Part shown: positions 1-64,000 of the stretch, piece after piece | How positions within the stretch are numbered: the stretch's first letter is position 1 | Layout: every line of letters begins with the position of its first letter | Assembly: GCA_021777565.1 (NCBI GenBank) | Contig: JAJYDJ010000002.1 | Location: 5,082 to 69,081, forward strand | DNA length: 64,000 nt | Source of the DNA: a bacterium | GTDB taxonomy: Bacteria > Patescibacteriota > Microgenomatia > Levybacterales > UBA12049 | Direction: 5' to 3' | Translations under genes and position numbers: made by a program | The notes under the pieces: model-generated | Told to the model about the DNA's origin: nothing | Database searches by the model: none | Seen by the model: the letters and a program-made list of their open reading frames with translations, nothing else

Positions 1-147
1 CATATATTCAGTATACAACACCCGACTGGCGGAGTGTGCACCTGTTGTATTATACCAGATGGTGTATCAAAATATATCGTAATAATTCACCTTTGACGCG
101 AGAAGTTGCCATGTGATATAAATCACAGTACATCAAACCATATCGAA

Positions 148-178
148 CAATTGCAATTGATATGTTGTTGTTGTATAA
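148..178 (+). promoter_or_regulatory. Candidate sigma70 promoter (TTGCAA-N17-TATAAT) ahead of a structured leader and a small ORF
   Basis: Sequence shows ttgcaa, a 17-nt spacer, then tataat. Downstream is a palindromic hairpin (gaggtttaaacctc) followed by a small ORF with a strong SD. Confidence 0.3.
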
Positions 179-388
179 TCCACGACAGGATGAGGTTTAA
201 ACCTCCCTGTTCTCTACTCTCAGAAGCGAGGGATATGAGAAATGCACCTTTACATGGTATCGGTTGCTCGTTGAGAATACTTGCGCATGCGAGTAGAGAG
301 ATATATTGTATGTCTCACTATTCGTGTGTGCAGAGCGTTCCGAAAGGAGCAATTACTTTAAAATGGGGGCGGAAAGGAGGAAACAAGA

Positions 389-505
389 ATGCCAAGTGAT
401 ACCGACAAACAGCAAAACCGCTGGCTGTCTGGCCTAACATTGTGGTGCTTCATTAACAGTGGAGCGCTTGTCGGTGTAATCATCGCTCTGGTGATTCACC
501 ACTAG
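389..505 (+). CDS. Small hydrophobic peptide (38 aa, single TM helix) with a near-perfect Shine-Dalgarno
   Basis: AAGGAGG lies 8 nt upstream of the ATG at 389. Translation is MPSDTDKQQNRWLSGLTLWCFINSGALVGVIIALVIHH. It is absent from the ORF track because it is under 60 aa. Confidence 0.3.
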   Translation: MPSDTDKQQNRWLSGLTLWCFINSGALVGVIIALVIHH

Positions 506-825
506 ACACAACAACGTAACATTCCCCTCTGCACACATTGCCCCATTTCCCATACATCCCTGAAACCAACAAAACAACCGATACCACTTTCCCTTTTTGC
601 TTGAGCAAAGTGTATAGTAGATACATTTTTCTCAGTCAAAAGACTGAAAACGAAAGTTTTTCCATAAGCGGAAGAATGTTTCAGGCACTTTTACAATTCA
701 GCGTGATGGATAACCCATACATGCCAATATGAAGATAATACCTTGTCTTTATATTGGTGTGTGTGGGAACCGACTTGAGAAAGGAGAAATGACAAAAATC
801 TAAGCGGGAGAAAGGGGTGAAAAAA

Positions 826-993
826 ATGGATGATGCTACTAAAGCAAAGAAAGAGCTGCTTGAAACACAGCTTGCCGATGCCAAAGCAGCTCGCCAGAAC
901 GCTCTCGACGCAGATCCAACTGCGGACGTCAGTGACTATGACGAGTTGATAGCTCTGCTACAAAGCAAGCTTGATGCGCTACCAAAGAACTAG
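826..993 (+). CDS. Small hypothetical protein (55 aa, helical and acidic)
   Basis: ATG at 826 is preceded by aaagggg. Translation is MDDATKAKKELLETQLADAKAARQNALDADPTADVSDYDELIALLQSKLDALPKN. Confidence 0.3.
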   Translation: MDDATKAKKELLETQLADAKAARQNALDADPTADVSDYDELIALLQSKLDALPKN

Positions 994-1269
994 GTAACTA
1001 GTTCCACTCATTATTGTCATTTCCCACACACAACCCCCGCTCCAATCACGCTGAATATACCCTTCTCTTTTGTCTAAGACAAGAAGAAACCACTTCTTTT
1101 TTTCTTAACCAAAAGAAACCTTTTACACACTGCGTAAAAGTGTGTTCTTGTACTTTTACATTGCGGAAGAAAAGCTCTTTTCCCGCTCCAGAGATATTTA
1201 AAAAAGTTTTTTTGTATCTCCGGAGTTTGCGGAAGAGAGAGAAATTAGAGACAGAAAGGAGGTGGTGCT

Positions 1270-1371
1270 GTGAATAACAGAACAGTGCGTCGAGTCTTCT
1301 CGATCCTCATTGCTGTTGCAGTCTTGGCCTGGGTAGTAATCCAGATCATCCAAGTCGTCAACCAACACTAA
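1270..1371 (+). CDS. Small membrane peptide (33 aa) with a strong SD (AAGGAGGTG) and a GTG start
   Basis: gaaaggaggtggtgctGTG. Translation is VNNRTVRRVFSILIAVAVLAWVVIQIIQVVNQH. Confidence 0.35.
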   Translation: MNNRTVRRVFSILIAVAVLAWVVIQIIQVVNQH

Positions 1372-1411
1372 ACCCCGAAACACATCTCTTTTCTTCCGCA
1401 AATTCCCTTTT

Positions 1412-1449
1412 CTCCCAAAAAAAACAGCGAAGTTTCCTCCGCTGCTTTT
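1412..1449 (-). terminator. Rho-independent terminator downstream of the zinc-ribbon gene
   Basis: On the minus strand, stem cagcg/cgctg is followed by a run of eight T, immediately 3' of the CDS that ends at 1472. Confidence 0.45.
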
Positions 1450-1471
1450 TCTCCGTTACAAAAAACTGCTA

Positions 1472-1795
1472 TTATGCAGACTTTTGCTTCTGGAAACAGT
1501 CACGGCACAAAACCGGACGATCACCTTTTGGTTTAAAAGGCACTGTGTCTTGTTTGCCACATTGACTGCAGGTTATCGTGAATGATTCACGTGGGCGATC
1601 ATTAAAACCGCCTCGACTAAATCCACCACGATCATTCCCGAAAGATGCTTTTTTCTTAGCACGGCAATCTGGGCATCGTTTTGGTGGGTTAGTAAACCCT
1701 TTAGATGCATAAAAATCCTGCTCGTTGGCAGTCCAAACAAATGGTTTGCCACAATCTTCACAGGTAAGTTGCTTGTCTTGAAATTGTTGATTCAT
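1472..1795 (-). CDS. Zinc-ribbon protein with paired CxxC...CxxC motifs (CxxC-x17-CxxC-type, function unknown)
   Basis: Two sets of CxxC-(17)-CxxC: CEDCGK...CPDCRAKK and CSQCGK...CRDCFQK. Gly/Arg-rich linker. Confidence 0.7.
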   Translation of the reverse strand: MNQQFQDKQLTCEDCGKPFVWTANEQDFYASKGFTNPPKRCPDCRAKKKASFGNDRGGFSRGGFNDRPRESFTITCSQCGKQDTVPFKPKGDRPVLCRDCFQKQKSA

Positions 1796-1949
1796 GAAGT
1801 ATCACCTCCCTCTAGCTCCCGACTAAGTTTTCCTTTATGTATCTCTAGAAAGGTGACTTTGGAGACTCTACAAGGAGTATATCATAAGGGATCCCAAGAA
1901 GCAAATCTGTGCGCCTGGAAGGATATTTCCCCTCATCCCTCCTAAAATG

Positions 1950-2022
1950 TGCGCCTGGAGGGATTCGAACCCCCGACACCTTCGTTCGAAGCGAAGTACT
2001 CTATCCACTGAGCTACAGGCGC
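1950..2022 (-). tRNA. tRNA-Arg (anticodon TCG)
   Basis: Manual cloverleaf on the reverse complement gives acceptor gcgcctg/caggcgc, anticodon stem cttcg/cgaag and loop cttcgaa. CCA is not encoded. Confidence 0.8.
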
Positions 2023-2084
2023 ATGCGTGACCGTACCAGCCTGGGCACGATCGACTTTTTTGTGTCTAGAAACGCACACTTTTG

Positions 2085-2156
2085 TGGACCGAAAGGGATT
2101 CGAACCCTCAACCCCCTACATGCCATGCAGGTGCGCTACCATTGCGCCATCGGCCC
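2085..2156 (-). tRNA. tRNA-Ala (anticodon GGC)
   Basis: Cloverleaf has G3:U70 in the acceptor stem (gggccga/tcggtcc), anticodon loop atggcat and discriminator A. Confidence 0.8.
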
Positions 2157-2165
2157 CTATTTTTG

Positions 2166-2238
2166 TGGACCAGAGGAGATTCGAACTCCCGACCTCTGCA
2201 ATGCGAATGCAACGCTCTACCAACTGAGCTACTGGCCC
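2166..2238 (-). tRNA. tRNA-Ala (anticodon CGC)
   Basis: Acceptor gggccag/ctggtcc with G3:U70. Anticodon stem ttgca/tgcag with loop ttcgcat. Confidence 0.8.
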
Positions 2239-2294
2239 CTACCCCTTTGGTCTCGTGCCCATTATACCATGCAGAAAGACAGATTAGAAAGCTA

Positions 2295-3434
2295 TTATCT
2301 CAAATATGAGAGTGGGTTTTGGGTCACATTGTTGCGCCTAATTTCAAAATGCAAATGTGGACCAGTTGAGTTACCTGTGTTCCCTGAGAGTCCGATCACG
2401 GTCTGACCTCCCGTTACCCTATCTCCTGGCCTGACATAGATTTGAGACATATGGGCATACAGACTACTCATCCCATCGCCATGGTCAATGACCACATCCA
2501 GTGCGTAGCCATAGTTCCATCCAGCCAAATTGACTGACTTCACCACACCATCCTTGGTCGCATGAATTGGCGTACCAACAGGAACGGCAATATCTAAGGC
2601 CATATGGTACCAGATAGGCATCTGACTGATCGTTCCATACAGTGGCCAGTTGTATCCACCACTTGGGACGACATTGGTTGGAGCCTGAATGACGAATACT
2701 TCTCGCTTCACGACCGCCTGCGCCTCAGGTTGAATACCATCTGGCACGACCAACATCTGTCCAACAACCAGTGAGAACGTTTCAGGGTTAGCAAAGTCGT
2801 TGAATGGGAAGTTGACGATCTTCTGAGCATCAGTGTTATATTTCTTTGCAATAGTATAGACCGTGTCACCAGCTTGTACTTTGTGTAAGATTCCCGAGAC
2901 CGGTAAGATTTTCAGTTGATCCCCAACTGTCACGGTGTCACCAGTGATATCATTTGCCCATTTAATGGTGTTGACAGAAATACCAAATTTATCTGCGATG
3001 GTTGAAAGCGTATCTCCATGTTCTACCGTGTAGGTGACGACACTGTCACGAGGTTTTGCTGAGGCCTGGGTAGTAAACACATTGGTATCTGAAATAACTG
3101 ACGTGGCAGCTTGTGCAGACGTTGGCTGCAAAAGAGATTTTTGCTGAGAAAAAACAGGGAATGTATCCGTAATAAATGGGGCCGCAATAACGCCAATACT
3201 AATGCCTGCTAGCGTAATCGTATGCAAAAGCGCGCGATTATACTTCCCTCGCTTCATCAAAAGCAGATGTACGATCTCGTCTTTACTAAACTCAAGAACT
3301 CTTAGTCCCCCTTTTGTTTTCTTTTGCAGATAGAAAAAGAAGAACTTTACAAACTCTCGAATATCCCGCATGCGCCTTTCAATCAGCTCACCGACAAGAC
3401 GTACCAGGGTAAAAATTGGTGGGAGTTGGTCCAT
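2295..3434 (-). CDS. LysM-domain M23 family metallopeptidase (peptidoglycan hydrolase)
   Basis: Two LysM repeats (HGDTLSTIADKFGISVNTIKWAN; GDTVYTIAKKYNTDAQKIV). The M23 LytM motifs are HGDGMSSLYAHM and GNTGNSTGPHLHFEI. The true start may be the internal Met at about 3257 (MKRGKYN plus a TM segment). Confidence 0.8.
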   Translation of the reverse strand: MDQLPPIFTLVRLVGELIERRMRDIREFVKFFFFYLQKKTKGGLRVLEFSKDEIVHLLLMKRGKYNRALLHTITLAGISIGVIAAPFITDTFPVFSQQKSLLQPTSAQAATSVISDTNVFTTQASAKPRDSVVTYTVEHGDTLSTIADKFGISVNTIKWANDITGDTVTVGDQLKILPVSGILHKVQAGDTVYTIAKKYNTDAQKIVNFPFNDFANPETFSLVVGQMLVVPDGIQPEAQAVVKREVFVIQAPTNVVPSGGYNWPLYGTISQMPIWYHMALDIAVPVGTPIHATKDGVVKSVNLAGWNYGYALDVVIDHGDGMSSLYAHMSQIYVRPGDRVTGGQTVIGLSGNTGNSTGPHLHFEIRRNNVTQNPLSYLR

Positions 3435-3504
3435 ACCTTTGTTCCTCTATGCTAGCAAAAAGAAGGGTTGAGTGCAAACTAGGTCACATTAGCTTACTGC
3501 TATC

Positions 3505-4938
3505 CTATTTTCCAAGGTTTGCCAAGAGTGCTGCGTTGGTATCAAACTTCTCGAGTTGTTGGATAAACATCTCTGTTCTCTCATCATCAGGAAGCATAGA
3601 AAGCATACGATGCATCGTTGCCATACGGTTGAGAGTGTCTGCATCAAAGAATCTTCCTTCTTCACGAGTTCCTGATTTGTGAACATCAATAGCTGGGAAG
3701 ACGCGTCTTTCTGCCAATTGACGATTAAGATGCAGTTCCATGTTACCAGTTCCTTTGAATTCTTCATAAATCAGATCATCCATACGGGAGTTGGTATCCA
3801 CCAATGCAGTTGCGATGATGGTAAGACTGCCACCTTCCTGACAATTACGTGCGGCACCCAGGAATTTCTTAGATGGGAAGAGGGCTGCTGGATCAAATCC
3901 TCCAGAGAGTGTTCTCCCTGATGGTCCAACTGCCAAATTATACGCACGAGCAAGTCTGGTAATAGAATCCAAGAGAATAACGACGTCTTTGCCTTCCTCT
4001 ACCAAACGCTTTGCTCTCTCAAGAGCAATTTCTGCTACTTTGGTCTGGAATTCAGGAGCGGCATCAAAATTACTTGCAACGACTTCACCTTTGACAGACA
4101 TCGTGATATCAGTGACTTCTTCAGGGCGCTCCCCGATCAAAACCGCCATCAAATGTACTTCTGGAAAGTTGGTGGTGATGCCTGCTGCAATTTCTTTCAA
4201 CACTGTTGTCTTCCCTGCTTTTGGTGGTGAGACGATCATCCCGCGCTGGCCAAATCCAATTGGTGCCAACAGATCGATCATGCGGGTAGAAAGTGGCTGC
4301 TTGCCGGTTGTCAGCACAATTTGTCTGTTTGGATAAATTGGTGTTAACTCGTCAAAGTAAGGGCGCTGACCCATCTCGTCAGCCTGTTTGCCGTTAATTG
4401 TCTCTACTTTAAGAAGTCCAAAATAGCGTTCATTATCTTTTGGTGGACGAGCAATACCCCCGACCAAATCCCCTGCTCGCAGGTTAAATCGTCGTACTTG
4501 AGATTGGGATACGTATACATCTCGTGGTCCAGGAACGAATTTAGGACGCAAAAAGCCATGTCCTTCCTGCTGGAGCTCTAAAATGCCACTTACTGGCTCT
4601 GTTGGTCCGTCAGTGAGGTCATTACCGGTGCGAACTGGCTGGGGACGATAAAATCTTCCCTGACCTTGATTTTGTCCTTGTCCTTGGCCTTGTCCACGGT
4701 CACGATAGCCATAGCCACCACCACGAGGGGCATAGCCACGATTATTACTATAATGTGGTCTCTGATACCCACCCTGTTGAGGCTGCATATCGCCAAAATC
4801 GCTTTCCTGGGAGTAATTATTCCCTTGTGCTGGCTCTTGTGGCATAGATTCTGGTGCTTCAGGTGCCTGCTGTGGTGCCTGTTGAGGCTCCACTGGCTGA
4901 CCCACGAAATCATCAGCTGAAAAATGTTGATCATTCAT
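3505..4938 (-). CDS. rho: Transcription termination factor Rho with an RGG/QG-rich N-terminal extension
   Basis: Rho RNA-binding and ATPase motifs are present (GILELQQEGHGFLR, GQRGMIVSPPKAGKTT, RecA-like core). The N-terminal roughly 110 aa is low-complexity (RGGGYGYRDRGQGQGQGQNQGQGR). Confidence 0.9.
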   Translation of the reverse strand: MNDQHFSADDFVGQPVEPQQAPQQAPEAPESMPQEPAQGNNYSQESDFGDMQPQQGGYQRPHYSNNRGYAPRGGGYGYRDRGQGQGQGQNQGQGRFYRPQPVRTGNDLTDGPTEPVSGILELQQEGHGFLRPKFVPGPRDVYVSQSQVRRFNLRAGDLVGGIARPPKDNERYFGLLKVETINGKQADEMGQRPYFDELTPIYPNRQIVLTTGKQPLSTRMIDLLAPIGFGQRGMIVSPPKAGKTTVLKEIAAGITTNFPEVHLMAVLIGERPEEVTDITMSVKGEVVASNFDAAPEFQTKVAEIALERAKRLVEEGKDVVILLDSITRLARAYNLAVGPSGRTLSGGFDPAALFPSKKFLGAARNCQEGGSLTIIATALVDTNSRMDDLIYEEFKGTGNMELHLNRQLAERRVFPAIDVHKSGTREEGRFFDADTLNRMATMHRMLSMLPDDERTEMFIQQLEKFDTNAALLANLGK

Positions 4939-5071
4939 AGAGGTTTACTTTTTATATTTGCATGTTCTGGAAACGAATGGATAAACGAATCGCGGAAGAA
5001 TCTGCGTAACTCTGAAGCTATTAAACCATAGTGGAGAGAGCCTGTCAATAGCGAGTTCTGTTGTCATAAAT

Positions 5072-5911
5072 TTGACTTTTTCTCAGATTCTGGTACACTT
5101 TGACTACACCGAATTTTACATATCTGCCCATGATCTGCCCTATCATATGGAAATCCCATTACCAGAAGAACCACTCATATCGATTATTCTGCCAATAAAG
5201 AATAGCGCAGAAACGCTCTTCCCGTGTCTTCAGAGTCTCCTGTTCCAGAATTACCACCATATAGAAGTAATTGCCGTTGATGACTGCTCACGAGATAACT
5301 CACTTCAGATCCTTCGTGAGTTCCAAAAGACAGACTCGAGGGTCAGAATTATCAAAAATGTAAAGACCTATGGCCGTGCGATCAGTATCAACCGTGCGCT
5401 CAAGAAGGCACGAGGTAAACTCATTGTCTTTATGGAGCCTACCGATATGATTACCGCCCAAAAGCTGTCCAAGCAGGTTGCTGAGCTTAGAAAAGACAAG
5501 CATGTCGTGGCTGCCAACAGTCAGTGTATGACCATGAACCATCTGGGCAAGCGCGTGGGGAAAAGTCACTACCCACTCCTAGCATCAGAGGCAATGCACC
5601 TTCCCTATCGCCAAAATGTACTCTTCTCAGGCATCATGATCAATAGGTACCGTATTCCTAAAGATTTACTGGACTGTGAGGCTGACGAGCCAGCACTTTT
5701 TGCCGCACAACTTATCAGTAGACTGCTCACCTATGGCGAAATCGTCACTATCCCTGAATATTTGCACACCCACATGGCACAACATCTCACTGGGCATCTC
5801 ATGCACAAATTTACCAAGAGTATTCGTGTCTGGCTTGAGGCTAAAGTAAACCACCAACAGGCACCAAGTCTCACGGCTGTTTTTGCCAATGTCATGAGCC
5901 CAGCTCTCTAG
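5072..5911 (+). CDS. Family 2 glycosyltransferase
   Basis: N-terminal GT-A motifs ISIILPIKNSAETLFPCLQSLL and IAVDDCSRDNS (DxD). Confidence 0.7.
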   Translation: MTFSQILVHFDYTEFYISAHDLPYHMEIPLPEEPLISIILPIKNSAETLFPCLQSLLFQNYHHIEVIAVDDCSRDNSLQILREFQKTDSRVRIIKNVKTYGRAISINRALKKARGKLIVFMEPTDMITAQKLSKQVAELRKDKHVVAANSQCMTMNHLGKRVGKSHYPLLASEAMHLPYRQNVLFSGIMINRYRIPKDLLDCEADEPALFAAQLISRLLTYGEIVTIPEYLHTHMAQHLTGHLMHKFTKSIRVWLEAKVNHQQAPSLTAVFANVMSPAL

Positions 5912-6244
5912 CCCACTTTTTCTCCTCAAGATATCCAAAAGTTATCCACATAAATTCTCTGGCGTTAAAAATGGCTTAAAACCAAGCTATTTTGATGAAG
6001 AAAAACTATAAGATATGTCAAAATTGAACACATTTTTGCTATAGGTTGACAGAGGGGGTTGCCTGTGATACGCTTTGAGTATGGCACTTGTACAGAAGCT
6101 CTCTATGCTCTTTGGGAAAAAGCCTGTGAGGCGAAAAACCCTCCAGGAATATCAACAAGAAGTCCTTATACGGCAGGCTGAAAAGCAGTTTCGGCAGATG
6201 ATGCGACTAGGGAGCCGCATGCCGGTAACTCTTTTATAAAAAAA

Positions 6245-6305
6245 TAAGAGCATCGCTTTCGTTACTCAAATTGTAGCTCGAATACGAAAAGCAATGCTCT
6301 TAGAA
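6245..6305 (-). terminator. Long imperfect hairpin followed by a T-run on the minus strand (candidate terminator)
   Basis: aagagcatcgctttcg ... cgaaaagcaatgctctt forms a roughly 15-bp stem. The minus-strand reading is followed by attttttta. It lies in a 630-bp gene-free region. Confidence 0.3.
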
Positions 6306-6562
6306 AAATGCAAATAGTCCTTAAAGGCAGGATAAAAACTAGTTGCTGTATTATTGATACACAAATAGCCCTAGTCCTGTCAAGCAAAAAAATGGGCTCA
6401 AAATGAGCACTTTGGATTGCTAAAAAGGCAAAAATCATCTTTCGTATTTTTTTAGAAAGTGGTTTGTTTTTTGTAGTGAGGTAGGAAAGTTGGGCAGGCT
6501 TTTCTATCTCATTAGAGACAACAAACCCTACTTTTCCCCTACTCTTTTTCTCTCAAGAAGTA

Positions 6563-7036
6563 CTACTGTGCAGATATGGTAGCTGTTGGCTCTGTTGTTG
6601 GTGTTGGTTTTACTTTTCCTTTTACTTCTGGTGTTGCGGTTGGACTCCCTACATTCACCGGTCCCACGGCAACGATTTTATTGGCTGTTGGGTCATACAG
6701 AATGGCCTCTTTGGCAGCGGTATACACGAGCAGCTTGTCACCATTTTTTGCATTCGCAAAGAATGGGTCACCTGAGAGCTTTTTCACGTCAGAGACCGTG
6801 GCAATAGTTGGTTGTTCTCCTTTAGGAAGCTCTATAAGCATGCCTACCTTCTGTACCAAGTCATTCGCCTCCTGTACCGCAGCTAAGGTTGGGTTTTGAA
6901 GAATCTTTTGCGTCTTTTGATACTGCATATAGAAGTATCCTGCCAGGATCAATGCCACAAGAAGAAGCAAGAGAAATCCACCAATCATGATGGTCATAAG
7001 CACTCGTGATCCTGATGATGATTCTTTTTCAGCCAT
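6563..7036 (-). CDS. Hypothetical membrane-anchored protein (N-terminal TM helix)
   Basis: Single N-terminal TM segment (IMIGGFLLLLLVALILAGYFY). No recognisable domain. Confidence 0.5.
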   Translation of the reverse strand: MAEKESSSGSRVLMTIMIGGFLLLLLVALILAGYFYMQYQKTQKILQNPTLAAVQEANDLVQKVGMLIELPKGEQPTIATVSDVKKLSGDPFFANAKNGDKLLVYTAAKEAILYDPTANKIVAVGPVNVGSPTATPEVKGKVKPTPTTEPTATISAQ

Positions 7037-7082
7037 ATTCCTATCTTAGGCAAGCTCTTCCTCTCTGTCAAGGAAATTACCC

Positions 7083-10000
7083 TCAATTTTCAACACTCAC
7101 TGCCGTCCATGAGAATGGTACTGGACTAGTGACTGTTTTATTGAGCTGTATGGTAAAGCCATGAGGGGAGATTTGGGTCAAGGTATATCGTATGTCCCCC
7201 GAGACAATAGCTTGCGTGACGTCACTCCCTACCGATGCATCAAGGGCGATATTGGCGGTAATAACTGGTGTTGCCTGGTAGTCTTTGGAGAAGGTGATAC
7301 TCACATGATCACTTCCTGCTGGGATAGAGACCATACCTGCATGATCTCGGTTTACAAAAATATCTCCTAGCAAATGCGTATTGCCATGGATCACAGCATC
7401 GCCCATAAAGGTCGCGAGACTTGTGACAATGGAGTTCGTCGCAGTGAGTGTGTCAACAACCTGGAGCATCCCCTCTACGAGGGCATTTTGTTTCACTCGA
7501 AGACTTCCTGAAACCGTTGCAGTTCCACTGTCAGAAGAGAGCGTAAGCGCACCAGAATCACTGGCGCTGGTACTCAAGCCAAGCACTGCTGATTGGGTAG
7601 AAGTTCCAAAGAGTGATTCAAGAAGCGACAAGCGAGCAGACAGAGATGCCAACTGCTCATCAACGCCGTCAATGTGGTCAGCATGAATTTCAGCCGCGCG
7701 CAATACTCCAGAGAACGTTGCATCTGACTGCACGGCCAACTGATCTGTCAAAATGCGTGGGGTAATAATCTCAAGACCAGCAGTAAGCCTATCGGTAGTG
7801 AGCTCTGAGAGGGTTGCTGAGTTGGTAGCCACGGGATGGCTCATCAAGTAGCTCAGTGCTTGCTGACCAGCAGTCACAGGATTGGCATCAAGACCTGGGA
7901 TAGACTGTGCCAATGTTTGCCCAGTAGTAAAACTGTTTTTAACAAATGCTACCACGTAGCCTGGCATATCAGGATCAGTATAAGCAGTGAGCGCCTGACC
8001 TATGATACTGCCTGATTTAAGTGCTTTCATAGCAACTCCAGGGGTTGAGGATGGGGTAAGATAATCCCCTGGCAAAATCTCCCCATTTTCCATCGAAACC
8101 TTCACAGGGACACGACCACTCAAGGCTACAAGTACGGTTTTGGCTCCCTGGATATTGCCATCACCGATAATGAGTCCTGGTTGAGTTGAGACAATACCAA
8201 GCGTATTTCTATCATATGCCCCACTACTTCGCATAACCCCAGCTGACAAACTCGCATCAATTGAGACAATTTCTCCTGGCATCAAGGTCGTATCATTGGT
8301 GTTATACATTTCAGCAACGTCAGCTCCTGTTCCCATCAATGTTCTTACGCGTACATATCCTGCCCCACCATTACCACCTGCACCACCAGTGGTTGTTTCC
8401 CCAGCTCCACCACCGCCTCCTCCGCCACCACGAGCACCACCGTTGCCTCCGGCACCACCAGTCCCAGATGGATTAACGGCACCACCACCACCTCCATCTC
8501 CGCCACTGCCGACTCCATCCGCACCGACACCTCCTGGCCCTCCAGCACCACTTCCGGCTGATCCACCGCCTCCACCCGTACCAGGGACGTGCCCTCCGGC
8601 ACCACCAGATCGCTGGGTACAAGTAGTCACGGCACAAGAGGCACCAGCACCACCACCAGCACCACCTTGGATACTTCCTCCACCGTTTCCTCCGTTGCCG
8701 GCTCCGTTAGTCGATGATCCACCTCCGCCTCCACCACCATACGCACCACTGCCCCCTACACCAGGAGTTCCTGTCGTTGCGGTACGACCACCAGCGCCAC
8801 CAAAGCCTGAGTTATCAGTGCTTGCCGCAGCACCAAGCGGGCCACCGCCAGCACCACCAGTGTTGGTTGTAGAGTTAGCCCCAACAGCATTATTTCCTCC
8901 TCCACCTCCACCACCACCAAAGCTCGTTGTTGTGCCTCCTGCTGAACCTCCACCTCCACCAAAGGCTTCTTCATACATTGTCCCAGCACAGTTAGCACTG
9001 GTACTAAAACAGCTTGGCCCACCAGCACTGCCTGCCGTGCCGGCAGCTGAACTACCTCCATTTCCATGATTTCCTCCAGAACCCACCGTAACAGCGACTG
9101 TGCTTCCCAGAGATGAACCCGAGATCTGTGTCGTGGAGTATGCACCACCACCACCACCAGCACCACCAAGCTCGATAGTGGATGTGCTTCCTCCAGCGCC
9201 GCCACCACCACCGCCACCACCACCCCAAACCTCAACAATGACCATTAAGGCGTTGGCAGGTTTGGTCCACGTACCACTCGCGGTAAATGTTTGGGTATTA
9301 GTATCACCACATGCGCTCAAGGAGAGGGTGCCAGAGCCATTAGATTGCAAACATCCTGCGGCATCGGCAGTAGGAAGTGTCCAGGTGTAGCTCCCGGCTG
9401 TTGCGCCAGCCTGAAGAGTAACTGTGTTGGCATTGGCACTGTCATTAAAGACAATATTCCCTGTTGCGCTGCTTGCTGCCCCAAGACTTATTTTTCCCGA
9501 GCCAACCGCTATGCCAGTGTCCCATCCCGTACCAATTGAGATAGCGGTATTGCCACCGTTGGAAGTGGTAATGGATCCAATAGTAATGCCGTTCATCGTC
9601 CCACCACTCGTTGTTGTCGCAGGTGGAGTTATCAGAAGACCATTCACAGTGCCAGCACCCACTGCCGTTAGACTGATACCTACTCCCGTCTGTGTCCCTG
9701 AGGTGGTAATGGTGCCTGTGGTAAGGGAAACTCCTGTTGCATTAGCAGCAGTCGTATTGGCAAGTGTCCCTGAAATTCCTGTTGCGGCGATGGTTCCTAA
9801 GTTAATGTCTGTTCCAATCGTCCCAGCAAAGCTCAACCCGTTGGTGAGTGTTCCAGTAGTCTGGCTAATTTGGATGCCGTTGGTTGTTGTGCCGCCACTG
9901 CCATTTACGTTGACTAACAATCCATTGGTCATGGTATTACTGGTATGCGTCAGACTGAGGGCAAGAGCGGTATTGGTTCCACTGGCAGGAGCACTCGTAG

Positions 10001-10916
10001 AACCAAAGGTGAAGTTGGTTCTGCCTGCGGTTGATGGTGCCCAGTTCCACACAATGGCGTTATCTGCGTTGGAAAGAGTTGAGGTTCCTGTTGCAGCAGT
10101 CAAACCACTCAAACTTGCACTCCCTGCTCCACCACACCCGCTACAAGAAGCAACTGTGAGTGCACCAGACTTTGAAATCTTCCATGACCCTCCAGTGCCA
10201 ACAATGTCATTTAAGTTGGTTCCGGTTGCACCTGAGAGATTGAACTGTAACCCGGTCTGATCAAAGGCACCCGTCCCAGAAAGTGTAATAGACTGACCAA
10301 CCAGCGCCGCTGTCTGAGTTGTACTGTCAGAAATACCAAGCACGGTTCCTGACGCCTGACTTGGCGCAATGGATTGAGTGAGTGCATTGCTGGTCAGAAT
10401 TGTCCCACTGTTGGTAGTTGGCAAGCTGTAACTGTTGCCCGATGTTCCTGAGAAGTTAATACCATCCACCGTATCTGAGTTAAAGGCATACGGCACCGCA
10501 GAAAGCCTGATACGTGGGGTCATTTCTGCATCGCTGCCAACCTTGATGCCCAGATACCACGTGTCCTGACTAAAATCGACTGATCCAGGAAGTGCAGTCG
10601 TAGCACCAAGAGGTACTTGGAAGATCCCGTTGACTGTCGCCACGGTATCAGTCTCTGTCCAGGTCGCCGACCCTCCGCTTGAGACGGTATAGATACTAAA
10701 GACGACACTGTAGTTCCCATCTGTCACGTTCGTCCCATCTGCGTTGGTCAGCTTCCCTTGAAAGCTTATTTGCTTATTAATGCCACTGGCAGCAAAAGTT
10801 CTTTGGAGAGAGAAAATAGAGGCCGAAAAGAGAGCGATCATCAAGAGCGCGATAAGTGTGATCCTTTTCACGCGTTTCACAGACAGTTTGGCTTGATAAC
10901 TAAGTGTTTTTCTCAT
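7083..10916 (-). CDS. Giant secreted glycine-rich surface protein (1277 aa) with a beta-rich C-terminal domain reminiscent of phage tail-fibre or adhesin tips
   Basis: Signal peptide (LIALLMIALFSASIFS...AFA). Roughly 330-aa central poly-Gly tract (GGGGGGGGAGG...). The C-terminal 450 aa is rich in Thr/Ser beta-strand repeats. The antisense poly-Pro ORFs are artefacts of this tract. Confidence 0.7.
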   Translation of the reverse strand: MRKTLSYQAKLSVKRVKRITLIALLMIALFSASIFSLQRTFAASGINKQISFQGKLTNADGTNVTDGNYSVVFSIYTVSSGGSATWTETDTVATVNGIFQVPLGATTALPGSVDFSQDTWYLGIKVGSDAEMTPRIRLSAVPYAFNSDTVDGINFSGTSGNSYSLPTTNSGTILTSNALTQSIAPSQASGTVLGISDSTTQTAALVGQSITLSGTGAFDQTGLQFNLSGATGTNLNDIVGTGGSWKISKSGALTVASCSGCGGAGSASLSGLTAATGTSTLSNADNAIVWNWAPSTAGRTNFTFGSTSAPASGTNTALALSLTHTSNTMTNGLLVNVNGSGGTTTNGIQISQTTGTLTNGLSFAGTIGTDINLGTIAATGISGTLANTTAANATGVSLTTGTITTSGTQTGVGISLTAVGAGTVNGLLITPPATTTSGGTMNGITIGSITTSNGGNTAISIGTGWDTGIAVGSGKISLGAASSATGNIVFNDSANANTVTLQAGATAGSYTWTLPTADAAGCLQSNGSGTLSLSACGDTNTQTFTASGTWTKPANALMVIVEVWGGGGGGGGGAGGSTSTIELGGAGGGGGAYSTTQISGSSLGSTVAVTVGSGGNHGNGGSSAAGTAGSAGGPSCFSTSANCAGTMYEEAFGGGGGSAGGTTTSFGGGGGGGGNNAVGANSTTNTGGAGGGPLGAAASTDNSGFGGAGGRTATTGTPGVGGSGAYGGGGGGGSSTNGAGNGGNGGGSIQGGAGGGAGASCAVTTCTQRSGGAGGHVPGTGGGGGSAGSGAGGPGGVGADGVGSGGDGGGGGAVNPSGTGGAGGNGGARGGGGGGGGAGETTTGGAGGNGGAGYVRVRTLMGTGADVAEMYNTNDTTLMPGEIVSIDASLSAGVMRSSGAYDRNTLGIVSTQPGLIIGDGNIQGAKTVLVALSGRVPVKVSMENGEILPGDYLTPSSTPGVAMKALKSGSIIGQALTAYTDPDMPGYVVAFVKNSFTTGQTLAQSIPGLDANPVTAGQQALSYLMSHPVATNSATLSELTTDRLTAGLEIITPRILTDQLAVQSDATFSGVLRAAEIHADHIDGVDEQLASLSARLSLLESLFGTSTQSAVLGLSTSASDSGALTLSSDSGTATVSGSLRVKQNALVEGMLQVVDTLTATNSIVTSLATFMGDAVIHGNTHLLGDIFVNRDHAGMVSIPAGSDHVSITFSKDYQATPVITANIALDASVGSDVTQAIVSGDIRYTLTQISPHGFTIQLNKTVTSPVPFSWTAVSVEN

Positions 10917-11047
10917 GGGCAGGTCTCGCGCATGCGCGTATATATATTAGTATGCAGACATTTTTTTATGTTCGTCAAGTTATAAACAACAATACAATTT
11001 CTTTGTATACTATTGCATAATATTGTTATAAATTGTATACTTAATTC

Positions 11048-11323
11048 ATGCAGAATTTGCTTACCGTCTCACAAGTAGCTGCCATACTTCACATTCACCC
11101 ACTCAGTGTTCGTCGCTATATTACGCAGGGCAAGCTCCAAGCTATCAAGATCGCCGGCAATATTCGTATCCCCCAGGAAAATTTACAGGCACTTGAAAGG
11201 CAAGCGGCACCCAGACAAGAAAGACCATCACAATCTCCCTCCCGTCTTCTTCTGCATGTCTTTCGCGACAGTGATCCCCTTTTTCGACTGGAAGGAAGAG
11301 GAGCAAAACCATCAGAAAAATGA
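11048..11323 (+). CDS. Excisionase/MerR-like HTH DNA-binding protein (candidate antitoxin)
   Basis: N-terminal LTVSQVAAILHIHPLSVRRYITQGKL is an HTH_17/excisionase-type motif. It sits directly upstream of a PIN-like ORF. Confidence 0.5.
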   Translation: MQNLLTVSQVAAILHIHPLSVRRYITQGKLQAIKIAGNIRIPQENLQALERQAAPRQERPSQSPSRLLLHVFRDSDPLFRLEGRGAKPSEK

Positions 11324-11373
11324 TGTATCAAAACATATAGTAATATGTATAAATATTTCGCAATAAATCAATT

Positions 11374-11790
11374 ATGACAAAGAAAGTATTCCTCGCTGCC
11401 GATATGTTAGTCGCTTTTGTGGACCGTATGCACCCACAACATCTGCATGCCAAAACCCTCATGCATTATTTTGCCAGTGAACACTTTGCCTTGTTCACCA
11501 CTCCAACAATCCTTGATCATGCCTATACCCAAATCGCTCAGGATATCAGTGTGTCACTCGCCCGCGAGCTCCTGGATAGTTTTGCTAAGACTGAGGTTAA
11601 TATGCTCTTTCCCGATGACAAAGATTTGGCACATACCTATGAACTGGTCACCAACAGTCCAACTCTTGAGATAACGTTTACTGATGCGCTGCAAGCTACC
11701 TTGTGTGTAAGAAATCACATCCCTTCTATCGCGACCTTCTCCTATATCCACCCGTACCTTGGCATGAGCGCATTCTATTTACCGGTATGA
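11374..11790 (+). CDS. PIN-domain (VapC-like) protein, candidate toxin
   Basis: VFLAADMLVAFVD at the N-terminus and TFTDALQATLCV...IATFS near the C-terminus fit a PIN acidic-residue topology. This is a weak call. Confidence 0.45.
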   Translation: MTKKVFLAADMLVAFVDRMHPQHLHAKTLMHYFASEHFALFTTPTILDHAYTQIAQDISVSLARELLDSFAKTEVNMLFPDDKDLAHTYELVTNSPTLEITFTDALQATLCVRNHIPSIATFSYIHPYLGMSAFYLPV

Positions 11791-12824
11791 AGCACGTTAT
11801 TGCACTAACTATACTATTATATATAGGGGCTCTCACACCCTCACTTGCGCAGGCAGCAAATCCGGCAAGCACGAACTACGCGATACAAAGCTACAGCGTG
11901 GGTTCGGGTGGACTGGGAACAGGAAGCTCTGCAAGCTATAAACTCAACGGGATACTGGGTCCTCTGTCCGGGAACACCTCCTCAACTTCTTATGCATCCA
12001 AGAATGGGCTTTCTTTTTTACAAACCGTCAGTGTACCCCCAGCGCCAACCCTCACCAATCCAAATAACTATTACAATAAGTTATCACTAACGCTTGCGAC
12101 AGGTGGCAACCCAACTGACACCATGTATGCCATTGCCATTTCTCCCGATAATTTTAGTACCACAAAATATGTCCAATCCGATGACACACTCGGCAGTTCT
12201 CCTGTCTGGCAGACCAATACACTTTGGGGAGCCTCTGGATTTACCCTCATTGGGCTTACTCCTGGCACCACATACAGTGTGAAAGTGACAGCCAAGCAAG
12301 GAAATTTTTCACAAAGTCCTTTTGGGCCAGTGGCAACTGCTGCGACAGTTACGCCAAGTTTTACCTTTAGTCTCTCTACCAACGCGGTTGGGCTAGGACA
12401 ACTTACTCCTGGGACCGTAATTACCGCACCAACGACGGTGACGACAACCGTTAGCACAAATACCAATGCTGGTGCACAAGTGGTAATTTATGATAAAAAC
12501 AATGGACTTCTCAGTAGCGGCACCAACTACACGATCAACTCAGTGAGTAATAACCTCGCAACAACAACCGAAGGATATGGCGTGCGAGGTAAGACTGTGA
12601 CCCAGACCAGTGGTGGGCCTCTTGAAATACTCTCCCCGTTTAACGGCAGTGGGAATATCGTTGGGCAAGTGGCAACGACCAAACAAGTTCTTTTTGATTC
12701 TTCAGGGGCGGCAATAACCAATGGACAAGGAACCTTTGAGATTCAAGCGAAAGCAGGAAGCGGTGCCAAAGCGGCTACTGATTATTCTGATATTTTAACT
12801 GTGGTGGCCTCAGGTGTTTTTTAA
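11787..12824 (+). CDS. Secreted beta-rich surface protein, paralog A, with a conserved C-terminal YSD-x-LTV motif
   Basis: Sec signal (MKHVIALTILLYIGALTPSLAQA). The C-terminus AATDYSDILTVVASGVF parallels the next ORF. The start is taken at the internal Met because the track ORF overlaps the upstream gene. Confidence 0.6.
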   Translation: MKHVIALTILLYIGALTPSLAQAANPASTNYAIQSYSVGSGGLGTGSSASYKLNGILGPLSGNTSSTSYASKNGLSFLQTVSVPPAPTLTNPNNYYNKLSLTLATGGNPTDTMYAIAISPDNFSTTKYVQSDDTLGSSPVWQTNTLWGASGFTLIGLTPGTTYSVKVTAKQGNFSQSPFGPVATAATVTPSFTFSLSTNAVGLGQLTPGTVITAPTTVTTTVSTNTNAGAQVVIYDKNNGLLSSGTNYTINSVSNNLATTTEGYGVRGKTVTQTSGGPLEILSPFNGSGNIVGQVATTKQVLFDSSGAAITNGQGTFEIQAKAGSGAKAATDYSDILTVVASGVF

Positions 12825-12897
12825 AAAATTTCAGTGTTATATTTCAGACAACAGAAACTCTTGACAAGTCAAATCAATCTATGTGTATACTAAGTAT

Positions 12898-13926
12898 ATG
12901 ATCCGTTTTGGGAACAAAAAACAGTTTACTCGAGCTCTCATGGCCACACTTTTAATGGTTGGTCTCTATGAGCAAACCCTTCTGAGTAGTGCGCACGCAG
13001 CTGCGGCATCAGGATATATTCGACTTGATCGTTTAGGTACCTCTGCTGTTGGTGGTGCACTCGTCTGTATGACACCACAAACAACGGCAACTGAAGGCAA
13101 AGTCGTCCTCACCTTCCCTGGAACTGGGTCAGCAGGGTCAGCAAGTTTTGGCGTAGCTGCGGCAGGATCATGGACGACAACGACAACTGGCATTCCATCA
13201 GGGACAAGCGCATGGAGTGTCTCTTCTCCTGTTGTTTCAACCAACACGGTGACTTTTACCAGTCCTGACCTTACTGTTGGGACAACCTATTGTTTCATCG
13301 TTACGGGGAATGCCCTCACCAATCCATCCTCTGCTGCGTCGGGTAACACCTTAACTGGCAGTATTCAGACTCAAACATCAGGCGCATCAGCTATCGATAC
13401 CGTGAATAACGCCTATGCCATTATTTCAAACGATCAAATTTCTGTTACCGCAGCTGTTCCACAGTCCTTCACCTTTTCACTGGGATCAAATGCCGCAGCA
13501 CTTGGGACGTTGACCCTCGGCAGTACTATTAGCTCATCAGGTATTGTTTTGACCGCAATCACAAACGCACAACAAGGATGGCAAGCATGGGTTAAGAGTA
13601 CCAATGGCGCACTGAGTTCTGCAGGCACGGGTGGTTCTATCACATCTGCTCAAGCTGATCTTTCCAGTGCATCCAATGGCTATGGACTTGTCGTAAGTGC
13701 CACCGCTGGAAATGCCGTTGCTGATGCTTCAACGTATGCCCTCGGGGGCACAACAGTAGGTTCACTGGCCACTACCTACAAAAGGCTTGGATACTACTCT
13801 TCTGGTCCATCAGCTACTTCAGGGGATCAACTGACGCTTACGGTAAAAGCAAAAGCTGATTCTTCAATCAAGGCCGCAAGTGACTACAGTGACACACTCA
13901 CCGTCACTGGTGCAGGTTCATTCTAA
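12898..13926 (+). CDS. Secreted beta-rich surface protein, paralog B
   Basis: Signal peptide. C-terminus AASDYSDTLTVTGAGSF. Shares internal FN3-like strands with paralog A (PGTTYSVKVT vs VGTTYCFIVT). Confidence 0.6.
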   Translation: MIRFGNKKQFTRALMATLLMVGLYEQTLLSSAHAAAASGYIRLDRLGTSAVGGALVCMTPQTTATEGKVVLTFPGTGSAGSASFGVAAAGSWTTTTTGIPSGTSAWSVSSPVVSTNTVTFTSPDLTVGTTYCFIVTGNALTNPSSAASGNTLTGSIQTQTSGASAIDTVNNAYAIISNDQISVTAAVPQSFTFSLGSNAAALGTLTLGSTISSSGIVLTAITNAQQGWQAWVKSTNGALSSAGTGGSITSAQADLSSASNGYGLVVSATAGNAVADASTYALGGTTVGSLATTYKRLGYYSSGPSATSGDQLTLTVKAKADSSIKAASDYSDTLTVTGAGSF

Positions 13927-14993
13927 TGACACGACATACCGCTAAACTGTGCTGCCCAGCATATATCCGTTTCCTTTTTTGCGTGCTTATCGGGGCTGTC
14001 ATCGTGAGCATGTTTGCTCACCACACATATGCGGCAGAACCATTTAACATCACCTCCTCCCCAACTTCATTTGATCTGAGTGGGCAACCAGGAGGAACGA
14101 TAACCCAGATGGTAAAAATCAGAAACAATGCAAGTACTCCAGTGACCCTCCAATTTAGTATTAAAAAACTGATTGCAGGAGCCAAAGGAGATATTTCACT
14201 CACTGACTTTGGTCCTACAGATACGTATCAACATTGGTTAACTTTCCAAACAGCCAGTGCTACCGCTAGCCCCAACGACTGGGTAGAGATGCCATTTACC
14301 ATTCATATTCCAACAGATGCCAGTCTTGGGTATTATTTCGCTCTTTATATTGCTCCACTTGATACTCCAGGCACTGCCCAAGAACCAGCCGCTCATCTGA
14401 ATGGATCTGTTGCTATTCCAGTACTCTTAAGTGTACGAAGTGGCAAAGTGAGTATCTCTGGAGCCATCAACTCCTTTACTACCAGCCCCTTTTCTGAGTA
14501 TTTGCCAGTCAATTTCGATCTGACCTATCACAATACAAGTAATATTCATGTTCGCCCACGAGGAGACATCTTTATTAAAGATGCGACCGGGAAAGAAGTC
14601 GCTATTCTCCCGATTAACCCCAGTGCCAGCAGTGTAATTCCTGGCATGACAAAAGACTTTATGATTCCCTGGGATGACAGTTTTATTACCCAGGAGACTG
14701 TCATGCAAAATGACATGATTGTGTATGACAGCTCCCATCATCCCCGAACCCATTTGGTTTTCCATTTCGACAGACTTCTGCACATGCGCATCGGGAGATA
14801 TACTGCCACGGCTCTGGTAGTGGTACCTGGAGACACACAAGATTATTCTTACGAAAGTAGCACCAGCTTTTGGATTATCCCATGGGAGATACTTACTGGG
14901 GCACTTCTTTTGGCAACATTTACACTTGCTGGGATATTCTTTACTATAAAAGGAGCTGTCCAGACGACCCATCGCCTGATACAACACCGCTAA
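13926..14993 (+). CDS. Cell-surface protein with an N-terminal signal and C-terminal TM anchor (DUF916/DUF3324-like architecture)
   Basis: PFNITSSPTSFDLSGQPGGTITQMVKIRNNAS has a beta-sandwich flavour. C-terminal TM (LLLATFTLAGIFFTI) followed by a basic tail. Confidence 0.5.
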   Translation: MTRHTAKLCCPAYIRFLFCVLIGAVIVSMFAHHTYAAEPFNITSSPTSFDLSGQPGGTITQMVKIRNNASTPVTLQFSIKKLIAGAKGDISLTDFGPTDTYQHWLTFQTASATASPNDWVEMPFTIHIPTDASLGYYFALYIAPLDTPGTAQEPAAHLNGSVAIPVLLSVRSGKVSISGAINSFTTSPFSEYLPVNFDLTYHNTSNIHVRPRGDIFIKDATGKEVAILPINPSASSVIPGMTKDFMIPWDDSFITQETVMQNDMIVYDSSHHPRTHLVFHFDRLLHMRIGRYTATALVVVPGDTQDYSYESSTSFWIIPWEILTGALLLATFTLAGIFFTIKGAVQTTHRLIQHR

Positions 14994-15000
14994 TATCAGT

Positions 15001-15882
15001 ATGAAACGATATCTGCTCCTCGCGTCATTTGTGTGTTTAGCTTTACTTATCACGCCTCGTGCCTTTGCACAAGCAGGTATTACTGTTGCTCCCGCGTTCG
15101 TCTCCTTAGATTTGTCCAACAATAAACCATCAAGCACGGTCTCCTACACGAATGGCTACACATACCCTGTTCGTGTCAACATATCAGTAGATCAATCCTA
15201 TGATCTGGCAAATCCAGAACCGATTGCTCCATCCAAGTGGATATCATACAATCCTACCTCCTTTGTCCTTCGCCCAGGGGAAACACAAAAAGTACTTCTT
15301 ACTTTTGCACCAAATAAGCTAAGTCCGGGGGGGCATTTTGCAAACTTGCTTGCACAAATTCAGTACAGTGGCGCACCAACCGGACAAATACAACTTCAGG
15401 CAATCATAGCCACTAGTATTGCTCTTCGCACTCACACTGGCAACGAGCATGATCAAGCTTCAATAGTTTCTCTATCACCTATTTCAGCCTTTTGGAAGTT
15501 TCCTGCAGAATTCCAACTTGTTATGAAAAACAATGGGAATACCTTGGTCATCCCCTATGGCAAACTAGACCTTTCAACCAGAGACACTACTTTGATTGCC
15601 CGTGGGATACTTAACACTGGATCACTCGTACTCTTCCCGGGAGCGACTCGTTCCTTTACCATTCCCTCACAAAATGTTACATCAACCATCTGGCCTGGGG
15701 TGTATCACGCAACACTTACCGTGCATTATAGTGATAGCAATCAGGTCCTCACCAGACAGATAACCTTTTTCTCTTTTGGGACGTTTCCTATTAGAAGAGT
15801 GCTAGCGGTACTTGGTGGGATTGGTGTCCTTTGTGTAGCTTTTTTTGCATATTTTAGAGTTCGCGAAAAGCAATCACATTAA
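15001..15882 (+). CDS. Second signal-plus-C-terminal-TM-anchored surface protein (paralogous architecture to 13926..14993)
   Basis: MKRYLLLASFVCLALLITPRAFAQA signal. ITVAPAFVSLDLSNN...VRVNIS. C-terminal TM LAVLGGIGVLCVAFFAYF followed by REKQSH. Confidence 0.5.
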   Translation: MKRYLLLASFVCLALLITPRAFAQAGITVAPAFVSLDLSNNKPSSTVSYTNGYTYPVRVNISVDQSYDLANPEPIAPSKWISYNPTSFVLRPGETQKVLLTFAPNKLSPGGHFANLLAQIQYSGAPTGQIQLQAIIATSIALRTHTGNEHDQASIVSLSPISAFWKFPAEFQLVMKNNGNTLVIPYGKLDLSTRDTTLIARGILNTGSLVLFPGATRSFTIPSQNVTSTIWPGVYHATLTVHYSDSNQVLTRQITFFSFGTFPIRRVLAVLGGIGVLCVAFFAYFRVREKQSH

Positions 15883-15886
15883 TTGT

Positions 15887-16450
15887 TCATTTTATTACGA
15901 TCGAGTCTTTAATTCGATTAAAAATAATGTCCATTTTTTCACTATTTTCCCCTGAGATAACGATACTATAAACATTTTCGTCCTGGAGAACAAACCATGA
16001 TCTTTCACCATCTGGTGGATTCTTTGAGAACGTGTATGCAGTGCTCCCCATTGCTCGAGTGGCATAGCTGGGATTTATTTTTCGCATATCGACAGCTGGA
16101 TCACCGGTGATATCTGACAGTCCAGGCCTTTTGGTAACACTTATCTGTCCATCAATATGAAAGATGTTATCGAAGAAATGTACGTTCTCAAGAAGCAGCC
16201 CTGACGGAGATGCACTGACAGAGAGAGATGCCCATGCAGGATACACAAAGGTCACATACTTCCCATGGTAAGTATCATAGATATTCGTATCAACTGGCGT
16301 TAATTGTGGTTCCCGCCCCAAAATTTGTTTATAAACATCCATTTTCTCTTGAGACGTGAGGCGGGCTTTGGGAGAATTCTCATATCGAGTGACGAGGATC
16401 ACACCAACTGCCAAACAAATCCCACCAATACCAACGATCCACCAGCGCAT
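15887..16450 (-). CDS. Hypothetical protein with an N-terminal TM helix
   Basis: ORF with an N-terminal TM segment. Opposite orientation to the flanking surface-protein genes. Confidence 0.4.
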   Translation of the reverse strand: MRWWIVGIGGICLAVGVILVTRYENSPKARLTSQEKMDVYKQILGREPQLTPVDTNIYDTYHGKYVTFVYPAWASLSVSASPSGLLLENVHFFDNIFHIDGQISVTKRPGLSDITGDPAVDMRKINPSYATRAMGSTAYTFSKNPPDGERSWFVLQDENVYSIVISGENSEKMDIIFNRIKDSIVIK

Positions 16451-16500
16451 ACGTTTTTATCATACGCAATACGCACTATATTTGCTATGCTAGAGATAGC

Positions 16501-18549
16501 ATGAAGAAAATCATTCTCTGCCTCATAACCCTTGCTATTTCACTCTTTATTGCGGGGCAACAACTCCTTTTTGCAGACCAGACTATTACGGTCACTGGCA
16601 CTGTCCCTCCACAAACAAAAGATTTTACCTTTTCACTGACCCCAGCGACTACCACATCTACCGTAGCTCAAAACACGACACTGGCATATACCCTAAGCTA
16701 TGGATCACTTGCATCCTCTGGACAAACGACAACAGTTACACTGACAGCGACCTACACGACACAGGCAAGTGCAGGAGTAGATTTGCTTGAGTATGTGCCG
16801 GGGAGTGCAACCACTGGATATAACGGGGCAACACCTGTCATTAATTTGTTAAATCACACAATTACGTGGCAAGTTTCACTTCCCGCTGGCAAAACACAAT
16901 CGGTCAGCTTTAGTGTCAGAACAAACAGTAACTATACTGGCTCAACTGCGCAGGCATTAACTATTCATGCAACCGCTGCAAACCAGTTCTTTACCTTTGG
17001 TGATTTGACTGATACCAAGTCCTATGTGTACACCCGTCAATATACGCTTACTGCTGCGAGAACTGCGCCAACGACAACACCTACTCCCCAACCCCAGCAA
17101 TCACAACCATCCGTAACACCATCACCTATTCCTCCAACTGGGACAAAAGCCACCTCCCCAACCCCCGTCATATCAGTAACACCACTACCAATTCAGACAT
17201 CCTTGCCGCTGGCATTTACTTCCTTTGACATTGCCGGGGTAACAAGTAACACCATAACTATCGAAGCAAAGACCAATTATCCTACCATTGCAACCCTTGC
17301 CTATGGGACAAGCTCACGTGTACTTACTGCGTCAGTTAGCGATAGTGCAGTATCTACCACACACACTCTCACTCTCTCAGGACTCACGGCGCACACACCG
17401 TATTACTTTAAAGTCCAGGCAGGAGGTAAGTCCTCCGATTTATTAAGCGCCATGACTGCTGAAACGAGTGTCCCCCAACAGGTTGCGCCACTGACTGTTA
17501 CATTTGCGAGCGAGAACTTAACGCTTTCAAGCGTACAATCGACAACAGGACAAATCTCTTCGTCAACCAACCCTTCTGTTCCACAAGCCTCTCCCACTCC
17601 TCCAGTCGTCGTACTCCCTGTGCAACATCCATTTCAGGTAAGTTTTGAGGTCACACAAAAAACACCTATCGTCTCTATTATTGGCATTCTAAAGAATAAA
17701 CACGTGCTTGGGATTAATACATTTGCATATGATGCCGGTGACGAGACACAGGTCCCCGTTATTGAGAAAGCGCCAGGTGTCTATTCGCTGAATCTCACTA
17801 CACCACCTGCTCCTGGGTTGTATGAACTACAAGTACAAATTTTAGATACTGCAGGGAATGTCACTCGCACCCCTGTAGGAACAGTAAATGTTACCCATCC
17901 TTTGCTTGTTGAAGACGAAGCAACGAATAACCCAGTCAATGCACGCGTGCTCTTTTATCGAAGAGATTATCTCAGAAATGCATACATCAGACTCGCTACC
18001 ACATTTGAAGATGCGATGAACCCGGCGTTTACCGATGCACATGGAGAGATAGTAAGTGTCCTTCCACCTGGTGACTATCGAGCTGATGTTTCCAGCCTTG
18101 GCTATGATCAAAAAACGGTTTATTTTACTATTGGCGGAGAGCAAAGCACCCAATATCCAACCATAAAACTACATAAAAATATTCTGGGACTGAGTAATTA
18201 TCTTTCCTACCTCAAAAATGGCCTTACCGATACGATGGAAGCTTTTACTGTTTTCAAAACACTCATAGCCTCCTCACGAAGACTTCTAGATGATATAACG
18301 ATTATTTTAATAATACTTCTCCTCATAACTATCGTGACTACTTGTATTAAAAGATGTATACCACAGAAGAAACTTCCACATTTTGCCCATCTTACAATGA
18401 TGATACTTTCTATGATTTTTGATTTCATACTGCTTACACTAGGAGTGCTCCTTCTAATCTATATCACTTCTATGGGTTTTATAGTAGTGCTAGTACCTTC
18501 AGTTCTCTTTCTTGTAATACTTATTGTCTGGGTGCTACGGGAGTATTAA
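16501..18549 (+). CDS. Large surface protein with FN3-like and carboxypeptidase-regulatory-like beta domains and C-terminal TM helices
   Basis: Signal peptide. Pro/Thr linker. FN3-like strand (TAHTPYYFKVQAGG). CarbopepD_reg-like segment (ARVLFYRRD...HGEIVSVLPPGDYRADVSSLGYD). Three C-terminal TM segments. Confidence 0.55.
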   Translation: MKKIILCLITLAISLFIAGQQLLFADQTITVTGTVPPQTKDFTFSLTPATTTSTVAQNTTLAYTLSYGSLASSGQTTTVTLTATYTTQASAGVDLLEYVPGSATTGYNGATPVINLLNHTITWQVSLPAGKTQSVSFSVRTNSNYTGSTAQALTIHATAANQFFTFGDLTDTKSYVYTRQYTLTAARTAPTTTPTPQPQQSQPSVTPSPIPPTGTKATSPTPVISVTPLPIQTSLPLAFTSFDIAGVTSNTITIEAKTNYPTIATLAYGTSSRVLTASVSDSAVSTTHTLTLSGLTAHTPYYFKVQAGGKSSDLLSAMTAETSVPQQVAPLTVTFASENLTLSSVQSTTGQISSSTNPSVPQASPTPPVVVLPVQHPFQVSFEVTQKTPIVSIIGILKNKHVLGINTFAYDAGDETQVPVIEKAPGVYSLNLTTPPAPGLYELQVQILDTAGNVTRTPVGTVNVTHPLLVEDEATNNPVNARVLFYRRDYLRNAYIRLATTFEDAMNPAFTDAHGEIVSVLPPGDYRADVSSLGYDQKTVYFTIGGEQSTQYPTIKLHKNILGLSNYLSYLKNGLTDTMEAFTVFKTLIASSRRLLDDITIILIILLLITIVTTCIKRCIPQKKLPHFAHLTMMILSMIFDFILLTLGVLLLIYITSMGFIVVLVPSVLFLVILIVWVLREY

Positions 18550-19345
18550 GAGGGACCTTACGAATCTTGGCAAAGAGGATTTTCCCTGTTACTGTCTGTA
18601 TGACTCTGGCAATAGTCACCGGCAGTATCTGGTCTACTTTTTCTGCGGCCTGCTCTACGACGATCATTGTCCCATCATCCAGATATCCTACTCCTTGGTG
18701 TTTCTCTTTCCCGGTATGAATGATCTTGATCGTGAGATTTTCACCAGGAACGACATGAACCTTAAATGCATCGGCAAGCGCATGAACATTCACCACTTTA
18801 ATACCCATAACCTGTGCTTTCTTCTCCAGATTGGCATCCCCTGTCACGATACGTGCACGATATTTCTTTGCCAGAGCCAACAGCTGTTCATCAACCTCTT
18901 TGGCTGTGATCGTTTTATCATCCACATAAATAATCTGGGCACTGCGTTTTTTTCTTACCTCTGAGAGCATGGCGAGAGCCGCCTTGGCTCGTGGTTTTTT
19001 CAATTCATCTTTGCCATCGGCAATATGTTTGAGCTCATGCAGTACTCCTTCACACAAGGTCACCACACTCGGACCAAACCCTAAGATCATCGCATCAAGA
19101 ATGCGTTTATCGATAATGGCGGATGTATCAAGAAAGAGGCTGCCAATCGCGTCTTTTTTGAGCGTGGTCGTTTTGGGTTTGGTTGGCTTTTTAGGAAGCT
19201 TCGCTATGACCAGTTTTGCCACCTCATCAGCAAAGGCGGACATAGAAAATCTCTGTTGGGGTGAATTGGGGGCCACGGTCTTTACCAGCTCAGCGACTGG
19301 TTGCATGGCAATGGCTGTTGGTTGGGTTGGTTGTTTATCTTTCAT
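18521..19345 (-). CDS. PIN and TRAM domain protein (YacL-like), located 3' of radA
   Basis: PIN core (IVTGDANLEKKAQVMGIKV) plus a C-terminal TRAM-like beta domain. Synteny with radA matches Firmicutes radA-yacL. Confidence 0.7.
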   Translation of the reverse strand: MKDKQPTQPTAIAMQPVAELVKTVAPNSPQQRFSMSAFADEVAKLVIAKLPKKPTKPKTTTLKKDAIGSLFLDTSAIIDKRILDAMILGFGPSVVTLCEGVLHELKHIADGKDELKKPRAKAALAMLSEVRKKRSAQIIYVDDKTITAKEVDEQLLALAKKYRARIVTGDANLEKKAQVMGIKVVNVHALADAFKVHVVPGENLTIKIIHTGKEKHQGVGYLDDGTMIVVEQAAEKVDQILPVTIARVIQTVTGKILFAKIRKVPLNTPVAPRQ

Positions 19346-20664
19346 ACGGTTTCAAGCTGACTCAGCGCACTACTGACACTTCGCGCGGTTTCTGGCGTAA
19401 CAATCTTACTAAACCCTAACTTTTTTGCTTCTTTTATTCTCTTCTCAAGCATACCGACACTCCTCACCTCTCCCAAGAGGCCAATTTCTCCTATGGCAAT
19501 CATACTACTTGAAGGGACATTTTTCAGGCTGCCAACCAGTGCTAAGCATACAGCCAAATCCATCGCAGGCTCCTGAACTTTCAGCCCTCCTGCAATATTA
19601 ACAAAGACATCTTGCTGAGAAAAGTTCACATTACAATGTTTTTGTAGTACTGCGAGCAAAAGCTCCAACCGTTTCTGGTCAAATCCTGCACAGACGCGCC
19701 GTGGCATAGGAAGATACGACCGGACGGTTAAGGCTTGTACCTCAACAAGAAATGGCCGTGTCCCTTCCATGATCATTGAGAGTATCGATCCCGGAACCTC
19801 CTTTTCTCGTTTGGTCATAAAAAGAAGCTCGGGATGAGACACTTCCTGCATCCCACTCTCCTGCATGAGAAATACTCCTACTTCATCAACTGGTCCAAAT
19901 CTATTTTTAAATGACCGAATGATACGTGTTGAGGTAAATTTTTCACCTTCAAGAAATAGTACTGCATCAACCATGTGAGAAAGCACCATTGGTCCGGCGA
20001 CCATACCTTCTTTGGTCACGTGCCCTACCAGAATAATTGCGATATGACTTCTTTTAGCCACTTCAAGAAATTTTTGCGTGGCATACCTGACCTGACCGAC
20101 ACTGCCTGCCAGTCCTTCAAGTGAGGCTGATTCCATAGTCTGGATACTATCAATAATGACAAGAGAAGGTTTTTCTGAAAGCATGAGATCAACAATTTGA
20201 TCAGTATCCGAATGAGATACGAGTTGGATTTGTGGCGTAGTGCCAGGGGCTAGACGTTTGGCACGAAGACTTACCTGCTCTGCTGATTCTTCAGCAGTAA
20301 CATAGAGTACACGCTCGCTTTTGGCAATATTCATGGCTGCTTGCAACAGGAGGGTAGATTTCCCAATCCCAGGATCACCAGAAAGGAGAATCAATTCGTC
20401 CTGCACAATGCCACCACCGAGAACTGTGTCCAGCTCGTTAAATCCTGTGGAGAGTCTATCAATCTTTCGGGTTACCACATCAGAAATTGTTTGAATAACA
20501 GGACGCTCTTTCCCGGATGCTGTCTCTTTGGTGCTGAGGGCACTCTCTTTGAATTCCTTAAGCGTATTCCAATTCCCACATTCAGGGCATTTTCCTAAAT
20601 ATTTGAGGCTTTCATACCCACATTCTTGGCAGACAAATACCGTACTCGTTTTCTTCTTGGGCAT
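19342..20664 (-). CDS. radA: DNA repair protein RadA/Sms
   Basis: N-terminal zinc ribbon CQECGY...CPECGNW. Walker A GDPGIGKSTLLLQ. KNRFG motif. C-terminal Lon-like domain. Confidence 0.9.
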   Translation of the reverse strand: MPKKKTSTVFVCQECGYESLKYLGKCPECGNWNTLKEFKESALSTKETASGKERPVIQTISDVVTRKIDRLSTGFNELDTVLGGGIVQDELILLSGDPGIGKSTLLLQAAMNIAKSERVLYVTAEESAEQVSLRAKRLAPGTTPQIQLVSHSDTDQIVDLMLSEKPSLVIIDSIQTMESASLEGLAGSVGQVRYATQKFLEVAKRSHIAIILVGHVTKEGMVAGPMVLSHMVDAVLFLEGEKFTSTRIIRSFKNRFGPVDEVGVFLMQESGMQEVSHPELLFMTKREKEVPGSILSMIMEGTRPFLVEVQALTVRSYLPMPRRVCAGFDQKRLELLLAVLQKHCNVNFSQQDVFVNIAGGLKVQEPAMDLAVCLALVGSLKNVPSSSMIAIGEIGLLGEVRSVGMLEKRIKEAKKLGFSKIVTPETARSVSSALSQLETV

Positions 20665-20711
20665 ACCCTATTGTATCACGATGATTTCGAGGCTAAAGAG
20701 GTCAAAAGGAG

Positions 20712-21770
20712 TTATCTATAGAACATTGGTTTCTCAAGAAGCACTGGTACGAGATAAATACGTCTCTCACCTTGTGCAACTGAAACTACTGAACACTGGA
20801 CAGACTTTCCCTCATACAACTCTTGTCCTGCAGGGACAGTTTCTTTTTTAATGTAGCCAACAACTGGTGACTTCCCAAGATCGACAACATATCCTTTTTC
20901 TTCAACATGTGTAATGGTACCTTGCACCATCTGATCAGAGGCAAAAGTTGCAAAAATATCTGCCAGTGGGTCTTTCAGAAGACGCTTGAGAGAAAGAATG
21001 ATACGGGCGTTGTTAGTATCAATGTAAATAATTTCTGCTGATACTTCTTGACCGATAGTAAAGGCCTTTTCGTCAAACCCTTCCCATGCAGTTTCATCAG
21101 GACGCACAAACCCTGGCAAAGTCTCTGTTTCTGAGACCTTAATACTGACCCCTATACCATTGTGAGACACTTCTGAGACAGTACCAGCAACCTTATCCCC
21201 GACTCTCATTTTTTTACTCAATTTCATGAATTCATCACGTGAGAACAACTCTTTTTGACTTACAACAAAACGATGGTTATCGCGATTTATTTCAACCAGT
21301 GAGACTTTTACCTCAGTGCCAAAGGCCATATCCCGAGAAGTCGTATAAGAGTTAGGAAGAAAGCCTGAAAGCCCACCTTCTGAGGAAACGACGTACCCTC
21401 CTTTTGTCTGCTGACCGATAGTAACAGTTATTTTTTCTTTTTTAGAAAGGGCTTCATCTAACAGTGCCCATGACGCATTACTCATATGTTTTCTCAGTGA
21501 TACGACCGGGTATCCACTCTCGCCTTCTGGCGAAAGAACATAGACAGAGACTTTGTCACCGACATGAAGTGTTGCCAAAAGCTGTTGCATGAGTGTTTTA
21601 TCTTGCTCGAGGACCAATGCTGGTGCTTTGGCGTTAATATCAATAAGAATTTCTTGTGAAGAGATTTTTTTGACCGTTCCATCAATTGTTTGGCCTTTGG
21701 AAATACTTCGAGTAGTGATACTCTGTTTTTTCATGAGGTCAGCCATGGAAGTTGCGGGAGTGTTATTCAT
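20712..21770 (-). CDS. S1 RNA-binding-domain protein (probable short ribosomal protein S1)
   Basis: Four tandem S1-like repeats (GQTIDGTVKKI..., GDKVSVYVLS..., GDKVAGTVSEV..., MVQGTITHVEEKGYVVDLG). Confidence 0.65.
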   Translation of the reverse strand: MNNTPATSMADLMKKQSITTRSISKGQTIDGTVKKISSQEILIDINAKAPALVLEQDKTLMQQLLATLHVGDKVSVYVLSPEGESGYPVVSLRKHMSNASWALLDEALSKKEKITVTIGQQTKGGYVVSSEGGLSGFLPNSYTTSRDMAFGTEVKVSLVEINRDNHRFVVSQKELFSRDEFMKLSKKMRVGDKVAGTVSEVSHNGIGVSIKVSETETLPGFVRPDETAWEGFDEKAFTIGQEVSAEIIYIDTNNARIILSLKRLLKDPLADIFATFASDQMVQGTITHVEEKGYVVDLGKSPVVGYIKKETVPAGQELYEGKSVQCSVVSVAQGERRIYLVPVLLEKPMFYR

Positions 21771-21797
21771 AAATACAAAGAAAAAAGTTTGCTGCTC

Positions 21798-21920
21798 AAT
21801 GCTCGGCCTTGACGTATTGTCCCGTCCCCGAAGGGAGAGTATCGTCCGCGCTGGCGCGTTTCACGACTTTGTTCGGAATGGAAAAAGGTGGTTCCACGCC
21901 GCTCCAAAGACCGAACATTC
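21798..21920 (-). rRNA. rrf: 5S rRNA (ends approximate; the flanking extended helix suggests a longer precursor)
   Basis: The reverse complement contains CCATTCCGAAC and GTGAAACGCGCCAGCGC...GATACT. The ends pair (ttgctgttgaatgttcgg / ccgagcattgagcagcaa). Confidence 0.55.
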
Positions 21921-22011
21921 AACAGCAAACTTATAAATGTGCTTGTCGTAAGCTCTTAAAAAGCGAAGAGAAAAGTAACGGTTTTTAAAACATGCGTTTT
22001 AAATCTACCAC

Positions 22012-24953
<2,942 letters not shown>

Positions 24954-25194
24954 GTAGATTTAAAAATTTATTGCATGTTAAAAAAACCTGCATTTTCTCT
25001 TCACTTTTTAAAGAGCTTACATATACTCATCTGGAACTAACCCTCCCTTGCTGGAGGGCTTGTTCCAAACAACATGTAAACATGTACGCCTTGGTGGACC
25101 GGAAGAGATTTCCCCCAAGGGGACTAGCTACTTCGTAGCGGCGTCCACAGGACTAGGGTCGCTGCCCGTCGCTTCTCATCTCTTCTGAGCAACC

Positions 25195-25270
25195 TGGTGG
25201 ACCGGAAGAGATTCGAACTCTCGACCTTCGCTATGCAAAAGCGACGCTCTACCAGCTAAGCTACCGGCCC
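25195..25270 (-). tRNA. tRNA-Ala (anticodon TGC), CCA encoded, upstream of 23S
   Basis: Acceptor gggccgg/ccggtcc with G3:U70. Anticodon stem tcgct/agcga with loop tttgcat. Genome-encoded CCA. Confidence 0.85.
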
Positions 25271-25442
25271 TGCTCTCACGGTCTTCCCTTATTTGTTAAT
25301 CGATCGGTACGTATCTGAAGCTAAAAACTTACACTGAAGTATGTTTTTCGATAAAGAAATGCTGCATACAGATACCCACTGATCGTATCCCGATAGTATC
25401 ATAGCCATCCTGAGGCTGTCAATGACTGATATGACGGGCTTT

Positions 25443-26633
25443 TTAGACCCCCATCCAGTCCTTTTTTAGAAGAGTGAAACGATCATCCTGGATCGCTTCT
25501 CGAATCTCTTTCATGAGATTCATCAAGAACGCTATATTATGGTAGCTCACGAGCGTATAGCCTTCTAATTCATGCGCTCTGAAGAGATGGTGGATATAGC
25601 CACGGGTATAGGTTTTACACACCATACACGAACACGTGGCATCAAGTGGTTCATGGCTATGGGTATAGTCAGCCTTCGTAATGTCCTGGCGCCAGCGATT
25701 TTCCTTCGTACCCGTTGGCCCGTGCACGAAAAAGACTCCCATACGGCCAAGTCTGGTTGGCGTGACGCAGTCAAAGGTATCCACACCCCGCTCTACCCCT
25801 TCAAAAATGTCATCAATATCCCCAATACCCAAGAGATGTCGTGGTTTCTCAAGAGAAATATGGCTCGTCGTCCAGTCTACTACTTCATAGAGGTTTTGCT
25901 TACTGGCGTGTGCTCCCCCAAGCGCAACCGCCTGGAAGTGTTCATCAACAAATTTCGCTGACTGAAGGCGTAAATCTTCAAACTTTCCTCCATGGGTCAC
26001 GCCGTACAAGAGCTGGTCGGTTCTAGTCTGTGCCGCCAGTGATCGAGTAAGCCAGCGCTCTGTGAGTTCTAGAGATTCTCTGGTCTTGTCATAGTCATAG
26101 AGGGGTGACTCCAGGTCATCAAACCCTACGATCAGATCAGCCCCAATCTTCTCTTGGATCGCGATCGAGCTCTCAGGCGAGAGCATGTGGGACGACCCAT
26201 CCAGGTGGGACTGAAAGAGGACGCCTTCCTCTGAGATCTTGTTGAGCCTTGGCTTAGCCTCCTTCTCATGGACGGCTTCTTCTTCTTTGAGGAATTTGAC
26301 CATGCCATGCTCGAGATTGACCCCGAGGGAAAACACTTGAAATCCCCCACTGTCAGTCATGGTTGGCCCATGCCACCCCATAAACTCAGCTACGCCCCCA
26401 AATTCATCAATAATATCCTCCCCTGGCCTCAAATGCAGGTGGTAGGTGTTGGCGAGCACGAGCTGGGCTCCCATATCACGCAAATCCCGAGGAGTGAGTG
26501 CTTTTACGCTCGCCTGGGTGCCTACGGGGAAAAATTGTGGCGTCTGTACCACGCCATGGGGTGTATGAATCTCACCCACACGGGCTTTGGTAGCTTTGTC
26601 TTGATGGATGATAGTAAAAGATACTGAAGTCAT
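25443..26633 (-). CDS. tgt: Queuine tRNA-ribosyltransferase
   Basis: Tgt motifs (LGIGDIDDIF, zinc site CSCMVCKTYTRGYIHHL). The start is moved to the internal Met (MTSVSF...) because the track ORF overlaps tRNA-Met. Confidence 0.85.
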   Translation of the reverse strand: MTSVSFTIIHQDKATKARVGEIHTPHGVVQTPQFFPVGTQASVKALTPRDLRDMGAQLVLANTYHLHLRPGEDIIDEFGGVAEFMGWHGPTMTDSGGFQVFSLGVNLEHGMVKFLKEEEAVHEKEAKPRLNKISEEGVLFQSHLDGSSHMLSPESSIAIQEKIGADLIVGFDDLESPLYDYDKTRESLELTERWLTRSLAAQTRTDQLLYGVTHGGKFEDLRLQSAKFVDEHFQAVALGGAHASKQNLYEVVDWTTSHISLEKPRHLLGIGDIDDIFEGVERGVDTFDCVTPTRLGRMGVFFVHGPTGTKENRWRQDITKADYTHSHEPLDATCSCMVCKTYTRGYIHHLFRAHELEGYTLVSYHNIAFLMNLMKEIREAIQDDRFTLLKKDWMGV

Positions 26634-26650
26634 GCTATTTCTATTCTTTT

Positions 26651-26727
26651 TGGTAGCAGGGGTGGGATTTGAACCCACGACCGCAGCGTTATGAATGCTG
26701 TGCTCTAACCAACTGAGCTACCCTGCC
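26651..26727 (-). tRNA. tRNA-Met (anticodon CAT, elongator type), CCA encoded
   Basis: Cloverleaf has loop ttcataa, D-arm gctcagttggttagagc and T-arm gtgggttcaaatcccac. It lacks the GGG/CCC anticodon-stem signature of initiators. Confidence 0.8.
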
Positions 26728-26770
26728 AGGGCTCCACCCTTGTGGCGGATTTCATTGCTAAGTATACCAA

Positions 26771-26800
26771 TTTGACCCATGCCTAATCAATTGGTATAAT
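26771..26800 (+). promoter_or_regulatory. Consensus sigma70 promoter (TTGACC-N17-TATAAT) driving the initiator-like tRNA
   Basis: Sequence ttgacc, a 17-nt spacer, then tataat, ending about 9 nt before the tRNA-like 5' end. Confidence 0.5.
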
Positions 26801-26809
26801 GGGACATAC

Positions 26810-26877
26810 GCGCGGGGTAGTGTAAGGCGCACGTGAGGCTCATAATCTCACAGTCCACTTTCGATAGTGGCCCCGCA
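26810..26877 (+). tRNA. Initiator-like tRNA (CAT) with compressed D and T arms (68 nt; candidate tRNA-fMet or tRNA-like element)
   Basis: 5' CGCGGGG...CCCCGCA-A 3' gives a C1:A72 mismatch identical to E. coli tRNA-fMet ends. Anticodon loop is CTCATAA. The D-arm is only 13 nt and the T-loop 6 nt. Confidence 0.45.
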
Positions 26878-27216
26878 ACACAGATGCACTGACTGGAGCC
26901 ATTGCTGCCAGGTTGGTAATACCACAGGCTTCCCTTCAATCGTTTGTTCCCCACTCCCCGTTGCTACCAAGATACGCGTCTCATTGGGAAGACTTAAGAA
27001 GAGTTTATCTCGCGCCTGCTCTTGTACAAAGTTAGGGTCTTGTGCCTGATTCATCTGTGATTTGAGTTTTGCATTCTTTTGTTGCAGATACGCAAGATGG
27101 TCCCTCGCCTGCAAAACAATACTCCTTTTTTGCAGCAGAGAAATAATTTCTTGTGCAGAGCGAATTGCTGAGAAAACACAAAAGACAACAATAATAATAG
27201 TTATGACTTTTTTCAT
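26848..27216 (-). CDS. Septum formation initiator family protein (FtsB/DivIC-like)
   Basis: N-terminal TM followed by a coiled coil (LQARDHLAYLQQKNAKLKSQMNQAQDPNFVQEQARDKL). Confidence 0.6.
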   Translation of the reverse strand: MKKVITIIIVVFCVFSAIRSAQEIISLLQKRSIVLQARDHLAYLQQKNAKLKSQMNQAQDPNFVQEQARDKLFLSLPNETRILVATGSGEQTIEGKPVVLPTWQQWLQSVHLCCGATIESGL

Positions 27217-27257
27217 TGACGAATCAGCTAAACCGTGATATGATCTAAACCTGTAAT

Positions 27258-28112
27258 ATGATACAAATGCGCGACGCCCATAAACAGTTCAAGACCTTTC
27301 TTGAAAGCAAAAATAAATCCCGTGCCACCATTGTAGCCTACAACAAAGACATCGATCAAGTGATCGAGTTTATTGAAAAACAAGGAAAATCAACTGTTGA
27401 CCAGATCACAAAAGAAGACCTGGAAGGATTTTTAGCCCAACTCGCACAAGAAGGATATACCGTCAAATCTATCTCTAGAAAGATTAACTCTACCCGTACT
27501 TTCTATCGTTTCCTCAAAACCCATAATCTCACTGAAGAAGACCCATCAGCACTCTTAGAACACCCACGATATGAACTAGGACAGCCACGTATTTTGACTC
27601 CTATGGAATACCGCGCACTTCGTGATGCAACCCGAAATGATGCACGTATGCATGCCGTCATCCAGACACTTCTCCAGACTGGTATTCGTATCGGCGAGCT
27701 CGCAGAATTGAGACTCTCTGATGTGACCCCAGAGGGATTGACCATCCGACCTATGGAAAAACATGAAGCACGCCTCGTCCCCCTCAATCGTGCTGCACGT
27801 GAATCTATGGAAAAGTACATGAAAATTCGTCCAGAGGTCAAAGATGATCACGTATTTGTGACCAAATCAGGCAAACCATTCTTGATTCGTAACATCCGTA
27901 CTGCTGTGGAGCGCTATTTCCGCATTGCTGAGATCAAAGGGGCCAAGGTTAATGACCTTCGCCATACCTTTATCGCTCATCACATCAAGCACGGCGTCAA
28001 TCCACAATTTTTATCTAAGATCGTTGGCCACAAGCGTCTCACCACAACTGAGCGATATCTGGAATTTGTCCCAGATCGAGCCAAAGAAACCACCCACCTG
28101 TCAGAACTATAA
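27258..28112 (+). CDS. Tyrosine site-specific recombinase, XerC/XerD-like
   Basis: N-terminal SAM-like core-binding domain and a C-terminal catalytic domain with R...HxxR...Y (LRHTFIAHHIKHG...TTERYLEF). At 284 aa it matches Xer size. Confidence 0.8.
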   Translation: MIQMRDAHKQFKTFLESKNKSRATIVAYNKDIDQVIEFIEKQGKSTVDQITKEDLEGFLAQLAQEGYTVKSISRKINSTRTFYRFLKTHNLTEEDPSALLEHPRYELGQPRILTPMEYRALRDATRNDARMHAVIQTLLQTGIRIGELAELRLSDVTPEGLTIRPMEKHEARLVPLNRAARESMEKYMKIRPEVKDDHVFVTKSGKPFLIRNIRTAVERYFRIAEIKGAKVNDLRHTFIAHHIKHGVNPQFLSKIVGHKRLTTTERYLEFVPDRAKETTHLSEL

Positions 28113-28164
28113 AATTATTGCCTTCTGGTATAATATACCTAGAGTACATCGCTCGCAGAAATGC

Positions 28165-28195
28165 GGGCTTTTTTTATGGGAAATGCCTAGGAAGT
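28165..28195 (+). terminator. Candidate intrinsic terminator after the recombinase gene
   Basis: tcgcagaaatgcggg hairpin with a GNRA loop followed by cttttttta. Confidence 0.4.
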
Positions 28196-28495
28196 TAGTG
28201 ATGATGATAATTTAAGTTAAAATCTGGGGCGCGCAATTTTTGAGATTAAAACGCCTATCATAGGAGTGTAGAGACAAATTAAATATGTTAAGACTAAAAT
28301 TAACCATAATACTAAACTTCTTAATTATTCTGGATTGCTATGTCTTCCATGTAGGTAACGTTACACTGGATTACAAAGCATTATTACTAATTGCAATAAT
28401 AGTTGTCTTAGTACTTCCTTTTAAGGAATTTCATATCTGCTCATTATTTAGTGGGAAACTTTGGAAGAGTTAAGTAGCCTGTACTTTTTTGAGGG

Positions 28496-28568
28496 TGCGC
28501 CCGGGAGGACTCGGACCTCCGACGTGATGTGTATAAGACATCTGTTCTAGCCACTGAACTACGGGCGC
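28496..28568 (-). tRNA. tRNA-Ile (anticodon TAT, reads AUA)
   Basis: Cloverleaf has acceptor gcgcccg/cgggcgc, D gttc..gaac, anticodon stem gatgt/acatc with loop cttatac (U33 UAU A37). The T-loop is tccgagt, which is atypical. Confidence 0.7.
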
Positions 28569-28607
28569 AAAACTAGTGCCATTATACCTTTTTCAACCAC
28601 GACAATC

Positions 28608-28750
28608 TATATAGCGTGTCATTCTGAACGCAGTGCGCCGCTACTGTGTAGCTAGTACCCTTGGGGTGAAGAATCGTATTTTATAAATAGAGATCCTTCG
28701 CTCCATTTCATATTCGCTCAGGATGACACAGGATTGGGAGCCCGCTGTGC
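28608..28750. repeat. MITE-like repeat copy 1 (TIR GTCATTCTGAAC / GCTCAGGATGAC with an extra tandem right end GCTCAGAATGAC)
   Basis: Shares the internal module AGTGCGCCGCTACTGTGTAGC..CCCTTGGGGT..AAG.ATC with copy 2. Lies 12 nt past the stop of the 28762 gene and 39 nt from tRNA-Ile. Confidence 0.6.
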
Positions 28751-28761
28751 TCAGAATGACA

Positions 28762-31155
28762 TTATAGTTTTGCACGAAGTTGAATCTCGCGCTCTACTTC
28801 CATCGCATCACGACCAAATTTGGCTCGTGAAAGTTCTTTGAGTAGCTCTGCTACCTGTGGATTGTCTAGGGATTGCTCTCGTGCCCAATCTTTGTGCGTA
28901 TCAATCGAGAATGGTGTCACTGGGGCCCCATTCACCGTCGTTCTTACATACGCATTTTGTGCATCGATATTGATCAAATCCTGTTCTGAAAAGACTGGTT
29001 GGAACTCATGCTGCAAGAAATTGGCATCCTGAATACCCACACGGAAAGAGACTAAGGTACCTACGTTACCAAAGACAGCATTCTTCACTTCCTCATCCAT
29101 CTGCCCGATAAACTGATTGGCAACCGTTAAGTTAAGACGATACTTACGTGCTTCAGAGAAGATTTGTGAGAAGTCACTGGTTGCAAAGTTCTGGAATTCA
29201 TCGACATACAGGAAGAAGTCTTCACGCTGCTCTTCTGGGATATCCTGGCGCGACAGCGCGGCAGCCAAAATTTTTGGAATTAAGACGAGCCCTAAGAAGT
29301 TAGAATTTTCTTCCTGCAATTTTCCTTTAGACAAATTCACCAGAAGAATTTTTTTGTTATCCATCACATCACGGAATGTAAAGGCACTTTTTGACTGACC
29401 GATGATGTTTCGCATCAGCTTATTCGTTGTGAAACGGCTAAATTTGGACACGATGTAATCCAAGACTTCTGATTTATGGAAATCACTGGTCTGGGCAATC
29501 TGGTCTGTCCAATATCTCTTAATAATTGGGTCGGTCACTTTAGGTAACAGTTCCTGGACAAACTTTGAGTCAGTCAAAGCGCGTTGTACCTCGATGAACG
29601 TCCCACCTGGCTCACTCATGACCGTTAACATCACGTTTCGAATAGCGTGCTCCAGTCGGGGCCCGACAATACCGGTCTTGTGTGGATCATAGAGTTTGTA
29701 AAACAATCCGATGATGGATGACACCATGTAATGCTTCTCCATCTCCCCATATGCTTCCATAATGTTAAGCCCCATGGGACGATTTTCATCAGATGGATCA
29801 AACACAATGACATCATTTGCACGGCTTGCAGGGATACGAAGCAGTAGTTGTTCTATCAAGTCGCCGTGTGGATCAATTACACACACTCCACGCCCTGCCT
29901 CAATATCCTGCAAAGACAGTGATTTCAGCAGTTGTGATTTCCCTGTACCACTTTTACCGATAATATATAAATGTCTTCGTCTATCATCCAAGTCCACATA
30001 GACAGGTCTGGTCGCGCCGCGGAACGTACTGTTGCCGATGAATGTCCCTTGCGTTGCGATCTGTGTTGGGGCTGGAGCCCGCTTACTGGTTAGCCAGAAA
30101 ATATGCGGTGTCGTGATACTACGATTTGGGAAATGGAAAAGCGTGGCCAATTCTTCTGATGACATTACTGAAGTTTGATCATGCATTGGCCAGTAGCGAT
30201 ACACAAAATCTTCTACAACCAAGTTCTTGAAGAATGGTTTTACTTTCTTAAATGAGTTGGCACCACCGAACTGACCAAAGGTACCGGTGATATTTGAGAG
30301 GTGCTGATTGGCTCTTTCCTGAGACTGTGCTGATACCACCACGCGCACCACCACATCAAATCCAGGCTTACCGATCTTATTCTCTACTCCTTCGAGTTCT
30401 TTTGGGTCGACACCATATTTTGCTGTCTCTGGATTGGCCTCTCTTTTTTTTGTTTGGGAAATAAACTTGCGGCCAAACTTCTTCCACTTATTATCGGAGG
30501 CACTTACCATGATCTGAATCGCTGCTCCCTCCCCTTCTTCCATCTTGGCAAGGGTCGAGGTAAGAAGAGACATGCCATCCACCGGCATATCCTTAAAAAG
30601 CTTAATTGGCTGATATTTCTGCCCTTTTAATTTGAGCGTCGCAAAGGCCACCTTGCCTGTTTCTGAGAATATATTGTATTCATTTCCAATAATCCTCTTT
30701 TGTTGGGGATCTTTCTCATCAACGACCCGAATGTCCGCGTCTGGGTAGGTCGCATTGATCTGTTTCTCTACCAAATCACGCAATTTATTTGGAGTATAGA
30801 CATAGAACCTGATATCTGAGGGTTGGCCTACTATTTCAAATGACACAAATGGCTGTGGAGAGAGAAAAGCAAATCGTCCTCCCTTACGAAGTGAGGCAAG
30901 TCCTGCAAAAAGCTGTTCTGCGGCATCGATCTTATACTCATTCTCTCGAGGAACCGCAATTTGCAAAAGAACTGAGTCCAGTGACACTTGTTCACGCTTT
31001 CGATATTTATATAACAGGAGCAACACATATCCCCCGTAGTAACAAACCGTCCCAGTAACAACACAGGCAGCAAGCACGCCAACCGCAATCAAGAGTGCAT
31101 TAACCAGTGTTTCTGGATTAAAGATGAGTGGTAGGAGGTCGGTAATGTTATTCAT
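28762..31155 (-). CDS. Membrane-anchored FtsK/HerA/VirB4-superfamily ATPase (DUF87-type P-loop; T4SS-like or DNA-translocase-like)
   Basis: Two N-terminal TM helices. Walker A IIGKSGTGKSQLL followed by VIDPHGDL (HerA/VirB4-type). Walker B LYVDEFQNF. ARKYRLNLTVANQ arginine-finger-like region. Confidence 0.65.
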   Translation of the reverse strand: MNNITDLLPLIFNPETLVNALLIAVGVLAACVVTGTVCYYGGYVLLLLYKYRKREQVSLDSVLLQIAVPRENEYKIDAAEQLFAGLASLRKGGRFAFLSPQPFVSFEIVGQPSDIRFYVYTPNKLRDLVEKQINATYPDADIRVVDEKDPQQKRIIGNEYNIFSETGKVAFATLKLKGQKYQPIKLFKDMPVDGMSLLTSTLAKMEEGEGAAIQIMVSASDNKWKKFGRKFISQTKKREANPETAKYGVDPKELEGVENKIGKPGFDVVVRVVVSAQSQERANQHLSNITGTFGQFGGANSFKKVKPFFKNLVVEDFVYRYWPMHDQTSVMSSEELATLFHFPNRSITTPHIFWLTSKRAPAPTQIATQGTFIGNSTFRGATRPVYVDLDDRRRHLYIIGKSGTGKSQLLKSLSLQDIEAGRGVCVIDPHGDLIEQLLLRIPASRANDVIVFDPSDENRPMGLNIMEAYGEMEKHYMVSSIIGLFYKLYDPHKTGIVGPRLEHAIRNVMLTVMSEPGGTFIEVQRALTDSKFVQELLPKVTDPIIKRYWTDQIAQTSDFHKSEVLDYIVSKFSRFTTNKLMRNIIGQSKSAFTFRDVMDNKKILLVNLSKGKLQEENSNFLGLVLIPKILAAALSRQDIPEEQREDFFLYVDEFQNFATSDFSQIFSEARKYRLNLTVANQFIGQMDEEVKNAVFGNVGTLVSFRVGIQDANFLQHEFQPVFSEQDLINIDAQNAYVRTTVNGAPVTPFSIDTHKDWAREQSLDNPQVAELLKELSRAKFGRDAMEVEREIQLRAKL

Positions 31156-31672
31156 TGGTGTTCCCTCTTATTTTAAACACTTTTGAGAAAAGTGTCGCGA
31201 GCCAGGTAAGAGAATTAGTGACAGATGGCTTTTTGCCCAGTGCCTGCATGACTTGTTGTGCTTTTGCTTGTGACTGAGCAGAAGGGACAGGGGTTGATAC
31301 AGGAGCCGCGGTCTGCACTGCTGGTATTGCATGCGATTGGTGACCGGCAAGATCTTGCAACTTACTCTCAAGAGCTTCCACCTCTTGCTGTCGTTTCTCC
31401 TCACTCTCCTCGGCCTTTTCCTTATCAGCAGTCTCCTGTGCTACAAATACTTCCTGAACGATGTCTTGAAACGCTGATTGAAACTCTGGAGAGACAGCAG
31501 GCAGAGGCCCTGATTCTGGATTTAAATATTTTATCGATGTATTGGGATCATTATCTGGGACATCAACTGGTATCGGTACTGTTGGGTCCTGGAACACCCT
31601 TACACTGGTATCGGTCTGTAAAGACGCAGCATGTTGCACCTGAGAAGGAGCTGTCTGGCCTGTGTTTTCCAT
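31148..31672 (-). CDS. Acidic hypothetical protein, translationally coupled to the ATPase
   Basis: Its stop overlaps the ATPase start (31148 vs 31155). Glu-rich coiled-coil segment. No known domain. Confidence 0.45.
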   Translation of the reverse strand: MENTGQTAPSQVQHAASLQTDTSVRVFQDPTVPIPVDVPDNDPNTSIKYLNPESGPLPAVSPEFQSAFQDIVQEVFVAQETADKEKAEESEEKRQQEVEALESKLQDLAGHQSHAIPAVQTAAPVSTPVPSAQSQAKAQQVMQALGKKPSVTNSLTWLATLFSKVFKIRGNTNE

Positions 31673-31777
31673 ATCACTATCATAGCAATCGCCTGCCTAG
31701 AAGTACAGTATACTGATCTGAAGTGATCCATTGACACATTTTGTTTCTCTTGTACAATAAAACTAACAAGTTAACAA

Positions 31778-31932
31778 AGATCCGGGGTTCAGATCCCGGT
31801 CGATCAGGGGAAACGTGGTGAAATTCCACGGCTGTGCCGCAACTGTAAAGCCAGACTGCCTGAATCTTTGCATTGTCCTCGAGCACAGGATGTACTGTCC
31901 AAGACCTTCTCGCTCAGCAGAAGGTTTTTTTG
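31778..31932 (+). promoter_or_regulatory. Cobalamin (AdoCbl/B12) riboswitch with a terminator expression platform
   Basis: Conserved core GGGAAACGTGGTGAAATTCCACGGCTGTGCCGCAACTGTAAAGCCAGACTGCCTGA (GGTGAAATTCC, CCGCAACTGT, B12-box-like AGCCAGACTGCC). It ends in hairpin ccttct/agaagg plus T7, 25 nt before the ATG at 31957. Confidence 0.75.
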
Positions 31933-31956
31933 TATCTAAGGCTTGAGGGAAAGCAT

Positions 31957-32526
31957 ATGTACAAAAAAATCTTTTCGCCACTGAGTGTTCTTGCGTTTGT
32001 CAGTTTTTTACTGGCAGGCAGCTCCTTCTATATTCTTAGTGCACATCCGAAAGTTCTTGAGGCGACGATCGAAAAAACCATTACGGTTACAACAACACCT
32101 GTCCCCACACAAGCTACCCAAACTATTACTGCTATTGCATCTGCGCCAACAAGTCTGCCCCAACCGACAACAACTCAGTCGACAACGACTATCGTGACGC
32201 AACATACCACCACCTCAACAACTGTCAGCCAGTCAGGTCCTTATGTCGCACTCAGCCTTCATGTCGGGAGTAATCTAACCACCTGGGCAGTAAGCCTCTC
32301 TGGCACCCAGACTCCTTGCTCTATTCTGCAAGCAGCCAAAGATCAAGGGAAACTCTCCTCGCTTACCATCCAGCACTACGGTGCTCCGCTCAACAGTGAT
32401 TACGTAAAAGAGATAAATGGCAATTCTGACAATTGGACATTTACGCTCAATGGAGACAGTAAAAACATGGGATGCTCTTACTATTCACTCAACTCAGGGG
32501 ATACTGTCGTCTGGAGTTATCAATAA
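31957..32526 (+). CDS. DUF4430-domain secreted protein (beta-domain homologous to transcobalamin / intrinsic factor; putative B12-binding)
   Basis: N-terminal TM/signal. C-terminal QAAKDQGKLSSLTIQHYGAPLNSDYVKEINGNSDNWTFTLNGDSKNMGCSYYSLNSGDTVVWSY is DUF4430-like. Immediately downstream of the B12 riboswitch. SD gaggga is correctly placed. Confidence 0.65.
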   Translation: MYKKIFSPLSVLAFVSFLLAGSSFYILSAHPKVLEATIEKTITVTTTPVPTQATQTITAIASAPTSLPQPTTTQSTTTIVTQHTTTSTTVSQSGPYVALSLHVGSNLTTWAVSLSGTQTPCSILQAAKDQGKLSSLTIQHYGAPLNSDYVKEINGNSDNWTFTLNGDSKNMGCSYYSLNSGDTVVWSYQ

Positions 32527-34412
32527 CGTTTTATATGAAGCAATCAATGATAAAAAAAACAACAAGTGTCATCCTGAACATAGTGCGCCGCTACTATGTA
32601 GCAAGTGCCCTTGGGGTAAAGGATCTTTATTTAAAAAGAAGAGATTCTTCGCTCAGATTCACAAGCGCTCAGAATGACAGCATCCGACTGCTGGGAATCA
32701 TATTTTTTGCTTTATTTTTCTTAGCATCTGCTACACCGGCACTTGCTGACACCATCACCGTACATGTCGCAATAATCGATAGCACCAAAACAATTTTTTA
32801 TGGCAATGTAAATGTCGATAGTACTGGCTGCAGCGTAAAAGACACTACCAATGTAGTTCACACCTTCACTTCCCCCCTGACTGTCTGCGCCTTGGATAAA
32901 GCAGCACAAACCGGGAATTTCATGTATCAAATTGAGAATTCTTCTTTTGGGCTTTTCATCCAAGGGATTGCCAGTGACAGTGGCGCCGCTGATTTCTCTA
33001 CCTACTGGTCCTACGATGCCAGTCGAACCCTTGCCAATGTAGGTGTCGCTGATAGCACGGCGATCTTACAAAATGGTGATTGGTTGTTTTTTCATTTTGA
33101 CCCAATGGATAATAAGACGAAGGCAATTCAGTATGGCCTCGCCTATCTCAAATCACAGCAGGATAGTACCGGTAAGATCGCAGGATATGATTTCTCAACA
33201 TCACAGTTTGATGGCGCGAGCTCCTGGGCGACGCATGCCTTTGTGGCAAATGGAGTAAGTGATTTGAGCACGATCAAACTCGCCAGTGGCACCTCCCTTC
33301 TTGATTACCTGTCTTCACATAATCCAACACTCAGCGACAAAACAACTGACTGGGCCAAACATATTCTGGCCATTGTGACCGCAGGACAGGACCCATACAC
33401 CTTTGGTGGTATCGATTCAGTGAGTCAGCTTGAGACCTATACTAACAACAACCAACTCGGGAGCACAACCGCACTCAATGATGATGTGTTTGGCCTGCTT
33501 GCGCTCACTGCGGCACACGTTAGTACTGATAGCGCTGTCCTTAACGATTCTTTAAACTTTGTTCTGACACATCAGAATGGTGATGGCGGCTTTAGCTACT
33601 CGGCAACAGGAACCAGTGATGTCGATGATAGTGCCTCTACCCTCATGGCACTGGTGGCAGTGGATAAAAGTGGCCTTTCCAGCGCCTCTCTCTCAGCAGC
33701 TATTGTTCAAACCCAGCAATACTTGCTTGGCAAACAAAATGCCGATGGAGGGTTCCCTTCCGACCCATCATACGATCCCTCTTCCAATACTTCCAGTACT
33801 ACGTGGGCACTGATGGCACTACGATCACTTGGCCTAAGTGATAGTCATGTCACAACAGCAGAAAGCTTTATCGAGAAGAATCAATATCTTGGAGATGGCT
33901 CATTTGCCTGGCAGCTTGGAAGTCCAGCTGCAACAGGAGACACGGACACCTCTTCCTATGCCCTGATGGCCTTAGCGGGCAAATCATGGCCGATGACTAT
34001 CTATCAAGGCGCTATTCCAGCCCCAACACCTACCAGCACCCCATCTGGCACCATCACACCGACTCCTACTCTGACACCAACACCAACTCCTGTACCCAAC
34101 ACCCCCACCCCTACGCCTACACCCCAATCAACAACCACAACGACGACGACATATACCACTACCTACGTCACGCCAACGCCAGGCCCGACAGTAACTGCAC
34201 CAGTGGTATCAGCATCGACACTTTTGTCACCTACCCCAACCACAGCACCACTTCCTGGTGTGCTTGGAGCACAGACAATGACGTTGCCACAAAAAGTTAT
34301 TACCACTCAAACACAAGGATTCTCCTTCCCTAGCATGTTCCTGGGAGCAGGTTTTGCCTACCTGAGTATGTTTGCCCTGGAGTTAATGAAGAAATTTTCC
34401 CTATTCAAATAA
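32472..34412 (+). CDS. Secreted alpha/alpha-toroid repeat protein (prenyltransferase / squalene-cyclase-like repeats) with a Thr/Pro linker and C-terminal hydrophobic anchor. Start codon uncertain.
   Basis: Repeats include GDGGFSYSATGTSDVDDSASTLMALVAV, QNADGGFPSDPSYDPSSNTSSTTWALMAL and GDGSFAWQLGSP..DTSSYALMALAG. Signal-like LLGIIFFALFFLASATPALA follows the MITE-encoded segment. PTPT-rich linker. Confidence 0.6.
   Translation: MLLLFTQLRGYCRLELSITFYMKQSMIKKTTSVILNIVRRYYVASALGVKDLYLKRRDSSLRFTSAQNDSIRLLGIIFFALFFLASATPALADTITVHVAIIDSTKTIFYGNVNVDSTGCSVKDTTNVVHTFTSPLTVCALDKAAQTGNFMYQIENSSFGLFIQGIASDSGAADFSTYWSYDASRTLANVGVADSTAILQNGDWLFFHFDPMDNKTKAIQYGLAYLKSQQDSTGKIAGYDFSTSQFDGASSWATHAFVANGVSDLSTIKLASGTSLLDYLSSHNPTLSDKTTDWAKHILAIVTAGQDPYTFGGIDSVSQLETYTNNNQLGSTTALNDDVFGLLALTAAHVSTDSAVLNDSLNFVLTHQNGDGGFSYSATGTSDVDDSASTLMALVAVDKSGLSSASLSAAIVQTQQYLLGKQNADGGFPSDPSYDPSSNTSSTTWALMALRSLGLSDSHVTTAESFIEKNQYLGDGSFAWQLGSPAATGDTDTSSYALMALAGKSWPMTIYQGAIPAPTPTSTPSGTITPTPTLTPTPTPVPNTPTPTPTPQSTTTTTTTYTTTYVTPTPGPTVTAPVVSASTLLSPTPTTAPLPGVLGAQTMTLPQKVITTQTQGFSFPSMFLGAGFAYLSMFALELMKKFSLFK
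32578..32688. repeat. MITE-like repeat copy 2 (GTCATCCTGAAC ... GCTCAGAATGAC), embedded in the 5' end of the 32472 ORF
   Basis: About 85% identical to copy 1 over the shared module. It is read through in frame (SVILNIVRRYYVASALGVKDLYLKRRDSSLRFTSAQND). Confidence 0.6.
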
Positions 34413-34495
34413 TCTCATTTCGCGCTCTGCAACAAGTGCGTCAAACTTTTTTTATGAGCGATTTTAGGGGGAACCGAAGAGAAAGTACAGAGAAT

Positions 34496-35041
34496 TTAGC
34501 CTTTCCAAATCACTTCTTCCTGACCTTCTGTGTGATTCACCAACCGGGCACAGGTAAAAAGATAGTCTGACAGACGATTGAGGTACTGTAATATCTCAAG
34601 AGCAACTGTTTCTTTCTCATGTAGTGCCACACTACTTCGCTCTACTCGTCGAGACACAGCACGCGCATATTGCAGCAGTGCCGCTGCTTTCGCTCCACCA
34701 GGGAGAATAAAATTCTTCAGCTCAGCAAGCTTACCGGTCATTGTGTCGATTTCTTTTTCAAATTCACTGGTACGGGCTGTTAATGTCTCTAGAAACGCTG
34801 TATCAATAGGCGCCACAGGATTGGCAAGAACTGCGCCAATTGCAAAAAGATCCTTCTGTACCTGTGAGAGCATGACGCGTTGAGAATAGGACTTGGGAAG
34901 TTCGCTTATGACAACCCCCAAAAGACTGTTAAGCTCATCTATATCCCCATAGGTTTGAAGTCTGATATGCGCTTTTGAAACGCGAGAGTTATTAAAGAGT
35001 GCAGTTGTTCCCTTATCTCCAGTTTTGGTATAGATAGGCAT
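34496..35041 (-). CDS. ATP:cob(I)alamin adenosyltransferase, PduO type
   Basis: MPIYTKTGDKGTT...ILPGG...AALLQYARAVSRRVER. Start taken at the internal Met. Confidence 0.8.
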   Translation of the reverse strand: MPIYTKTGDKGTTALFNNSRVSKAHIRLQTYGDIDELNSLLGVVISELPKSYSQRVMLSQVQKDLFAIGAVLANPVAPIDTAFLETLTARTSEFEKEIDTMTGKLAELKNFILPGGAKAAALLQYARAVSRRVERSSVALHEKETVALEILQYLNRLSDYLFTCARLVNHTEGQEEVIWKG

Positions 35042-35073
35042 ACAGGCGTGAAGTGCGTCAAGCATGTGTAGGA

Positions 35074-35610
35074 TTATTTACTAACCTTTGCAATTGCTTG
35101 CCCTTTTACTAAGTGTAACACGAGCTCATAACTGCCAAACAGTACCCCTGCATAGAAGAGATCGCCAACGAGGGTGTTTCTAAAGAATGGTACTCCCATC
35201 GCGTAGCATGTCATGAGTCCTGAGAGAGTGTGTGGATACATATTCCCCATCACCCAGACACCGAAATTCGTTACGGTAAAGAAAATAACTGAAGACAGGA
35301 GTGTCACGCCAGTGATGTTGATAAAGGACTTGTGATTTCTTACAAGAAGTCCCAGAAGCCCACTCACAAGGAAACTTCCATACACAAATGGCATAACGTT
35401 ATGGAACCCGAGAAATATGTCTGAGAGAAACATCGCAACCAGTGGAACGATAAGTGCATACTTCTTGTTCAAGTATACTCCACCAAACAGTGCCATAGCA
35501 GCAATTGGAGCAACATTTGGCATGTGTGGGACTAGTCGCAAGATGACTGCGAGAGCGATAAATAGAAGTGGATTGATAAGCTTTTTCATAGGACTTGTGC
35601 GATTATACAT
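35074..35610 (-). CDS. Small 6-TM membrane protein, ECF-transporter S-component-like (candidate cobalamin S-component of CbrT/BtuM type)
   Basis: About 178 aa with six predicted TM helices. Sits between pduO and nrdJ. No ECF A/T genes are adjacent. Confidence 0.45.
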   Translation of the reverse strand: MYNRTSPMKKLINPLLFIALAVILRLVPHMPNVAPIAAMALFGGVYLNKKYALIVPLVAMFLSDIFLGFHNVMPFVYGSFLVSGLLGLLVRNHKSFINITGVTLLSSVIFFTVTNFGVWVMGNMYPHTLSGLMTCYAMGVPFFRNTLVGDLFYAGVLFGSYELVLHLVKGQAIAKVSK

Positions 35611-35616
35611 GAGTGT

Positions 35617-35682
35617 GTCATTCTGAGCAACGCGAAGAATCTTGCTTTATAAAGAGTGATCCTTCGATTCTCTCAGGACGAC
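35617..35682. repeat. MITE-like repeat copy 3 (short form, GTCATTCTGAGC ... TCTCAGGACGAC)
   Basis: Same TIRs and internal CGAAGAATC...GATCCTTCG palindrome but lacking the AGTGCGCCGCTAC module. Lies 6 nt upstream of the 35610 start codon and 19 nt past the nrdJ stop. Confidence 0.55.
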
Positions 35683-35701
35683 AAAATATATTTGTTATGA
35701 G

Positions 35702-38140
35702 TTAGCATTCGCTATAGCCGCAACTATAACATTTCTTGCATCCTTCTTCGAAGACAAATGCTGCTTCACCACACTTTGGGCAAATATCCATCTTGCGCTT
35801 AAACATAGGCATCTGTGCATGACCGTTGAGTACTGGCGCTTCTTGTGCATCCAAGGTTAATTGTGCTGGTGCAGACGCTCCTGCAAGTGTCTCTGATGCA
35901 TCTTGTACAGTAAAGAATCCATAATGCATGGAGAGTGCACGTGCTACGGCATCAGGAAGACTACGCACACGATTTGGACCAAAGCCGACTGAGCGACCTC
36001 CACCAATACCTTGCAGCTGTTCGACAATCTCTCGTGCTCTTTCTCGTGCTGGCATGTGGTTACCAAATCTGAGATTGGTAGAGATAAGCCGACCCAATGC
36101 TTCAGCCATCGCCGCTACTTCACTCCCTGCTTTGCCAATGGTGACAAAGACTTCAAATGGGTTTCCTTCACTGTCTTGATTAATCGTGACAAAGGCATGT
36201 CCCAGTGGTGTCTCGATCTTATACGTTGCCCCTTCTACTTTGACGGGACGAGGCATAATAACTGCTGGCTGTGACTGTACTGGTGCTGCTTCTACTGTTT
36301 TCTCTTTTTTACTGGTTCCAAGGTTGAGTACCTGTTCATTCTTGCATCCATCACGGAATACCGTAATACCGCGGCATCCTGTCTCCCATGCCAGCATGTA
36401 TGACTTTTTAATGTCATCAACACTTGCCTCATTTGGCAAGTTAATTGTTTTGGACACACCATTATCTGTGTATTTTTGAAATGCCGCCTGCATTCTGACA
36501 TGCCACTCAGGGGTAATTTCATGCGCCGTACCAAATGCTGCGCGTACATCTGCTGGAATTTCATCAATATCACGCACAGTTCCGTGCTCTGCTACTTTGT
36601 CCATGAGTTCTTGTGAATAAAATCCTCGCTCTTTTGCGATCTTTTCAAAGAGTGGATTTACAAAGGTAAGTGTACGATTCTCACTTTTCACGATGTGCTG
36701 GTATGCGATGGCAAAGAGAGGTTCACAGCCGCCAGATGTTGCCGCAAAGATACCAATTGTCCCTGTTGGGGCAATGGTGGTGACTGTGGCATTACGAATT
36801 GGGGTGTCTTTGTAAATTGAGAACTTGCACAGAGGGAATGCGCCACGCTCTTTGGCCAGAAGTGCTGACTCTTTGTGCCCTTCTTCATTAATAAGCTTCA
36901 TGATTTGTTCTGCCAAACTGAGTGCTTCTTCACTGTCGTATGGGATACCCAACTCTACCAGCATGTCTGCCCATCCACCAATTCCAAGGCCGATACGGCG
37001 GATATTACGCACCGTGTCCTCAATCTGTGGCATGGGGAATGGATTCATCTCAATGACATCATCCAAAAGTCTCACTGCGGTGCGGGTCGCCTCTGCGATC
37101 CCATTCCAGTCGACTTTCCCGTCTTTGACAAAGTAGTTCAAGAAGATACTTCCCAAGTTACAGGCATCAAAAGGATAGAGTGGCTGCTCACCGCATGGGT
37201 TGGTACTTTCGACTTCCCATCCTTCTTTGCGGATTGGATTGGCACTACTCTGGTTAATGCGATCAATAAAGACCAGTCCTGGATCACCTGTTTTCCATGC
37301 TGACTCTGCAATTTCGTTCCAGACATCACGTGCAGGAAGCTTGCCAACTGACTGCTTGGTGTGTGGGTCGATCAAGTCATATTCCCCACCCTTTTCAAGT
37401 GCGTCCATGAATTTGTCAGTGATTGTGACTGAAATATTGAAGTTACTAATACCTGATCCATCGTCCTTGCAGTGAATAAACTCAAGAATATCTGGATGAT
37501 CTACGCGAAGAATGCCCATGTTGGCACCTCGTCGCATACCACCCTGCTTAATTTGCTGGGTTGCTTCGTTATAAATCTTCATGAAAGAGACTGGTCCGGA
37601 CGCGACACCCATGGTTGACTGTACGCGGGCACCTTTTTGACGAAGACGTGAGAATGAAAAGCCTGTTCCCCCACCACTTTTATGAATAAGTGCTTGATAC
37701 TTTACGCCATCAAAAATTCCTTCAATCGTATCCTCTACTGGAAGGACATAACAAGCGCTGTATTGCAGATGGTTATGTTTTCCGGCATTTGCCAGTGTTG
37801 GAGAATTTGGTAAGAACTTTCGAGAAAGCATCAAACCATAGAAAACACGTGCCTGATCAATCACTTCCTGACGGGTTTTCCCTTGTTTTGCTTCACCACT
37901 TGCCAGTTCCCATGCAACACGCCAGCACATCTGCTCGACGGTTTCAATTGGTTTGCCATCTGCATCTTTGAGGAAATATCTTTCTTCAAGCACTTTAATT
38001 GCCTGCTTGGTCCATGGTTCATGAACAATGTCCGTTGGCACCTCTGGGCGAGGTCCGACCAACTTCTCAACCTCCTCAACCATCTCGTCGTAGGAGAGAT
38101 GGTCCCATTGTATTTTTTTATTTTGTGTTTGTTTTGCCAT
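35702..38140 (-). CDS. nrdJ: Adenosylcobalamin-dependent ribonucleotide reductase (class II)
   Basis: Class II RNR core (…STNPCGEQPLYPFDACNLGS…). C-terminal zinc ribbon CPKCGE...CKKCYSCGYSEC. 812 aa. Confidence 0.9.
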   Translation of the reverse strand: MAKQTQNKKIQWDHLSYDEMVEEVEKLVGPRPEVPTDIVHEPWTKQAIKVLEERYFLKDADGKPIETVEQMCWRVAWELASGEAKQGKTRQEVIDQARVFYGLMLSRKFLPNSPTLANAGKHNHLQYSACYVLPVEDTIEGIFDGVKYQALIHKSGGGTGFSFSRLRQKGARVQSTMGVASGPVSFMKIYNEATQQIKQGGMRRGANMGILRVDHPDILEFIHCKDDGSGISNFNISVTITDKFMDALEKGGEYDLIDPHTKQSVGKLPARDVWNEIAESAWKTGDPGLVFIDRINQSSANPIRKEGWEVESTNPCGEQPLYPFDACNLGSIFLNYFVKDGKVDWNGIAEATRTAVRLLDDVIEMNPFPMPQIEDTVRNIRRIGLGIGGWADMLVELGIPYDSEEALSLAEQIMKLINEEGHKESALLAKERGAFPLCKFSIYKDTPIRNATVTTIAPTGTIGIFAATSGGCEPLFAIAYQHIVKSENRTLTFVNPLFEKIAKERGFYSQELMDKVAEHGTVRDIDEIPADVRAAFGTAHEITPEWHVRMQAAFQKYTDNGVSKTINLPNEASVDDIKKSYMLAWETGCRGITVFRDGCKNEQVLNLGTSKKEKTVEAAPVQSQPAVIMPRPVKVEGATYKIETPLGHAFVTINQDSEGNPFEVFVTIGKAGSEVAAMAEALGRLISTNLRFGNHMPARERAREIVEQLQGIGGGRSVGFGPNRVRSLPDAVARALSMHYGFFTVQDASETLAGASAPAQLTLDAQEAPVLNGHAQMPMFKRKMDICPKCGEAAFVFEEGCKKCYSCGYSEC

Positions 38141-38146
38141 ATATGT

Positions 38147-38596
38147 TTATGTATGTATTTGCTCTATAAGTTTTTCAAATTCAGAAATATCTGACAGGTC
38201 CATATAGACGCTTGCGAAGCGAAGCCAAGCAATTTTATCTACTGGTTTCAACTTCTTTAAGACCATTCTCCCGATAATTTTGGAGGAGATTTCACTCCCC
38301 TCTTTACGTCTAATTTCCCTTTCTATGTCATCCACCATCTGGTGAATAAAGTCTATAGAAATCGGACGCTTCGCGAACGATCTTACAATGCCTCTTACGA
38401 TCTTATCCCTCTCAAACGCTTCCCTGCCGCCATCACGCTTGATGACAAAAAGACTTGGACCTTCAATGCGCTCAAATGTCGTGAATCGCCTTTGACAGGC
38501 ATTGCACTCACGCCTTCTTCTTAAAGATTCCCCGTCTTCTGCTATTCGGGACTCAAGTACTGATGTATCTTGTGATCCGCAAAATGGACATTTCAT
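38147..38596 (-). CDS. nrdR: Transcriptional repressor NrdR
   Basis: MKCPFCGSQDTSVLESR...CNACQRRFTTFE zinc ribbon plus an ATP-cone. Confidence 0.9.
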   Translation of the reverse strand: MKCPFCGSQDTSVLESRIAEDGESLRRRRECNACQRRFTTFERIEGPSLFVIKRDGGREAFERDKIVRGIVRSFAKRPISIDFIHQMVDDIEREIRRKEGSEISSKIIGRMVLKKLKPVDKIAWLRFASVYMDLSDISEFEKLIEQIHT

Positions 38597-38743
38597 ACAT
38601 GTATCGTAAAACCGTCTACATGTAGTGTCAAGGACATAATAGGACCACTACCGGTACTGGTCAATGGGTATTACTGTATCAAAAAATGGCAATATTTTTT
38701 TTGACCTCAAAATGTCAAAAATTTTCTTTTTAATGATTCAACT

Positions 38744-38756
38744 CACAAAATTTGTG
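38744..38756. promoter_or_regulatory. Candidate NrdR box (cACAAAATTTGTGt palindrome) upstream of nrdR-nrdJ
   Basis: Near-perfect palindrome resembling the NrdR-box consensus acaCwAtATaTwGtgt. Only a single copy was seen. Confidence 0.3.
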
Positions 38757-38760
38757 TTCA

Positions 38761-39396
38761 CTATTGCAGAAAAGAAGACTGAATGCGGGTAATAAAACTT
38801 GCAACTCTCTTTGATTCATTCATGAGTGTGGTGTTAGGACCCATCTCCGACTGTAATTGCAGGAGGATTTCCTGGTGTTTACGATTACTTCTGAGTGCTT
38901 GCCAGGCTGGATCAGTATAGTGCATGCCTTGTGATTTGGCATTTTTAATACTACCGATTGCCTCCTCCATGTAGTTATCAGCCTTGGACAAGGTATCCAG
39001 TGATAATTGTTTTTGGGATGGTCTCAGTTCCCAGAGCATTTGTGCTCCTGCAAATCTCTTGTCTGCCTGAAGGATATCAAACTGTGCTTTTGTACTGGGA
39101 TTGGATATCAAAAGACTTACGAGTCTATCACGAAGTGTTTTCAATTTATAGAATGGATTATCTGGCAGAAGGCCTGGATATGGCATGGTATAGTCAACTG
39201 GGGTTGGAGTAGGAGTCATGGTCGCCACAAGAGTAGAATCTGGTGTTGCCGGCGTAAAATCAGCAAATGCCTGAGATTGAGAAATCAACACAAATGATAT
39301 ACAAAGGACACCAAATGTAATCAATGACTGATAGACCGCTTTCATGTTCATACTATTGGTAGTATACCACTTTTGTCTACTGCTTCTCACGAACAT
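38761..39396 (-). CDS. Hypothetical secreted protein
   Basis: N-terminal TM/signal (VYQSLITFGVLCISFVLISQSQAFA). No recognisable domain. Confidence 0.5.
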   Translation of the reverse strand: MFVRSSRQKWYTTNSMNMKAVYQSLITFGVLCISFVLISQSQAFADFTPATPDSTLVATMTPTPTPVDYTMPYPGLLPDNPFYKLKTLRDRLVSLLISNPSTKAQFDILQADKRFAGAQMLWELRPSQKQLSLDTLSKADNYMEEAIGSIKNAKSQGMHYTDPAWQALRSNRKHQEILLQLQSEMGPNTTLMNESKRVASFITRIQSSFLQ

Positions 39397-39994
39397 CTCT
39401 CATAAGAGTCTCTATCTGTTCTATCGTCTCTGATAATTTTCCTTGTTGGTTATATACGATAGTGTCACAAACGGCTGCCTCTGCCAATTCCCTTTCAACG
39501 ATGTCTTCATGCCAGCGGAGTTTTGCTTTCTCCTCTCCTTCTGCAGAGACAACTCGCTGATACAACACTTCTTTATCACTATATAAATAGATAAAGATAC
39601 TTTTTGTAAAGTTTTGCTTCATTTTATCTTTCACGTTCTTCACACCTTGCAAATCTATAACCCACATCAGATCTTTTCCAGACTCTACTCCTTCATAAAA
39701 TGTCTTTTTTCGTGTTCCGTAGATAAACCCACGAAAACGCATCCATTCTTCATACGCATCTTGTGCAACTAGTTCTTCAGCAGTCTGTTCTGAAACAAAA
39801 TAATATGGATTCCCTTCTGACTCTCCTTCACGCATTGGCCTACTGACGGTCGTTTTAATGTGAAAGAACTTTTCTGGATATTTCTCAAAAAGAGCCTGCA
39901 TGACGGTCGTTTTACCAGCTCCCGTTGGACCTGTTAATACCAATAATATTTGCTCGGTGTCTTTGGCAGTAGTGGTGGTGGTTGGTGACGCCAT
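39377..39994 (-). CDS. gmk: Guanylate kinase-like nucleoside monophosphate kinase
   Basis: P-loop LTGPTGAGKTT. TTVSRPMREGESEGNPYYFVS matches the TTR.PR..E..G.dY.F signature. Confidence 0.65.
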   Translation of the reverse strand: MASPTTTTTAKDTEQILLVLTGPTGAGKTTVMQALFEKYPEKFFHIKTTVSRPMREGESEGNPYYFVSEQTAEELVAQDAYEEWMRFRGFIYGTRKKTFYEGVESGKDLMWVIDLQGVKNVKDKMKQNFTKSIFIYLYSDKEVLYQRVVSAEGEEKAKLRWHEDIVERELAEAAVCDTIVYNQQGKLSETIEQIETLMRDVREKQ

Positions 39995-41046
39995 CAGGAG
40001 ATTAATTTCAAGCTAATTTCAACAAGCCGGTTGGCATATCCCCATTCATTGTCATACCAGGCAATGACCTTGGCCAGATTGCCCTGAACAACTTGGGTCA
40101 GAGAAAGATCAACGATCGAGGAGTGCTCATCACCAATAACATCTGATGAGACAATTGGGTCAGTTGTTACTCGGATGGTATTATCAAAGATGGGATTTGC
40201 CGCTGCTTTGGTGAGCACGTCATTGATCTCTTCAACAGTGGTGTCTCTTTTCAGAACAAAGGTGAAGTCAGAGAGTGATCCGACTGAGACAGGAACGCGG
40301 ATTGAGAGTCCGTCAAACTTTCCAGCAAGATGTGGCACTGCTTTGGTTGCTGCAACCGTGGCACCAGTAGTGGTTGGGACAATGTTTTGTGCGGCAGCTC
40401 GAGCACGTCTCGGGTCATGATGTCCTCCATCTTGCAGCTCCTGGTCTGAGGTGTAGGCGTGAATTGTTGTCATCATGGCCTTCTCTACCCCAAAGGTATC
40501 ATCCATAATTTTAGCAATAGCTGAAATACAGTTGGTCGTACAGGATGCATCACTGATAATTGATTGACCGGCATACGTATCATCATTTACTCCAATGACA
40601 AAGGTTGGCGTATCATCTTTGGCTGGCGCTGAGATAGCCACCTTTTTCGCTCCTGCATTCAAATGTGCTTGAGAAAGCTCTGCAGTAAGGAAATGCCCTG
40701 TACACTCGAGTACGACATCAACATCCAAATCTTTCCAGGGAAGCTTAGAGGCATCTTTCTGTGAGAAAACAGGGATTTGAGTCCCATCAACAATCAATTC
40801 ACCCAGGAAATCTTCACGCGTGGCGAAGGGGCTGTTGGCCAGTGCCTCCTTGGCCACGACAGAAATTGCATTTTTCAATGGTCGATAATTAGTATCGTAC
40901 TGCAATAAATGCGCCCACCCTTGCAGATCGGCGCCACTGCCAGTATTAATAGCAACGACCTGAGCGACATCAGTATGCTTTAAGATAAGAACACGGTGCG
41001 CTACTCTTCCAATACGCCCATATCCATTGATTGCAAGTCGCTTCAT
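39994..41046 (-). CDS. gap: Glyceraldehyde-3-phosphate dehydrogenase
   Basis: INGYGRIGR Rossmann motif and active site ASCTTNC. Start taken at the internal ATG (MKRLAING) to avoid overlap with the upstream gene. Confidence 0.9.
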   Translation of the reverse strand: MKRLAINGYGRIGRVAHRVLILKHTDVAQVVAINTGSGADLQGWAHLLQYDTNYRPLKNAISVVAKEALANSPFATREDFLGELIVDGTQIPVFSQKDASKLPWKDLDVDVVLECTGHFLTAELSQAHLNAGAKKVAISAPAKDDTPTFVIGVNDDTYAGQSIISDASCTTNCISAIAKIMDDTFGVEKAMMTTIHAYTSDQELQDGGHHDPRRARAAAQNIVPTTTGATVAATKAVPHLAGKFDGLSIRVPVSVGSLSDFTFVLKRDTTVEEINDVLTKAAANPIFDNTIRVTTDPIVSSDVIGDEHSSIVDLSLTQVVQGNLAKVIAWYDNEWGYANRLVEISLKLIS

Positions 41047-41081
41047 AGTTCTAGTATATGTTCTTTTACTTTTTGGTGCAA

Positions 41082-42146
41082 TTAGTTGGTAAACTCTTGC
41101 ACAAACATCTCGCCATACCATCCTGCCTCTATTACTCCTACGCCGATTTTATGAAATTTGTCTGAAAGGATATTGGCCCGGTGTCCTGGAGAGTGCATCA
41201 GCCCATTCATGGCCAAAGCAACTGATTGAGAGAATGCCAAATTTTCTCCTGCATCGGTATACACAATCCCCGCAGCACTCATACGATCAAACGGCGTTTC
41301 CCCTTCAGGCGTATTGTGGGCAAAGTATCCTCTGGAGAGCATATCTGATCCATGAGCACGGGCAACAGAAGTCAACGTCATGTCAAGGGTCAAAGGCTCA
41401 AGCCCATTCTTTTGTCGCTCTGCATTCACAGCCAAAAACATTTCTTGTTCTGCTTGTGTATCAGTGGGTGCATTTGCTACCGTAAATCCAAGTTGAGTGG
41501 CACTTTGATCTTGGGGATCGATCGTAAAGAACGTCATCAAGTCTGTTGGTGGCTTACCAAAGACTTGAGAGACTGTCCCTTCCAGTCCCTGTGCGTTCTG
41601 CAAGAGGTACTGGGTAACGTGGGATTTCTGCAATGCCTGTTTAAACGTGGGGCTAATAGGCAGAACACTGATCGCAGTCAATACACTCATCAAGAGTATG
41701 CCACCAGTCAATACGCCAAAGGCCATCCCCAAGACTTGGTTTACCAGATGGAGCGAGCGAGGCACCATTGTTTGAAGTTTACCAAGTGGTATTCCTAAAC
41801 TGTGACGAACCAGCCGAATAAGTCCCTCTACCATAAGTGCAATCGCAAGAAACGAGAGTGGGAGGGCTAATTCCTTGATCATCCCTGTTTTCTCCATAAG
41901 GTCGCCAAGTGGTTTATATAACATGAACCCCAGAGTCAATGCGGCAAGAAACGAGAAGCTATCTAGAAGACTGTTCACTATACCCACTGTAAAACCCTCA
42001 AATGCGTAAAAGAGAAGTACCAAAACCAAAACCACATCCACATACGAAATTCCTTGAATCGTCTGTTGAAGTGCCAAGATGTATTCCATATATATAGAGA
42101 GTATACCATGCAGAAAGTCGCCAACAGAATTTTTTTTTGTTATCAT
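41082..42146 (-). CDS. CvpA-family membrane protein fused to a C-terminal CAP/SCP (PR-1-like) domain
   Basis: Four N-terminal TM helices. C-terminal GYFAHNTPEG...HSPGHRANIL...KIGVGV (CAP domain). Confidence 0.6.
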   Translation of the reverse strand: MITKKNSVGDFLHGILSIYMEYILALQQTIQGISYVDVVLVLVLLFYAFEGFTVGIVNSLLDSFSFLAALTLGFMLYKPLGDLMEKTGMIKELALPLSFLAIALMVEGLIRLVRHSLGIPLGKLQTMVPRSLHLVNQVLGMAFGVLTGGILLMSVLTAISVLPISPTFKQALQKSHVTQYLLQNAQGLEGTVSQVFGKPPTDLMTFFTIDPQDQSATQLGFTVANAPTDTQAEQEMFLAVNAERQKNGLEPLTLDMTLTSVARAHGSDMLSRGYFAHNTPEGETPFDRMSAAGIVYTDAGENLAFSQSVALAMNGLMHSPGHRANILSDKFHKIGVGVIEAGWYGEMFVQEFTN

Positions 42147-42152
42147 AAGAAT

Positions 42153-44336
42153 ATGCCCAAGTTAAAAGACAAACTTAACCCCCTGGCCATCCTACATTTA
42201 GAAAGATATTCCACCAAGACAAAAGTGCTTGCTTTGATTGGTATTTGTGTTCTCCTGACAGTTCTTCTCTTTGTTTTTTTACTTCGTGATCTTCCCTCCC
42301 CAACCAAACTCGCAGGCTCCAATCAACCACAATCAACCAATATTTATGATCGTAATGGCACACTCCTCTATTCTTTTTATGAAGGACGCGACCAAACATA
42401 CATCCCGCTGAGCCAAATTCCTAAAATTGCCCAGGAAGCAACAATTTCTATTGAAGATCGCGAGTTTTATCACCATGGAGCTATTGATATCAGAGGGATA
42501 GGACGTGCTATTGTCTCTATCATCTTGCATCACCGTATTGAGGGTGGATCAACGATCACCCAACAGCTGGTCAAAAACTCACTCCTCTCCTCAGAGCAGA
42601 CAATCACTCGAAAAGTCAAAGAAGCGATTCTTTCTTTCGCCACAGAGATTCTCTATCCAAAAGATAAAATTCTTGAACTGTACCTCAATGAGATCCCCTA
42701 TGGTGGCACCGTCTATGGTATCGAGGCTGCTTCAGAAACATTCTTTGGGAAACATGCCAAGGACTTAACCCTGGCTCAGGCAGCACTTTTGGCTGGACTG
42801 CCTGAATCACCAACCCAACTTTCTCCGTTTGGTGCGCATCCTGAACTTGCCAAACAGAGACAACTGCTAGTTTTGCAGGCCATGCAGGAAGAAGGATACA
42901 TCACCAAAGCCCAACAAGCCTCAGCTGCTGCAGAGCCGCTGCAGTATAAGGATATTTCCAAAGCAATTCAGGCACCTCACTTTGTGTTCTACGTCAAAGA
43001 TTATCTTGACAATAAATATGGTGAAAAGATGGTTGAGCAAGGAGGGTTAAACGTTACTACCTCACTTGATTTGAATATTCAGGATTTTGCTCAAACAACC
43101 GTTGCCTCAGAAATCGCCAAGCTCAAAGGGTACCACGTAACCAATGGTGCCGCCTTGGTGACCAGACCAGGTACAGGCGAAGTTCTGGCTATGGTTGGGT
43201 CAAAGGATTATTTCGATCAAGACATTGATGGGAATGTTAATCTTACTACCTCCAGGCGCCAACCAGGTTCTTCTATCAAACCAATTAATTATGCCGTTGG
43301 GCTTATGAAGGGATATACTGCGGCAACCCCATTTGTAGACGAACCTATTTGCTTCCCTGGTGGACCTGATGGCAAACAGTACTGTCCTATGAACTATGAC
43401 TTTGGGTGGCACGGCGTGCAACCAATGCGCTATGCACTGGGCAACTCATTTAACATCCCTGCTGTTAAAATGCTTGAGCTTAACGGGATTGATTCTATGC
43501 TGGCAACCGCTTCCGCAATGGGTATCACCACACTCACTGATGCTAACAGATATGGCCTCGCACTTACCCTTGGATCAGGAGAAGTCATGATGACTGACAT
43601 GAATACTGCCTATGGCGTTTTTGCCAATTCCGGCTATCGTATTGATCTGCATCCTGTCCTTAAGATTACTGACAGAAATGGGAAAGTGCTTGAGTCCTAC
43701 ACTCCCCCACCAAGTCCCATTTTTGGCAAACAAGTACTCCCATCAGGTGTGACCTTTATTATATCCAGCATGCTTTCTGATAATGGCGCGCGTCTTATCG
43801 ACTTTGGCTCCAACTCTTCTCTGGTAGTTAAAGGGCACACGGTCGCGGCCAAAACCGGAACTACTAATGACTTTAAAGATAACTGGACATTTGGCTACAC
43901 CAAAGACTTTGTCGTAGGAACGTGGGTTGGTAACAATGATGACACGCCGATGGGAAGCATTGCCTCAGGTATCACGGGTGCCGCACCAATTTGGAATAAG
44001 ATCTTCACCTACCTTCTGCAGGACAAGCCGAATGAACCATTCGTGCAACCACCAAGCGTGATCCAGAAATCTATTTGTGCGCTGTCTGGGCTTTTGCCTG
44101 ACCCAGCAAATCCATGCCAGACAAGATTTGAATATTTCATCAAGGGCACAGAGCCAACAAAGATCGAACAACTTAAGCAAAATGTTGCTATTGATACCAC
44201 AACCAACGATTTGGCAAAACCAGGACAGACGGTCAATGTACAAATGAAGGATGAGTCAGTACTCACTGACCCAACAGGTGATAAATATTGCTTAAGTTGC
44301 CCACATCCAACACCAAGTCCAACTCCTGGACAATAA
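42153..44336 (+). CDS. Class A penicillin-binding protein (PBP1A; transglycosylase plus transpeptidase)
   Basis: GT51 motifs (EDREFYHHGAID, GGSTITQQLVKN). TP motifs SSIKP (SxxK) and KTGTTND. Start moved to the internal Met (MPKLKDKL). Confidence 0.85.
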   Translation: MPKLKDKLNPLAILHLERYSTKTKVLALIGICVLLTVLLFVFLLRDLPSPTKLAGSNQPQSTNIYDRNGTLLYSFYEGRDQTYIPLSQIPKIAQEATISIEDREFYHHGAIDIRGIGRAIVSIILHHRIEGGSTITQQLVKNSLLSSEQTITRKVKEAILSFATEILYPKDKILELYLNEIPYGGTVYGIEAASETFFGKHAKDLTLAQAALLAGLPESPTQLSPFGAHPELAKQRQLLVLQAMQEEGYITKAQQASAAAEPLQYKDISKAIQAPHFVFYVKDYLDNKYGEKMVEQGGLNVTTSLDLNIQDFAQTTVASEIAKLKGYHVTNGAALVTRPGTGEVLAMVGSKDYFDQDIDGNVNLTTSRRQPGSSIKPINYAVGLMKGYTAATPFVDEPICFPGGPDGKQYCPMNYDFGWHGVQPMRYALGNSFNIPAVKMLELNGIDSMLATASAMGITTLTDANRYGLALTLGSGEVMMTDMNTAYGVFANSGYRIDLHPVLKITDRNGKVLESYTPPPSPIFGKQVLPSGVTFIISSMLSDNGARLIDFGSNSSLVVKGHTVAAKTGTTNDFKDNWTFGYTKDFVVGTWVGNNDDTPMGSIASGITGAAPIWNKIFTYLLQDKPNEPFVQPPSVIQKSICALSGLLPDPANPCQTRFEYFIKGTEPTKIEQLKQNVAIDTTTNDLAKPGQTVNVQMKDESVLTDPTGDKYCLSCPHPTPSPTPGQ

Positions 44337-44400
44337 TAGTCATTTGATATCTTTTATAATCTCTTCCCTGTTTCGTATAATACAGTGACTGCTCTCATAG

Positions 44401-46545
44401 GTGTACGTTTTTATGGGGCAATTCCAGTCACTATTTCTTACTATTGCAAATGTTTTTATCGTCATCGGGGATGTCGTGCTCACATTACTTTCATACCTTC
44501 TGCATGGTATCCAGTATGCCCTCTTTCCCCTATGGAAGTTCTTGACAAAACCCAAACACAGGAAGCATGGCAGAAAAAAAATAATTTCTTTTTGGAATAA
44601 ATTGAGATATTTTTCATTTGGTCTTTTTGTTGCAATTGTTTTTATTTGTATCCCATTTATTGCAATTACCTTTTTGACAACACTCCCTAACCCTGTCCAA
44701 TTAAAATTAAATTTAGCTCCTCAAACGACCAATATTTACGACCGACACGGGACACTTCTGTACCAAATTTATGCTGACCAAAACCGGGTAAATATTCCTC
44801 TTTCCCAAATACCAAAGTCACTACAACAGGCCACCATCGCAATCGAAGATAAGACGTTCTATAACAATCCAGGCTTTGATCCTGTGGCCATACTGAGAGC
44901 GTTTATCAATGATTTGCAGGGCAAACACCTGCAGGGAGCCTCCACTATCACCCAGCAACTTATCAAATCTGCTCTTCTGACCCCAGAGAGAAGTATTGCT
45001 CGAAAGATCGAAGAGGTAGTGCTCGCATCGTGGGCAGAACGACTTTATAGCAAAGATCAAATTCTTGCCATGTATCTCAACCAGGTTCCCTATGGAGGTA
45101 GTGCCTGGGGGGTTGAATCCGCAGCAGAAACGTATTTTGGTAAACATGTGTGGGACCTTGATCTTGCTGAGTGTGCATTCCTGGCAGGCTTACCGCAAGC
45201 CCCCACCACATACTCACCATTTGGAAGTACACCAAATGCCTGGAAAGAAAGACAGAAAGAAGTGCTTTCCCACATGGTCACAGAGCACTTTATTACTCAG
45301 AAGCAAGCAGACGGAGCATCTGCAGAGGTGTTATCTTTTGTCAATCAACGCATACCATTGGCCGCGCCTCATTTTGTTTTTTACGTCAAAGATTTATTGG
45401 AGAGCTATTTAGGACAAGCGATCGTTGAAAAAGGTGGGTTGAATGTTGTTACCACACTGGATCTTCCACTTCAGCAACAGGTGCAGCAAATTGTTGCCAC
45501 AGAAGTGCAAAATGACCAGTATCTTAACCTTACCAATGGCGCTGCCATGGTGGTAAACCCTCATACTGGAGAAATCCTTGCAATGGTTGGCTCACGCGGC
45601 TATAACAGTGCGCCAGATGGTAATGTAAATGTGACAACAGCCATCAGACAACCAGGATCCAGTATCAAAATCGTTACCTATGCCGCGGCTCTGGCACATG
45701 GTTTTACCGCCGCAACGATCCTGAATGATGCACCCGTTGTCTATAACAACGGTAGTGAAATATACGCCCCCGTCAATTACGATGGGAAATTCCATGGCAA
45801 TGTTCCACTTCGTATTGCACTTGCCAATTCTTTTAACATTCCTGCAGTCAAAACACTGGATACCATCGGACTTCCTACCTTCGTGGCCCAGGGGCGTGCG
45901 ATGGGACTCTCTCATCTCAAGGACGCTTCACAATACGGACTTTCAGCGACCCTCGGAGGCGTTGATACCACGATGGTTGACATGATGACTGCCTACACCA
46001 CCCTTGCCAATACGGGCAAGAGAGTCCCTCTGACACCAATTATGAAAGTGACAGATCGTAATGGACAGGTACTCATGACGGCAAATCCCGGTGCACAACC
46101 CCAGGTTGTTGACCCAGGCATTGCCTACATACTCACCTCTATCCTTTCTGACAATCAAGCACGATCTTGGGAGTTTGGAACTAATTCACCATTATTCATC
46201 CCTGGGCACACGGTCGCGGTCAAAACAGGAACGACTGATGATAAACGGGATAACTGGACCTTTGGATACACCCCATCCTTTGTCGCAGGAGTTTGGGTTG
46301 GGAATAATGATAATTCGCCTATGAGCCAGACTCTTGCTTCTGGGATCACGGGTGCCGCACCAATTTGGAACAAAATTATGACACTGCTGCTTGGAGATAG
46401 TCCTGATCAAACCTATCCAGTCCCATCGGATGTGATCAGTAAACCTTGTCTTGGCAAGACAGAATATTTCATTCAAGGAACAGAAAATAGTGTTAATTGC
46501 ACTCCTCTTCCCACCTGGACACCGACTCCAACACCAGTCAAATAA
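44401..46545 (+). CDS. Second class A penicillin-binding protein (tandem paralog)
   Basis: EDKTFYNNPGFD, GASTITQQLIKS, GSSIKIVTY and KTGTTDD. Roughly 45-50% identity to the upstream PBP by eye. Confidence 0.85.
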   Translation: MYVFMGQFQSLFLTIANVFIVIGDVVLTLLSYLLHGIQYALFPLWKFLTKPKHRKHGRKKIISFWNKLRYFSFGLFVAIVFICIPFIAITFLTTLPNPVQLKLNLAPQTTNIYDRHGTLLYQIYADQNRVNIPLSQIPKSLQQATIAIEDKTFYNNPGFDPVAILRAFINDLQGKHLQGASTITQQLIKSALLTPERSIARKIEEVVLASWAERLYSKDQILAMYLNQVPYGGSAWGVESAAETYFGKHVWDLDLAECAFLAGLPQAPTTYSPFGSTPNAWKERQKEVLSHMVTEHFITQKQADGASAEVLSFVNQRIPLAAPHFVFYVKDLLESYLGQAIVEKGGLNVVTTLDLPLQQQVQQIVATEVQNDQYLNLTNGAAMVVNPHTGEILAMVGSRGYNSAPDGNVNVTTAIRQPGSSIKIVTYAAALAHGFTAATILNDAPVVYNNGSEIYAPVNYDGKFHGNVPLRIALANSFNIPAVKTLDTIGLPTFVAQGRAMGLSHLKDASQYGLSATLGGVDTTMVDMMTAYTTLANTGKRVPLTPIMKVTDRNGQVLMTANPGAQPQVVDPGIAYILTSILSDNQARSWEFGTNSPLFIPGHTVAVKTGTTDDKRDNWTFGYTPSFVAGVWVGNNDNSPMSQTLASGITGAAPIWNKIMTLLLGDSPDQTYPVPSDVISKPCLGKTEYFIQGTENSVNCTPLPTWTPTPTPVK

Positions 46546-46548
46546 AGA

Positions 46549-47187
46549 CTACTGAAGCAACGCTTGAAGATCCTGATACGCCTTGTTCACATCGGATGCA
46601 GTAAAGAGTGCATGGGTCACAACAAAATCGGTGGCGCCCGCTTCTTTTGCCTGAGGCAGGGTTTCACTATTGATGCCTCCATCGACTTCAATAGGCAGAA
46701 ATGGCGTTTGTGAGCGAAGTGACCGAACTTTCTCAAGCATTTCTGGCATAAATTCTTGATTGGAATGCCCTGCTTTGACTGTCATTACAAATAAAAAATC
46801 CAAATCTTCAAAAGATACATCCGTAAGCGCCGTAACAGGCGTTGGGGTATCAAGAGCAAGCCCTACCTGCCCATATTGTTCTGCTTTGGCAACAAAAGAA
46901 GCAATGTCCGGCATTTTCTCAACATGACCAATAAATTTTTTAAATCCATTCAGCGCAAAAGACTCTACATACTTTTCAGGATCCTCCACCATCAAGTGAA
47001 CCTCTAAAAAATATTTCTGGGCATATGGTTTAAAGATCGTTGGATCAAGAACAGTCGTGTTGTCTGCAAATTTTCCATCTATAACATCTATGTGAATAGT
47101 TGTCGTCAGGTCCTTTACCAGTGCAATCTTTTTTTCAATTCCCAGGGCCTCGTGTTCTAGAATTCCGGGGATAATAGTGTAGTGCAT
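46549..47187 (-). CDS. rpe: Ribulose-phosphate 3-epimerase
   Basis: IIPGILEHE...IHIDVIDGKF...IEVDGGIN. Start at the internal Met. Confidence 0.85.
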   Translation of the reverse strand: MHYTIIPGILEHEALGIEKKIALVKDLTTTIHIDVIDGKFADNTTVLDPTIFKPYAQKYFLEVHLMVEDPEKYVESFALNGFKKFIGHVEKMPDIASFVAKAEQYGQVGLALDTPTPVTALTDVSFEDLDFLFVMTVKAGHSNQEFMPEMLEKVRSLRSQTPFLPIEVDGGINSETLPQAKEAGATDFVVTHALFTASDVNKAYQDLQALLQ

Positions 47188-47188
47188 A

Positions 47189-47626
47189 TTAGACTGTTTC
47201 CATTTTTTCGACTCTTCTTTCATGTCTTTCACTTTGAACATAATTAGTGTTCAGAAATATATCTACGAGTTGTTTTGCCAATTCTTCTGATATAACATCA
47301 GATGCCAATGCGAGGACATTTAAGTCATCGTCTTCACGCGCTTCCTTCACTTGTGTCTCGTCAAACCCGATAGCCGCTCGAATCCCTTTTACCTTGTTTG
47401 CGACGATGTCTACCCCTACTCCACTGCCGCAAATAACGATCCCTTTCCCATCCTCTTTCTCTGCCACATTGGTCGCAACCGCATGTGCATACTCTGGGAA
47501 GTCATCACCAGGATTATGCTCATACGCTCCACAATCTACCACGGTGTACCCCTGCTCATTCAGCCATGCACGAAGTTGCTCTTTGAGGACAAACCCCCGA
47601 TGATCGGCACCAATAAAAACGGTCAC
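47189..47626 (-). CDS. rpiB: Ribose-5-phosphate isomerase B
   Basis: VFIGADHRGF...GIVICGSGVGVDIVANKV. Probable GTG start with SD aagga. The N-terminal extension in the track is rejected. Confidence 0.8.
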   Translation of the reverse strand: MTVFIGADHRGFVLKEQLRAWLNEQGYTVVDCGAYEHNPGDDFPEYAHAVATNVAEKEDGKGIVICGSGVGVDIVANKVKGIRAAIGFDETQVKEAREDDDLNVLALASDVISEELAKQLVDIFLNTNYVQSERHERRVEKMETV

Positions 47627-48579
47627 GCGATATTCCTTTCCCTTAGACTCATTTCCAATTGGGATGGATCCATGAGTCCTTGTTGTCCACCGCCATGAGC
47701 GATGACAGATGCGGCATTTGCACTCCCCCATAGCAGTGCCTCTTGAAGTGTTTTCCCTTGAATATACGCTGCCGTAAATCCACTGGAGAATGCATCCCCT
47801 GCACCGGTTTTTTCAACAAATGATGTTGGCAGACTTTCCTGGAAGAAATACTGACCGCTATCATCCCTAACGGTCGCACCTTTTTCCCCTTGCGTTACGA
47901 CGACAATGCGTGGACCCTTTGCATGAAGCTCATCCATGATTGCATGCAGATCGCTATCTACCCCTTTGCCGACAAGGCCAGCTGCCTCTTCATTGTTTAC
48001 CAGGAGTACTTCAGTCTTGGCAAGAACAGGCAACAATGCTTCCAAACCGGCATGTAGCTGCATACTTCCCGGGTTAAAAATAATTTTTGCGTGTGTTTGG
48101 TCACTGTGAGTAAGTACCCGCGTATACAACTCTTGCCAGGTATTGCCAACTGAAGCCAGATATACCCACGGTGCAGTAACATCATCAATTGGGAGATTAT
48201 GTTCACGAACTTCTTGGTGAACGAATTCCGTTCGCTCTCCTGTCATGTCCAAGACGACGGCAAAAGAAGCCTTAGCTCCAGGAGTAATCACCACATGACT
48301 ACAATCAATGTTTTCTTTCTTCAACATATCAAGTGCGCTGTTACTCAATGCATCATCCCCAGTCTCCGCCGTAAGAACAGGAGTGACACCGAGCCGGGAA
48401 AGTCCAATGGTTACATTGACGGCACACCCGCCCAAATGGATATCTGTTTGGGGAATTGCAATCTTTGAGCCAAGAGGAATGGTTATTGCATTGGATACTG
48501 AAACTATTTCAGGATTCTTTTCTGCATGAAGGAACATGTCCAGCATGATATTTCCTACACAAAGCACCTGTGGTTGCAT
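47623..48579 (-). CDS. PfkB-family carbohydrate kinase (ribokinase-like)
   Basis: C-terminal GAGDAFSSGFTAAYIQG...ANAASV motif. Confidence 0.8.
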   Translation of the reverse strand: MQPQVLCVGNIMLDMFLHAEKNPEIVSVSNAITIPLGSKIAIPQTDIHLGGCAVNVTIGLSRLGVTPVLTAETGDDALSNSALDMLKKENIDCSHVVITPGAKASFAVVLDMTGERTEFVHQEVREHNLPIDDVTAPWVYLASVGNTWQELYTRVLTHSDQTHAKIIFNPGSMQLHAGLEALLPVLAKTEVLLVNNEEAAGLVGKGVDSDLHAIMDELHAKGPRIVVVTQGEKGATVRDDSGQYFFQESLPTSFVEKTGAGDAFSSGFTAAYIQGKTLQEALLWGSANAASVIAHGGGQQGLMDPSQLEMSLRERNIA

Positions 48580-48667
48580 ACATTCATGCTAGTAGAAATC
48601 GCTCATCATTTCAAGTTAATCTCTGGGCTGTATTTTCAGTACTTCGTGTTACAATAAAAGTACTTCT

Positions 48668-50419
48668 ATGAAAAAATGGATTCCCATCGGTTTTGTTTTA
48701 TGCCTCGTACTGATAGGGGTTGGGCAGTTTCTTATTCACTCAGTGTATTCAGATGAGCTTGATGACGTGACAAAACAGCTTAATGATCTGACCAATCAGC
48801 TTAATTCCTCTATCAATGCCACACGGCCTCTTGAGTCACAGCTCGCACAAATGCAGCAACAAATTACTGATATCAAAAACCGTGTAACGTTTATCGAACA
48901 AGATGTTGCCGCCAAGAAAGCCAACATTGCCCAAAGTGAGGCAGATATTTCTACCAAGACAGAAATTTTCAACGAGAAAGTACGAGATTATTACATCCAG
49001 ACAGTCGCCAACAACCCTATGTATCTGCTTCTTGCGTCCCACGATGCTGGGAACATTACTCAAATCCTTGCCTATCAGAAGGCAACATCCGATCAGGATA
49101 AAGCAGTGATTACTAATATCGCTCTTTCCATTGCTGATCTCGAGCAGAAAAAAGCCGCACTGGAAGCAGAAGAGACCCGTCTGGTGAGCGTAAAAGCTGA
49201 ACTCGACCAACAAAGTGCAAAGCTTGATACCGTCATCCAAGGAGCCAAAGCGTACCAGGCATCACTCTCTTCCCAGATTGCTCAACTCTCAGCCAAACAA
49301 CAACAGCTCATCGCAGCCAAACTTGGCAGTTTGGGACTTCCAACCTCTGCCTACACGACCTCGGGCGGCTGTTCGAGCGATCTTACCAACGGTAAAGATC
49401 CAGGATTTTCTCCTAAATTTGGCGCGTTTTCTTTCGGTGTTCCACACCGAGTTGGTATGAGCCAATATGGTGCGAAAGGGCGAGCAGATGCTGGGCAATC
49501 AACAGAAGATATTTTGCATGCATACTATAACGCTGACCTAAATAAGGGGTATGGCACCGGATATACCATTCATGTCGTTGGAGATAACGAATTTGGTGAA
49601 CATCTGGATAACAACTGGAATATTGAAGACTACGTAAAACACATCTATGAAATGCCAACCAACTGGAATCCTGCAGCACTGCGAGCACAAGCGGTTGCCG
49701 CACGTACCTATGCGCTTGCCTATACCAACAATGGATCAAGCACGATTTGTCCAACACAAGACTGCCAAGTAGTAAAGACCGAACTAAATTCTCAAGCATG
49801 GATTGATGCAGTGAATGCAACAGCAGGTTGGGTGCTCACCAGTGGTGGACAACCAATCAAGGCATGGTTCTCCTCTACCGCTGGTGGCTATTTCCACTCC
49901 TCAAGTGACGTGGGCTGGTCCAGCACTTCCTATACCAAGACCGGACTTGATGCGAGTGGATCAGTTGGAAGTTTCTCTGATCTACAAAATAATGCCTATG
50001 ACAAGAGCTCCCCTTGGTTTTACTGTGACTGGGGTAGTCGTTCAAGTTATTCCAATACTGCCTGGCTTAAGCCCGAAGAACTTGCCGATATTGCCAACGT
50101 TATCATGCTTGCCAAGAACGATTCTAGTACCCAACCACATCTTGCCCAGCCCGATAAACCAAACCCCGATGGCACTGACACCTGGGATGCAGGGAGAGTG
50201 CAACAGGAGTTGAAAAATCGTGGCATCACTCCATTTACATCGGTTGATTCTGTCTCGGTTAACGCTGATTTTGGCAGTGGCACGACAACCAATGTCCAAG
50301 TCTCTGGTAATGGGATGTCACAATCCTTCAATGGCACTGATTTTAAAAACTTCTTTAACTTGCGTGCACCATCAAACATCAACATCGTTGGACCGTTGTA
50401 TAACATTGAGAAACGATGA
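48668..50419 (+). CDS. SpoIID/LytB-domain protein with a long N-terminal coiled coil
   Basis: Signal/TM, roughly 200-aa coiled coil, then AALRAQAVAARTYALAYTNNG (SpoIID signature). Confidence 0.7.
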   Translation: MKKWIPIGFVLCLVLIGVGQFLIHSVYSDELDDVTKQLNDLTNQLNSSINATRPLESQLAQMQQQITDIKNRVTFIEQDVAAKKANIAQSEADISTKTEIFNEKVRDYYIQTVANNPMYLLLASHDAGNITQILAYQKATSDQDKAVITNIALSIADLEQKKAALEAEETRLVSVKAELDQQSAKLDTVIQGAKAYQASLSSQIAQLSAKQQQLIAAKLGSLGLPTSAYTTSGGCSSDLTNGKDPGFSPKFGAFSFGVPHRVGMSQYGAKGRADAGQSTEDILHAYYNADLNKGYGTGYTIHVVGDNEFGEHLDNNWNIEDYVKHIYEMPTNWNPAALRAQAVAARTYALAYTNNGSSTICPTQDCQVVKTELNSQAWIDAVNATAGWVLTSGGQPIKAWFSSTAGGYFHSSSDVGWSSTSYTKTGLDASGSVGSFSDLQNNAYDKSSPWFYCDWGSRSSYSNTAWLKPEELADIANVIMLAKNDSSTQPHLAQPDKPNPDGTDTWDAGRVQQELKNRGITPFTSVDSVSVNADFGSGTTTNVQVSGNGMSQSFNGTDFKNFFNLRAPSNINIVGPLYNIEKR

Positions 50420-50446
50420 TATATCAGTCTAAATCACAGCTATTCA

Positions 50447-51439
50447 TTGCATTCAGAGGGTGGATCAGTATACTATAGAGGCATGCCTGATATCTTTGTT
50501 GCCGAACCAGAATCCAGCAATGAACCGACACGATACGGGAGAGTAAGTGACACAGATCAGCCTGAGTCACAAACAACGACACCTTCTACCCCTGAGTATC
50601 CATCCAACCCCCTTCCCCCGACACCACCGGTATACACACCGCCGACAACACCTGTGGAACCTCCCTCATTCCAACCATTACAAACAGAACCTGCCCAACC
50701 TATGCCCGAGATCGAGGTCAATGATGTAGATACTCCATCTCCCCTCGGTGAACAATTCCATACGCCAGACATGACCCAGGGGGCGCAAGCAAATATGTCG
50801 CAAGAAAACACATTCCCTGTCATGCCAAATTACAATCTTGTGCATGAATCACACACCTCAAGTATTCCTCTTTTTACCAGTTTTTGGCAGAATCCAACAG
50901 GCGTGTATTTTGATACGCAGGGAGCACACGAGCAGATTTTGATCTTTTTAAGAAAGCATTTTATTACCAATGTTCCCTGGCTCGCCAGTGTAACTTTTTT
51001 CATCATTGCCCCATTTGGTATCCAGTTTGCCCTGCAATATGAACATGTCAATCTAGCTCTATTTAACGTCTTCACACAGTCACAAATTCGCGTTGCGCTT
51101 ACCTTCTATCTTATTCTCATTTTTACGTATGCCTTCATTAAGTTCTTAAGCTGGTATTACAACATTTCACTTATTACTCAGGAGCGCGTTTTGGATATCG
51201 AGCTTGAAGATTTAGTAAATAAGCGTGTCGCGGCGACAAAGATTTCTCTTGTCCAGGATATTACCTATCAGCAGTCAGGAGCCATAGGATCACTTTTGGA
51301 CTTTGGCGACGTACTGATCCAGACCGCAGGTACACAAGATAACTTTATTATTAATAGCGTCCCCCGTCCAGAACTCGTTATTAAGATCGTCGAGGATATT
51401 ATTGGACGAGAAAGGACACCGTTCTCACCAGGCGTATAA
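50447..51439 (+). CDS. Pro/Thr-rich membrane protein with a C-terminal bacterial PH-like (YdbT-like) domain
   Basis: N-terminal PT-rich region, TM helices, then a C-terminal beta-rich segment. Weak family call. Confidence 0.4.
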   Translation: MHSEGGSVYYRGMPDIFVAEPESSNEPTRYGRVSDTDQPESQTTTPSTPEYPSNPLPPTPPVYTPPTTPVEPPSFQPLQTEPAQPMPEIEVNDVDTPSPLGEQFHTPDMTQGAQANMSQENTFPVMPNYNLVHESHTSSIPLFTSFWQNPTGVYFDTQGAHEQILIFLRKHFITNVPWLASVTFFIIAPFGIQFALQYEHVNLALFNVFTQSQIRVALTFYLILIFTYAFIKFLSWYYNISLITQERVLDIELEDLVNKRVAATKISLVQDITYQQSGAIGSLLDFGDVLIQTAGTQDNFIINSVPRPELVIKIVEDIIGRERTPFSPGV

Positions 51440-51689
51440 CTCTATGCAAAATGTCTTTGCCATCATTGCAAATTTGAATGCACTCTTGCAGCCAAATACA
51501 ATTTTTAAAGGAATTTTTCTTTTCCTTATTCTGTGCCATCTTATCTTTATGATCGTCGTCTTAGGTCAGGTTCGCGCTATGGAAAAAATCATTACCCAGC
51601 CACTTTCTTCTGCGGTACTCGGATTTGTCTGTCTCCTTTTGATTGCCAGTAGCATTGGACTTTTCGCGGTTACATTACACTTGCCCTAA
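51402..51689 (+). CDS. Small membrane protein (95 aa)
   Basis: Two hydrophobic helices. Overlaps the upstream gene end. Confidence 0.3.
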   Translation: MDEKGHRSHQAYNSMQNVFAIIANLNALLQPNTIFKGIFLFLILCHLIFMIVVLGQVRAMEKIITQPLSSAVLGFVCLLLIASSIGLFAVTLHLP

Positions 51690-53434
51690 TGTATACCAAT
51701 TATCATATTGATTTTACTGGAATTACGGGACTGCCTGATGAAACGACCTGGACACAGGTATACCATGCGGGCAATTTAAGCGTGCTCATTGTCCTTCAGG
51801 AGAAAAAACCCGATGAAGAAGATAGGACAAAACTTGCAAAGAAGGGTCAGCATATCCTCCACTCACTTGAGGCTGAATTTTTTTCATTACAGACAAAAAC
51901 ACTATCAACTATTAAAAAAATAATTGAAGAACTCATAGAAGACAACAAAGACTTGCTTTCCTCCTGTGCTATCAGTGTCACCTCAGAGCACATGTATATC
52001 TACACCTATGGGCAAGCAAGTATCCTCCTTTCACGAGGAGGGCACGCTGGCAAAATCATGGGTCCAAGTGAAGAACTCGTCGCGCTTGAGGGGAAAAGAG
52101 AACCAGGCGATCAGCTCCTGTTGGTCACTCAGGCACTTCTTGAAGCCATTCCTGCAAAAGATTTATTAGAAGGACTGACCCTTTCTCCTGATGAGTTCCA
52201 TGAGACGTATATGGCACGTATTCACGAGGCTCAAGATCCACACCTTGCCTGTGCTCGTATTGATGTGCTCCCTGAACCAGAAGAAGAAAATGCCTTTGAA
52301 CAAACTCCAGACGAGACATCTGAGGAAACTCCTGAGATAGATGAACCAATACAGGAAGCAAAACAGGCACCAGAAGAGAAAGAGGAAGAGGAAACACCAC
52401 CTGCCCCGCCAATAAAGCTCTCTGAAGCCACAGAAAGACGACGAGAGAGAAGTGAGTCATTCGGGCAACGTTTCCCCCACCGCAAGAGACTTCTCTGGAC
52501 CATCACTCTTCTTATCGCGATTACCTTTATTGTCAGTATTATTCTGTATATGAGAAATTCTCAGGAGCGTAAAATTCATGATCTTTTCCAAACATCTGTT
52601 ATCCCTCTTGAGAAAACCATTACTGATGCACAGGCAATTGAGTCTATTAACCCCACACAAGCACAACAACAACTCAGTGATGCCAAGGGACAATTAGAGA
52701 AACTCCTTCCTCAATTCCCAACAAATTCTAGTGAATACAAACAAATACAAGACCTGCTCAACAAGCTTCAAAGTGGTGCACAGAATGCAACGACCCTCCC
52801 ACTCGCCTCCTCACCCAGTCCCCTCCTTCAGGCATGGATCGCCCATCCAGACACGACCGCCGGATTTGAAGATACGAAAGACTTTTATCTCGCCAATACA
52901 ACCAATGTGACACGAACCCAGAAAAGCACATCAACAAGTGACACCATGCTTTCCAACAAGTCATATTGGGACAGCGCAAAGTCAGTCGTTATTTATAGTG
53001 GGAATATTTACCTGCTCAGCACTCAGGATGTGCTCAAATTTGTCCCAAGTGGCAGTGGCTACAGCAAGTCTTCCTACTTTGCCCAGACAACCGATGTAAG
53101 TCAGGCAACAAGCATTGCAGTTGATCAAAACATGTGGGTTGGGATGCATGATGGCTCAATCGCAAAGTATAACCGAGGGAAAATACAAACATTTACCCTT
53201 AGCTCATCTATGGGTAAACCCCAAACCATCTCCTATCTTTTTACCACACCAGATAGTGATTCACTCTTTGCCATCGACACAACCCAGTCGCTTCTGTATG
53301 TCATAAATAAATCTGGAAGTGTGACCAAAACTATTCCTGTAGCCCCTGGTATTCAGGCAGCCACTCTTTTACCAGATGCCTCTGCGATCCAGGTTGTGAT
53401 TGGTGGAAAGATCTATCAAGTAGCACTTCAATAA
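51689..53434 (+). CDS. Hypothetical protein with an acidic linker, a TM helix and a C-terminal beta-rich domain
   Basis: Glu-rich segment (EPEEENAFEQTPDETSEETPEIDEP). TM LWTITLLIAITFIVSIILY. Confidence 0.5.
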   Translation: MYTNYHIDFTGITGLPDETTWTQVYHAGNLSVLIVLQEKKPDEEDRTKLAKKGQHILHSLEAEFFSLQTKTLSTIKKIIEELIEDNKDLLSSCAISVTSEHMYIYTYGQASILLSRGGHAGKIMGPSEELVALEGKREPGDQLLLVTQALLEAIPAKDLLEGLTLSPDEFHETYMARIHEAQDPHLACARIDVLPEPEEENAFEQTPDETSEETPEIDEPIQEAKQAPEEKEEEETPPAPPIKLSEATERRRERSESFGQRFPHRKRLLWTITLLIAITFIVSIILYMRNSQERKIHDLFQTSVIPLEKTITDAQAIESINPTQAQQQLSDAKGQLEKLLPQFPTNSSEYKQIQDLLNKLQSGAQNATTLPLASSPSPLLQAWIAHPDTTAGFEDTKDFYLANTTNVTRTQKSTSTSDTMLSNKSYWDSAKSVVIYSGNIYLLSTQDVLKFVPSGSGYSKSSYFAQTTDVSQATSIAVDQNMWVGMHDGSIAKYNRGKIQTFTLSSSMGKPQTISYLFTTPDSDSLFAIDTTQSLLYVINKSGSVTKTIPVAPGIQAATLLPDASAIQVVIGGKIYQVALQ

Positions 53435-54897
53435 CGCTGATAAATAGTCCCTACTTCTCCTGAGAAGATAGGATGAAACCCTGCTTTCAGTGCCGCCTTA
53501 CTCAAAGAGAATGAGGATTGGTCTGTTGGCATAAGCCATTTTAAGAATGCAGGTAGCTTTCTGGATTTTGTATCAGTTTTCTCTTTTGGTAACAGAAGTG
53601 TCGTGATATTGTATTCCTTGGCAACTTTCGTAAAAGACAGTTTTCCCATGCCAAGAGCCAGATAATCTCCAAAGGCATACGAACTCTCCCCTGCTATATT
53701 CTGGCGCCAACTAGGCATACGCCCATCAATAAATTCCTTTTCATTTGGAAGTTGCCAGATAACATACCCACCCCAGTTATATAAGGTGAACAGGTGGCCA
53801 TAGAATGGATGCGACTTCAAATAAGCAACTTCCTGTACTGGATACATTCTCTCCTGTCGCATGTCCCTGACTGCCATAAGAGTAATGCCCATTTGGACAA
53901 GACAGCAAAGTGCAATACCGCCAATGACAAACCGATTCGCAATGCGTAGTCTCACCAGCTGTTCTTTGTCCAAACTTGCAACCAGCGCTTCACACAACAT
54001 TCCCATATACACTGTTGCAAAGACAAACCACAGCACAATATTTCGCATGCTAGAAAGAGCCATGAGTGATAAAAGAAAAAAGAATGCATGAGAGACAATC
54101 CCCACTTTTCTCCAAAACAGGAGCAAGATGCCAATGATGACTCCAAACCCAAGCCACAGAGAGAACAAATCAAAGGCAAAGATTGATGGTTGCCACTCGA
54201 TGATGTATTGGCGAAGTGCCCGATCACTCATAGATGACCACACTTCTTGCCACAGATGATACCCATATGGATTTACAAACGTTACCAGAATACTCAATAA
54301 AAAAATACTAAGATGATACACCGGCAGTCTTCTCTTCTCTATCCACATCCCAACGGTATACATTCCGAGAGCAGCTAGCCCTATAGGGAATCCTCCATGC
54401 ACGTTAGCCCACAGGAGAAAAAGGAGTGGGAATACCCCAAAAAACTTCTTTTTAGAGAGCATCCACAAGGTAAAAGCAAAGAAAAACCATGTGAGTATTT
54501 GTGGTCTGACACCGACAAAGACAAGCATGGTTGTTCCACTCAGGATTAACAGTCCAATCCCGTACTGGCATACCCGTTTTGAAAGTGTCAGATACCCTAA
54601 AACCAAACTCCCAACGGTAATGGCAGCAACGATCGCTGATAACCCAACAAGCCCAAAAATAGGGAACGTTAATGCAATAAACACATCAGTCAGCCATTCA
54701 TGGTCGACCGCATGAAAACTTGGCATGGTATAGGAGAACGGATCAGTTTTCGGGATGCCATGTGCGAGGATCAACTGTCCCATTTTTAGATGCCACCCAA
54801 AATCTGGATCAAGTACCACCGCCCCACGTATCCAAAATACGAGGAAAAATATAGTACAAATAAGAATAAGTAGTTTTTTCATCCGATCCACCACCAA
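53428..54897 (-). CDS. Polytopic membrane protein, GT-C-like glycosyl/mannosyltransferase candidate
   Basis: At least 11 predicted TM helices. No soluble domain. Confidence 0.45.
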   Translation of the reverse strand: MVVDRMKKLLILICTIFFLVFWIRGAVVLDPDFGWHLKMGQLILAHGIPKTDPFSYTMPSFHAVDHEWLTDVFIALTFPIFGLVGLSAIVAAITVGSLVLGYLTLSKRVCQYGIGLLILSGTTMLVFVGVRPQILTWFFFAFTLWMLSKKKFFGVFPLLFLLWANVHGGFPIGLAALGMYTVGMWIEKRRLPVYHLSIFLLSILVTFVNPYGYHLWQEVWSSMSDRALRQYIIEWQPSIFAFDLFSLWLGFGVIIGILLLFWRKVGIVSHAFFFLLSLMALSSMRNIVLWFVFATVYMGMLCEALVASLDKEQLVRLRIANRFVIGGIALCCLVQMGITLMAVRDMRQERMYPVQEVAYLKSHPFYGHLFTLYNWGGYVIWQLPNEKEFIDGRMPSWRQNIAGESSYAFGDYLALGMGKLSFTKVAKEYNITTLLLPKEKTDTKSRKLPAFLKWLMPTDQSSFSLSKAALKAGFHPIFSGEVGTIYQRY

Positions 54898-56207
54898 TTA
54901 ATAAACAGTAAAGACACGATACCTAAAAAGAGGCCTGAGAACAAGAGTGTGAGCACATATTTCCATCCAGTAAGTTTTTGACACGCTACACCAATGAGTG
55001 GGAAGAGGGCGAGACTATAGCGCATGTATGACATCGTATCCGAGACCATCAGTGGCGTTGCCCACAGTATTAGCGTGGTAAGACCCAAAGGCTCGGGCAA
55101 ATTTTTCCACCAGACAAGAAGACCAATCAGTCCAACAAGTCCAACCAGCGTGTCCAGTTGAGAGAAATGGAAGGAGTGAAGAGGAAGTGCAAAAAAGACA
55201 CTGATGCTTGTCAAAAATGGAAGAAATGGGAACATCCCATATGCCCAGCCAAATTGCCTCACATGCAAGAAAAAAAGCATGTCCCCTGTTTGATACCAGT
55301 TAAAAAGAACCCACAGAACAAGTGGAATGAGGGCAATGCTAAACAGAAGCAGTATCTGCGTTCTTTTCAATCCATTTTTATATGCCCAATAGACGAGCAC
55401 CACAAGGAGAAGCCAACTTGTCCCGCTCACGATATTGGCACAGGCTAAAAACAGGGCTGCCAGATACAATCTTTTTTTTGTGAGAAAGTAGCTAAACCAG
55501 ACCAGAAGAAGAAGCCGCAAGCTATCAGAATACGGTGCATAGAGAAAAATACTGATCGGAAGTAGGAAAAAGAGCCAGGTTGCCCTCTGCCCTACCTTTT
55601 GACCAAACCAAGAAAGGAAGGCAAACCGAAGACTTAGAAACGTCAAAAGGGCAAGCGAGAGGGTCGTGACAAAAGCGGCAACTGGCAATGGGTGTATCAC
55701 CAGTGTGGCTGCTTTCAAAACAAGTGGGTACAAAGGGAAAAAGGCATAGGTAACTGCCTGCATCTGAGCCCTATTTTGAAAATCTGGTGAGGCTGGATGT
55801 GTAGGATATCCTCCGGCAGCAATGCGCATATACCACTGCACGTCATATTGGTCGAGTGAGTCAACAAGGCTAAAGTGATGGCCACTCATGCGTGGATCAG
55901 CCATAAAATGATGGGCATTGAATACGTAATTTAGCGTGTGAAAGGGTACGCGTGCATGGGCAAGCTGCATCCAGCCATACAAAAGGCACAAAATGAGGCT
56001 AAAAATTCCAGTAGCAATGAGTGTCGATCGTGAGAAAAGGTATCTATACATGCAAAAAACTTGTTTCTTTGGGCTACTTTCATTATCATAAGCATGAGTA
56101 TGACAATACGCAACAAACACGCACAAGGCGACTATGCTATTGGAGACACCTTTGAGGCTGGCATTAGCCTCACAGGAGCCGAGGTCAAGGCTATTCGCAC
56201 CGGACAT
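54879..56207 (-). CDS. Polytopic membrane protein, GT-C-like (PIG-V/DUF2029-like) candidate
   Basis: Multi-TM. Start overlaps the upstream gene's stop (54879-54897), suggesting an operon. Confidence 0.45.
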   Translation of the reverse strand: MSGANSLDLGSCEANASLKGVSNSIVALCVFVAYCHTHAYDNESSPKKQVFCMYRYLFSRSTLIATGIFSLILCLLYGWMQLAHARVPFHTLNYVFNAHHFMADPRMSGHHFSLVDSLDQYDVQWYMRIAAGGYPTHPASPDFQNRAQMQAVTYAFFPLYPLVLKAATLVIHPLPVAAFVTTLSLALLTFLSLRFAFLSWFGQKVGQRATWLFFLLPISIFLYAPYSDSLRLLLLVWFSYFLTKKRLYLAALFLACANIVSGTSWLLLVVLVYWAYKNGLKRTQILLLFSIALIPLVLWVLFNWYQTGDMLFFLHVRQFGWAYGMFPFLPFLTSISVFFALPLHSFHFSQLDTLVGLVGLIGLLVWWKNLPEPLGLTTLILWATPLMVSDTMSYMRYSLALFPLIGVACQKLTGWKYVLTLLFSGLFLGIVSLLFINWWWIG

Positions 56208-56537
56208 GCCGATATTACGGGGAGTTTTGTGCGCATTCTTGGCGGTGAAGCCTATTTGGTAGGCTCAAAAGTGTATCCGTACAAGTACGCTCGTCCCGAG
56301 ATGTTCCAGGAGGCACGCTCAAGAAAGCTCCTGTTGCACAAGGCTGAGCTCATCTCTTTGAAGTCAAAAATGGAGGGGCAGCATTTGACATTGGTCCCTC
56401 TTTCACTATATACTAAAGGCCGAATCATCAAGCTTTCTGTAGGCTTAGGTAAGGGTAAAAAGCAGTTTGACAAGCGCAAAGAATTGAGACAAAAATCGAT
56501 CAATAGAGATATTGAGCGAGCACTTACTGGCAAGTAA
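56100..56537 (+). CDS. smpB: SsrA-binding protein SmpB
   Basis: NKHAQGDYAIGDTFEAGISLTGAEVKAIR...KLLLHKAEL. Start at the internal Met. Confidence 0.85.
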   Translation: MTIRNKHAQGDYAIGDTFEAGISLTGAEVKAIRTGHADITGSFVRILGGEAYLVGSKVYPYKYARPEMFQEARSRKLLLHKAELISLKSKMEGQHLTLVPLSLYTKGRIIKLSVGLGKGKKQFDKRKELRQKSINRDIERALTGK

Positions 56538-56579
56538 TCAGCCTTCGCAGTAAGATATCTTGAAAAGGGATATTTTTCT

Positions 56580-56996
56580 GGGGATGCATTGATTCGACAA
56601 GATCGCACGTTAACAAATCGCAAGCCGACTTTGAGTACCAGTCGTAAAACAGATTCAACAATTAAATGCTGACGGAATAATCAGCAAGGTGCGTCAAGCC
56701 ACTACGCAAGTATTGGCAGACATGGGCAACGTTGTTGCTCCATCTTATCAAAGAGCTTATCTCTTTGCATAAGGCACTGTCCTTACTCTTTTTCTCGGTG
56801 AAGAGTTTGGGCTAAAACACAGCTGAGAGAACGAGTTTTTACTGCGGTAAACGGTAGAAATTAGCTTTTATTTATCTAGTCTATGTTTTTCCTGTTGATG
56901 GGAACAGAAGATAGGCGAATTTTTTATACATCAACTACGCTTGTAGACGTTTGTTTTCCTGTATTTTGGACTGGGGCTCGTTACCCCACATCTCCA
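56580..56996 (+). ncRNA. ssrA: tmRNA (SsrA), one-piece
   Basis: 5' GGGGATGCATTGATTCGACAAG. 3' tRNA-like end GGACTGGGGCTCGTTACCCCACATCTCCA, whose acceptor pairing gives G3:U70. Directly downstream of smpB. Confidence 0.8.
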
Positions 56997-56998
56997 CA

Positions 56999-57691
56999 CT
57001 ATTCGTCTTGCTCTCTGGCAAGACATAAGCCATATACCCTTCTTACACCATTGTGTTTGAGTATTCTTGCAGCTTCCATGAGTGTAGACCCTGTGGTGAG
57101 CACGTCATCCACTAGAAAAACAATCGATTTTTCAACATTAGAAGTTAACACAAATGCATCTCGCATATTACTCTTTCTCTCTAACGGTGAAAGCCCAAAT
57201 TGTGCCTTCGTGTTTTTCTGTCGTATCAAACAGTTTGAGACAGGCATATGTACCAATTCCCCAAGTTTTTGGGCAAGCAGACGTGACTGATTATATCCTC
57301 TCACGCGTTCTCTCCTGCGATGCAGTGGTATTGGTATCAATACCCCTTCCCCACGACTCAGCAGTTCCCCTACAATTTCCTTTTGAATAAGACTTTCATA
57401 CATGAGCGTAGAAAGAAATCCTGCCATATGAGAAAGATATGGCTCATATTTAAATTGATATAAAAGCGTATTAATGATGTGTTTATATGAAAGTGCGCAA
57501 AAAACGCCATCTAGTGAGTATCGATTCTGACATGCGGGATGCGTAAGGCCATCTAGCGATGGTTTATTGCAGACACAGCAAAGATGTTTGACATCAAATG
57601 AGAGTTTTGCAAAACATCGTGTACACAGATACTCTCCCCATCTTTGACAGATCACACAATACGTTGGAAAAAGAAGATCGATAAGACCCAC
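56999..57691 (-). CDS. ComF-family protein (phosphoribosyltransferase domain)
   Basis: N-terminal CxxC zinc ribbon (CVICQRWGEYLCTRC...CCVCNK). C-terminal VFLVDDVLTTGSTLMEAA PRTase motif. Confidence 0.7.
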   Translation of the reverse strand: MGLIDLLFPTYCVICQRWGEYLCTRCFAKLSFDVKHLCCVCNKPSLDGLTHPACQNRYSLDGVFCALSYKHIINTLLYQFKYEPYLSHMAGFLSTLMYESLIQKEIVGELLSRGEGVLIPIPLHRRRERVRGYNQSRLLAQKLGELVHMPVSNCLIRQKNTKAQFGLSPLERKSNMRDAFVLTSNVEKSIVFLVDDVLTTGSTLMEAARILKHNGVRRVYGLCLAREQDE

Positions 57692-57705
57692 AAATCCAGT
57701 CTATC

Positions 57706-57714
57706 AATCTGATA
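57706..57714 (+). promoter_or_regulatory. Extended -10 (TGATATAAT) promoter for tRNA-Ser(GCT)
   Basis: tgatataat lies 13 nt upstream of the tRNA 5' end. Confidence 0.4.
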
Positions 57715-57727
57715 TAATCCTTCTCAA

Positions 57728-57813
57728 GGAGGAGTCGCATAGAGGCCCATTGCGGAGGTTTGCTAAATCTCTGAGCCGCAAGGCTCGCGCAGGTTCGAAT
57801 CCTGTCTCCTCCG
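57728..57813 (+). tRNA. tRNA-Ser (anticodon GCT), type II
   Basis: Acceptor ggaggag/ctcctcc. Anticodon stem gaggt/atctc with loop ttgctaa. Long variable arm. Confidence 0.85.
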
Positions 57814-57886
57814 CCTTTGTTCGCCGAAGCTCTGCTTGCAGAGCGAAGGAGAATTTCGGCTCACTTCGGCGGACACAGTCCGCTAC

Positions 57887-58054
57887 ATGTTTTATTACGT
57901 TTACATACTTAAATGTTCTGACGGGAATCCATATACTGGATGTACAAATAACCTAAAAGATCGTATCCATAGGCATGAGTTAGGTTATGTCCCTGCTACT
58001 AAGACAAGATTACCAGTAGTCCTTACTACCTATTTTGCATTTTCTGATAAATAA
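57887..58054 (+). CDS. Small GIY-YIG nuclease-family protein (YhbQ-like)
   Basis: FYYVYILKCSDGNPYTGCTNNLKDRIHRHE matches the GIY...YIG...R...H core. Alternative TTG start at 57836. Confidence 0.55.
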   Translation: MFYYVYILKCSDGNPYTGCTNNLKDRIHRHELGYVPATKTRLPVVLTTYFAFSDK

Positions 58055-58217
58055 AAAGCTTATCAATTTGAATCATACTTAAAATCGGGTTCTGGACGTG
58101 CCTTTCTCAAAAAACATATCTTTTAGTTTTGTCTTCTCAAACAGCGCTATTTCACGTATAATTGGGGTACTTACGGAGAGGTCGCCCCATAAAGGGACTA
58201 CGCTCCTCGTTAAACTC

Positions 58218-58305
<88 letters not shown>

Positions 58306-58327
58306 CAGGGAATTATTTTTTGTGAAG

Positions 58328-58933
58328 TTAACTGGGGATTTCACGTGAGCTAATAATATTCATAAACTGCTTTCTATATTCTTCTGATTTCTCAAACTCA
58401 CCTTTATACACACAGGTTGTCATGATTGACATTTTCTTTTCAACACCTCGTGCGATATTACAGAAATGCTTTCCCTCAATATATACAGCAGCGCCTCGTG
58501 CATGGCCTACTTTCATGAGTGCCTCAGCAATCTGCGTGCCAAGCGTTTCCTGATCCTGCAGTCTTCTCGCATAGATATCAACAGCACGGGAAAGTTTACT
58601 AATTCCTAATACATGTTTGGGGGACGGAATATATGCGATATGTACGTAACCGAAAAATGGCAACAAGTGGTGCTCACATAAGGAAAAGAAGTCAATATTT
58701 CTCAGTGAGATGATCCCATTGTAGCTAGACAGATTCTCAAATAATTTATTTTCTTTTTCCAGTGACCTATCATACCCGCCAAGTAAATACTTTATAGCAA
58801 CTTCAAATCTTTTTGGTGTTTCCTTAAGACCATTTCTGTCTGGGTCTTCACCAAGTTGAACAAAGAATTCCCTCACAGCATCTTGTACCATGATTCCAGA
58901 TGGACTAATTTGTTTTTTCTTTGAACTAAACAT
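58328..58933 (-). CDS. folE: GTP cyclohydrolase I
   Basis: [18 protein letters not shown]...[21 protein letters not shown] signature. Confidence 0.85.
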
Positions 58934-58936
58934 ACA

Positions 58937-59711
58937 TTACTTATTTTCAGGCAGAAGCTGCCATATAAAATCGAAGAGCTCTTTAGAGTTTTTATAATAA
59001 TCGTTATTTTTCAGCACTACTCCTGTTGGCCTTTCACCAATATTAATAATACTGACATACCCATCATAAATGAGAATATCGGCAGCAGTGAGACTAACAT
59101 TATCAGGTAAAAATTTATATGTATATCTTTCAAGTGTCTTTACACTCTGACCAAATGAATTTGTCTTTGCCCTTGACTCGGGAGATCCATCGATAATCTC
59201 ATAAATTTGTATTTCATTATTCTTTTTCAATGCCTCTGCAAACATGTCCCCGTTACCTGGCATGAGACTGGACATAAGAGAGAGATTCACATAAGACCTG
59301 AGTTCTTTCGCAGCGAATGCTGCCTCATAGATTTTATTAATTCCATTCTTCCCTTTGTAGTATTTCACCTCAAAGTTCCCATCATCATCACTTTGGGTAA
59401 ACATGCCGTGCATTTTCTGCAGCATTTCAGGAAGTCCTTCTTTAATTTGGTGTGCTGATTCTACCTTCTCCCCAACCAGACTGGTAAGCCCTTCGAGCGG
59501 CAAAAAGGGTGTGTGATCCTTTGACCATTCGGGTGACCAAGCCCTTCTCCTGCAACGGATTAATGTAGTTGTACATGGTAGTACGGTTCATCTCGAGCAT
59601 TTGAGCGAGCTCTTGAACACTTTTTGGGCCTTTTTCAAGAAGTTTTAAGTAGATCTTTGTTTCTATATCAGATAGCCCTGCTTTTTCCAGGAATGCTTGG
59701 ATCGTATTCAT
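58937..59711 (-). pseudogene. TrmB-family transcriptional regulator split by a frameshift in a T5 run (N-terminal wHTH ORF 59442..59711, C-terminal domain ORF 58937..59503)
   Basis: Frame A encodes the TrmB-type HTH (SVQELAQMLEMNRTTMYNYINPLQEKGLV) and stops 23 codons later. The overlapping frame B continues a roughly 188-aa C-terminal domain. Deleting one T in ccctttttgcc joins them seamlessly. Confidence 0.5.
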
Positions 59712-59921
59712 AGGCCTCCTGCCCGTATTATACGTACAACATTATGCATTTGTAAAGATGCAACTAGGTTTCACACACGCCCAGCCTCGCACTGTGTCTA
59801 TTTCCTGACAACCCCGTTGACAGAGAGGCAAAAATACATTATTCTACAACCTATAAAATAAGTTTAAAGACATGCCTCCATCTGACCACTTGCCAGACGC
59901 GCACGAGAATATACTATACAT

Positions 59922-61691
59922 ATGAAAAAGAAATCAGCTGTTCACGCACAGGCTCATCCTGAGCACACAAAACTTTCTCAATGGTTTGCAACCGCTATCT
60001 GTGGCAATGATATTCTCTCCTCTACTTTTTACGTCTCAGGTATCTCTATCATCTATGCTGGGGTCTATGCACCTATCGTACTTGCCTGTATCTCTCTCGT
60101 TCTTTTTTTCTATAAATCTGTCTATACCGAGGTTGTGAGTGCCTTGCCAGTTAACGGAGGTGCCTATAACTGCCTTTTGAATGCCACATCCAAACAACTT
60201 GCAGCTATTGCAGGCACAACGACAATCCTCTCTTATATAGCGACCGCCGTTATTTCAGGTGAATCAGCCATGCAATATTTGAACTCACTCGTAACTATTC
60301 CTGTTATTCCCCTTACGATTGGCCTTCTAGGACTCTTTGCAGTGCTGGTTATCTCAGGCATCAAAGACTCTGCAAAAGTTGCATTTGCTATCTTTAGCTT
60401 CCATGTATTGGTACTCTCTGGGTTTGTTGCCTTTGGCGCATACTATGCCCTCTCCGGAGGACACTCCTACCTCTGGGCCAATTTGACGGCAACCACCCCA
60501 ATTCTTGATCGTCTTGGTGGTCTTATTCCAGCCATCTTTTTTGGTTTTGCCGCTTCACTTCTGGGGGTATCTGGATTTGAATCCTCAGCTAACTTCGTTG
60601 AAGAACAAAAACCTGGGGTATTCCCAAAGACACTGAGAAACATGTTGATCAGTGTGGCTATTTTTAACCCATCTATCGCCCTTATCGCACTCAATACTCT
60701 TCCATTTGACGTCATTATCAAGGCGAAGGACTTCCTTCTCTCAGACGTTGCACACGTATTAGGTGGCCCGATACTACAATATATAGTCGTCATTGATGCC
60801 GTATTTGTTCTCTCAGGAGCCGTGCTGACTGCTTTTGTTGGAGTCAGTGGTCTTATCTTCCGTATGACGACCGATGGGTGCTTCCCTGATATTATTGCTA
60901 AAGTAAACAAGAAAGGCTCGTATCCCTACATAATTATCTTGTTCTTTGCACTATGTACCTCAATTCTTCTGGCAACTAACGGCGATCTTCTCTCCTTAGC
61001 AGGCGTCTACACGATCGCCTTCCTTTCAGTGATGACCTTGTTTGCCTTGGGTAATTTACTGATGCGTGAGACTCGAAAAGAGCTCAAACGTCCATACCAC
61101 GCACCACTCATCTTTGTCATTTTTGCATTTATTGCGACTGCTGTTGGTATCTTTGGCAACGTTCGACTTGACCCAGTCAATGTACGATACTTCCTTACAT
61201 ACTTTGCCCCAGCTATCTTGCTGGTCTTTGGAACTATATATTTAGACTATGTTCTTCGTGCACTGATGCGATTTACCAGAAGAATCCCTGTGCTGCATGA
61301 TTTCTTTGAAAGAATGTTTGATAAATCTGCGAGTGGTACATATATTGTGTTTGTGCATCACCTTGACCGCCTTTACGATATCCTTAACTACATTGATCGT
61401 AACGAAGTAGGGCGAAACGTATACTTTGTGCACTGCAATGACAAAGGCACACCAGAGTATGACAAAGACTATAAAGAGCTAGTAAAAACCATTCCAATTC
61501 TCCAAAAATCTGGCGTTTGCCCACAGCTTAATATCCAGACAGTATACCGTCATGAGAAATTTGGACCTGAGGTCGTAGATAGTGTCGCCCACGACTATAA
61601 AATACCTAAAAACAAAGTACTCCTTGGTTCTATCAGAGATGAACACACCTTTAGTTACGAAGAATTCGACGGTGCACGTATTATCTTCTAA
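59922..61691 (+). CDS. APC-family amino acid permease with a C-terminal cytoplasmic domain
   Basis: Twelve predicted TM helices (…GNDILSSTFYVSG…). Roughly 140-aa soluble C-terminal region. Confidence 0.75.
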   Translation: MKKKSAVHAQAHPEHTKLSQWFATAICGNDILSSTFYVSGISIIYAGVYAPIVLACISLVLFFYKSVYTEVVSALPVNGGAYNCLLNATSKQLAAIAGTTTILSYIATAVISGESAMQYLNSLVTIPVIPLTIGLLGLFAVLVISGIKDSAKVAFAIFSFHVLVLSGFVAFGAYYALSGGHSYLWANLTATTPILDRLGGLIPAIFFGFAASLLGVSGFESSANFVEEQKPGVFPKTLRNMLISVAIFNPSIALIALNTLPFDVIIKAKDFLLSDVAHVLGGPILQYIVVIDAVFVLSGAVLTAFVGVSGLIFRMTTDGCFPDIIAKVNKKGSYPYIIILFFALCTSILLATNGDLLSLAGVYTIAFLSVMTLFALGNLLMRETRKELKRPYHAPLIFVIFAFIATAVGIFGNVRLDPVNVRYFLTYFAPAILLVFGTIYLDYVLRALMRFTRRIPVLHDFFERMFDKSASGTYIVFVHHLDRLYDILNYIDRNEVGRNVYFVHCNDKGTPEYDKDYKELVKTIPILQKSGVCPQLNIQTVYRHEKFGPEVVDSVAHDYKIPKNKVLLGSIRDEHTFSYEEFDGARIIF

Positions 61692-61726
61692 AATCCCTTC
61701 TTTTCCCGTATAATAAGCCCATCTCT

Positions 61727-61813
61727 GGAGAGGTCGCATAGAGGCCTAGTGCGCACGCTTGGAAAGCGTGTATGGGAGAAATCTCATCGAGGGTTCGAAT
61801 CCCTCCCTCTCCG
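61727..61813 (+). tRNA. tRNA-Ser (anticodon GGA), type II
   Basis: Acceptor ggagagg/cctctcc. Anticodon stem cacgc/gcgtg with loop ttggaaa. Long variable arm. Confidence 0.85.
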
Positions 61814-61921
61814 CCTAACTCCTTTGGTTCCGTCAAGTCCCATCCACTATATCCATTTAGCTTGTCTTAACTTGTTGAAAAATAGCCATAATTCACTCAG
61901 TTTTGTTCGAAACCCATTGCC

Positions 61922-62353
61922 TTACACTTTCCCAGGCACTACCTTCGTTTTTTTATACACAAACTTGAGTCTATGCAGTAGGTGGGTCATGCCATCAATG
62001 GAGTAATGTACCTGGTAGATCCTTCCTACGTATTCAACCACTTCTTTCACACTTTGACACGTATGGCTCTTGAGATAGGAAACCAGTTCTTGTTCTTGAA
62101 CCTTTGTTAATAACCAATTCCTTCCATGGTAGTGACATTCCAGAAGTCCTTCGATCTTCTTCTCTTGGTAGTGTTTCTCATATCTTCGTACAGTTACATC
62201 ATCCAACAGAAGTATTTTTGCAATTTGTTCATACGTAAATCCTTCATGAAGCAGAAGTATTGCCTTTATCCTATCTGCCAATCTTTTATCTCTCTGCTGT
62301 TTATGTGCAATACGAAGTTCTTTTACCTCTTCTCCAGTGAGCAATTCTTTCAT
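61922..62353 (-). mobile_element. IS630/Tc1-family transposase N-terminal HTH domain only (truncated remnant; no DDE domain)
   Basis: …RLADRIKAILLLHEGFTYEQIAKILLLDDVTVRRYEKHYQEKKIEGLL… is a typical IS630 ORF-A winged helix. Only about 100 nt separate it from tRNA-Ser(GGA), leaving no room for the catalytic domain. Confidence 0.5.
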
Positions 62354-62779
62354 CCTCCCTTACTATCTCAGACTACATCACACTTTTGCAATCCCTATGA
62401 AGATGGGTATACATCTTAACACCTGCATGCTGTCTATGACAAGATATTCTCTTGGGTCATGACCAATTGACACATCTGAACGGCCTCAGAAGGAATATTG
62501 TGAATTCTTTGTGTTGAAATAGTGTGTATGTTGGTAGCCTATTCAGACACTATTGCTTGGGGAGAAGACTCCTCCCACTTTTCATTTTTTGCCGATATTT
62601 CATCCTACTTCTACAGATGTCCCTGATCTCACACATACACCACTTCCTTAAAAGTTCGCCTCTTTTACTTAACTCTCTATGCCTCATACTGACTGCCTGT
62701 AGGGCTTTTGTGAACCCCACAAAATTTTCTGTCACTTTTCGTCTTGACGGATTATCCGTTTACAGGATAAAGTTAAAAT

Positions 62780-63328
62780 ATGCAAGAAGAAAATATCATA
62801 CCAAAAAATGCAAACGACAAAGAAATAATAAAAACGTTTCATCAGGAAACTACATTTTTTGCCTGGGACGCACCAAGCCGTCCATGGAAAAAGAGAACAA
62901 AGGCATATTATAGCTCCAGCATTCTTATTTCTTTTTTTATTGAAATAATCCTATTTCTCTTCTCACAATATATTATAATGATGACCGTTGCTGCTTTTAT
63001 TTTCCTTATTTTTATACTTGCTACTGTCGAGCCTAAGAATTTTCACTATAGAGTTACAAGGGAAGGGATTCTTATAGAAGATCATTTTTATATCTGGGAG
63101 GAGCTCTATGATTTTTATATCCAACAAAGATTTGGGAGAGATGTTGTTTATATCCATACTCGTAGCATACTCCCTGGGATTCTATTACTTGTCGTCAATT
63201 CTGGAGATTTAGAGAACGTTAAGGAGTTACTTACCCGGCATATTGCATTTCGTGAATTTATCAAACCAACCATTACTCAAATGATAGGTGCGTGGCTAAC
63301 AAAATTATTTCCATTGGAGGAATTATGA
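62780..63328 (+). CDS. Hypothetical membrane protein (two TM helices plus a bPH-like C-terminal region), in an AT-rich segment
   Basis: TM FFIEIILFLFSQYIIMMTVAAFIFLIFILATV followed by YRVTREGILIEDHFYIWEELYD. Confidence 0.4.
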   Translation: MQEENIIPKNANDKEIIKTFHQETTFFAWDAPSRPWKKRTKAYYSSSILISFFIEIILFLFSQYIIMMTVAAFIFLIFILATVEPKNFHYRVTREGILIEDHFYIWEELYDFYIQQRFGRDVVYIHTRSILPGILLLVVNSGDLENVKELLTRHIAFREFIKPTITQMIGAWLTKLFPLEEL

Positions 63329-64000
63329 AAAATTTAACAAAAATAATATTCTTTTTTTTATTTTTCTCACTAAGCTTTATAAAACAACCAGGATATGTTT
63401 TTGCACAGCAAAGTAATAGCTCAAACTCCCTAACTACGAATGATGTTATCAACATAAATAAAATTGTTGATGGAGTTGGAGAAATTGCTGTTTGTCAATT
63501 AACTGGGATTAGTCTTATAACAAAACAGCATGATTGTATTACGCCGAAATACGAGAATGGTCAGATTTCTTATGTTAGGAACACTGATCCCAACAATTTT
63601 GGCATTCTAACAATAACAACAAATCTTATAGGACAGTTGTATAGCATCCCAATAAGTACAAATGATTCACTTGTGTACCTTAAAGAAAATTTTGGAATTG
63701 TTCATCCTGCTTATGCAGACGGTTTAGGAGCAAACAATATACATGCACTTCTCCCCGTCTGGCTCATATTCAGAAACCTTTGTCTTTCGATTTTTATTCT
63801 TCTTCTTACCATTATCGGCATTCTGATTATGTTTCGCGCACCAATCGATCAAAGAACAATTTTTACAATAGAGGGACAGTTGCCAAATATTATAATCATT
63901 TTTATCCTTTTCAACTTTTCTTTTGCTATTGTTGGACTTATGGCAGATGGTATGCACGTAGCAAATAACTTTGTCTTCAATTTACTTGATCCAATAGCTC
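63326..64000 (+). CDS. Partial ORF (continues beyond the window): secreted or polytopic membrane protein in the AT-rich region
   Basis: ATG at 63326 is open to the window end. Signal peptide (KIIFFFLFFSLSFI...VFAQQ). Later TM segments (LLPVWLIFRNLCLSIFILLLTIIGILIMF). Not in the ORF track because it is incomplete. Confidence 0.4.

Follow-up and report, generated by a model that had tools for sequence, protein, structure and literature searches.

Does a cluster of genes for secreted and membrane-anchored proteins in a Microgenomatia bacterium belong to a surface system that is already known, and if so, to which one? The window (the whole stretch of DNA that was analysed, 64,000 nucleotides) carries such a cluster, which encodes two secreted proteins (A and B), two anchored paralogs (C and D), and one large anchored protein (E; Table 1). 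A preliminary description likened it to the Csc/WxL surface complexes of lactobacilli and enterococci and considered that it might be an undescribed family. Our analysis indicates that the product of the locus is probably a Pam-type pilus of the kind described for CPR bacteria, an usher-less chaperone–subunit system with donor-strand exchange (PamA–E being compared by description). Most likely, the locus is best matched to a 'pam'-type operon in which A and B are the pilins, C and D the chaperones, and E a large anchored protein. Pam pilus operons of CPR bacteria, the pilus of Candidatus Mycosynbacter amalyticus, and cryo-EM structures of PamA/PamB filaments have been described by Troman et al. 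(March–June 2026; bioRxiv 10.64898/2026.03.03.709456). Because this preprint describes the operon and NCBIfam has a PamT model, the label 'undescribed' is outdated.

Gene content and conservation of the locus

The five plus-strand open reading frames of the preliminary description, their paralogy, signal peptides, C-terminal anchors, and C-terminal motif are all real. The five genes share their orientation but are not contiguous, as a sixth gene, the minus-strand gene X that the preliminary description lacks, lies between D and E and separates E from A–D. In a hydropathy scan (cut-off for hydrophobic segments, 1.6), hydrophobic N-terminal segments were found in A, C, D, and E, and C-terminal ones in C, D, and E; the signal peptide of B is weaker, with an h-region under the cut-off. 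The start of C and the stop of B share 1 nt, and the ATG of pilin A overlaps the stop of the PIN-like gene by 4 nt.

Table 1. Features of the candidate pilus locus and its neighbours (nucleotide positions are those of the window).
Feature	Position (nt)	Strand	Position (aa)	Remarks
Giant Gly-rich fibre-like protein G	7083-10916	-		1277 aa; divergent neighbour of cluster
HTH_17 gene	11048-11323			Precedes PIN-like gene; HTH_17 E 2e-10
PIN-like gene	11374-11790	+		138 aa; directly upstream of pilin A
Pilin A gene	11787-12824	+		345 aa; ORF list
A, signal peptide, then PamT-like N-terminal segment	11859-12014		25-76	Three SxNYx repeats
A, Fn3-like domain			~84-186	fn3 E 4e-4
A, linker strand	12348-12377		~188-197	TPSFTFSL
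A, C-terminal pilin domain			198-345	Tail AATDYSDILTVVASGVF
Pilin B gene	12883-13926	+		347 aa; ORF list
B, signal peptide, then N-terminal beta domain				Beta domain unrelated to that of A
B, linker	~13432-13482		184-200	DQISVTAAVPQSFTFSL
B, C-terminal pilin domain	13873-13923 (tail)			TNAQQGWQAWV motif; tail AASDYSDTLTVTGAGSF
Chaperone-like C gene	13926-14993	+		355 aa; ORF list
C, signal peptide, then DUF916/WxLIP_PGBD-like Ig domain			~42-170	
C, second beta domain			~179-317	
C, C-terminal TM helix	14883-14987		320-354 (317-340 in scan)	
Chaperone-like D gene	15001-15882	+		293 aa; ORF list
D, signal peptide and C-terminal TM segment			267-285 (TM)	Shorter paralog of C
Gene X	15887-16450	-		187 aa; N-terminal TM; ORF list
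Putative terminator/anchor E gene	16501-18549	+		682 aa; ORF list
E, signal peptide, then pilin-linker-like strand	16576-16638		26-46	DQTITVTGTVPPQTKDFTFSL
E, beta-sandwich domains, then P/T/S/Q-rich spacer	17071-17220 (spacer)		~191-240 (spacer)	
E, Fn3-, Big_13-, CarboxypepD_reg-like domains				Weak Pfam matches
E, about three C-terminal TM segments	18286-18540		~596-680	

The co-occurrence that the preliminary description proposed to check is borne out. Among 51 related CPR loci with at least 2.5 kb of downstream sequence, the order pilin–pilin–chaperone–chaperone is kept in 48, across several CPR classes; at least one chaperone is present in 50 and at least two in 48, and relatives of D are the second or third chaperone in 48. 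All relatives with a named organism are from CPR bacteria (Levyibacteriota, Moraniibacteriota, Andersenbacteria, Saccharimonadia, and Paceibacteria).

Conservation extends to the neighbouring genes. Gene X, which has no match in Pfam or NCBIfam and consists of a domain of ~160 aa behind its N-terminal TM segment, has homologs at the same position and in the same orientation in five loci (L004, L005, L008, L010, and L011). The PIN-like protein (a weak VapC/PIN match, E 0.012) has homologs 3–15 nt upstream of pilin A in a partly different set (L002, L005, L008, L010, and L060). In 26 of 82 loci, a G-like protein is encoded no more than 10 kb from the pilins; the window's own G has sub-threshold Gly_rich_2, Bdello_MAT_N (fibre N-terminus), and H_lectin matches in Pfam/NCBIfam and, unlike the giant proteins of Saccharibacteria, does not carry the pilin C-terminal domain.

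The anchored paralogs are WxLIP homologs

C and D are true homologs of the Firmicutes WxLIP proteins (DUF916, CscA-type), beyond likeness in layout. Their paralogy is weak but real (27 per cent identity over 153 aa, E 1e-7), and D can be aligned through the whole C family. In the AF2 model of C (pLDDT 85.9), a pair of beta domains precedes the TM helix; a signal peptide, beta-sandwich region, and C-terminal TM segment had originally been noted for both paralogs. A C-terminal hydrophobic segment is present in 126 of 131 members of the chaperone family. In a Foldseek search with this model, the WxLIP structures 9i25_C and 9i1y come first (E 1e-10), followed by CfaA, CsuC, YadV, and CupB2 (range E 1e-10 to 1e-6). 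The only sequence-level match of the C-family profile in the PDB is to the E. faecium EfmWxLIP1 chains (E 2.6e-6), and the same search detected no sequence-level similarity to chaperones of chaperone–usher systems. Pfam WxLIP_PGBD matches 9 of 18 C/D family members (best E 2e-7). Consistent with these matches, hhalign comparison with nine Firmicutes WxLIPs gave 98.1 per cent at full length, 94.2 per cent (E 1e-7) with the signal peptide and TM segment removed, and 96.2 per cent (E 2e-9) for the N-domain alone, against 0.1–0.3 per cent in controls. The DUF916 half of the DUF916/DUF3324-like organization proposed earlier therefore stands, whereas sequence searches did not detect DUF3324 in the C/D family (none of 18 members in Pfam; 3.5 per cent in hhalign).

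The secreted paralogs resemble pilins and have no detectable WxL domain

The paralogy of A and B is confined to their C-terminal halves (40 per cent identity over 166 aa, E 2e-23), while their N-terminal domains are unrelated. [quoted passage not shown] A has more than 200 homologs, all unnamed, and 70 of 80 related loci have a second copy of the pilin. Across the pilin family (162 members from 82 loci), the motif DYx[DE]x[LIVF]T occurs within the last 18 residues of 149 members and a terminal Phe in 157. The C-terminal motif that the preliminary description saw in both paralogs is therefore not a product of chance. An invariant aromatic C-terminus is expected if a chaperone reads the free C-terminal strand, as in chaperone–usher pilins.

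At its mature N-terminus, A has a match to the NCBIfam PamT model (NF058579; E 3.7e-7, or 3.4e-5 without the signal peptide), which spans only ~50 mature residues and, at 29.8 bits, stays below the cut-off of 240. The AF2 model of A has a pLDDT of 83.9, falling below 50 at aa 22–76. Its Foldseek matches are mostly Fn3 domains but include the chaperone–usher subunits CsuE (rank 6) and CfaB at modest values (E 5e-5 and 3e-4, TM about 0.25). Additionally, the profile of the pilin C-terminal domain, including that of B, is homologous to Saccharibacteria-type pilins and to the C-termini of giant proteins (hhalign, 97.2 per cent, E 3.5e-11), and these Saccharibacteria proteins adjoin DUF916 chaperones.

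The WxL-type reading of A and B was not upheld: Pfam WxL matches none of 39 pilins, the pilin C-terminal domain profile has no match in the PDB, and its comparison with 17 real WxL domains gave 0.2 per cent (hhalign). The preliminary description had itself named pilins as a placement that would speak against it; such a placement applies in part, to A and B, whereas the anchored proteins lie inside DUF916.

Protein E shares a strand motif with the pilin linkers

E-like genes come after the chaperones in Levyibacteria-type loci, and E is recognizable in 10 of 82 loci only; similarity to Saccharibacteria-type anchors was not detectable (hhalign, 1.3 per cent). The open reading frame and anchor of this 682-aa protein are as first described, while its Fn3-like, Big_13, and CarboxypepD_reg matches in Pfam are all sub-threshold. 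The scan found two of its TM segments (aa 598–616 and 661–679), and visual inspection added one more hydrophobic stretch, located between these two. The strand motif of the pilin linkers, [IV]TVTA[TS]VP..F[TS]F[SD]L, stands right behind the signal peptide in 6 of 10 E-like proteins, compared to 7 of 2505 other ORFs (Fisher P-value = 1e-12), and also behind the signal peptide of small secreted ORFs downstream of the chaperones. The pairwise alignment of the E strand with the B linker is not significant alone (E 1.5).

Proposed assembly and function

From their signal peptides, A, B, C, D, and E would be exported by Sec, with C and D kept in the membrane by their C-terminal helix. Judging by fold and homology, C and D would each use a strand of their own to cap the putatively incomplete, Ig-like C-terminal domain of a pilin, much as WxLIP does with WxL, and PapD, CsuC, and CfaA do with their subunits. 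Insertion of a DUF916 strand into WxL has been predicted with AF2 (PMC10599100), and PDB entry 9i25 bears the title 'WxLIP bound to long WxL'. By analogy with the PamA/PamB structures, the chaperone strand would then give way to the strand that links the two domains of the incoming pilin, and the subunits would therefore polymerize head to tail, yielding a filament that is thin and linear. With a linker strand behind its signal peptide and no acceptor domain, E could donate the last strand and end growth, and would tie the fibre to the membrane by way of its roughly three TM helices and a P/T-rich spacer that would span the wall. A, with an N-terminus like that of the tip protein PamT, might perhaps sit distally. 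The likely function is to let the bacterium, an episymbiotic member of the Microgenomatia (Levyibacteria-like), attach to host cells or surfaces.

Alternative explanations

The alternative that survives best, though we consider it unlikely, is a static WxL/Csc-type surface complex, in which C and D would tether A and B (as adhesins or wall-bound scaffolds) by strand insertion and no filament would form. C and D are nearer to WxLIP than to any chaperone–usher chaperone, both in the sole sequence-level PDB match and in the top Foldseek match, and share with it the C-terminal TM helix. The presence of at least two subunit genes and an anchored two-Ig protein also agrees in spirit with the definition of WxL clusters (PMC10599100). 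By eye, the tail Y-S-D-x-L-T-V and the TNAxxGWxAW motif resemble the two WxL motifs; WxL domains were nonetheless not detected in A and B by Pfam, PDB profile, or hhalign searches. Moreover, the linker strand motif recurs at the N-terminus of E and of small secreted ORFs, which fits a chain of donated strands and not a 1:1 tether, and related CPR proteins have been seen as filaments by cryo-EM (bioRxiv 10.64898/2026.03.03.709456). Since the envelopes of CPR bacteria and Firmicutes differ, peptidoglycan binding is not a given.

We disfavour, as very improbable, the explanation that the cluster consists of unrelated secreted Ig/Fn3 adhesins or S-layer-like proteins beside membrane proteins, whose likeness reflects a generic beta-sandwich fold. 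None of the Pfam matches obtained with the window's own proteins reaches the gathering threshold, the C model also retrieves many generic two-Ig proteins (CEP192, RbmA, and C5a peptidase), and final strands of the G-x-Y-x-x-T-L-T-V type are common in Ig-like domains. Such a fold would not, however, account for a gene order kept across CPR classes, a WxLIP profile–profile match well above its controls, or a strand motif common to different proteins of the cluster.

A sortase-assembled Gram-positive-type pilus, for which a monoderm host and Ig-like subunit domains might speak, was rejected as extremely improbable because sorting signals are absent: no LPXTG-like motif occurs in the cluster proteins and no TLxTC sortase signature in any window ORF, and the C-terminus of the pilins is a free ...F-COOH, with no sorting tail of hydrophobic or charged residues.

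Comparison with known systems

The Pam-type pilus, our preferred reading, likewise has two PapD/FimC-like chaperones, each with a TM helix at the C-terminus, a multi-Ig protein that begins with a strand and is anchored at its C-terminal end (PamR, paralleled by the layout of E), and a giant fibre-like neighbour; it is restricted to CPR bacteria, with Microgenomatia among the reported lineages, and its PamT model matches the N-terminus of A. A 'tail fibre-like protein' is a conserved pam neighbour, and an ATP synthase neighbourhood has been reported (bioRxiv 10.64898/2026.03.03.709456); in contrast, no ATP synthase genes were found in the scanned part of the window around the locus. Instead of PamA, B, E, and T, the locus has two pilin genes only, and A, unlike its Pam counterparts, combines in one protein a full pilin domain, an Fn3 domain, and an N-terminus that resembles PamT. 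With no Cys in A and two in B, these pilins have at most one disulphide, compared to two to three disulphide pairs in PamA/B. The conserved antisense gene X and upstream HTH and PIN-like pair also set the locus apart from Pam.

PamR was assigned the fold of Vibrio cholerae RbmA (bioRxiv 10.64898/2026.03.03.709456). E, with its Fn3-like modules, would take the PamR role, but it greatly exceeds an RbmA-like two-Fn3 protein in size, with a P/T-rich spacer, about three TM segments, and only weak domain matches. The Foldseek RbmA matches belong to the model of chaperone C, not to E.

Chaperone–usher systems (archaic Csu and class 5/alternative CFA/I) share the boomerang two-Ig chaperone fold (CfaA, CsuC, YadV, and CupB2), the matched subunits CsuE and CfaB, an invariant C-terminal strand with an aromatic end, and donor-strand complementation/exchange, which we propose here too. 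They differ in that the locus has no usher and its host no outer membrane, its chaperones are membrane-anchored and not detectably similar to theirs in sequence, its donor strand would be an internal linker instead of an N-terminal extension, and its pilins have an extra N-terminal domain.

[quoted passage not shown] C and D are like WxLIP in length (~340–360 aa), in the order signal peptide–two Ig domains–TM, and in a conserved N-terminal [YS]FDL strand; at least two secreted subunit genes likewise adjoin an anchored two-Ig protein, and the giant protein of Saccharibacteria relatives, like the 'large WxL' protein, has a subunit domain at its C-terminus. However, the subunit domain here is not recognizable as a WxL domain, being without Trp-x-Leu pairs and negative in Pfam and hhalign, sequence comparison does not reveal DUF3324, each cluster has two or three WxLIP-like genes where one is usual, no LPXTG CscD-like protein is present, and the host is a CPR bacterium and not a Firmicute. 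The original Csc/WxL comparison was thus half right: the chaperones are relatives of the WxLIPs of enterococci and lactobacilli, and the clusters follow a parallel logic. Noteworthy because it is drawn neither in the Pam preprint nor in PMC9772566 or PMC10599100, and the most interesting by-product of the analysis, is this link between the Pam pilus and WxLIP.

A probable Pam-type locus and its surroundings

The locus is probably a Microgenomatia representative of the recently described Pam kind of CPR pilus system. Cryo-EM showed the filaments of Ca. Mycosynbacter amalyticus to consist of PamA and PamB, both of them pilins. Its pam operon additionally has genes for the further pilins PamE and PamT (a tip protein), for the two chaperones PamC and PamD, which are PapD/FimC-like but have an unusual C-terminal TM helix, and for the RbmA-like PamR, which has a strand at its N-terminus and a TM helix at its C-terminus and has been proposed to terminate the fibre and hold it at the cell (Troman et al., bioRxiv 10.64898/2026.03.03.709456). 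Pam homologues were reported in Saccharimonadia and Microgenomatia, together with a 'tail fibre-like' neighbour, and a lone MazE-like antitoxin lies near the pam operon (bioRxiv 10.64898/2026.03.03.709456).

The window's cluster consists of two secreted pilin-like paralogues (A and B), two membrane-anchored chaperone-like paralogues (C and D) and a large putative anchor or terminator (E). The preliminary description rightly placed all five on one strand, but it missed the antisense gene X between D and E, which is kept at the same place and in the same orientation in five Levyibacteria-type loci (L004, L005, L008, L010 and L011 of the related loci collected around relatives of A). The stop codon of B reaches 1 nt into the start codon of C, and 7 nt separate C from D; D and X converge with 4 nt between them, and X and E diverge with 50 nt between them. 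Because of X and this spacing, E does not share a simple common transcript with A–D. In a scan for promoters and terminators, sites were no more frequent than in shuffled sequence. In a hydropathy scan, signal-like N-terminal segments were seen in A, C, D and E; the last three of these also have membrane segments at the C-terminus (about three in E). Pfam searches with the window's cluster proteins gave sub-threshold matches only.

The HTH_17 and PIN-like genes upstream of A may be a regulator or a toxin–antitoxin-like module tied to the pilus genes; in five other loci, too, a PIN-like gene precedes pilin A, at a distance of 3–15 nt. The giant Gly-rich neighbour G, whose coding region reaches a local GC of 54 per cent (window overall, approximately 45 per cent), is probably the counterpart of the 'tail fibre-like' neighbour of pam operons, and 26 of 82 loci have a fibre-like giant as a neighbour. 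Elsewhere, the window carries a 23S–5S pair without a 16S gene, one tmRNA and ten tRNAs, two of which have unusual anticodons according to ARAGORN.

Features of the window and small secreted ORFs of related loci (positions of the latter refer to the locus named)
Feature	Position	Strand	Length	Remarks
Rho termination factor	3505-4938	-		Rho_RNA_bind and ATP-synt_ab domains
G	7083-10916	-	1277 aa	Long Gly-rich core; fibre-type N-terminus (Bdello_MAT_N, E 8.5e-7); weak H-type lectin C-terminus
HTH_17/excisionase-type DNA-binding gene	11048-11323	+		Upstream of PIN-like gene
PIN-like gene (weak VapC)	11374-11790	+	138 aa	Stop overlaps start of A by 4 nt
A	11787-12824	+	345 aa	ORF
A, repeat segment (aa 25-76)	11859-12014			S-x-[NS]-Y-x repeats at aa 28, 48 and 66
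B	12883-13926	+	347 aa	ORF
C	13926-14993	+	355 aa	ORF
D	15001-15882	+	293 aa	ORF
X	15887-16450	-	187 aa	Antisense in the D/E gap; N-terminal TM segment, no family match
E	16501-18549	+	682 aa	ORF
5S and 23S rRNA with tRNA-Ala(TGC)	21801-24961 and 25195-25270	-		No adjacent 16S within the window; unlinked rRNA operon
tRNA-Ile	28493-28569	-		Anticodon TAT
AdoCbl-II (cobalamin) riboswitch	31791-31867	+		47.3 bits, above gathering score; directly 5' of ORFs 31873-32526 and 32472-34412
tRNA-Ser	58218-58305	+		Anticodon ACT
Small secreted motif ORF, L001/L009	4164-4532
Small secreted motif ORF, L020	14796-15428
Small secreted motif ORF, L035	15565-16296
Small secreted motif ORF, L064	10093-10710

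Probable pilins A and B

The paralogy of A and B holds for their last 166 residues, which are 40 per cent identical (E = 2e-23), but the N-terminal halves are unrelated. The C-terminal motif singled out in the preliminary description proved to be a family trait: 149 of 162 family members have the tail DYx[DE]x[LIVF]T......F-COOH, and 157 of 162 end in Phe. More than 200 homologues of A were found, none of them named. In alignments and an AF2 model (pLDDT 83.9), the signal peptide of A is followed by a conserved segment of 50 residues, then by an Fn3-like domain, the strand TPSFTFSL and finally a C-terminal domain (CTD) of approximately 150 residues. Its Pfam match to fn3 is sub-threshold; Foldseek matched the model mainly to Fn3 domains, with modest matches to the chaperone-usher subunits CsuE (rank 6) and CfaB; and single-sequence PDB searches with A or C returned weak Fn3 matches or noise.

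The three S-x-[NS]-Y-x repeats of A directly follow the signal peptide, in a segment that AF2 predicts to be disordered (pLDDT <50) and that is the portion resembling PamT. Residues 6-75 of A are recognized by the NCBIfam model NF058579 ('CPR-type pilus protein PamT') at E = 3.7e-7, with 29.8 bits where the cut-off is 240; the match persists when the signal peptide is removed (E = 3.4e-5). This N-terminal match is the sole Pam model match in the cluster, as no NCBIfam model matches B, C, D or E. The repeats could act as additional donor strands, form an adhesive tip or be glycosylated.

The suggested WxL-like character of the secreted paralogues comes down to a likeness of motifs by eye. The Pfam WxL model PF13731 matched none of 39 pilin family members, a CTD-only profile matched nothing in the PDB (WxL chains of 9i25 included), and hhalign of the CTD against 17 authentic WxL domains gave 0.2 per cent (3 per cent for the Saccharibacteria-type CTD). 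By eye, TNAxxGWxAWV and DYSDTLTV recall the two motifs of real WxL sequences, D.RG..GWxLxV and YxxTLTWxL; in two independent comparisons, hhalign paired TNAxxGWxAWV with the first WxL motif, at scores that are not significant.

Chaperone-like proteins C and D

C and D are paralogues (27 per cent identity over 153 residues; E = 1e-7). A word-indexed search found only 18 close relatives of C; in an exhaustive profile search, 16,537 representative proteins passed a threshold of E = 1e-3. AF2 models C (pLDDT 85.9) as two beta domains followed by a helix at the C-terminus (residues 320-354), and a C-terminal hydrophobic or TM segment is present in 126 of 131 chaperone relatives. The best Foldseek match of C in the PDB is 9i25_C, 'WxLIP from Enterococcus faecium locus A bound to long WxL' (E = 1.1e-10), with 9i1y (WxLIP alone) also matched; the fimbrial chaperones CfaA, CsuC, YadV and CupB2 come next (E = 3e-9 to 1e-6). 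The profile of the C/D family matched EfmWxLIP1 in the PDB (E = 2.6e-6) and no chaperone-usher chaperone. The Pfam model WxLIP_PGBD (PF06030; DUF916) matched 9 of 18 members of the C family (best E = 2e-7), and the window's own C scored 17.9 bits (E = 0.0033), below the gathering score of 27.3. One relative of C is named 'DUF916 domain-containing protein' by NCBI, and the Saccharibacteria branch is labelled DUF916 by both NCBI and Pfam.

Against Firmicutes WxLIPs, taken from nine WxL clusters in plasmid records, full-length C/D gave an hhalign value of 98.1 per cent (E = 1.3e-13), a figure that the signal peptide and the TM helix push up; the trustworthy values are the trimmed ones, 94.2 per cent without these segments (E = 1.1e-7) and 96.2 per cent for the N-terminal domain alone (E = 2.3e-9), with mismatched control pairs at 0.1–0.3 per cent. 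The second domain alone reached 3.5 per cent, and the DUF3324 model PF11797 matched none of the 18 C family members. The Foldseek alignment to the 251-residue 9i25_C spans 280 columns and hence extends into both domains of C. Taken together, the hhalign, profile and Foldseek results identify C and D as genuine WxLIP/DUF916 relatives with the same overall layout, their second domain resembling that of WxLIP only at the level of predicted structure. The anchored proteins are thus DUF916-like, as had been supposed, and their supposed likeness to DUF3324 is not detectable in sequence.

A shared strand motif and the putative anchor E

E has weak, sub-threshold Pfam matches to Fn3-like, Big_13 and CarboxypepD_reg domains. 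Right behind its signal peptide, it begins with DQTITVTGTVPPQTKDFTFSL, and the inter-domain linker of B reads DQISVTAAVPQSFTFSL. When the pattern [IVL][STAV][IV][TSN][AG][TSAQ][VI]..P was counted as a regular expression, it occurred at the linker in 59 of 162 pilins, in 6 of 10 E-like proteins (each time right after the signal peptide), and in 7 of 2505 other ORFs (Fisher's test; p = 1e-12). Five of these seven are small secreted ORFs (122–243 aa) just 3' of the chaperone genes, in which the signal peptide is followed by the motif I-T-V-T-A-T-V-P; where a locus has no E-like gene, such ORFs may serve as minimal terminator subunits. In BLASTP, the N-terminus of E matched B at E = 1.5, and a 20-column HMM of the linker strand was without statistical power. 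The presence of the motif in pilin linkers and at the start of E is as predicted by a chain of donated strands, in which the last subunit has a donor strand and no acceptor domain.

A spacer rich in P, T, S and Q (aa ~191–240) and about three C-terminal TM segments would, judging from the sequence, suit E to be a wall-spanning tether. E is recognizable in only 10 of 82 loci, and hhalign of Levyibacteria-type E against Saccharibacteria-type anchors gave 1.3 per cent, so the anchor is kept in layout only.

Related loci and the Saccharibacteria subunits

Sampling one genome per species, we collected 135 relatives of pilin A and kept 80 loci, of which 70 contain two or three pilin genes. Co-occurrence across related genomes, proposed as a check, was counted in the 51 loci whose downstream sequence spans 2.5 kb or more: 50 have at least one chaperone gene, 48 have at least two and 18 have three. 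Levyibacteria-type loci keep the window's order, namely giant (-), PIN-like gene, two pilins, two chaperones, X (-) and E. All organism-named relatives are from CPR bacteria (Levyibacteriota, Moraniibacteriota, Andersenbacteria, Saccharimonadia and Paceibacteria), the closest named relatives of the cluster proteins being from Candidatus Levyibacteriota, so that the window most likely comes from a CPR bacterium of the class Microgenomatia. Many MAG records with the operon (L004, L010, L012-L015 and others) are titled uncultured Bdellovibrionales, Pseudomonadales or Gammaproteobacteria and are probably automatically mislabelled CPR bins.

The loci of DUF916-annotated C relatives encode a giant protein, a chaperone, a pilin-like protein of approximately 350 aa, a second chaperone and a Big-domain protein of approximately 450 aa with a C-terminal TM segment; NCBIfam searches of Saccharimonadia-type loci gave PamT N-terminal matches only. 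The Saccharibacteria pilin-like proteins end in ...AGTYTTTVIYTAVPAY, as do four of the five giants. Window-type CTDs align with the Saccharibacteria set over 155 columns, from the linker strand to the C-terminus (hhalign 97.2 per cent; E = 3.5e-11), which places the window's pilins and the Saccharibacteria subunits in one superfamily. Giants of 1262–2682 aa located just 5' of chaperone–pilin–chaperone genes in Saccharibacteria and related bacteria (L082, L093, L094 and L096) share the CTD of the adjacent pilins and the tail ..AGxYxTTVIYTVTAxY. The Saccharibacteria giants have the look of tip adhesins that incorporate the pilin domain.

Proposed assembly and a possible common origin with WxL clusters

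CPR bacteria, believed to account for much of bacterial diversity, live for the most part attached to other cells; to our knowledge, their mode of attachment is largely unknown. The features of the encoded proteins suggest export by Sec, and the fold and homology of C and D suggest that these membrane-anchored proteins would complement the acceptor domains of the pilins. The linker strand of an incoming pilin might then swap with the chaperone strand, which would build a linear fibre that E may both end and anchor. Such a fibre would probably serve attachment to a host or a surface.

In Enterococcus, Listeria and Lactobacillus, WxL clusters are implicated in virulence and adhesion by an unresolved mechanism. 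The homology between C/D and WxLIP ties the new CPR organelle to these clusters, and by analogy suggests a testable mechanism for them, donor-strand complementation or exchange. We tentatively consider a broader scenario, to which we give somewhat less than even chances: the CPR Pam pili and the Firmicutes WxL/Csc clusters would have branched from a single ancient system of monoderms, whose membrane-anchored two-Ig chaperone (WxLIP = PamC/D) complements secreted subunits that lack a strand. The WxL domain would in that case be a diverged pilin acceptor domain, and the 'large WxL' proteins would be the counterparts of the Saccharibacteria giant tip proteins. The chaperone half of this common origin is well supported. 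If the scenario is true, either WxL proteins of Enterococcus, Listeria and Lactobacillus form short fibres by donor-strand exchange, or the Pam 'chaperones' double as surface tethers. The Pam preprint mentions neither WxL nor DUF916 or DUF3324 (bioRxiv 10.64898/2026.03.03.709456), and the available portions of WxL papers from 2022 and 2023 describe strand insertion by DUF916 with no mention of pili or CPR bacteria (PMC9772566, PMC10599100). The homology of Pam-type chaperones and WxLIP is thus unstated in these partly available sources, and may be stated elsewhere, for example, in the paper behind 9i25.

Comparison with known surface systems

The preliminary description interpreted the locus by analogy with Csc/WxL surface complexes, and a static complex of the WxL type is the main alternative to a pilus. 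In its favour, C and D have the DUF916 (PGBD) domain of a WxLIP protein, so the analogy stands for the anchored proteins. As for the second WxLIP domain (DUF3324) and the TM helix behind it, C has the helix and a Foldseek alignment that reaches its second domain, but no DUF3324 match in sequence. For the secreted proteins the analogy is unproven: at least two WxL-domain proteins with two Trp-x-Leu motifs, which in WxL clusters are encoded within four genes of WxLIP, were not detected here, and no locus protein has an LPx[TSA]G motif, so that the CscD-type protein of many csc clusters is also missing. We therefore consider a static complex unlikely. The Saccharibacteria giants that carry the subunit domain do recall 'large WxL' proteins. 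Chaperone-usher pili differ in having an outer-membrane usher and a soluble periplasmic chaperone; the cluster has no gene for an usher-sized beta-barrel, and its chaperone-like proteins are membrane-anchored. CPR bacteria are monoderm. A sortase-assembled pilus is excluded, as the window's ORFs contain no LPXTG or TLxTC and the pilins end in a free Phe, and an S-layer was rejected.

A Pam-type pilus accounts best for the cluster, whose composition, compared by description, matches that given in the preprint gene for gene; the locus is therefore probably not of the undescribed family that had been suggested, given that its likely kind is already in the Pam preprint and the N-terminus of A is matched by the PamT model. 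As in Pam, two PapD/FimC-like chaperones with a C-terminal TM helix (C and D) are encoded in one operon, and the named relatives and the synteny of 48 of 51 loci agree with a CPR-only system with conserved operon context. Unlike in the reported pam neighbourhood, F-type ATP synthase genes were not seen beside the locus (ORFs from 2295 to 28112 scanned). E may correspond to PamR: it has the linker motif after the signal peptide, weak Fn3-like matches and C-terminal TM segments, but it is much larger than PamR and forms a separate transcription unit. With the window locus and the 80 related loci, the Pam-type system reaches Levyibacteriota, Moraniibacteriota, Andersenbacteria and Paceibacteria, has at least two pilin subtypes, and gains a subunit signature, the linker strand motif plus the invariant ...DYxDxLT......F-COOH tail. 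To this common plan, the locus adds variations of its own: one pilin combines an Fn3 domain with a PamT-like N-terminus, the anchor is large and has several TM segments, an antisense gene is conserved, and HTH and PIN-like genes form a pair upstream.

Follow-up and report, generated by a model that had tools for sequence, protein, structure and literature searches.

Three small palindromic elements in a bacterial genome as probable copies of a very widespread REP-type repeat

A 64-kb stretch of bacterial DNA (hereafter the window), part of a ~953-kb genome, contains three small palindromic elements that all lie inside 7 kb, raising the question of what kind of sequence they represent. An earlier note described them as a new MITE-like family placed at gene boundaries and saw a hint of selection on RNA structure; we find that observation partly confirmed and its interpretation partly supported. 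The elements exist and are non-random: the pattern of their terminal inverted repeat (TIR), GTCATYCTGARC, allowing at most one mismatch, has 8 matches in the window versus 1.33 expected, a number reached in 0 of 100 shuffles, and six of the eight fall inside the three elements (Table 1). Copies 1 and 2 had been placed about 10 nt off (28608-28750 becomes 28617-28761 and 32578-32688 becomes 32567-32679), and copy 3 shifts from 35617-35682 to 35616-35683. TIRs are present as described, but since 82-84% of family members conserve the flanking T/A, their length is 13 nt rather than 12 (TGTCAT...ATGACA). The nested palindromes that had been quoted are present in the sequence, and copies 1 and 2, reported as about 85% identical, share 83% identity over 72 nt (repeat D8, alignment).

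Table 1. Positions of the three elements, their arms and the gene that hosts copy 2
Feature	Position in window	Strand	Basis or context
Copy 1, full extent including extra arm head	28617-28761		
Copy 1, complete doublet (TGTCATTCTGAAC ... GCTCAGGATGACA)	28617-28728	.	Sequence, TIR matches, repeat D8, folds
Copy 1, left arm, T/A type	28617-28675	+	Arm regex, arm folds
Copy 1, right arm, C/G type, 11-nt expansion	28690-28728	-	Covariance-model hit, 38.5 bits, E 1.5e-6
Copy 1, extra truncated arm head (TGTCATTCTGAGCACAGCG + 15 nt filler)	28730-28761	-	Sequence, TIR matches
Copy 2, complete doublet	32567-32679	.	Inside 5' end of prenyltransferase-like (alpha-alpha toroid) gene
Copy 2, left arm, C/G type, 33-nt expansion as in copy 1	32567-32625	+	Arm regex, arm folds
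Copy 2, right arm, T/A type, 11-nt expansion	32641-32679	-	Covariance-model hit, 38.4 bits, E 1.6e-6
Copy 2 host gene, secreted toroid/DUF4430-like protein	32535-34412	+	Homologue comparison, translation
Copy 3, canonical short doublet, two 25-nt arms + 16-nt spacer	35616-35683	.	Palindrome I1, folds
Copy 3, left arm, T/A type, canonical	35616-35643	+	Covariance-model hit, 37.1 bits, E 3e-6
Copy 3, right arm, C/G type, canonical except GTCGTC	35656-35683	-	Covariance-model hit, 38 bits, E 1.9e-6

Across the family, the element is an inverted doublet of 25-nt hairpin arms with their tags outward, 50-120 nt overall. Each arm opens with an unpaired 5' tag, (T/C)GTC, followed by a 5-bp stem (ATYCT/AGRAT), a tandem G·A/A·G that forms a 2x2 internal loop, a distal hairpin of free sequence and length (GC-GNA-GC being commonest) and a C(T/C) tail, so that the consensus of the whole element reads TGTCATYCTGAGC..GAAGRATC-spacer-GATYCTTC..GCTCAGRATGACA. 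The canonical arm has nine stacked positions, two of them G·A, and a 3-nt loop (equivalently, eight positions and a 5-nt loop), and in many arms a longer distal hairpin replaces the short loop. Unique arm contexts have T before GTC in 363 cases (84%), C in 51 (12%), G in 13 and A in 7, and all six window arms read TGTC. The tail opens with the C of ...ATC and continues with T in 82% and C in 15% of cases, CTC being the commonest tail, and 43 of 47 unique arms have a G/A-N-A loop closed by C-G. Isolated arms are predicted to fold into precisely this structure under DNA and RNA parameters alike, as in the left arm of copy 3: ....(((((..((...))..)))))...

Viewed against this anatomy, copy 3, a 68-nt palindrome that had been interpreted as a deletion derivative, has the canonical architecture, and it is copies 1 and 2 that are derived, their variable distal hairpin having grown by 33 nt in one arm and by 11 nt in the other. 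The 33-nt expansion (GCGCCGCTACTGTGTAGCTAGTACCCTTGGGGT) occupies the distal-hairpin position in the left arm of copy 1. This copy also has two right ends, a complete one at 28716-28728 and a second at 28749-28761 contributed by the truncated extra arm head, which reaches a covariance-model score of only 8.6 bits and is one of 35 unique cases of such a "head stutter" in the family. The complete doublet of copy 1 has the stop codon of a HerA/TraG-like gene on one side and tRNA-Ile(TAT) on the other. The placements relative to genes required some revision: copy 2 does lie inside the 5' end of a gene, but copy 1 directly adjoins the stop codon of a 797-aa gene (TAA, 28762-28764), with a gap of 0 nt instead of 12. 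Copy 3, said to lie 6 nt upstream of a start codon, sits between the nrdJ stop (18 nt away) and a DUF6580 gene whose first ATG is 5 nt past the element and whose start in an alternative annotation is 26 nt past it.

We examined pairing within and between arms using a scan pattern that allowed all four combinations at the variable positions Y6 and R22. These positions are concordant in 479 of 491 arms (T..A in 240, C..G in 239), and the discordant arms comprise 7 T·G versus 5 C·A. Among 61 right arms, in which the scan left positions 1-17 unconstrained, 97.0% of cells are paired versus 90.1% in shuffles (0/500), with a covariation score of 0.287 versus 0.148. Pair 6-22 is UA in 30 and CG in 27 of these arms, pair 11-17 is GC in 39 and AU in 16, A4-T24 is AU in 59 and GU in 2, and T5-A23 is UA in all 61. 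The distal hairpin, for its part, has been swapped for unrelated yet self-complementary sequences of 2-10 bp. Pairing reaches 98.5% in the intra-arm structure versus 93.9% in the inter-arm one, in which 5-9 of 28 cells are broken at variable positions. Doublets bring together arms of either type (38 C/C, 81 C/T, 30 T/T), mixed doublets join arms from two sister families, and single arms also occur. The covariation that the earlier note proposed to look for by alignment is thus found within the arm and not between arms, which vary independently of one another. In total, the scan recovered 174 convergent arm pairs (152 unique), and 81 of 149 typed pairs are heterodimers, though the pattern demanded a partial second arm and the predominance of dimers is therefore biased upward.

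This arrangement also bears on the reported G·U pair, which was said to be kept on the strand transcribed by the neighbouring genes. In each of the three copies, the inner palindrome does show this pattern, but neither strand is favoured, because the outer TIR pair becomes a C·A mismatch on the same strand as the inner G·U. Within each arm, the variable TIR base covaries with that of the inner palindrome. Intra-arm pairing better explains the strand pattern, and the reading of the G·U as a hint of RNA selection is not supported.

An exact-pattern scan recovered the element in 47 viral contigs (100 matches) and in at least 120 genome contigs from more than 20 phyla. The matches listed include Acidobacteriota, Nitrospirota, Chloroflexota, Bacteroidota, Bacillota, Omnitrophota, Patescibacteria, Planctomycetota, Pseudomonadota, Campylobacterota, Actinomycetota, Spirochaetota, Synergistota and others, and cultured isolates are among the element-bearing genomes listed. 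The claim of a new family is not supported: the element recurs in over 20 bacterial phyla as well as in tailed phages, and it fits the published CGTC/TGTC-tagged REP superfamily (PMC3733652). Evidence that the family is mobile is indirect. At one orthologous site in related phages, L034 carries the element and two others (L012, L013) read TAAGGAGGAAATATG instead. Some phage copies seem to have been duplicated together with 15-30 nt of flank, which fits recombination equally well as transposition.

We consider it quite likely that the three elements belong to a non-autonomous palindromic repeat of REP type that is very widespread and stands in or beside the CGTC/TGTC-tagged REP superfamily. That superfamily takes in Neisseria dRS3 and Rickettsia RPE-4 and RPE-6 (RPE-4 being CGTC-4, and RPE-6 and dRS3 both CGTC-1) and is present in tens to thousands of copies within a genome (Di Nocera, De Gregorio & Rocco 2013, PMC3733652). 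Its unit has an unpaired CGTC tag (often TGTC or CCTC), a fully paired stem of 8-9 bp with complementary A-T at positions 1-2, a 4-5 nt loop and a 3-nt CCA tail (PMC3733652). Both have the unpaired (C/T)GTC tag, a stem opening A-T, T-A and a short tail beginning with C, inverted dimers predominate and heterodimers are common, no transposase is associated, intragenic in-frame copies occur (IleS and MurB, for example, in both data sets) and a single genome can contain several families. CGTC-1 (GTCATTCCCGCGAAAGCGGGAATC, peptides VIPAKAGI / DSRFRGND) and the present arm (VILSEAKNL / ILRFAQND) have a common GTCATTC...GAATC frame, and CGTC-1-type arms share loci with the present family. Homology to the CGTC families is suggested by this frame and by co-occurrence rather than by a formal phylogeny. 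Relative to the published description, the present family differs in the invariant tandem G·A/A·G of its stem, in its loop, where a G/A-N-A triloop or an entire variable hairpin takes the place of the 4-5 nt, in its CTC rather than CCA tail, and in its range of more than 20 phyla plus phages versus the 5 phyla given in PMC3733652; it may nevertheless coincide with one of the four families of the survey.

How such a repeat moves bears on the alternatives. If the elements were deletion derivatives of an IS, moved by a DDE transposase that binds terminal inverted repeats of 12-13 bp, then their conserved ends (TGTCATYCTGARC / GYTCAGRATGACA), size of 50-120 nt and many dispersed copies would be expected. 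Bacterial MITEs (Correia/NEMIS, RUP, ERIC, Nezha) are likewise small and non-coding with terminal inverted repeats, often co-transcribed with neighbours and sometimes in frame. MITEs, however, have target-site duplications and a parent IS, and the present family has neither. Flank identities of 2-5 nt are at chance level (n=150 elements), with no duplication beyond chance under three boundary definitions and none at the three window copies. No IS, transposase or ORF-bearing element with the same ends was found in 170 element-bearing loci, and no transposase among their 3883 ORFs. Moreover, the "TIR" makes up one half of a hairpin within the arm, covarying with its own arm's inner palindrome and not with the other TIR, and single arms and cross-family arm pairs are found. 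We thus regard this origin as highly improbable and retain "MITE-like" only in the sense of a small, non-coding, mobile-type palindromic element, not a MITE sensu stricto. The anatomy does match that of the strict REPIN, whose doublet is mobilised when a single-copy RAYT (Y1/HUH tyrosine transposase) binds the hairpin of the arm together with its 5' tag. GTAG REPs and REPINs share with the present family a tag and imperfect hairpin, an inverted doublet with tags outward as the replicating unit, the lack of target duplication and a position downstream of genes. In addition, the G/A-N-A loop closed by C-G resembles d(GCGAAGC), a very stable DNA mini-hairpin, and points to single-stranded DNA. 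Yet the tag is TGTC and not GTAG, REPIN-RAYT systems are mainly proteobacterial and the present family is far broader, and no RAYT association appeared in the loci sampled: the 170 element loci contain no ORF with HUH and Tyr motifs, and no family arm was found in 80 metagenome loci (275 kb) of RAYT/TIRYT-type Y1 transposases, a sample covering one Y1 subgroup, its best 80 loci and 3 kb of flank. The published survey likewise found none of the CGTC families associated with Y1 (PMC3733652), and we judge a strict REPIN unlikely.

Two further readings were considered. If the element were not selfish DNA but chiefly an RNA selected by the host (to stabilise 3' ends, or as a processing site or attenuator), its spread and conservation would stem from its work in transcripts. 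This would agree with the strong predicted RNA folds of whole elements (-23 to -59 kcal/mol, z-scores -3.0 to -5.3), with copies that lie just past stop codons, between co-directional genes in the window and after phage structural genes, and with the survey's statement that REPs are mostly downstream of ORFs and act in RNA (PMC3733652). Several observations nevertheless make this doubtful. The elements lack a U-tract, a terminator scan calls none of the three in the window, and Rfam 15 gives no match on them at the gathering threshold or at E<=5. Wobble is not preferred as RNA selection predicts, because discordance takes the T·G form about as rarely as the C·A form (7 vs 5 arms), and both strands of a heterodimer have a wobble and a mismatch apiece. 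A parasite accounts better than a regulator for insertions that lie in frame within housekeeping genes and for a sequence that stays nearly identical from phylum to phylum. Neisseria dRS3, an integration target of filamentous prophage and IS110, offers a model in which the arms are landing pads, hairpins kept as integration sites for phages or IS110-type recombinases. The present arm has the same tag-stem-tail frame as dRS3/CGTC-1, some loci (L019, L036, L113) show array clustering as in dRS3, and the elements are common in tailed-phage contigs. The dRS3 stem, however, is ATTCCC/GGGAAT, no integrase or IS110-type gene splits or adjoins elements in the sampled loci, and a target role leaves arm multiplication and entry into coding frames unexplained; we give this idea very little weight.

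For a non-autonomous REP-type repeat, a trans-acting enzyme that copies the element would recognise the hairpin of the arm, which is probably extruded as single-stranded DNA, and an inserted copy would be nearly neutral. In transcripts, the element would form a strong hairpin, which may protect 3' ends or help to process them in the manner of REPs. A copy landing in a tolerant open frame would simply be translated, as copy 2 may illustrate. Its GTC...GAC segment of 111 nt keeps the reading frame for 37 codons without a stop, and the 37 encoded residues sit in the n-region of the host protein's signal peptide, which they would lengthen accordingly. Homologues are without these residues, and there is no canonical start codon between copy 2 and the hydrophobic core of the signal peptide; judged by this comparison, copy 2 is a true insertion. 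Family copies are also in frame in IleS, an NtrC-like regulator, EamA, TatD and MurB elsewhere, and a Rickettsiales MAG has two within IleS. Rickettsia RPEs are similarly palindromic, in frame in protein genes and translated, but their stem sequence differs and the present family is pan-bacterial, not Rickettsia-only. The published peptides of RPE-4 (VIPWLDHGI) and RPE-6 (VIPAKAGI) differ from the VILSEAKNL of the present family, and RPE-1 is longer. Contigs of two other assemblies stop 17-33 nt from copy 2, a weak hint of assembly trouble at the repeat or hairpin.

The repeat proves to be an inverted doublet of ~25-nt arms with their tags facing outward, each arm following the consensus G1T2C3 / A4T5Y6C7T8 / G9A10 / R11C12 / G13N14A15 / G16Y17 / G18A19 / A20G21R22A23T24 / C25. 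Isolated arms fold as ....(((((..((...))..)))))... under DNA and RNA parameters alike. With a scan pattern that admitted all four Y6/R22 combinations, these two positions were concordant in 479 of 491 arms (T..A 240, C..G 239; counts of 134, 112 and 11 among unique arm sequences), and a third state of the pair, G6-C22, is also present. The inner stem varies in a similar manner among 47 unique canonical arms, where pair 11-17 is GC in 29, AT in 12 and GT in 3, pair 12-16 is CG in 38, TA in 3 and TG in 2, and the loop reads G-N-A in 30 and A-N-A in 13. A test free of scan bias used 61 right arms that the scan had fixed at positions 18-25 only: 97.0% of cells were paired versus 90.1% in shuffles, and covariation was 0.287 versus 0.148 (0/500 shuffles in both cases), while slid controls gave 18-54% pairing. 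Where arms carry longer inserts, the segment between the GA dinucleotides is itself a self-complementary hairpin of 2-10 bp and unrelated sequence, for example GGCCTGCCA...TGGCAGGCC.

G9, A10, G18 and A19 show little or no variation, including where the scan left these positions free, and the internal loop that they form has a Py-GA-Pu context on both strands, a context that favours sheared tandem G·A pairs. The GC-GNA-GC of the arm matches the very stable d(GCGAAGC) mini-hairpin. For us these features point to a possible single-stranded DNA form without establishing one. The sequence of the canonical arm leaves two of its three reading frames open on each strand, and annotators constantly meet the repeat as spurious peptides (VILSEAKNL, ILRFAQND) and as contig breaks. 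A structure-based definition, including a calibrated covariance model, is now given for it, and its many natural arm variants are on offer for testing candidate enzymes.

The three copies that the earlier note had described in the window are real elements, with ends reading TGTCATYCTGARC and GYTCAGRATGACA in all three, though its coordinates for copies 1 and 2 were 10 nt off, in opposite directions. Allowing at most one mismatch, the pattern of these ends matches the window 8 times against 1.33 expected (0/100 shuffles reach 8), and element ends make up 6 of the 8 matches. Neither a looser arm pattern nor an unfiltered covariance model found further copies in the other 57 kb. Copy 3, a 68-nt palindrome that had been taken for a deletion derivative, is instead the canonical form: two 25-nt arms, both scoring 37-38 bits in the covariance model, around a 16-nt spacer. 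It is the two long copies, 83% identical over 72 nt, that are derived, with left arms in which a 33-nt insertion separates GTCATYCTGAAC-GCAGT/ATAGT from GAAGRATC, and right arms with 11 extra nt each. This long form appears lineage-specific, since its module AGTGCGCCGCTACTRTGTAGC has 0 exact matches in JGI metagenomes.

Locations of the elements and associated features (window positions unless a sampled locus is named)
Feature	Position	Setting
Copy 1	28617-28761	TAA of HerA/TraG-like gene directly adjoining; tRNA-Ile(TAT) 47 nt away
Copy 2	32567-32679	Inside 5' end of toroid gene; 111 nt = 37 codons, in frame, stop-free
Copy 3	35616-35683	Takes up 68 nt of the 91-nt gap from nrdJ to DUF6580
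Head stutter, copy 1	28730-28761	
Head stutter, loci L016, L047, L053, L104, L113		
Sister arm, locus L050	~7319	Minus strand
Sister arm, locus L049	4246	
Sister arms, loci L092, L066, L089		
Near-consensus promoter TTGACA-16-TACAAT	31731-31758	Start of cobalamin cluster
AdoCbl-II riboswitch	31791-31867	Cobalamin cluster
Terminator-like hairpin	31901-31928	Cobalamin cluster, after riboswitch

The window looks like part of a small genome of Patescibacteria type, and homologues of a neighbouring protein bear names such as Saccharimonadales and Levyibacteria. In so compact a genome any intergenic insertion will lie near a gene boundary, so we do not take these positions as evidence of targeting. 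A horizontal island was considered as the cause of the clustering of the copies within 7 kb and was rejected because the region has no GC anomaly. In two independent assemblies of the same organism, contigs stop close to the right end of copy 2, 17-33 nt away (L001 at window 32697, L002 at window 32712), which suggests either a short-read assembly broken by the palindrome or repeat, or a polymorphic site.

In thermodynamic terms, a free strand of the whole element prefers the long hairpin (RNA, -23 to -59 kcal/mol; z-scores -3.0 to -5.3). Comparison of the two structures over 28 doublets with two canonical arms nevertheless favours the separate hairpins: the two-hairpin structure has 98.5% of cells paired and a covariation of 0.282, versus 93.9% and 0.131 for the single long hairpin, in which 9, 7, 5 and 4 of the 28 cells are broken at the variable positions. 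Arm types (T/A or C/G at positions 6 and 22) also assort freely within elements, the 38 C/C, 81 C/T and 30 T/T pairs among 149 typed unique elements corresponding to the 1:2:1 ratio expected of independent arms. Some doublets even combine arms of sister families, ATTGC/GCAAT being paired with ATTCT/AGAAT or ATTCC/GGAAT. What is constrained is the single arm hairpin rather than the long palindrome; the covariation that the earlier note had proposed to look for holds within arms, not between them. Its observation that each copy keeps a G·U pair on the transcribed strand, read as a hint of selection on RNA, is better explained by pairing within arms, and selection on the RNA strand is not supported: every window copy combines one T/A-type with one C/G-type arm, which gives a long hairpin with one wobble and one C·A mismatch on either strand, and among discordant arms across the family T·G (7) and C·A (5) are equally rare.

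Rfam placed no family on the elements, either over the whole window at the gathering threshold or over 28.4-35.9 kb at E<=5. An intrinsic terminator was rejected, as the elements lack a U-tract and a terminator scan called 0/3, and inspection of the CUGA...GA motif disposed of a hammerhead (the required CUGA-N-GA is absent) and of a K-turn (the required 3-nt bulge is absent). The two sister arm families, GTCATTGCGAG...GCAATC and GTCATTCCGA...GGAATC, share the tag, stem and GA architecture of the present family and form mixed doublets with it.

Far from being private to this genome, the element is common to more than 20 bacterial phyla and to tailed phages, and the claim of the earlier note that the family is new is not supported. 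The family scan pattern GTCATYCTGARC-N(3-33)-GAAGRATC-N(6-30)-GATYCTTC returned 100 matches on 47 IMG/VR contigs and matched at least 120 contigs in a collection of species-representative genomes. Among the matches listed, hosts include Acidobacteriota, Nitrospirota, Nitrospinota, Chloroflexota, Bacteroidota, Ignavibacteria, Chlorobiales, Calditrichaeota, Gemmatimonadota, Omnitrophota, Patescibacteria (Komeilibacteria, Curtissbacteria, Saccharibacteria), Planctomycetota, Verrucomicrobiota, Armatimonadota, Bacillota, Actinomycetota (Bifidobacterium), Spirochaetota, Synergistota, Cyanobacteria/Gastranaerophilales, alpha-, gamma- and "delta"-proteobacteria and Helicobacter, several of them cultured isolates. 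Isolates rich in the element include Pedobacter nototheniae, Flavobacterium sp. ST-75 and Mucilaginibacter sp. SG564. The viral contigs encode portal and HK97-type major head proteins, which identifies them as tailed phages and rules out that the small ones are Microviridae with ssDNA origins; their elements lie between structural genes. BLAST of a window copy against plasmids and of a consensus doublet against phages gave no match, and the consensus doublet had 4 weak, unannotated matches in plasmids.

The closest published parallel is the CGTC/TGTC-tagged REP superfamily, whose description gives a 3-nt tail, predominant dimers that are often heterodimers, intragenic units and no transposase association, with CGTC-1 equated with Neisseria dRS3 and Rickettsia RPE-6, and CGTC-4 with RPE-4 (Di Nocera, 2013; PMC3733652). 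The supplementary table of that paper lists VIPAKAGI and DSRFRGND as peptides encoded by CGTC-1; these correspond to GTCATTCCCGCGAAAGCGGGAATC, giving a GTCATTC...GAATC frame in common with the present arm. Loci that carry the present family also contain CGTC-1-type arms. Like the superfamily as outlined there, the family has the tag, an A-T start, dimers, intragenic units and no transposase; unlike it, the family has a stem with an invariant tandem G·A, a distal part that is either a triloop or a variable hairpin, and a CTC tail. That the element works like a REP or RPE and belongs to this superfamily is well supported when compared by published description and peptides. Literature searches by sequence and by encoded peptides returned unrelated primers or nothing.

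The term "MITE-like" used in the earlier note is broadly right for a small element of mobile type, but MITE nature is not supported, as there is neither a target-site duplication (outside the conserved T and A the flanking sequence is random) nor a visible transposase. At one orthologous site phage L034 carries an element and phages L012 and L013, in which the site reads TAAGGAGGAAATATG, do not; this is the only such pair found, and at 71% identity the phages are too divergent to fix the element boundaries. Where phage L027 carries a single element, L017 has two side by side; the spacer and ~30 nt of left flank of the second of these recur in another L017 copy, indicating that copying can carry flank along or proceeds by recombination. 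In eight cases a stop-free frame of at least 200 aa runs through a whole element, and five of these frames are confirmed genes, encoding IleS (in a Rickettsiales MAG, with a further insert that resembles a single arm), an NtrC-like regulator, EamA, TatD and MurB.

All-against-all clustering of 3883 ORFs from 170 element loci recovered phage modules and housekeeping genes only and no autonomous partner, and ORFs bracketed by two elements were ordinary genes (SBP_bac_5, glycosyltransferase, GH25, HicB, MerR). HUH and Y-x-x-x-NP motifs are common to all published RAYT and TIRYT sequences; no ORF in the 170 loci has them. Conversely, 80 metagenome loci (275 kb) encoding the RAYT/TIRYT Y1 class, representing one Y1 subgroup with short flanks, contained 0 arms. 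We offer as a tentative proposal, and one we think rather unlikely to hold in full, that this is an undescribed REP family, possibly the most widely distributed, kept near-unchanged in more than 20 phyla and tailed phages and spread by a broadly distributed ssDNA-hairpin enzyme or a phage-borne activity that would recognize the tag (TGTC), the 5-bp stem (ATYCT/AGRAT) and the G·A platform. The occurrence of the family in most bacterial phyla and phages without a visible transposase sharpens a question standing since at least 2013, namely what multiplies CGTC-type REPs, dRS3 and RPEs, and identifying the enzyme would answer how these "orphan" repeats multiply. What remains of interest is how broad the family is, how cleanly the structure of its arm can be defined, and that no transposase is visible.

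Copy 2 offers a case of an element within a coding sequence. The toroid protein begins MIKKTTS-[VILNIVRRYYVASALGVKDLYLKRRDSSLRFTSAQND]-SIRLLGIIFFALFFLASATPALA/DT, whereas in ten homologues (45-51% identity) the signal peptide is short and of ordinary type (MKKIILILLTLFLVATQKAYA/AD, for example) and the 37 residues are absent. These extra N-terminal residues are element-encoded, not ancestral, which corrects an issue with the gene model. Two independent annotations call the gene through copy 2, and there is no in-frame ATG, GTG or TTG from the element to the hydrophobic core; the element must then be translated if the protein is to keep its signal peptide, and copy 2 is accordingly predicted from the sequence to form part of it. 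A protein search with the 37-aa peptide gave no candidate.

In copy 1 the second right end consists of a truncated arm head with 15 nt of filler, an arrangement we term head stutter: truncated heads of 12-18 nt (GTCATYCTGARC) in the same orientation, 6-36 nt upstream of a complete arm. We counted 35 unique instances elsewhere, and in some of them two or three heads follow one another in tandem. Tandem arrays of elements, at L019 8519-8969, L036 8924-9478 and L113 3237-4891, include 5 copies with an 87-nt period in L019 and, in an Aminivibrio MAG, ~20 termini spread over 1.6 kb around the gene of a HicB antitoxin; copies differ only in loops or spacers.

Copies 1-3 lie in and beside a cobalamin cluster (31731-38140). 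After its terminator-like hairpin come a DUF4430 protein and the secreted prenyltransferase-like alpha-alpha-toroid protein, which has a DUF4430-like N-terminus of its own; the opposite strand encodes a PduO-type adenosyltransferase, DUF6580, a class II ribonucleotide reductase and NrdR. We take the toroid and DUF4430 pair to resemble the two domains of transcobalamin-type B12 binders. The stretch 27258-31672 holds a XerC/D-like tyrosine recombinase (27258-28112), tRNA-Ile, copy 1, a HerA/TraG-like ATPase of 797 aa and an unknown ORF of 174 aa, and could be the remnant of an integrated element beside a tRNA.

ARAGORN identified unusual anticodons in tRNA-Ile(TAT) (28493-28569) and tRNA-Ser(ACT) (58218-58305). 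Two tRNA-Met genes lie on opposite strands (26651-26727 and 26811-26879), the second only 69 nt long. Genes for 23S and 5S rRNA, preceded by tRNA-Ala(TGC), occupy 21801-25270, followed by a tRNA-guanine transglycosylase gene (25443-26678); with no 16S gene nearby, the rRNA operon appears unlinked. GC-rich (54%), degenerate 9-nt periodic CCACCACCN repeats at 8344-9249 (at least 13 copies) probably encode, on the minus strand, a repeat protein that is Gly-rich or resembles collagen. Finally, paralogous gene segments at 43833-44002 and 46204-46376, 2.37 kb apart and with 79-89% nucleotide identity, look like a tandem gene duplication.

Follow-up and report, generated by a model that had tools for sequence, protein, structure and literature searches.

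A riboswitch-controlled pair of transcobalamin-like proteins with a probable role in B12 capture in a Saccharibacteria-like CPR bacterium

RESULTS

Organization of the locus

We analysed a stretch of 64 kb of DNA (hereafter the window) from a Saccharibacteria-like CPR (Patescibacteria) bacterium. On its forward strand, two adjacent genes, ORF1 and ORF2, are preceded by a structured leader, and further B12-related genes lie next to them on the reverse strand. The features of the locus are as follows.

31731..31758, + strand: sigma-70-like promoter, TTGACA-16 nt-TACAAT, near-consensus (11/12 matches)
31791..31867, + strand: cobalamin riboswitch aptamer of the short class, Rfam RF01689 AdoCbl-II (clan CL00101)
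31876..31890, + strand: small hairpin UCCU-CGAGCAC-AGGA between aptamer and terminator, with conserved, covarying stems in leader alignment A2
31901..31931, + strand: intrinsic terminator with a 10-pair stem (31901-31928) and a T7 run (31925-31931), conserved in L002-L005
31957..32526, + strand: ORF1, 189 aa (ATG at 31957), DUF4430 beta-domain protein (Pfam PF14478, AF2, Foldseek)
32535..34412, + strand: ORF2, whole gene, 625 aa, starting 8 nt past the ORF1 stop
32679..32747, + strand: signal-peptide-like or anchor segment of ORF2 (LLGIIFFALFFLASATPALA, then DT), from hydropathy
32748..33101, + strand: N-terminal beta domain of ORF2 (mature residues 1-118), divergent transcobalamin-like beta-grasp (DUF4430)
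33111..33974, + strand: alpha/alpha toroid of ORF2 (mature residues 122-409), with SDVDDS (DxDD) at mature residues 290-295
34014..34412, + strand: Thr/Pro-rich linker of ORF2 (~100 aa) and C-terminal hydrophobic stretch, then a Lys-rich tail, read from sequence
34496..35065, - strand: PduO-type ATP:cob(I)alamin adenosyltransferase (PF01923, E 3.3e-55; TIGR00636, 179.8 bits against a cutoff of 108)
35074..35610, - strand: DUF6580 membrane protein, homologue of the cobalamin ECF S-component CbrT (PF20221, E 1.4e-54)
35702..38140, - strand: NrdJ, adenosylcobalamin-dependent (class II) ribonucleotide reductase (NF006417, 1024.7 bits against 961; TIGR02504, 697 against 400)
38147..38596, - strand: NrdR repressor (Zn_ribbon_NrdR and ATP-cone)

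A cobalamin riboswitch of the short class precedes ORF1 and ORF2

The aptamer matched RF01689 over the full length of the model (1-81), its 47.3 bits exceeding the gathering score of 36.5 (E = 2.5e-8 over the whole window and 1e-10 in a local search). This gathering-level match confirmed the cobalamin riboswitch of the original prediction, the best Rfam model being this short variant class and not RF00174. The leader motifs on which that prediction relied (GGTGAAATTCC, CCGCAACTGTAA and AGCCAGACTGCC) are present in the sequence, as is the terminator hairpin with its T7 run. The aptamer is placed between the promoter and ORF1 on the same strand, with the terminator downstream, and this position is kept in relatives. 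Homologous aptamers were found 5' of the same genes in loci L005, L008, L012, L015 and L028, among others, and the TTGACA box of the promoter aligns in leaders L002-L004. The small hairpin probably has a regulatory role within the expression platform; its 3' arm extends into the ribosome-binding site in L006. The minimum-free-energy fold of the leader was not significantly better than those of shuffled sequences (z -1.79) and did not reproduce the aptamer, the terminator hairpin being its only robust element. The riboswitch would bind a cobalamin and switch the expression of the genes behind it.

ORF1 has the fold of the transcobalamin beta domain

ORF1 consists of an N-terminal membrane anchor, a Thr/Pro/Gln-rich linker and a C-terminal DUF4430 domain (residues ~93-189). 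It matched PF14478 with 34.9 bits against a cutoff of 23.8 (E 2.1e-8), as expected from the DUF4430 gene proposed to follow the riboswitch. The AF2 model of ORF1 had a pLDDT of 89.5, and a Foldseek search of the PDB with its DUF4430 domain returned, as matches 1 to 19, chains of transcobalamin, haptocorrin and intrinsic factor together with 3u7z (TMq 0.62-0.77), a Ruminococcus gnavus protein and the only bacterial DUF4430-like entry among these top 19. The modelled domain has a beta-grasp fold with a hairpin insert, as in the beta domain of transcobalamin, in agreement with the resemblance to transcobalamin and intrinsic factor that had been claimed for the DUF4430 fold. The ORF1 family profile gave no matches against PDB sequences, and the likeness emerged by fold search.

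ORF2 carries both a beta domain and a toroid

Likely starts of ORF2 are ATG 32535 and ATG 32547, the latter giving 621 aa as in the source gene call. The 646-aa secreted repeat protein that had been described corresponds to the maximal ORF, which overlaps ORF1, while its cyclase-like repeats were recovered as Pfam matches to SQHop_cyclase_C (3.6e-7, above cutoff) and Prenyltrans (9e-6). Hydropathy analysis placed hydrophobic segments close to the N-termini of both ORF1 and ORF2, consistent with the proposed surface anchoring, and homologues of ORF2 have ordinary signal peptides at the position of its segment at 32679..32747. The C-terminal hydrophobic stretch of ORF2, which lay below the cut-off of the hydropathy analysis, and the Lys-rich tail were taken as a membrane anchor.

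The N-terminal domain of ORF2 matched PF14478 weakly, below the cutoff (15.2 bits, E 0.03), and its close homologues (40-50% identical) matched the same family at the same place with E of about 1e-8 to 1e-9. The best PDB sequence match of the domain profile was the beta domain of intrinsic factor. With hhalign, this profile aligned with the ORF1 family profile at E 7e-5, while the ORF1 family against the single ORF2 domain sequence found nothing. The AF2 secondary structure was beta-rich with one helix, and the fold of this domain was judged by secondary structure and profiles. Since ORF2 has its own N-terminal beta domain, it combines the beta and alpha parts, in that order, in one chain, and beside it ORF1 is an additional beta-domain paralogue. 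The view of the two genes as the split halves of a transcobalamin thus holds for the beta fold in ORF1 and the toroid in ORF2, but ORF2 alone carries both halves. Truly split pairs are commoner than the fused form in related CPR genomes, and the domain order of transcobalamin (toroid, then beta) is present in the more distant relatives P0043 and P0051.

The alpha/alpha toroid foreseen in the second protein was confidently modelled within ORF2, and the model is superimposable on the alpha domain of transcobalamin. In both sequence and structure matches the toroid was nearer to class II terpene cyclases than to transcobalamin. ORF2 gave no match to PF01122, the transcobalamin alpha domain, which was matched weakly by 3 of its 86 relatives (best E 0.002), and no transcobalamin chain was present among the best 60 of the 83 PDB sequence matches of its family profile. 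In the alignment, SDVDDS falls on the catalytic DVDDTA of squalene-hopene cyclase. The aspartates of the ORF2 motif are conserved among the 86 relatives (D291 in 82, D293 in 78 and D294 in 68). ORF2 has one toroid of ~290 aa and not the two-toroid (beta-gamma) architecture of the cyclases, and the NCBIfam cyclase models scored it at 37 bits against a cutoff of 322.7 (TIGR01787) and 18.7 against 431 (TIGR01507).

The neighbouring genes include a CbrT homologue and a B12-dependent enzyme

The DUF6580 family profile matched 6fnp_A over its full length (residues 4-172 of 182) at E 9.8e-12; the profile was needed, as the single-sequence PDB search gave a suggestive E of 0.19. 6FNP is the structure of ECF-CbrT (PMC5997447), and its chain A was taken to be CbrT itself from the length of 182 aa and the S-component profile fit. 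NrdJ, as identified by sequence, is the B12 consumer of the locus. The riboswitch precedes only ORF1 and ORF2, with DUF6580, PduO and NrdJ on the opposite strand, and neither an ABC ATPase nor a CbiQ homologue, as parts of an ECF energising module, was found within the 64 kb window. A prophage or mobile-element origin, raised by an adjacent DUF87/TrwB-like ATPase, was rejected, that gene being syntenic in relatives and unrelated to the module.

The module recurs in CPR genomes

Related loci were gathered with an alignment of 21 close sequences, which yielded 80 loci biased towards CPR. In 36 of 40 related CPR loci, the gene immediately 5' of the toroid gene was a small DUF4430 gene (hmmsearch E <= 1e-3). 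In most relatives, a small beta-domain protein of the ORF1 type is the conserved partner of toroid-only proteins. DUF6580 was found within 3 kb of the toroid gene in 22 of the 40 and was absent from these flanks in 18. A gathering-level cobalamin riboswitch was present on the same strand in 13/40, and the aptamer core motif in 31/40. The core-motif scan, with the minus strand as control, replaced a covariance model because the 3' part of a MAFFT alignment of 14 aptamers (A6) was too uneven to build one from; over all 88 loci it found the motif on the plus strand in 50 and on the minus strand in 4. The recurrence of riboswitch, small DUF4430 gene and toroid gene in the same order indicates that the arrangement is not due to chance, and the module with its riboswitch was found repeatedly across CPR phyla. 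Other bacteria have the toroid fused directly to an ECF S-component/DUF6580 domain. One such locus (L007) is a B12-riboswitch-controlled operon coding for a toroid-S-component fusion, a DUF4430 protein, CbiQ and ABC ATPases. Our literature search found no papers tying CPR bacteria to a module of riboswitch, DUF4430 and toroid.

DISCUSSION

Systems of this kind were predicted from genomes by Burroughs, Balaji, Iyer and Aravind (2007; Biol Direct 2:4, PMC1796856). That paper describes bacterial beta domains of the transcobalamin type, of the SLBB (soluble-ligand-binding beta-grasp) class, joined to a toroid on one or the other of its sides, in operons with a second paralogous beta-domain protein and in organisms without B12 synthesis. 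It predicts a B12-scavenging role and puts forward the hypothesis that animals acquired transcobalamin from bacteria. A split pair is also on record in Lactobacillus sakei, where the ECF-like operon Lsa1836-1840 codes for separate transcobalamin-like beta (Lsa1839) and alpha (Lsa1840) proteins assigned to haem uptake (bioRxiv 10.1101/864751, 2019). The architecture can therefore not be called unusual, as had been proposed; the locus is a further member of a computationally predicted class of B12-scavenging proteins, and a good example rather than a new kind. It shares with the 2007 systems the secreted or anchored beta-grasp and toroid domains, including the beta-then-toroid order and the second beta paralogue. 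As described in that paper, those systems occur mainly in Firmicutes and archaea with CbiO/CbiQ neighbours, whereas here the host belongs to the CPR and the partner is a stand-alone CbrT-like DUF6580 protein with no ECF module nearby. The riboswitch and the retained DxDD of the toroid are features of our locus that find no mention in the accessible text of that paper. The L. sakei proteins, likewise exported and encoded beside an ECF S-component, represent the truly split form, to which most CPR relatives belong as well. Unlike them, ORF2 has an additional fused beta domain, and the portion of the L. sakei report available to us does not mention a B12 riboswitch.

The two folds present in ORF1 and ORF2 are those of human transcobalamin. 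In the mammalian carriers (transcobalamin, intrinsic factor and haptocorrin) the alpha6/alpha6 toroid (PF01122) is followed by a C-terminal beta domain, whereas ORF2 has the reverse order, lacks a PF01122 match and bears a DxDDTA-type motif in a toroid nearer to terpene cyclases. The window adds a separate beta protein and membrane tethering, and delivery would go to an S-component instead of receptor-mediated endocytosis. For import, the closest parallel is the nrdJ-cbrS-cbrT-pduO cluster of Lactobacillus delbrueckii, whose ECF-CbrT is a characterised B12 transporter (Santos et al. 2018, PMC5997447). There, too, nrdJ and pduO lie in one cluster with the gene for a homologue of the DUF6580 protein, in a setting like that of a B12 auxotroph, although ECF-CbrT works without extracellular capture proteins, and solitary CbrT gave no uptake support in E. 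coli (PMC5997447).

Taken together, our results suggest that ORF1 and ORF2 are riboswitch-gated, membrane-tethered proteins that probably capture B12 (corrinoid) as part of a B12 salvage island of this CPR bacterium. When cobalamin is sufficient, the ligand-bound aptamer would favour the terminator and ORF1-ORF2 would not be made; when B12 is scarce, read-through from the strong promoter would allow their expression. Both proteins would leave the cell and stay attached to the membrane through long Thr/Pro-rich linkers, ORF1 by its N-terminus and ORF2 by its C-terminus. By analogy with transcobalamin and intrinsic factor, ORF2 may enclose one corrinoid, with the polar, acidic funnel of its toroid on one side and a beta domain on the other. 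ORF1 would most likely bind the ligand first and, being mobile, either dock on the toroid or pass the ligand on. The CbrT-like S-component (DUF6580) could then take over the corrinoid and import it, after which PduO would add the adenosyl group and NrdJ would use the product to make deoxyribonucleotides; the identity and linkage of these genes are established at the locus. B12 salvage is supported by the riboswitch and terminator, the transcobalamin-family fold of ORF1, the neighbouring genes for the CbrT homologue, PduO and NrdJ, which mirror the L. delbrueckii cluster, the toroid-S-component fusions, the conservation in 40 CPR loci and the independent prediction of 2007. We counted against it the lack of a PF01122-level match to the transcobalamin alpha domain, the link of the only experimentally studied split pair, that of L. 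sakei, to haem, the absence of an ECF energising module from the window and the restriction of the riboswitch to ORF1 and ORF2. Our literature search found no report of B12 binding by bacterial transcobalamin-like or DUF4430 proteins.

The cyclase-like character of the toroid raises the question of whether ORF2 is an extracellular class II terpene cyclase or prenyltransferase-superfamily enzyme, using DxDD catalysis on a host-derived isoprenoid or on the corrinoid itself, and not a passive binder. Class II cyclases such as squalene-hopene cyclase and drimenyl diphosphate synthase are its best sequence and structure matches, and the S-D-x-D-D-T-A motif is kept in most relatives. Unlike ORF2 with its single toroid, the squalene-hopene, oxidosqualene and drimenyl-diphosphate cyclases among these matches have two domains and about 470-730 residues, but several top-ranked cyclase matches have only ~330-350 residues (8paj, MstE 6sbb and 6ij1), so size alone is no bar to an enzyme. 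The scores far under the cyclase cutoffs, secretion and tethering, and the constant association of toroids, by linkage or fusion and under B12 riboswitches, with CbrT-like S-components and beta domains of the transcobalamin type speak against catalysis, as does the replacement of the third Asp by Met in 12/86 relatives and of the second by Asn in 7/86, and we regard an enzymatic role as very unlikely.

A ligand other than a corrinoid has also to be weighed, either haem, as proposed for Lsa1839/Lsa1840, or another soluble compound; a reviewer of the 2007 paper warned that the beta-domain clade may bind non-B12 ligands. Given the cobalamin riboswitch ahead of the genes here and in most relatives, the adjoining PduO, NrdJ and CbrT homologue, and the failure of hemin to compete with B12 transport by ECF-CbrT (PMC5997447), we find this highly improbable. 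There is similarly little chance, in our judgement, that ORF1 and ORF2 serve some general function at the cell surface or in the cell wall and are linked to the riboswitch only incidentally, with B12 taken up by DUF6580 alone. CbrT-type S-components do show high affinity for B12 when no extracellular helper is present (PMC5997447), and DUF6580 is conserved far above ORF1 and ORF2 and is missing near the toroid gene in the 18 loci mentioned. Nevertheless, in the window and in most relatives the riboswitch stands directly ahead of ORF1-ORF2 and not of DUF6580, toroid-S-component fusions exist, and the beta-domain fold is, among solved structures, specific to B12 carriers.

Beyond B12 capture by ORF1 and ORF2, one could imagine a CPR-wide, self-contained relay that acquires B12 without an ECF module and has three parts, namely a beta-domain protein that is tethered and "fishes" for the ligand, a toroid acting as receptor, and a CbrT-like membrane protein that stands alone and is unusually conserved. 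In it, the conserved DxDD acid funnel of the toroid would go beyond binding and might strip or exchange an axial or lower ligand of the corrinoid, or select cobinamide-like precursors from the host cell surface. We consider this extended scheme unlikely.

If ORF1 and ORF2 do capture B12, the locus would be a clean bacterial equivalent of the B12 carriers of humans. Our literature search found no biochemically characterised bacterial member bearing on the 2007 hypothesis of acquisition by animals, for which the small, well-modelled domains of ORF1 and ORF2 would be convenient test targets. The link between DUF6580 and CbrT provides a functional assignment for a Pfam family of unknown function; the literature search found nothing on DUF6580 and only incidental mentions of DUF4430. 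CPR bacteria have minimal genomes and obtain cofactors from hosts or neighbours, and the locus would give this organism a compact, riboswitch-gated route for supplying adenosylcobalamin to its class II ribonucleotide reductase, and hence to DNA synthesis.

Results

Leader and riboswitch

A scan against Rfam at gathering thresholds recovered a single riboswitch in the window, a cobalamin element (local E-value 1e-10) ahead of two adjacent genes, ORF1 and ORF2. The leader and coding features are as follows.

31731–31758 (+): near-consensus promoter, TTGACA-16-TACAAT
31791–31867 (+): cobalamin riboswitch RF01689 (AdoCbl-II, clan CL00101), Rfam 47.3 bits versus a gathering score of 36.5
31901–31928 (+): terminator-like hairpin, running into a T7 tract at 31925–31931
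31957–32526 (+): ORF1, 189 aa, with an N-terminal hydrophobic anchor, a ~60 aa Thr/Pro/Gln-rich linker and a C-terminal DUF4430 domain
33615–33632 (+): SDVDDS, ORF2 mature residues 290–295, the class II terpene cyclase acid motif DxDDTA

The original prediction of a cobalamin riboswitch with a terminator hairpin and T7 tract ahead of a DUF4430 gene was confirmed by this match, which reaches gathering level within the cobalamin clan, but to the short variant class RF01689 and not to RF00174. A GAGGG element lies 7 nt 5' of the ORF1 ATG (31957). We regard the promoter, aptamer and terminator as established features of a leader that would be switched by B12.

A small hairpin, UCCU-CGAGCAC-AGGA (31876–31890, +), lies between aptamer and terminator; its covarying stems are kept in the related loci L002, L003, L005 and L006, and an overlap of its 3' arm with the ribosome-binding site is seen in L006, where no terminator follows. 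Its features suggest a regulatory hairpin akin to the partner that forms a kissing loop in short-class B12 riboswitches. Johnson et al. reportedly found in 2012 that short-class aptamers, such as env8, favour small upper ligands.

Domain structure of ORF1 and ORF2

The C-terminal domain of ORF1 matched PF14478 (E 2.1e-8, over the Pfam cutoff). When its AF2 model (pLDDT 89.5) was compared with the PDB using Foldseek, every one of the best 19 matches (TMq 0.62–0.77) was a chain of transcobalamin, haptocorrin or intrinsic factor, the beta domain of human transcobalamin on its own, or 3u7z, a bacterial DUF4430 structure. The proposed equivalence of the DUF4430 and transcobalamin beta-domain folds is thus borne out by the model.

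ORF2 starts 8 nt 3' of the ORF1 stop codon, at ATG 32535 (625 aa) or at 32547 (621 aa, the source gene call). The toroid-type protein that had been predicted was found, but the 646 aa assigned to it correspond to the maximal ORF, which overlaps ORF1, and its length is likely 625 or 621 aa. Pfam matches were to SQHop_cyclase_C, Prenyltrans and SQHop_cyclase_N. The AF2 model of the mature part (residues 72–493, mature numbering counting from residue 72), generated with 86 homologues (pLDDT 91.3, pTM 0.88), comprised a beta-rich domain with one helix (mature residues 1–118) and a toroid of about twelve helices (122–409), so that the alpha/alpha toroid expected in ORF2 was recovered as a modelled (alpha/alpha)6 fold. 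Downstream of it we read a ~100 aa Thr/Pro linker, a C-terminal hydrophobic stretch and a Lys-rich tail, the last two of which are taken as a putative membrane anchor.

The N-terminal domain of ORF2 itself matched PF14478 at an E of only 0.03; homologues 40–50% identical to ORF2 matched at the same position with ~1e-8 to 1e-9, with the toroid behind. Among PDB sequences, a profile of this domain matched the intrinsic-factor beta domain and 3u7z best, and it aligned with the ORF1 family in hhalign (E 7e-5). Judged by these sequence comparisons, the domain belongs, as a divergent member, with the transcobalamin-like beta domains. Since ORF2 carries both halves, beta then alpha, it is not half of a split protein, and the view of ORF1 and ORF2 as simple split halves had to be abandoned for this locus. 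The domain order of ORF2 is the reverse of that in transcobalamin, and ORF1 is a second beta-domain paralogue beside it.

ORF2 also has a basic N-terminal extension of ~50 aa (32535–32680, +) ahead of its signal-like hydrophobic segment, where homologues have ordinary signal peptides of 20–30 aa; this may form a cytoplasmic tail on a signal anchor, or the true start may lie further downstream and have gone unrecognised. The C-terminal tails of the toroid family (window 34250–34412, +, and relatives P0018–P0034) carry a [VIL]LG[AESDT] motif, typically VLGAxT (21/60). P0023, P0027, P0028, P0030, P0031 and P0034 continue from it with LP[AST]VG, then a hydrophobic helix and an Arg/Lys tail, resembling a sortase-type sorting signal, and the ORF2 tail reads VLGAQT...LPQKV...TM...KK.

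Relationship of the toroid to terpene cyclases

The nearest solved relatives of the toroid are class II terpene cyclases. Foldseek ranked drimenyl diphosphate synthase (E 6.8e-8) ahead of transcobalamin (E 6e-6, rank 15), and the family profile matched squalene-hopene cyclase (5.6e-38) and drimenyl diphosphate synthase (1.9e-37), with no transcobalamin chain among the best 60 of its 83 PDB sequence matches. PF01122, the eukaryotic cobalamin-binding family, was touched by only 3/86 relatives, and the NCBIfam cyclase models scored ORF2 far under their cutoffs.

In the profile alignment, the family motif S-D-x-D-D-T-A falls on DVDDTA, the catalytic motif in squalene-hopene cyclase, the window reading SDVDDS; among the 86 relatives, D291 is present in 82, D293 in 78 and D294 in 68. 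The DxDDTA acid motif is retained here in a secreted, single-toroid, B12-linked family. The toroid loops carry further conserved polar or acidic motifs (LNDDxFG, SNxSST and ETFTT, besides SDVDDTA).

Neighbouring B12 genes

Four genes on the minus strand converge with ORF2. They encode a PduO-type adenosyltransferase (PF01923, E 3e-55; TIGR00636 over cutoff), a DUF6580 membrane protein (35074–35610, −), NrdJ (NF006417, 1024.7 bits versus 961; TIGR02504, 697 versus 400) and NrdR. The DUF6580 profile aligned over its full length with 6FNP chain A (E 9.8e-12). The 6FNP structure shows the cobalamin transporter ECF-CbrT from L. delbrueckii, a species whose cbrT gene belongs to an nrdJ-cbrS-cbrT-pduO cluster (PMC5997447). 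Although the deposit titles chain A only "Membrane protein", its length (182 aa) and the way it fits an S-component profile led us to take it as CbrT, and by this comparison DUF6580 is a homologue of CbrT, the cobalamin S-component. Conservation of DUF6580 is unusually high, the best 120 of 2943 matches being 58–70% identical and coming from several CPR phyla; Pfam lists the family without a function, and we found no literature on it.

In more distant relatives of ORF2 the toroid is joined directly to an ECF S-component/DUF6580 domain. One of these loci, L007, holds a complete operon preceded by an RF00174 riboswitch (87.7 bits), with genes for a DUF4430 protein, CbiQ, a double ABC ATPase and the S-component-toroid fusion. 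Together, the fusions and this operon indicate that the toroid, the beta domain and the CbrT-like S-component are generally linked, both physically and in the genome. Searching with the L007 proteins (phmmer) revealed no ABC-type ATPase or CbiQ/EcfT homologue in the 64-kb window; any energising partner of DUF6580 is encoded outside it.

On the 5' side, the module is directly preceded by a large DUF87/TrwB-like (DUF8128) ATPase gene (28762–31155, −) and a small unannotated protein gene (31148–31672, −). The ATPase is found at this position in L002 and L003 too, whereas in L008 it is immediately 3' of the module; no functional link to B12 is evident. Elsewhere, the window contains 23S and 5S rRNA genes (21801–24961, −) and no 16S rRNA gene, the rRNA genes appearing unlinked, and a tmRNA (56580–56999, +; 104 bits) ~45 nt over model length, with a large insertion after the resume codon.

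Conservation across CPR

Loci L002–L004 (~50% identity) have a layout identical to that of the window, and their leaders align with its aptamer, small hairpin and terminator, Rfam having missed these aptamers because of an ~18 nt insertion. In L005 and L006, DUF6580 is on the same strand 3' of the ORF2 homologue, followed by PduO in L005.

Scanning one genome per species yielded 157 relatives, with a bias arising from search patterns derived from CPR sequences. Nearly all of the best 80 bore titles of Patescibacteria-type metagenome-assembled genomes, including Levyibacteriota, Microgenomates, Saccharibacteria, Roizman-, Davies- and Woykebacteria and many Parcubacteria; the submitter's label was "uncultured Gammaproteobacteria" in a dozen or so cases, and one record is labelled Verrucomicrobiia. 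At the 40 closest loci, a gathering-level cobalamin-clan riboswitch was present in 13, always on the gene's strand, and the aptamer core motif TGCCG[CT][ATC]AC[CT]G on that strand in 31, mostly 300–1000 nt 5' of the toroid gene; across 88 loci the motif occurred on the plus strand in 50 and the minus strand in 4. A small DUF4430 gene was directly 5' in 36 of the 40 and DUF6580 within 3 kb in 22. In most of these toroid proteins the N-terminal beta domain is missing and the match begins near residue 126 (as in L008). The split beta/alpha pair is therefore the majority form among the relatives. The window belongs to a subtype in which a further beta domain has been fused on.

A second AdoCbl-II riboswitch was observed 3' of DUF6580 in L010 (5743–5820, with pduO between) and L011 (5719–5787). 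It precedes an ORF of >440 aa running off the locus, without a Pfam match in L011 and homologous by eye in L010, a candidate B12-regulated CPR gene.

Discussion

With the identities of PduO, NrdJ and NrdR, the homology of DUF6580 to CbrT, both protein folds and the conserved linkage established, we consider B12 capture the probable overall function of the ORF1/ORF2 system, and are less confident about how labour is divided between the two beta domains. B12-replete cells would end transcription in the leader, and B12-starved cells would expose both proteins on long linkers. The toroid funnel, presumably lined by the four loop motifs, and a beta domain may clamp the corrinoid by analogy with transcobalamin, while ORF1, the conserved partner, could be the primary binder or a relay. 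The ligand would then pass to the CbrT-like protein, be adenosylated by PduO and be used by NrdJ.

The DxDDTA motif and the cyclases heading the toroid's matches would fit a catalytic, cyclase-like ORF2, a much less probable reading. Large class II cyclases have two toroids, as compared with one in ORF2, but the top-ranked cyclase matches 8paj, 6sbb and 6ij1 are ~330–350 residues each, so that size alone does not exclude an enzyme; it is the architecture, secreted location and B12 context that oppose catalysis, and we read the toroid as a cyclase-like scaffold co-opted as a binding funnel. Scavenging of haem or another ligand by the pair has a precedent in L. sakei, but is opposed by the riboswitch, PduO/NrdJ and the CbrT homology, and hemin did not compete with B12 transport by ECF-CbrT (PMC5997447). 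Also improbable is that ORF1 and ORF2 are incidental surface proteins, with DUF6580 acting alone.

The architecture is not as unusual as originally proposed, nor is it new. Its outline already appears in Burroughs et al. (2007; PMC1796856), who describe secreted bacterial transcobalamin-like beta domains with an alpha/alpha toroid fused on either side, in operons with a second paralogous beta protein and CbiO/CbiQ nearby, in hosts without B12 synthesis; the authors predict a B12-scavenging role and propose that animals gained transcobalamin from such bacteria. In L. sakei, according to a preprint, beta and alpha proteins are encoded as a split pair within an ECF operon (bioRxiv 10.1101/864751). 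Our literature search found no experimental B12 binding by a bacterial member and no report of DUF6580 or such a module in CPR bacteria. To this picture our analysis makes modest additions, namely CPR-wide conservation of the module behind short-class B12 riboswitches, the recognition of DUF6580 as homologous to CbrT, and the retained DxDDTA motif.
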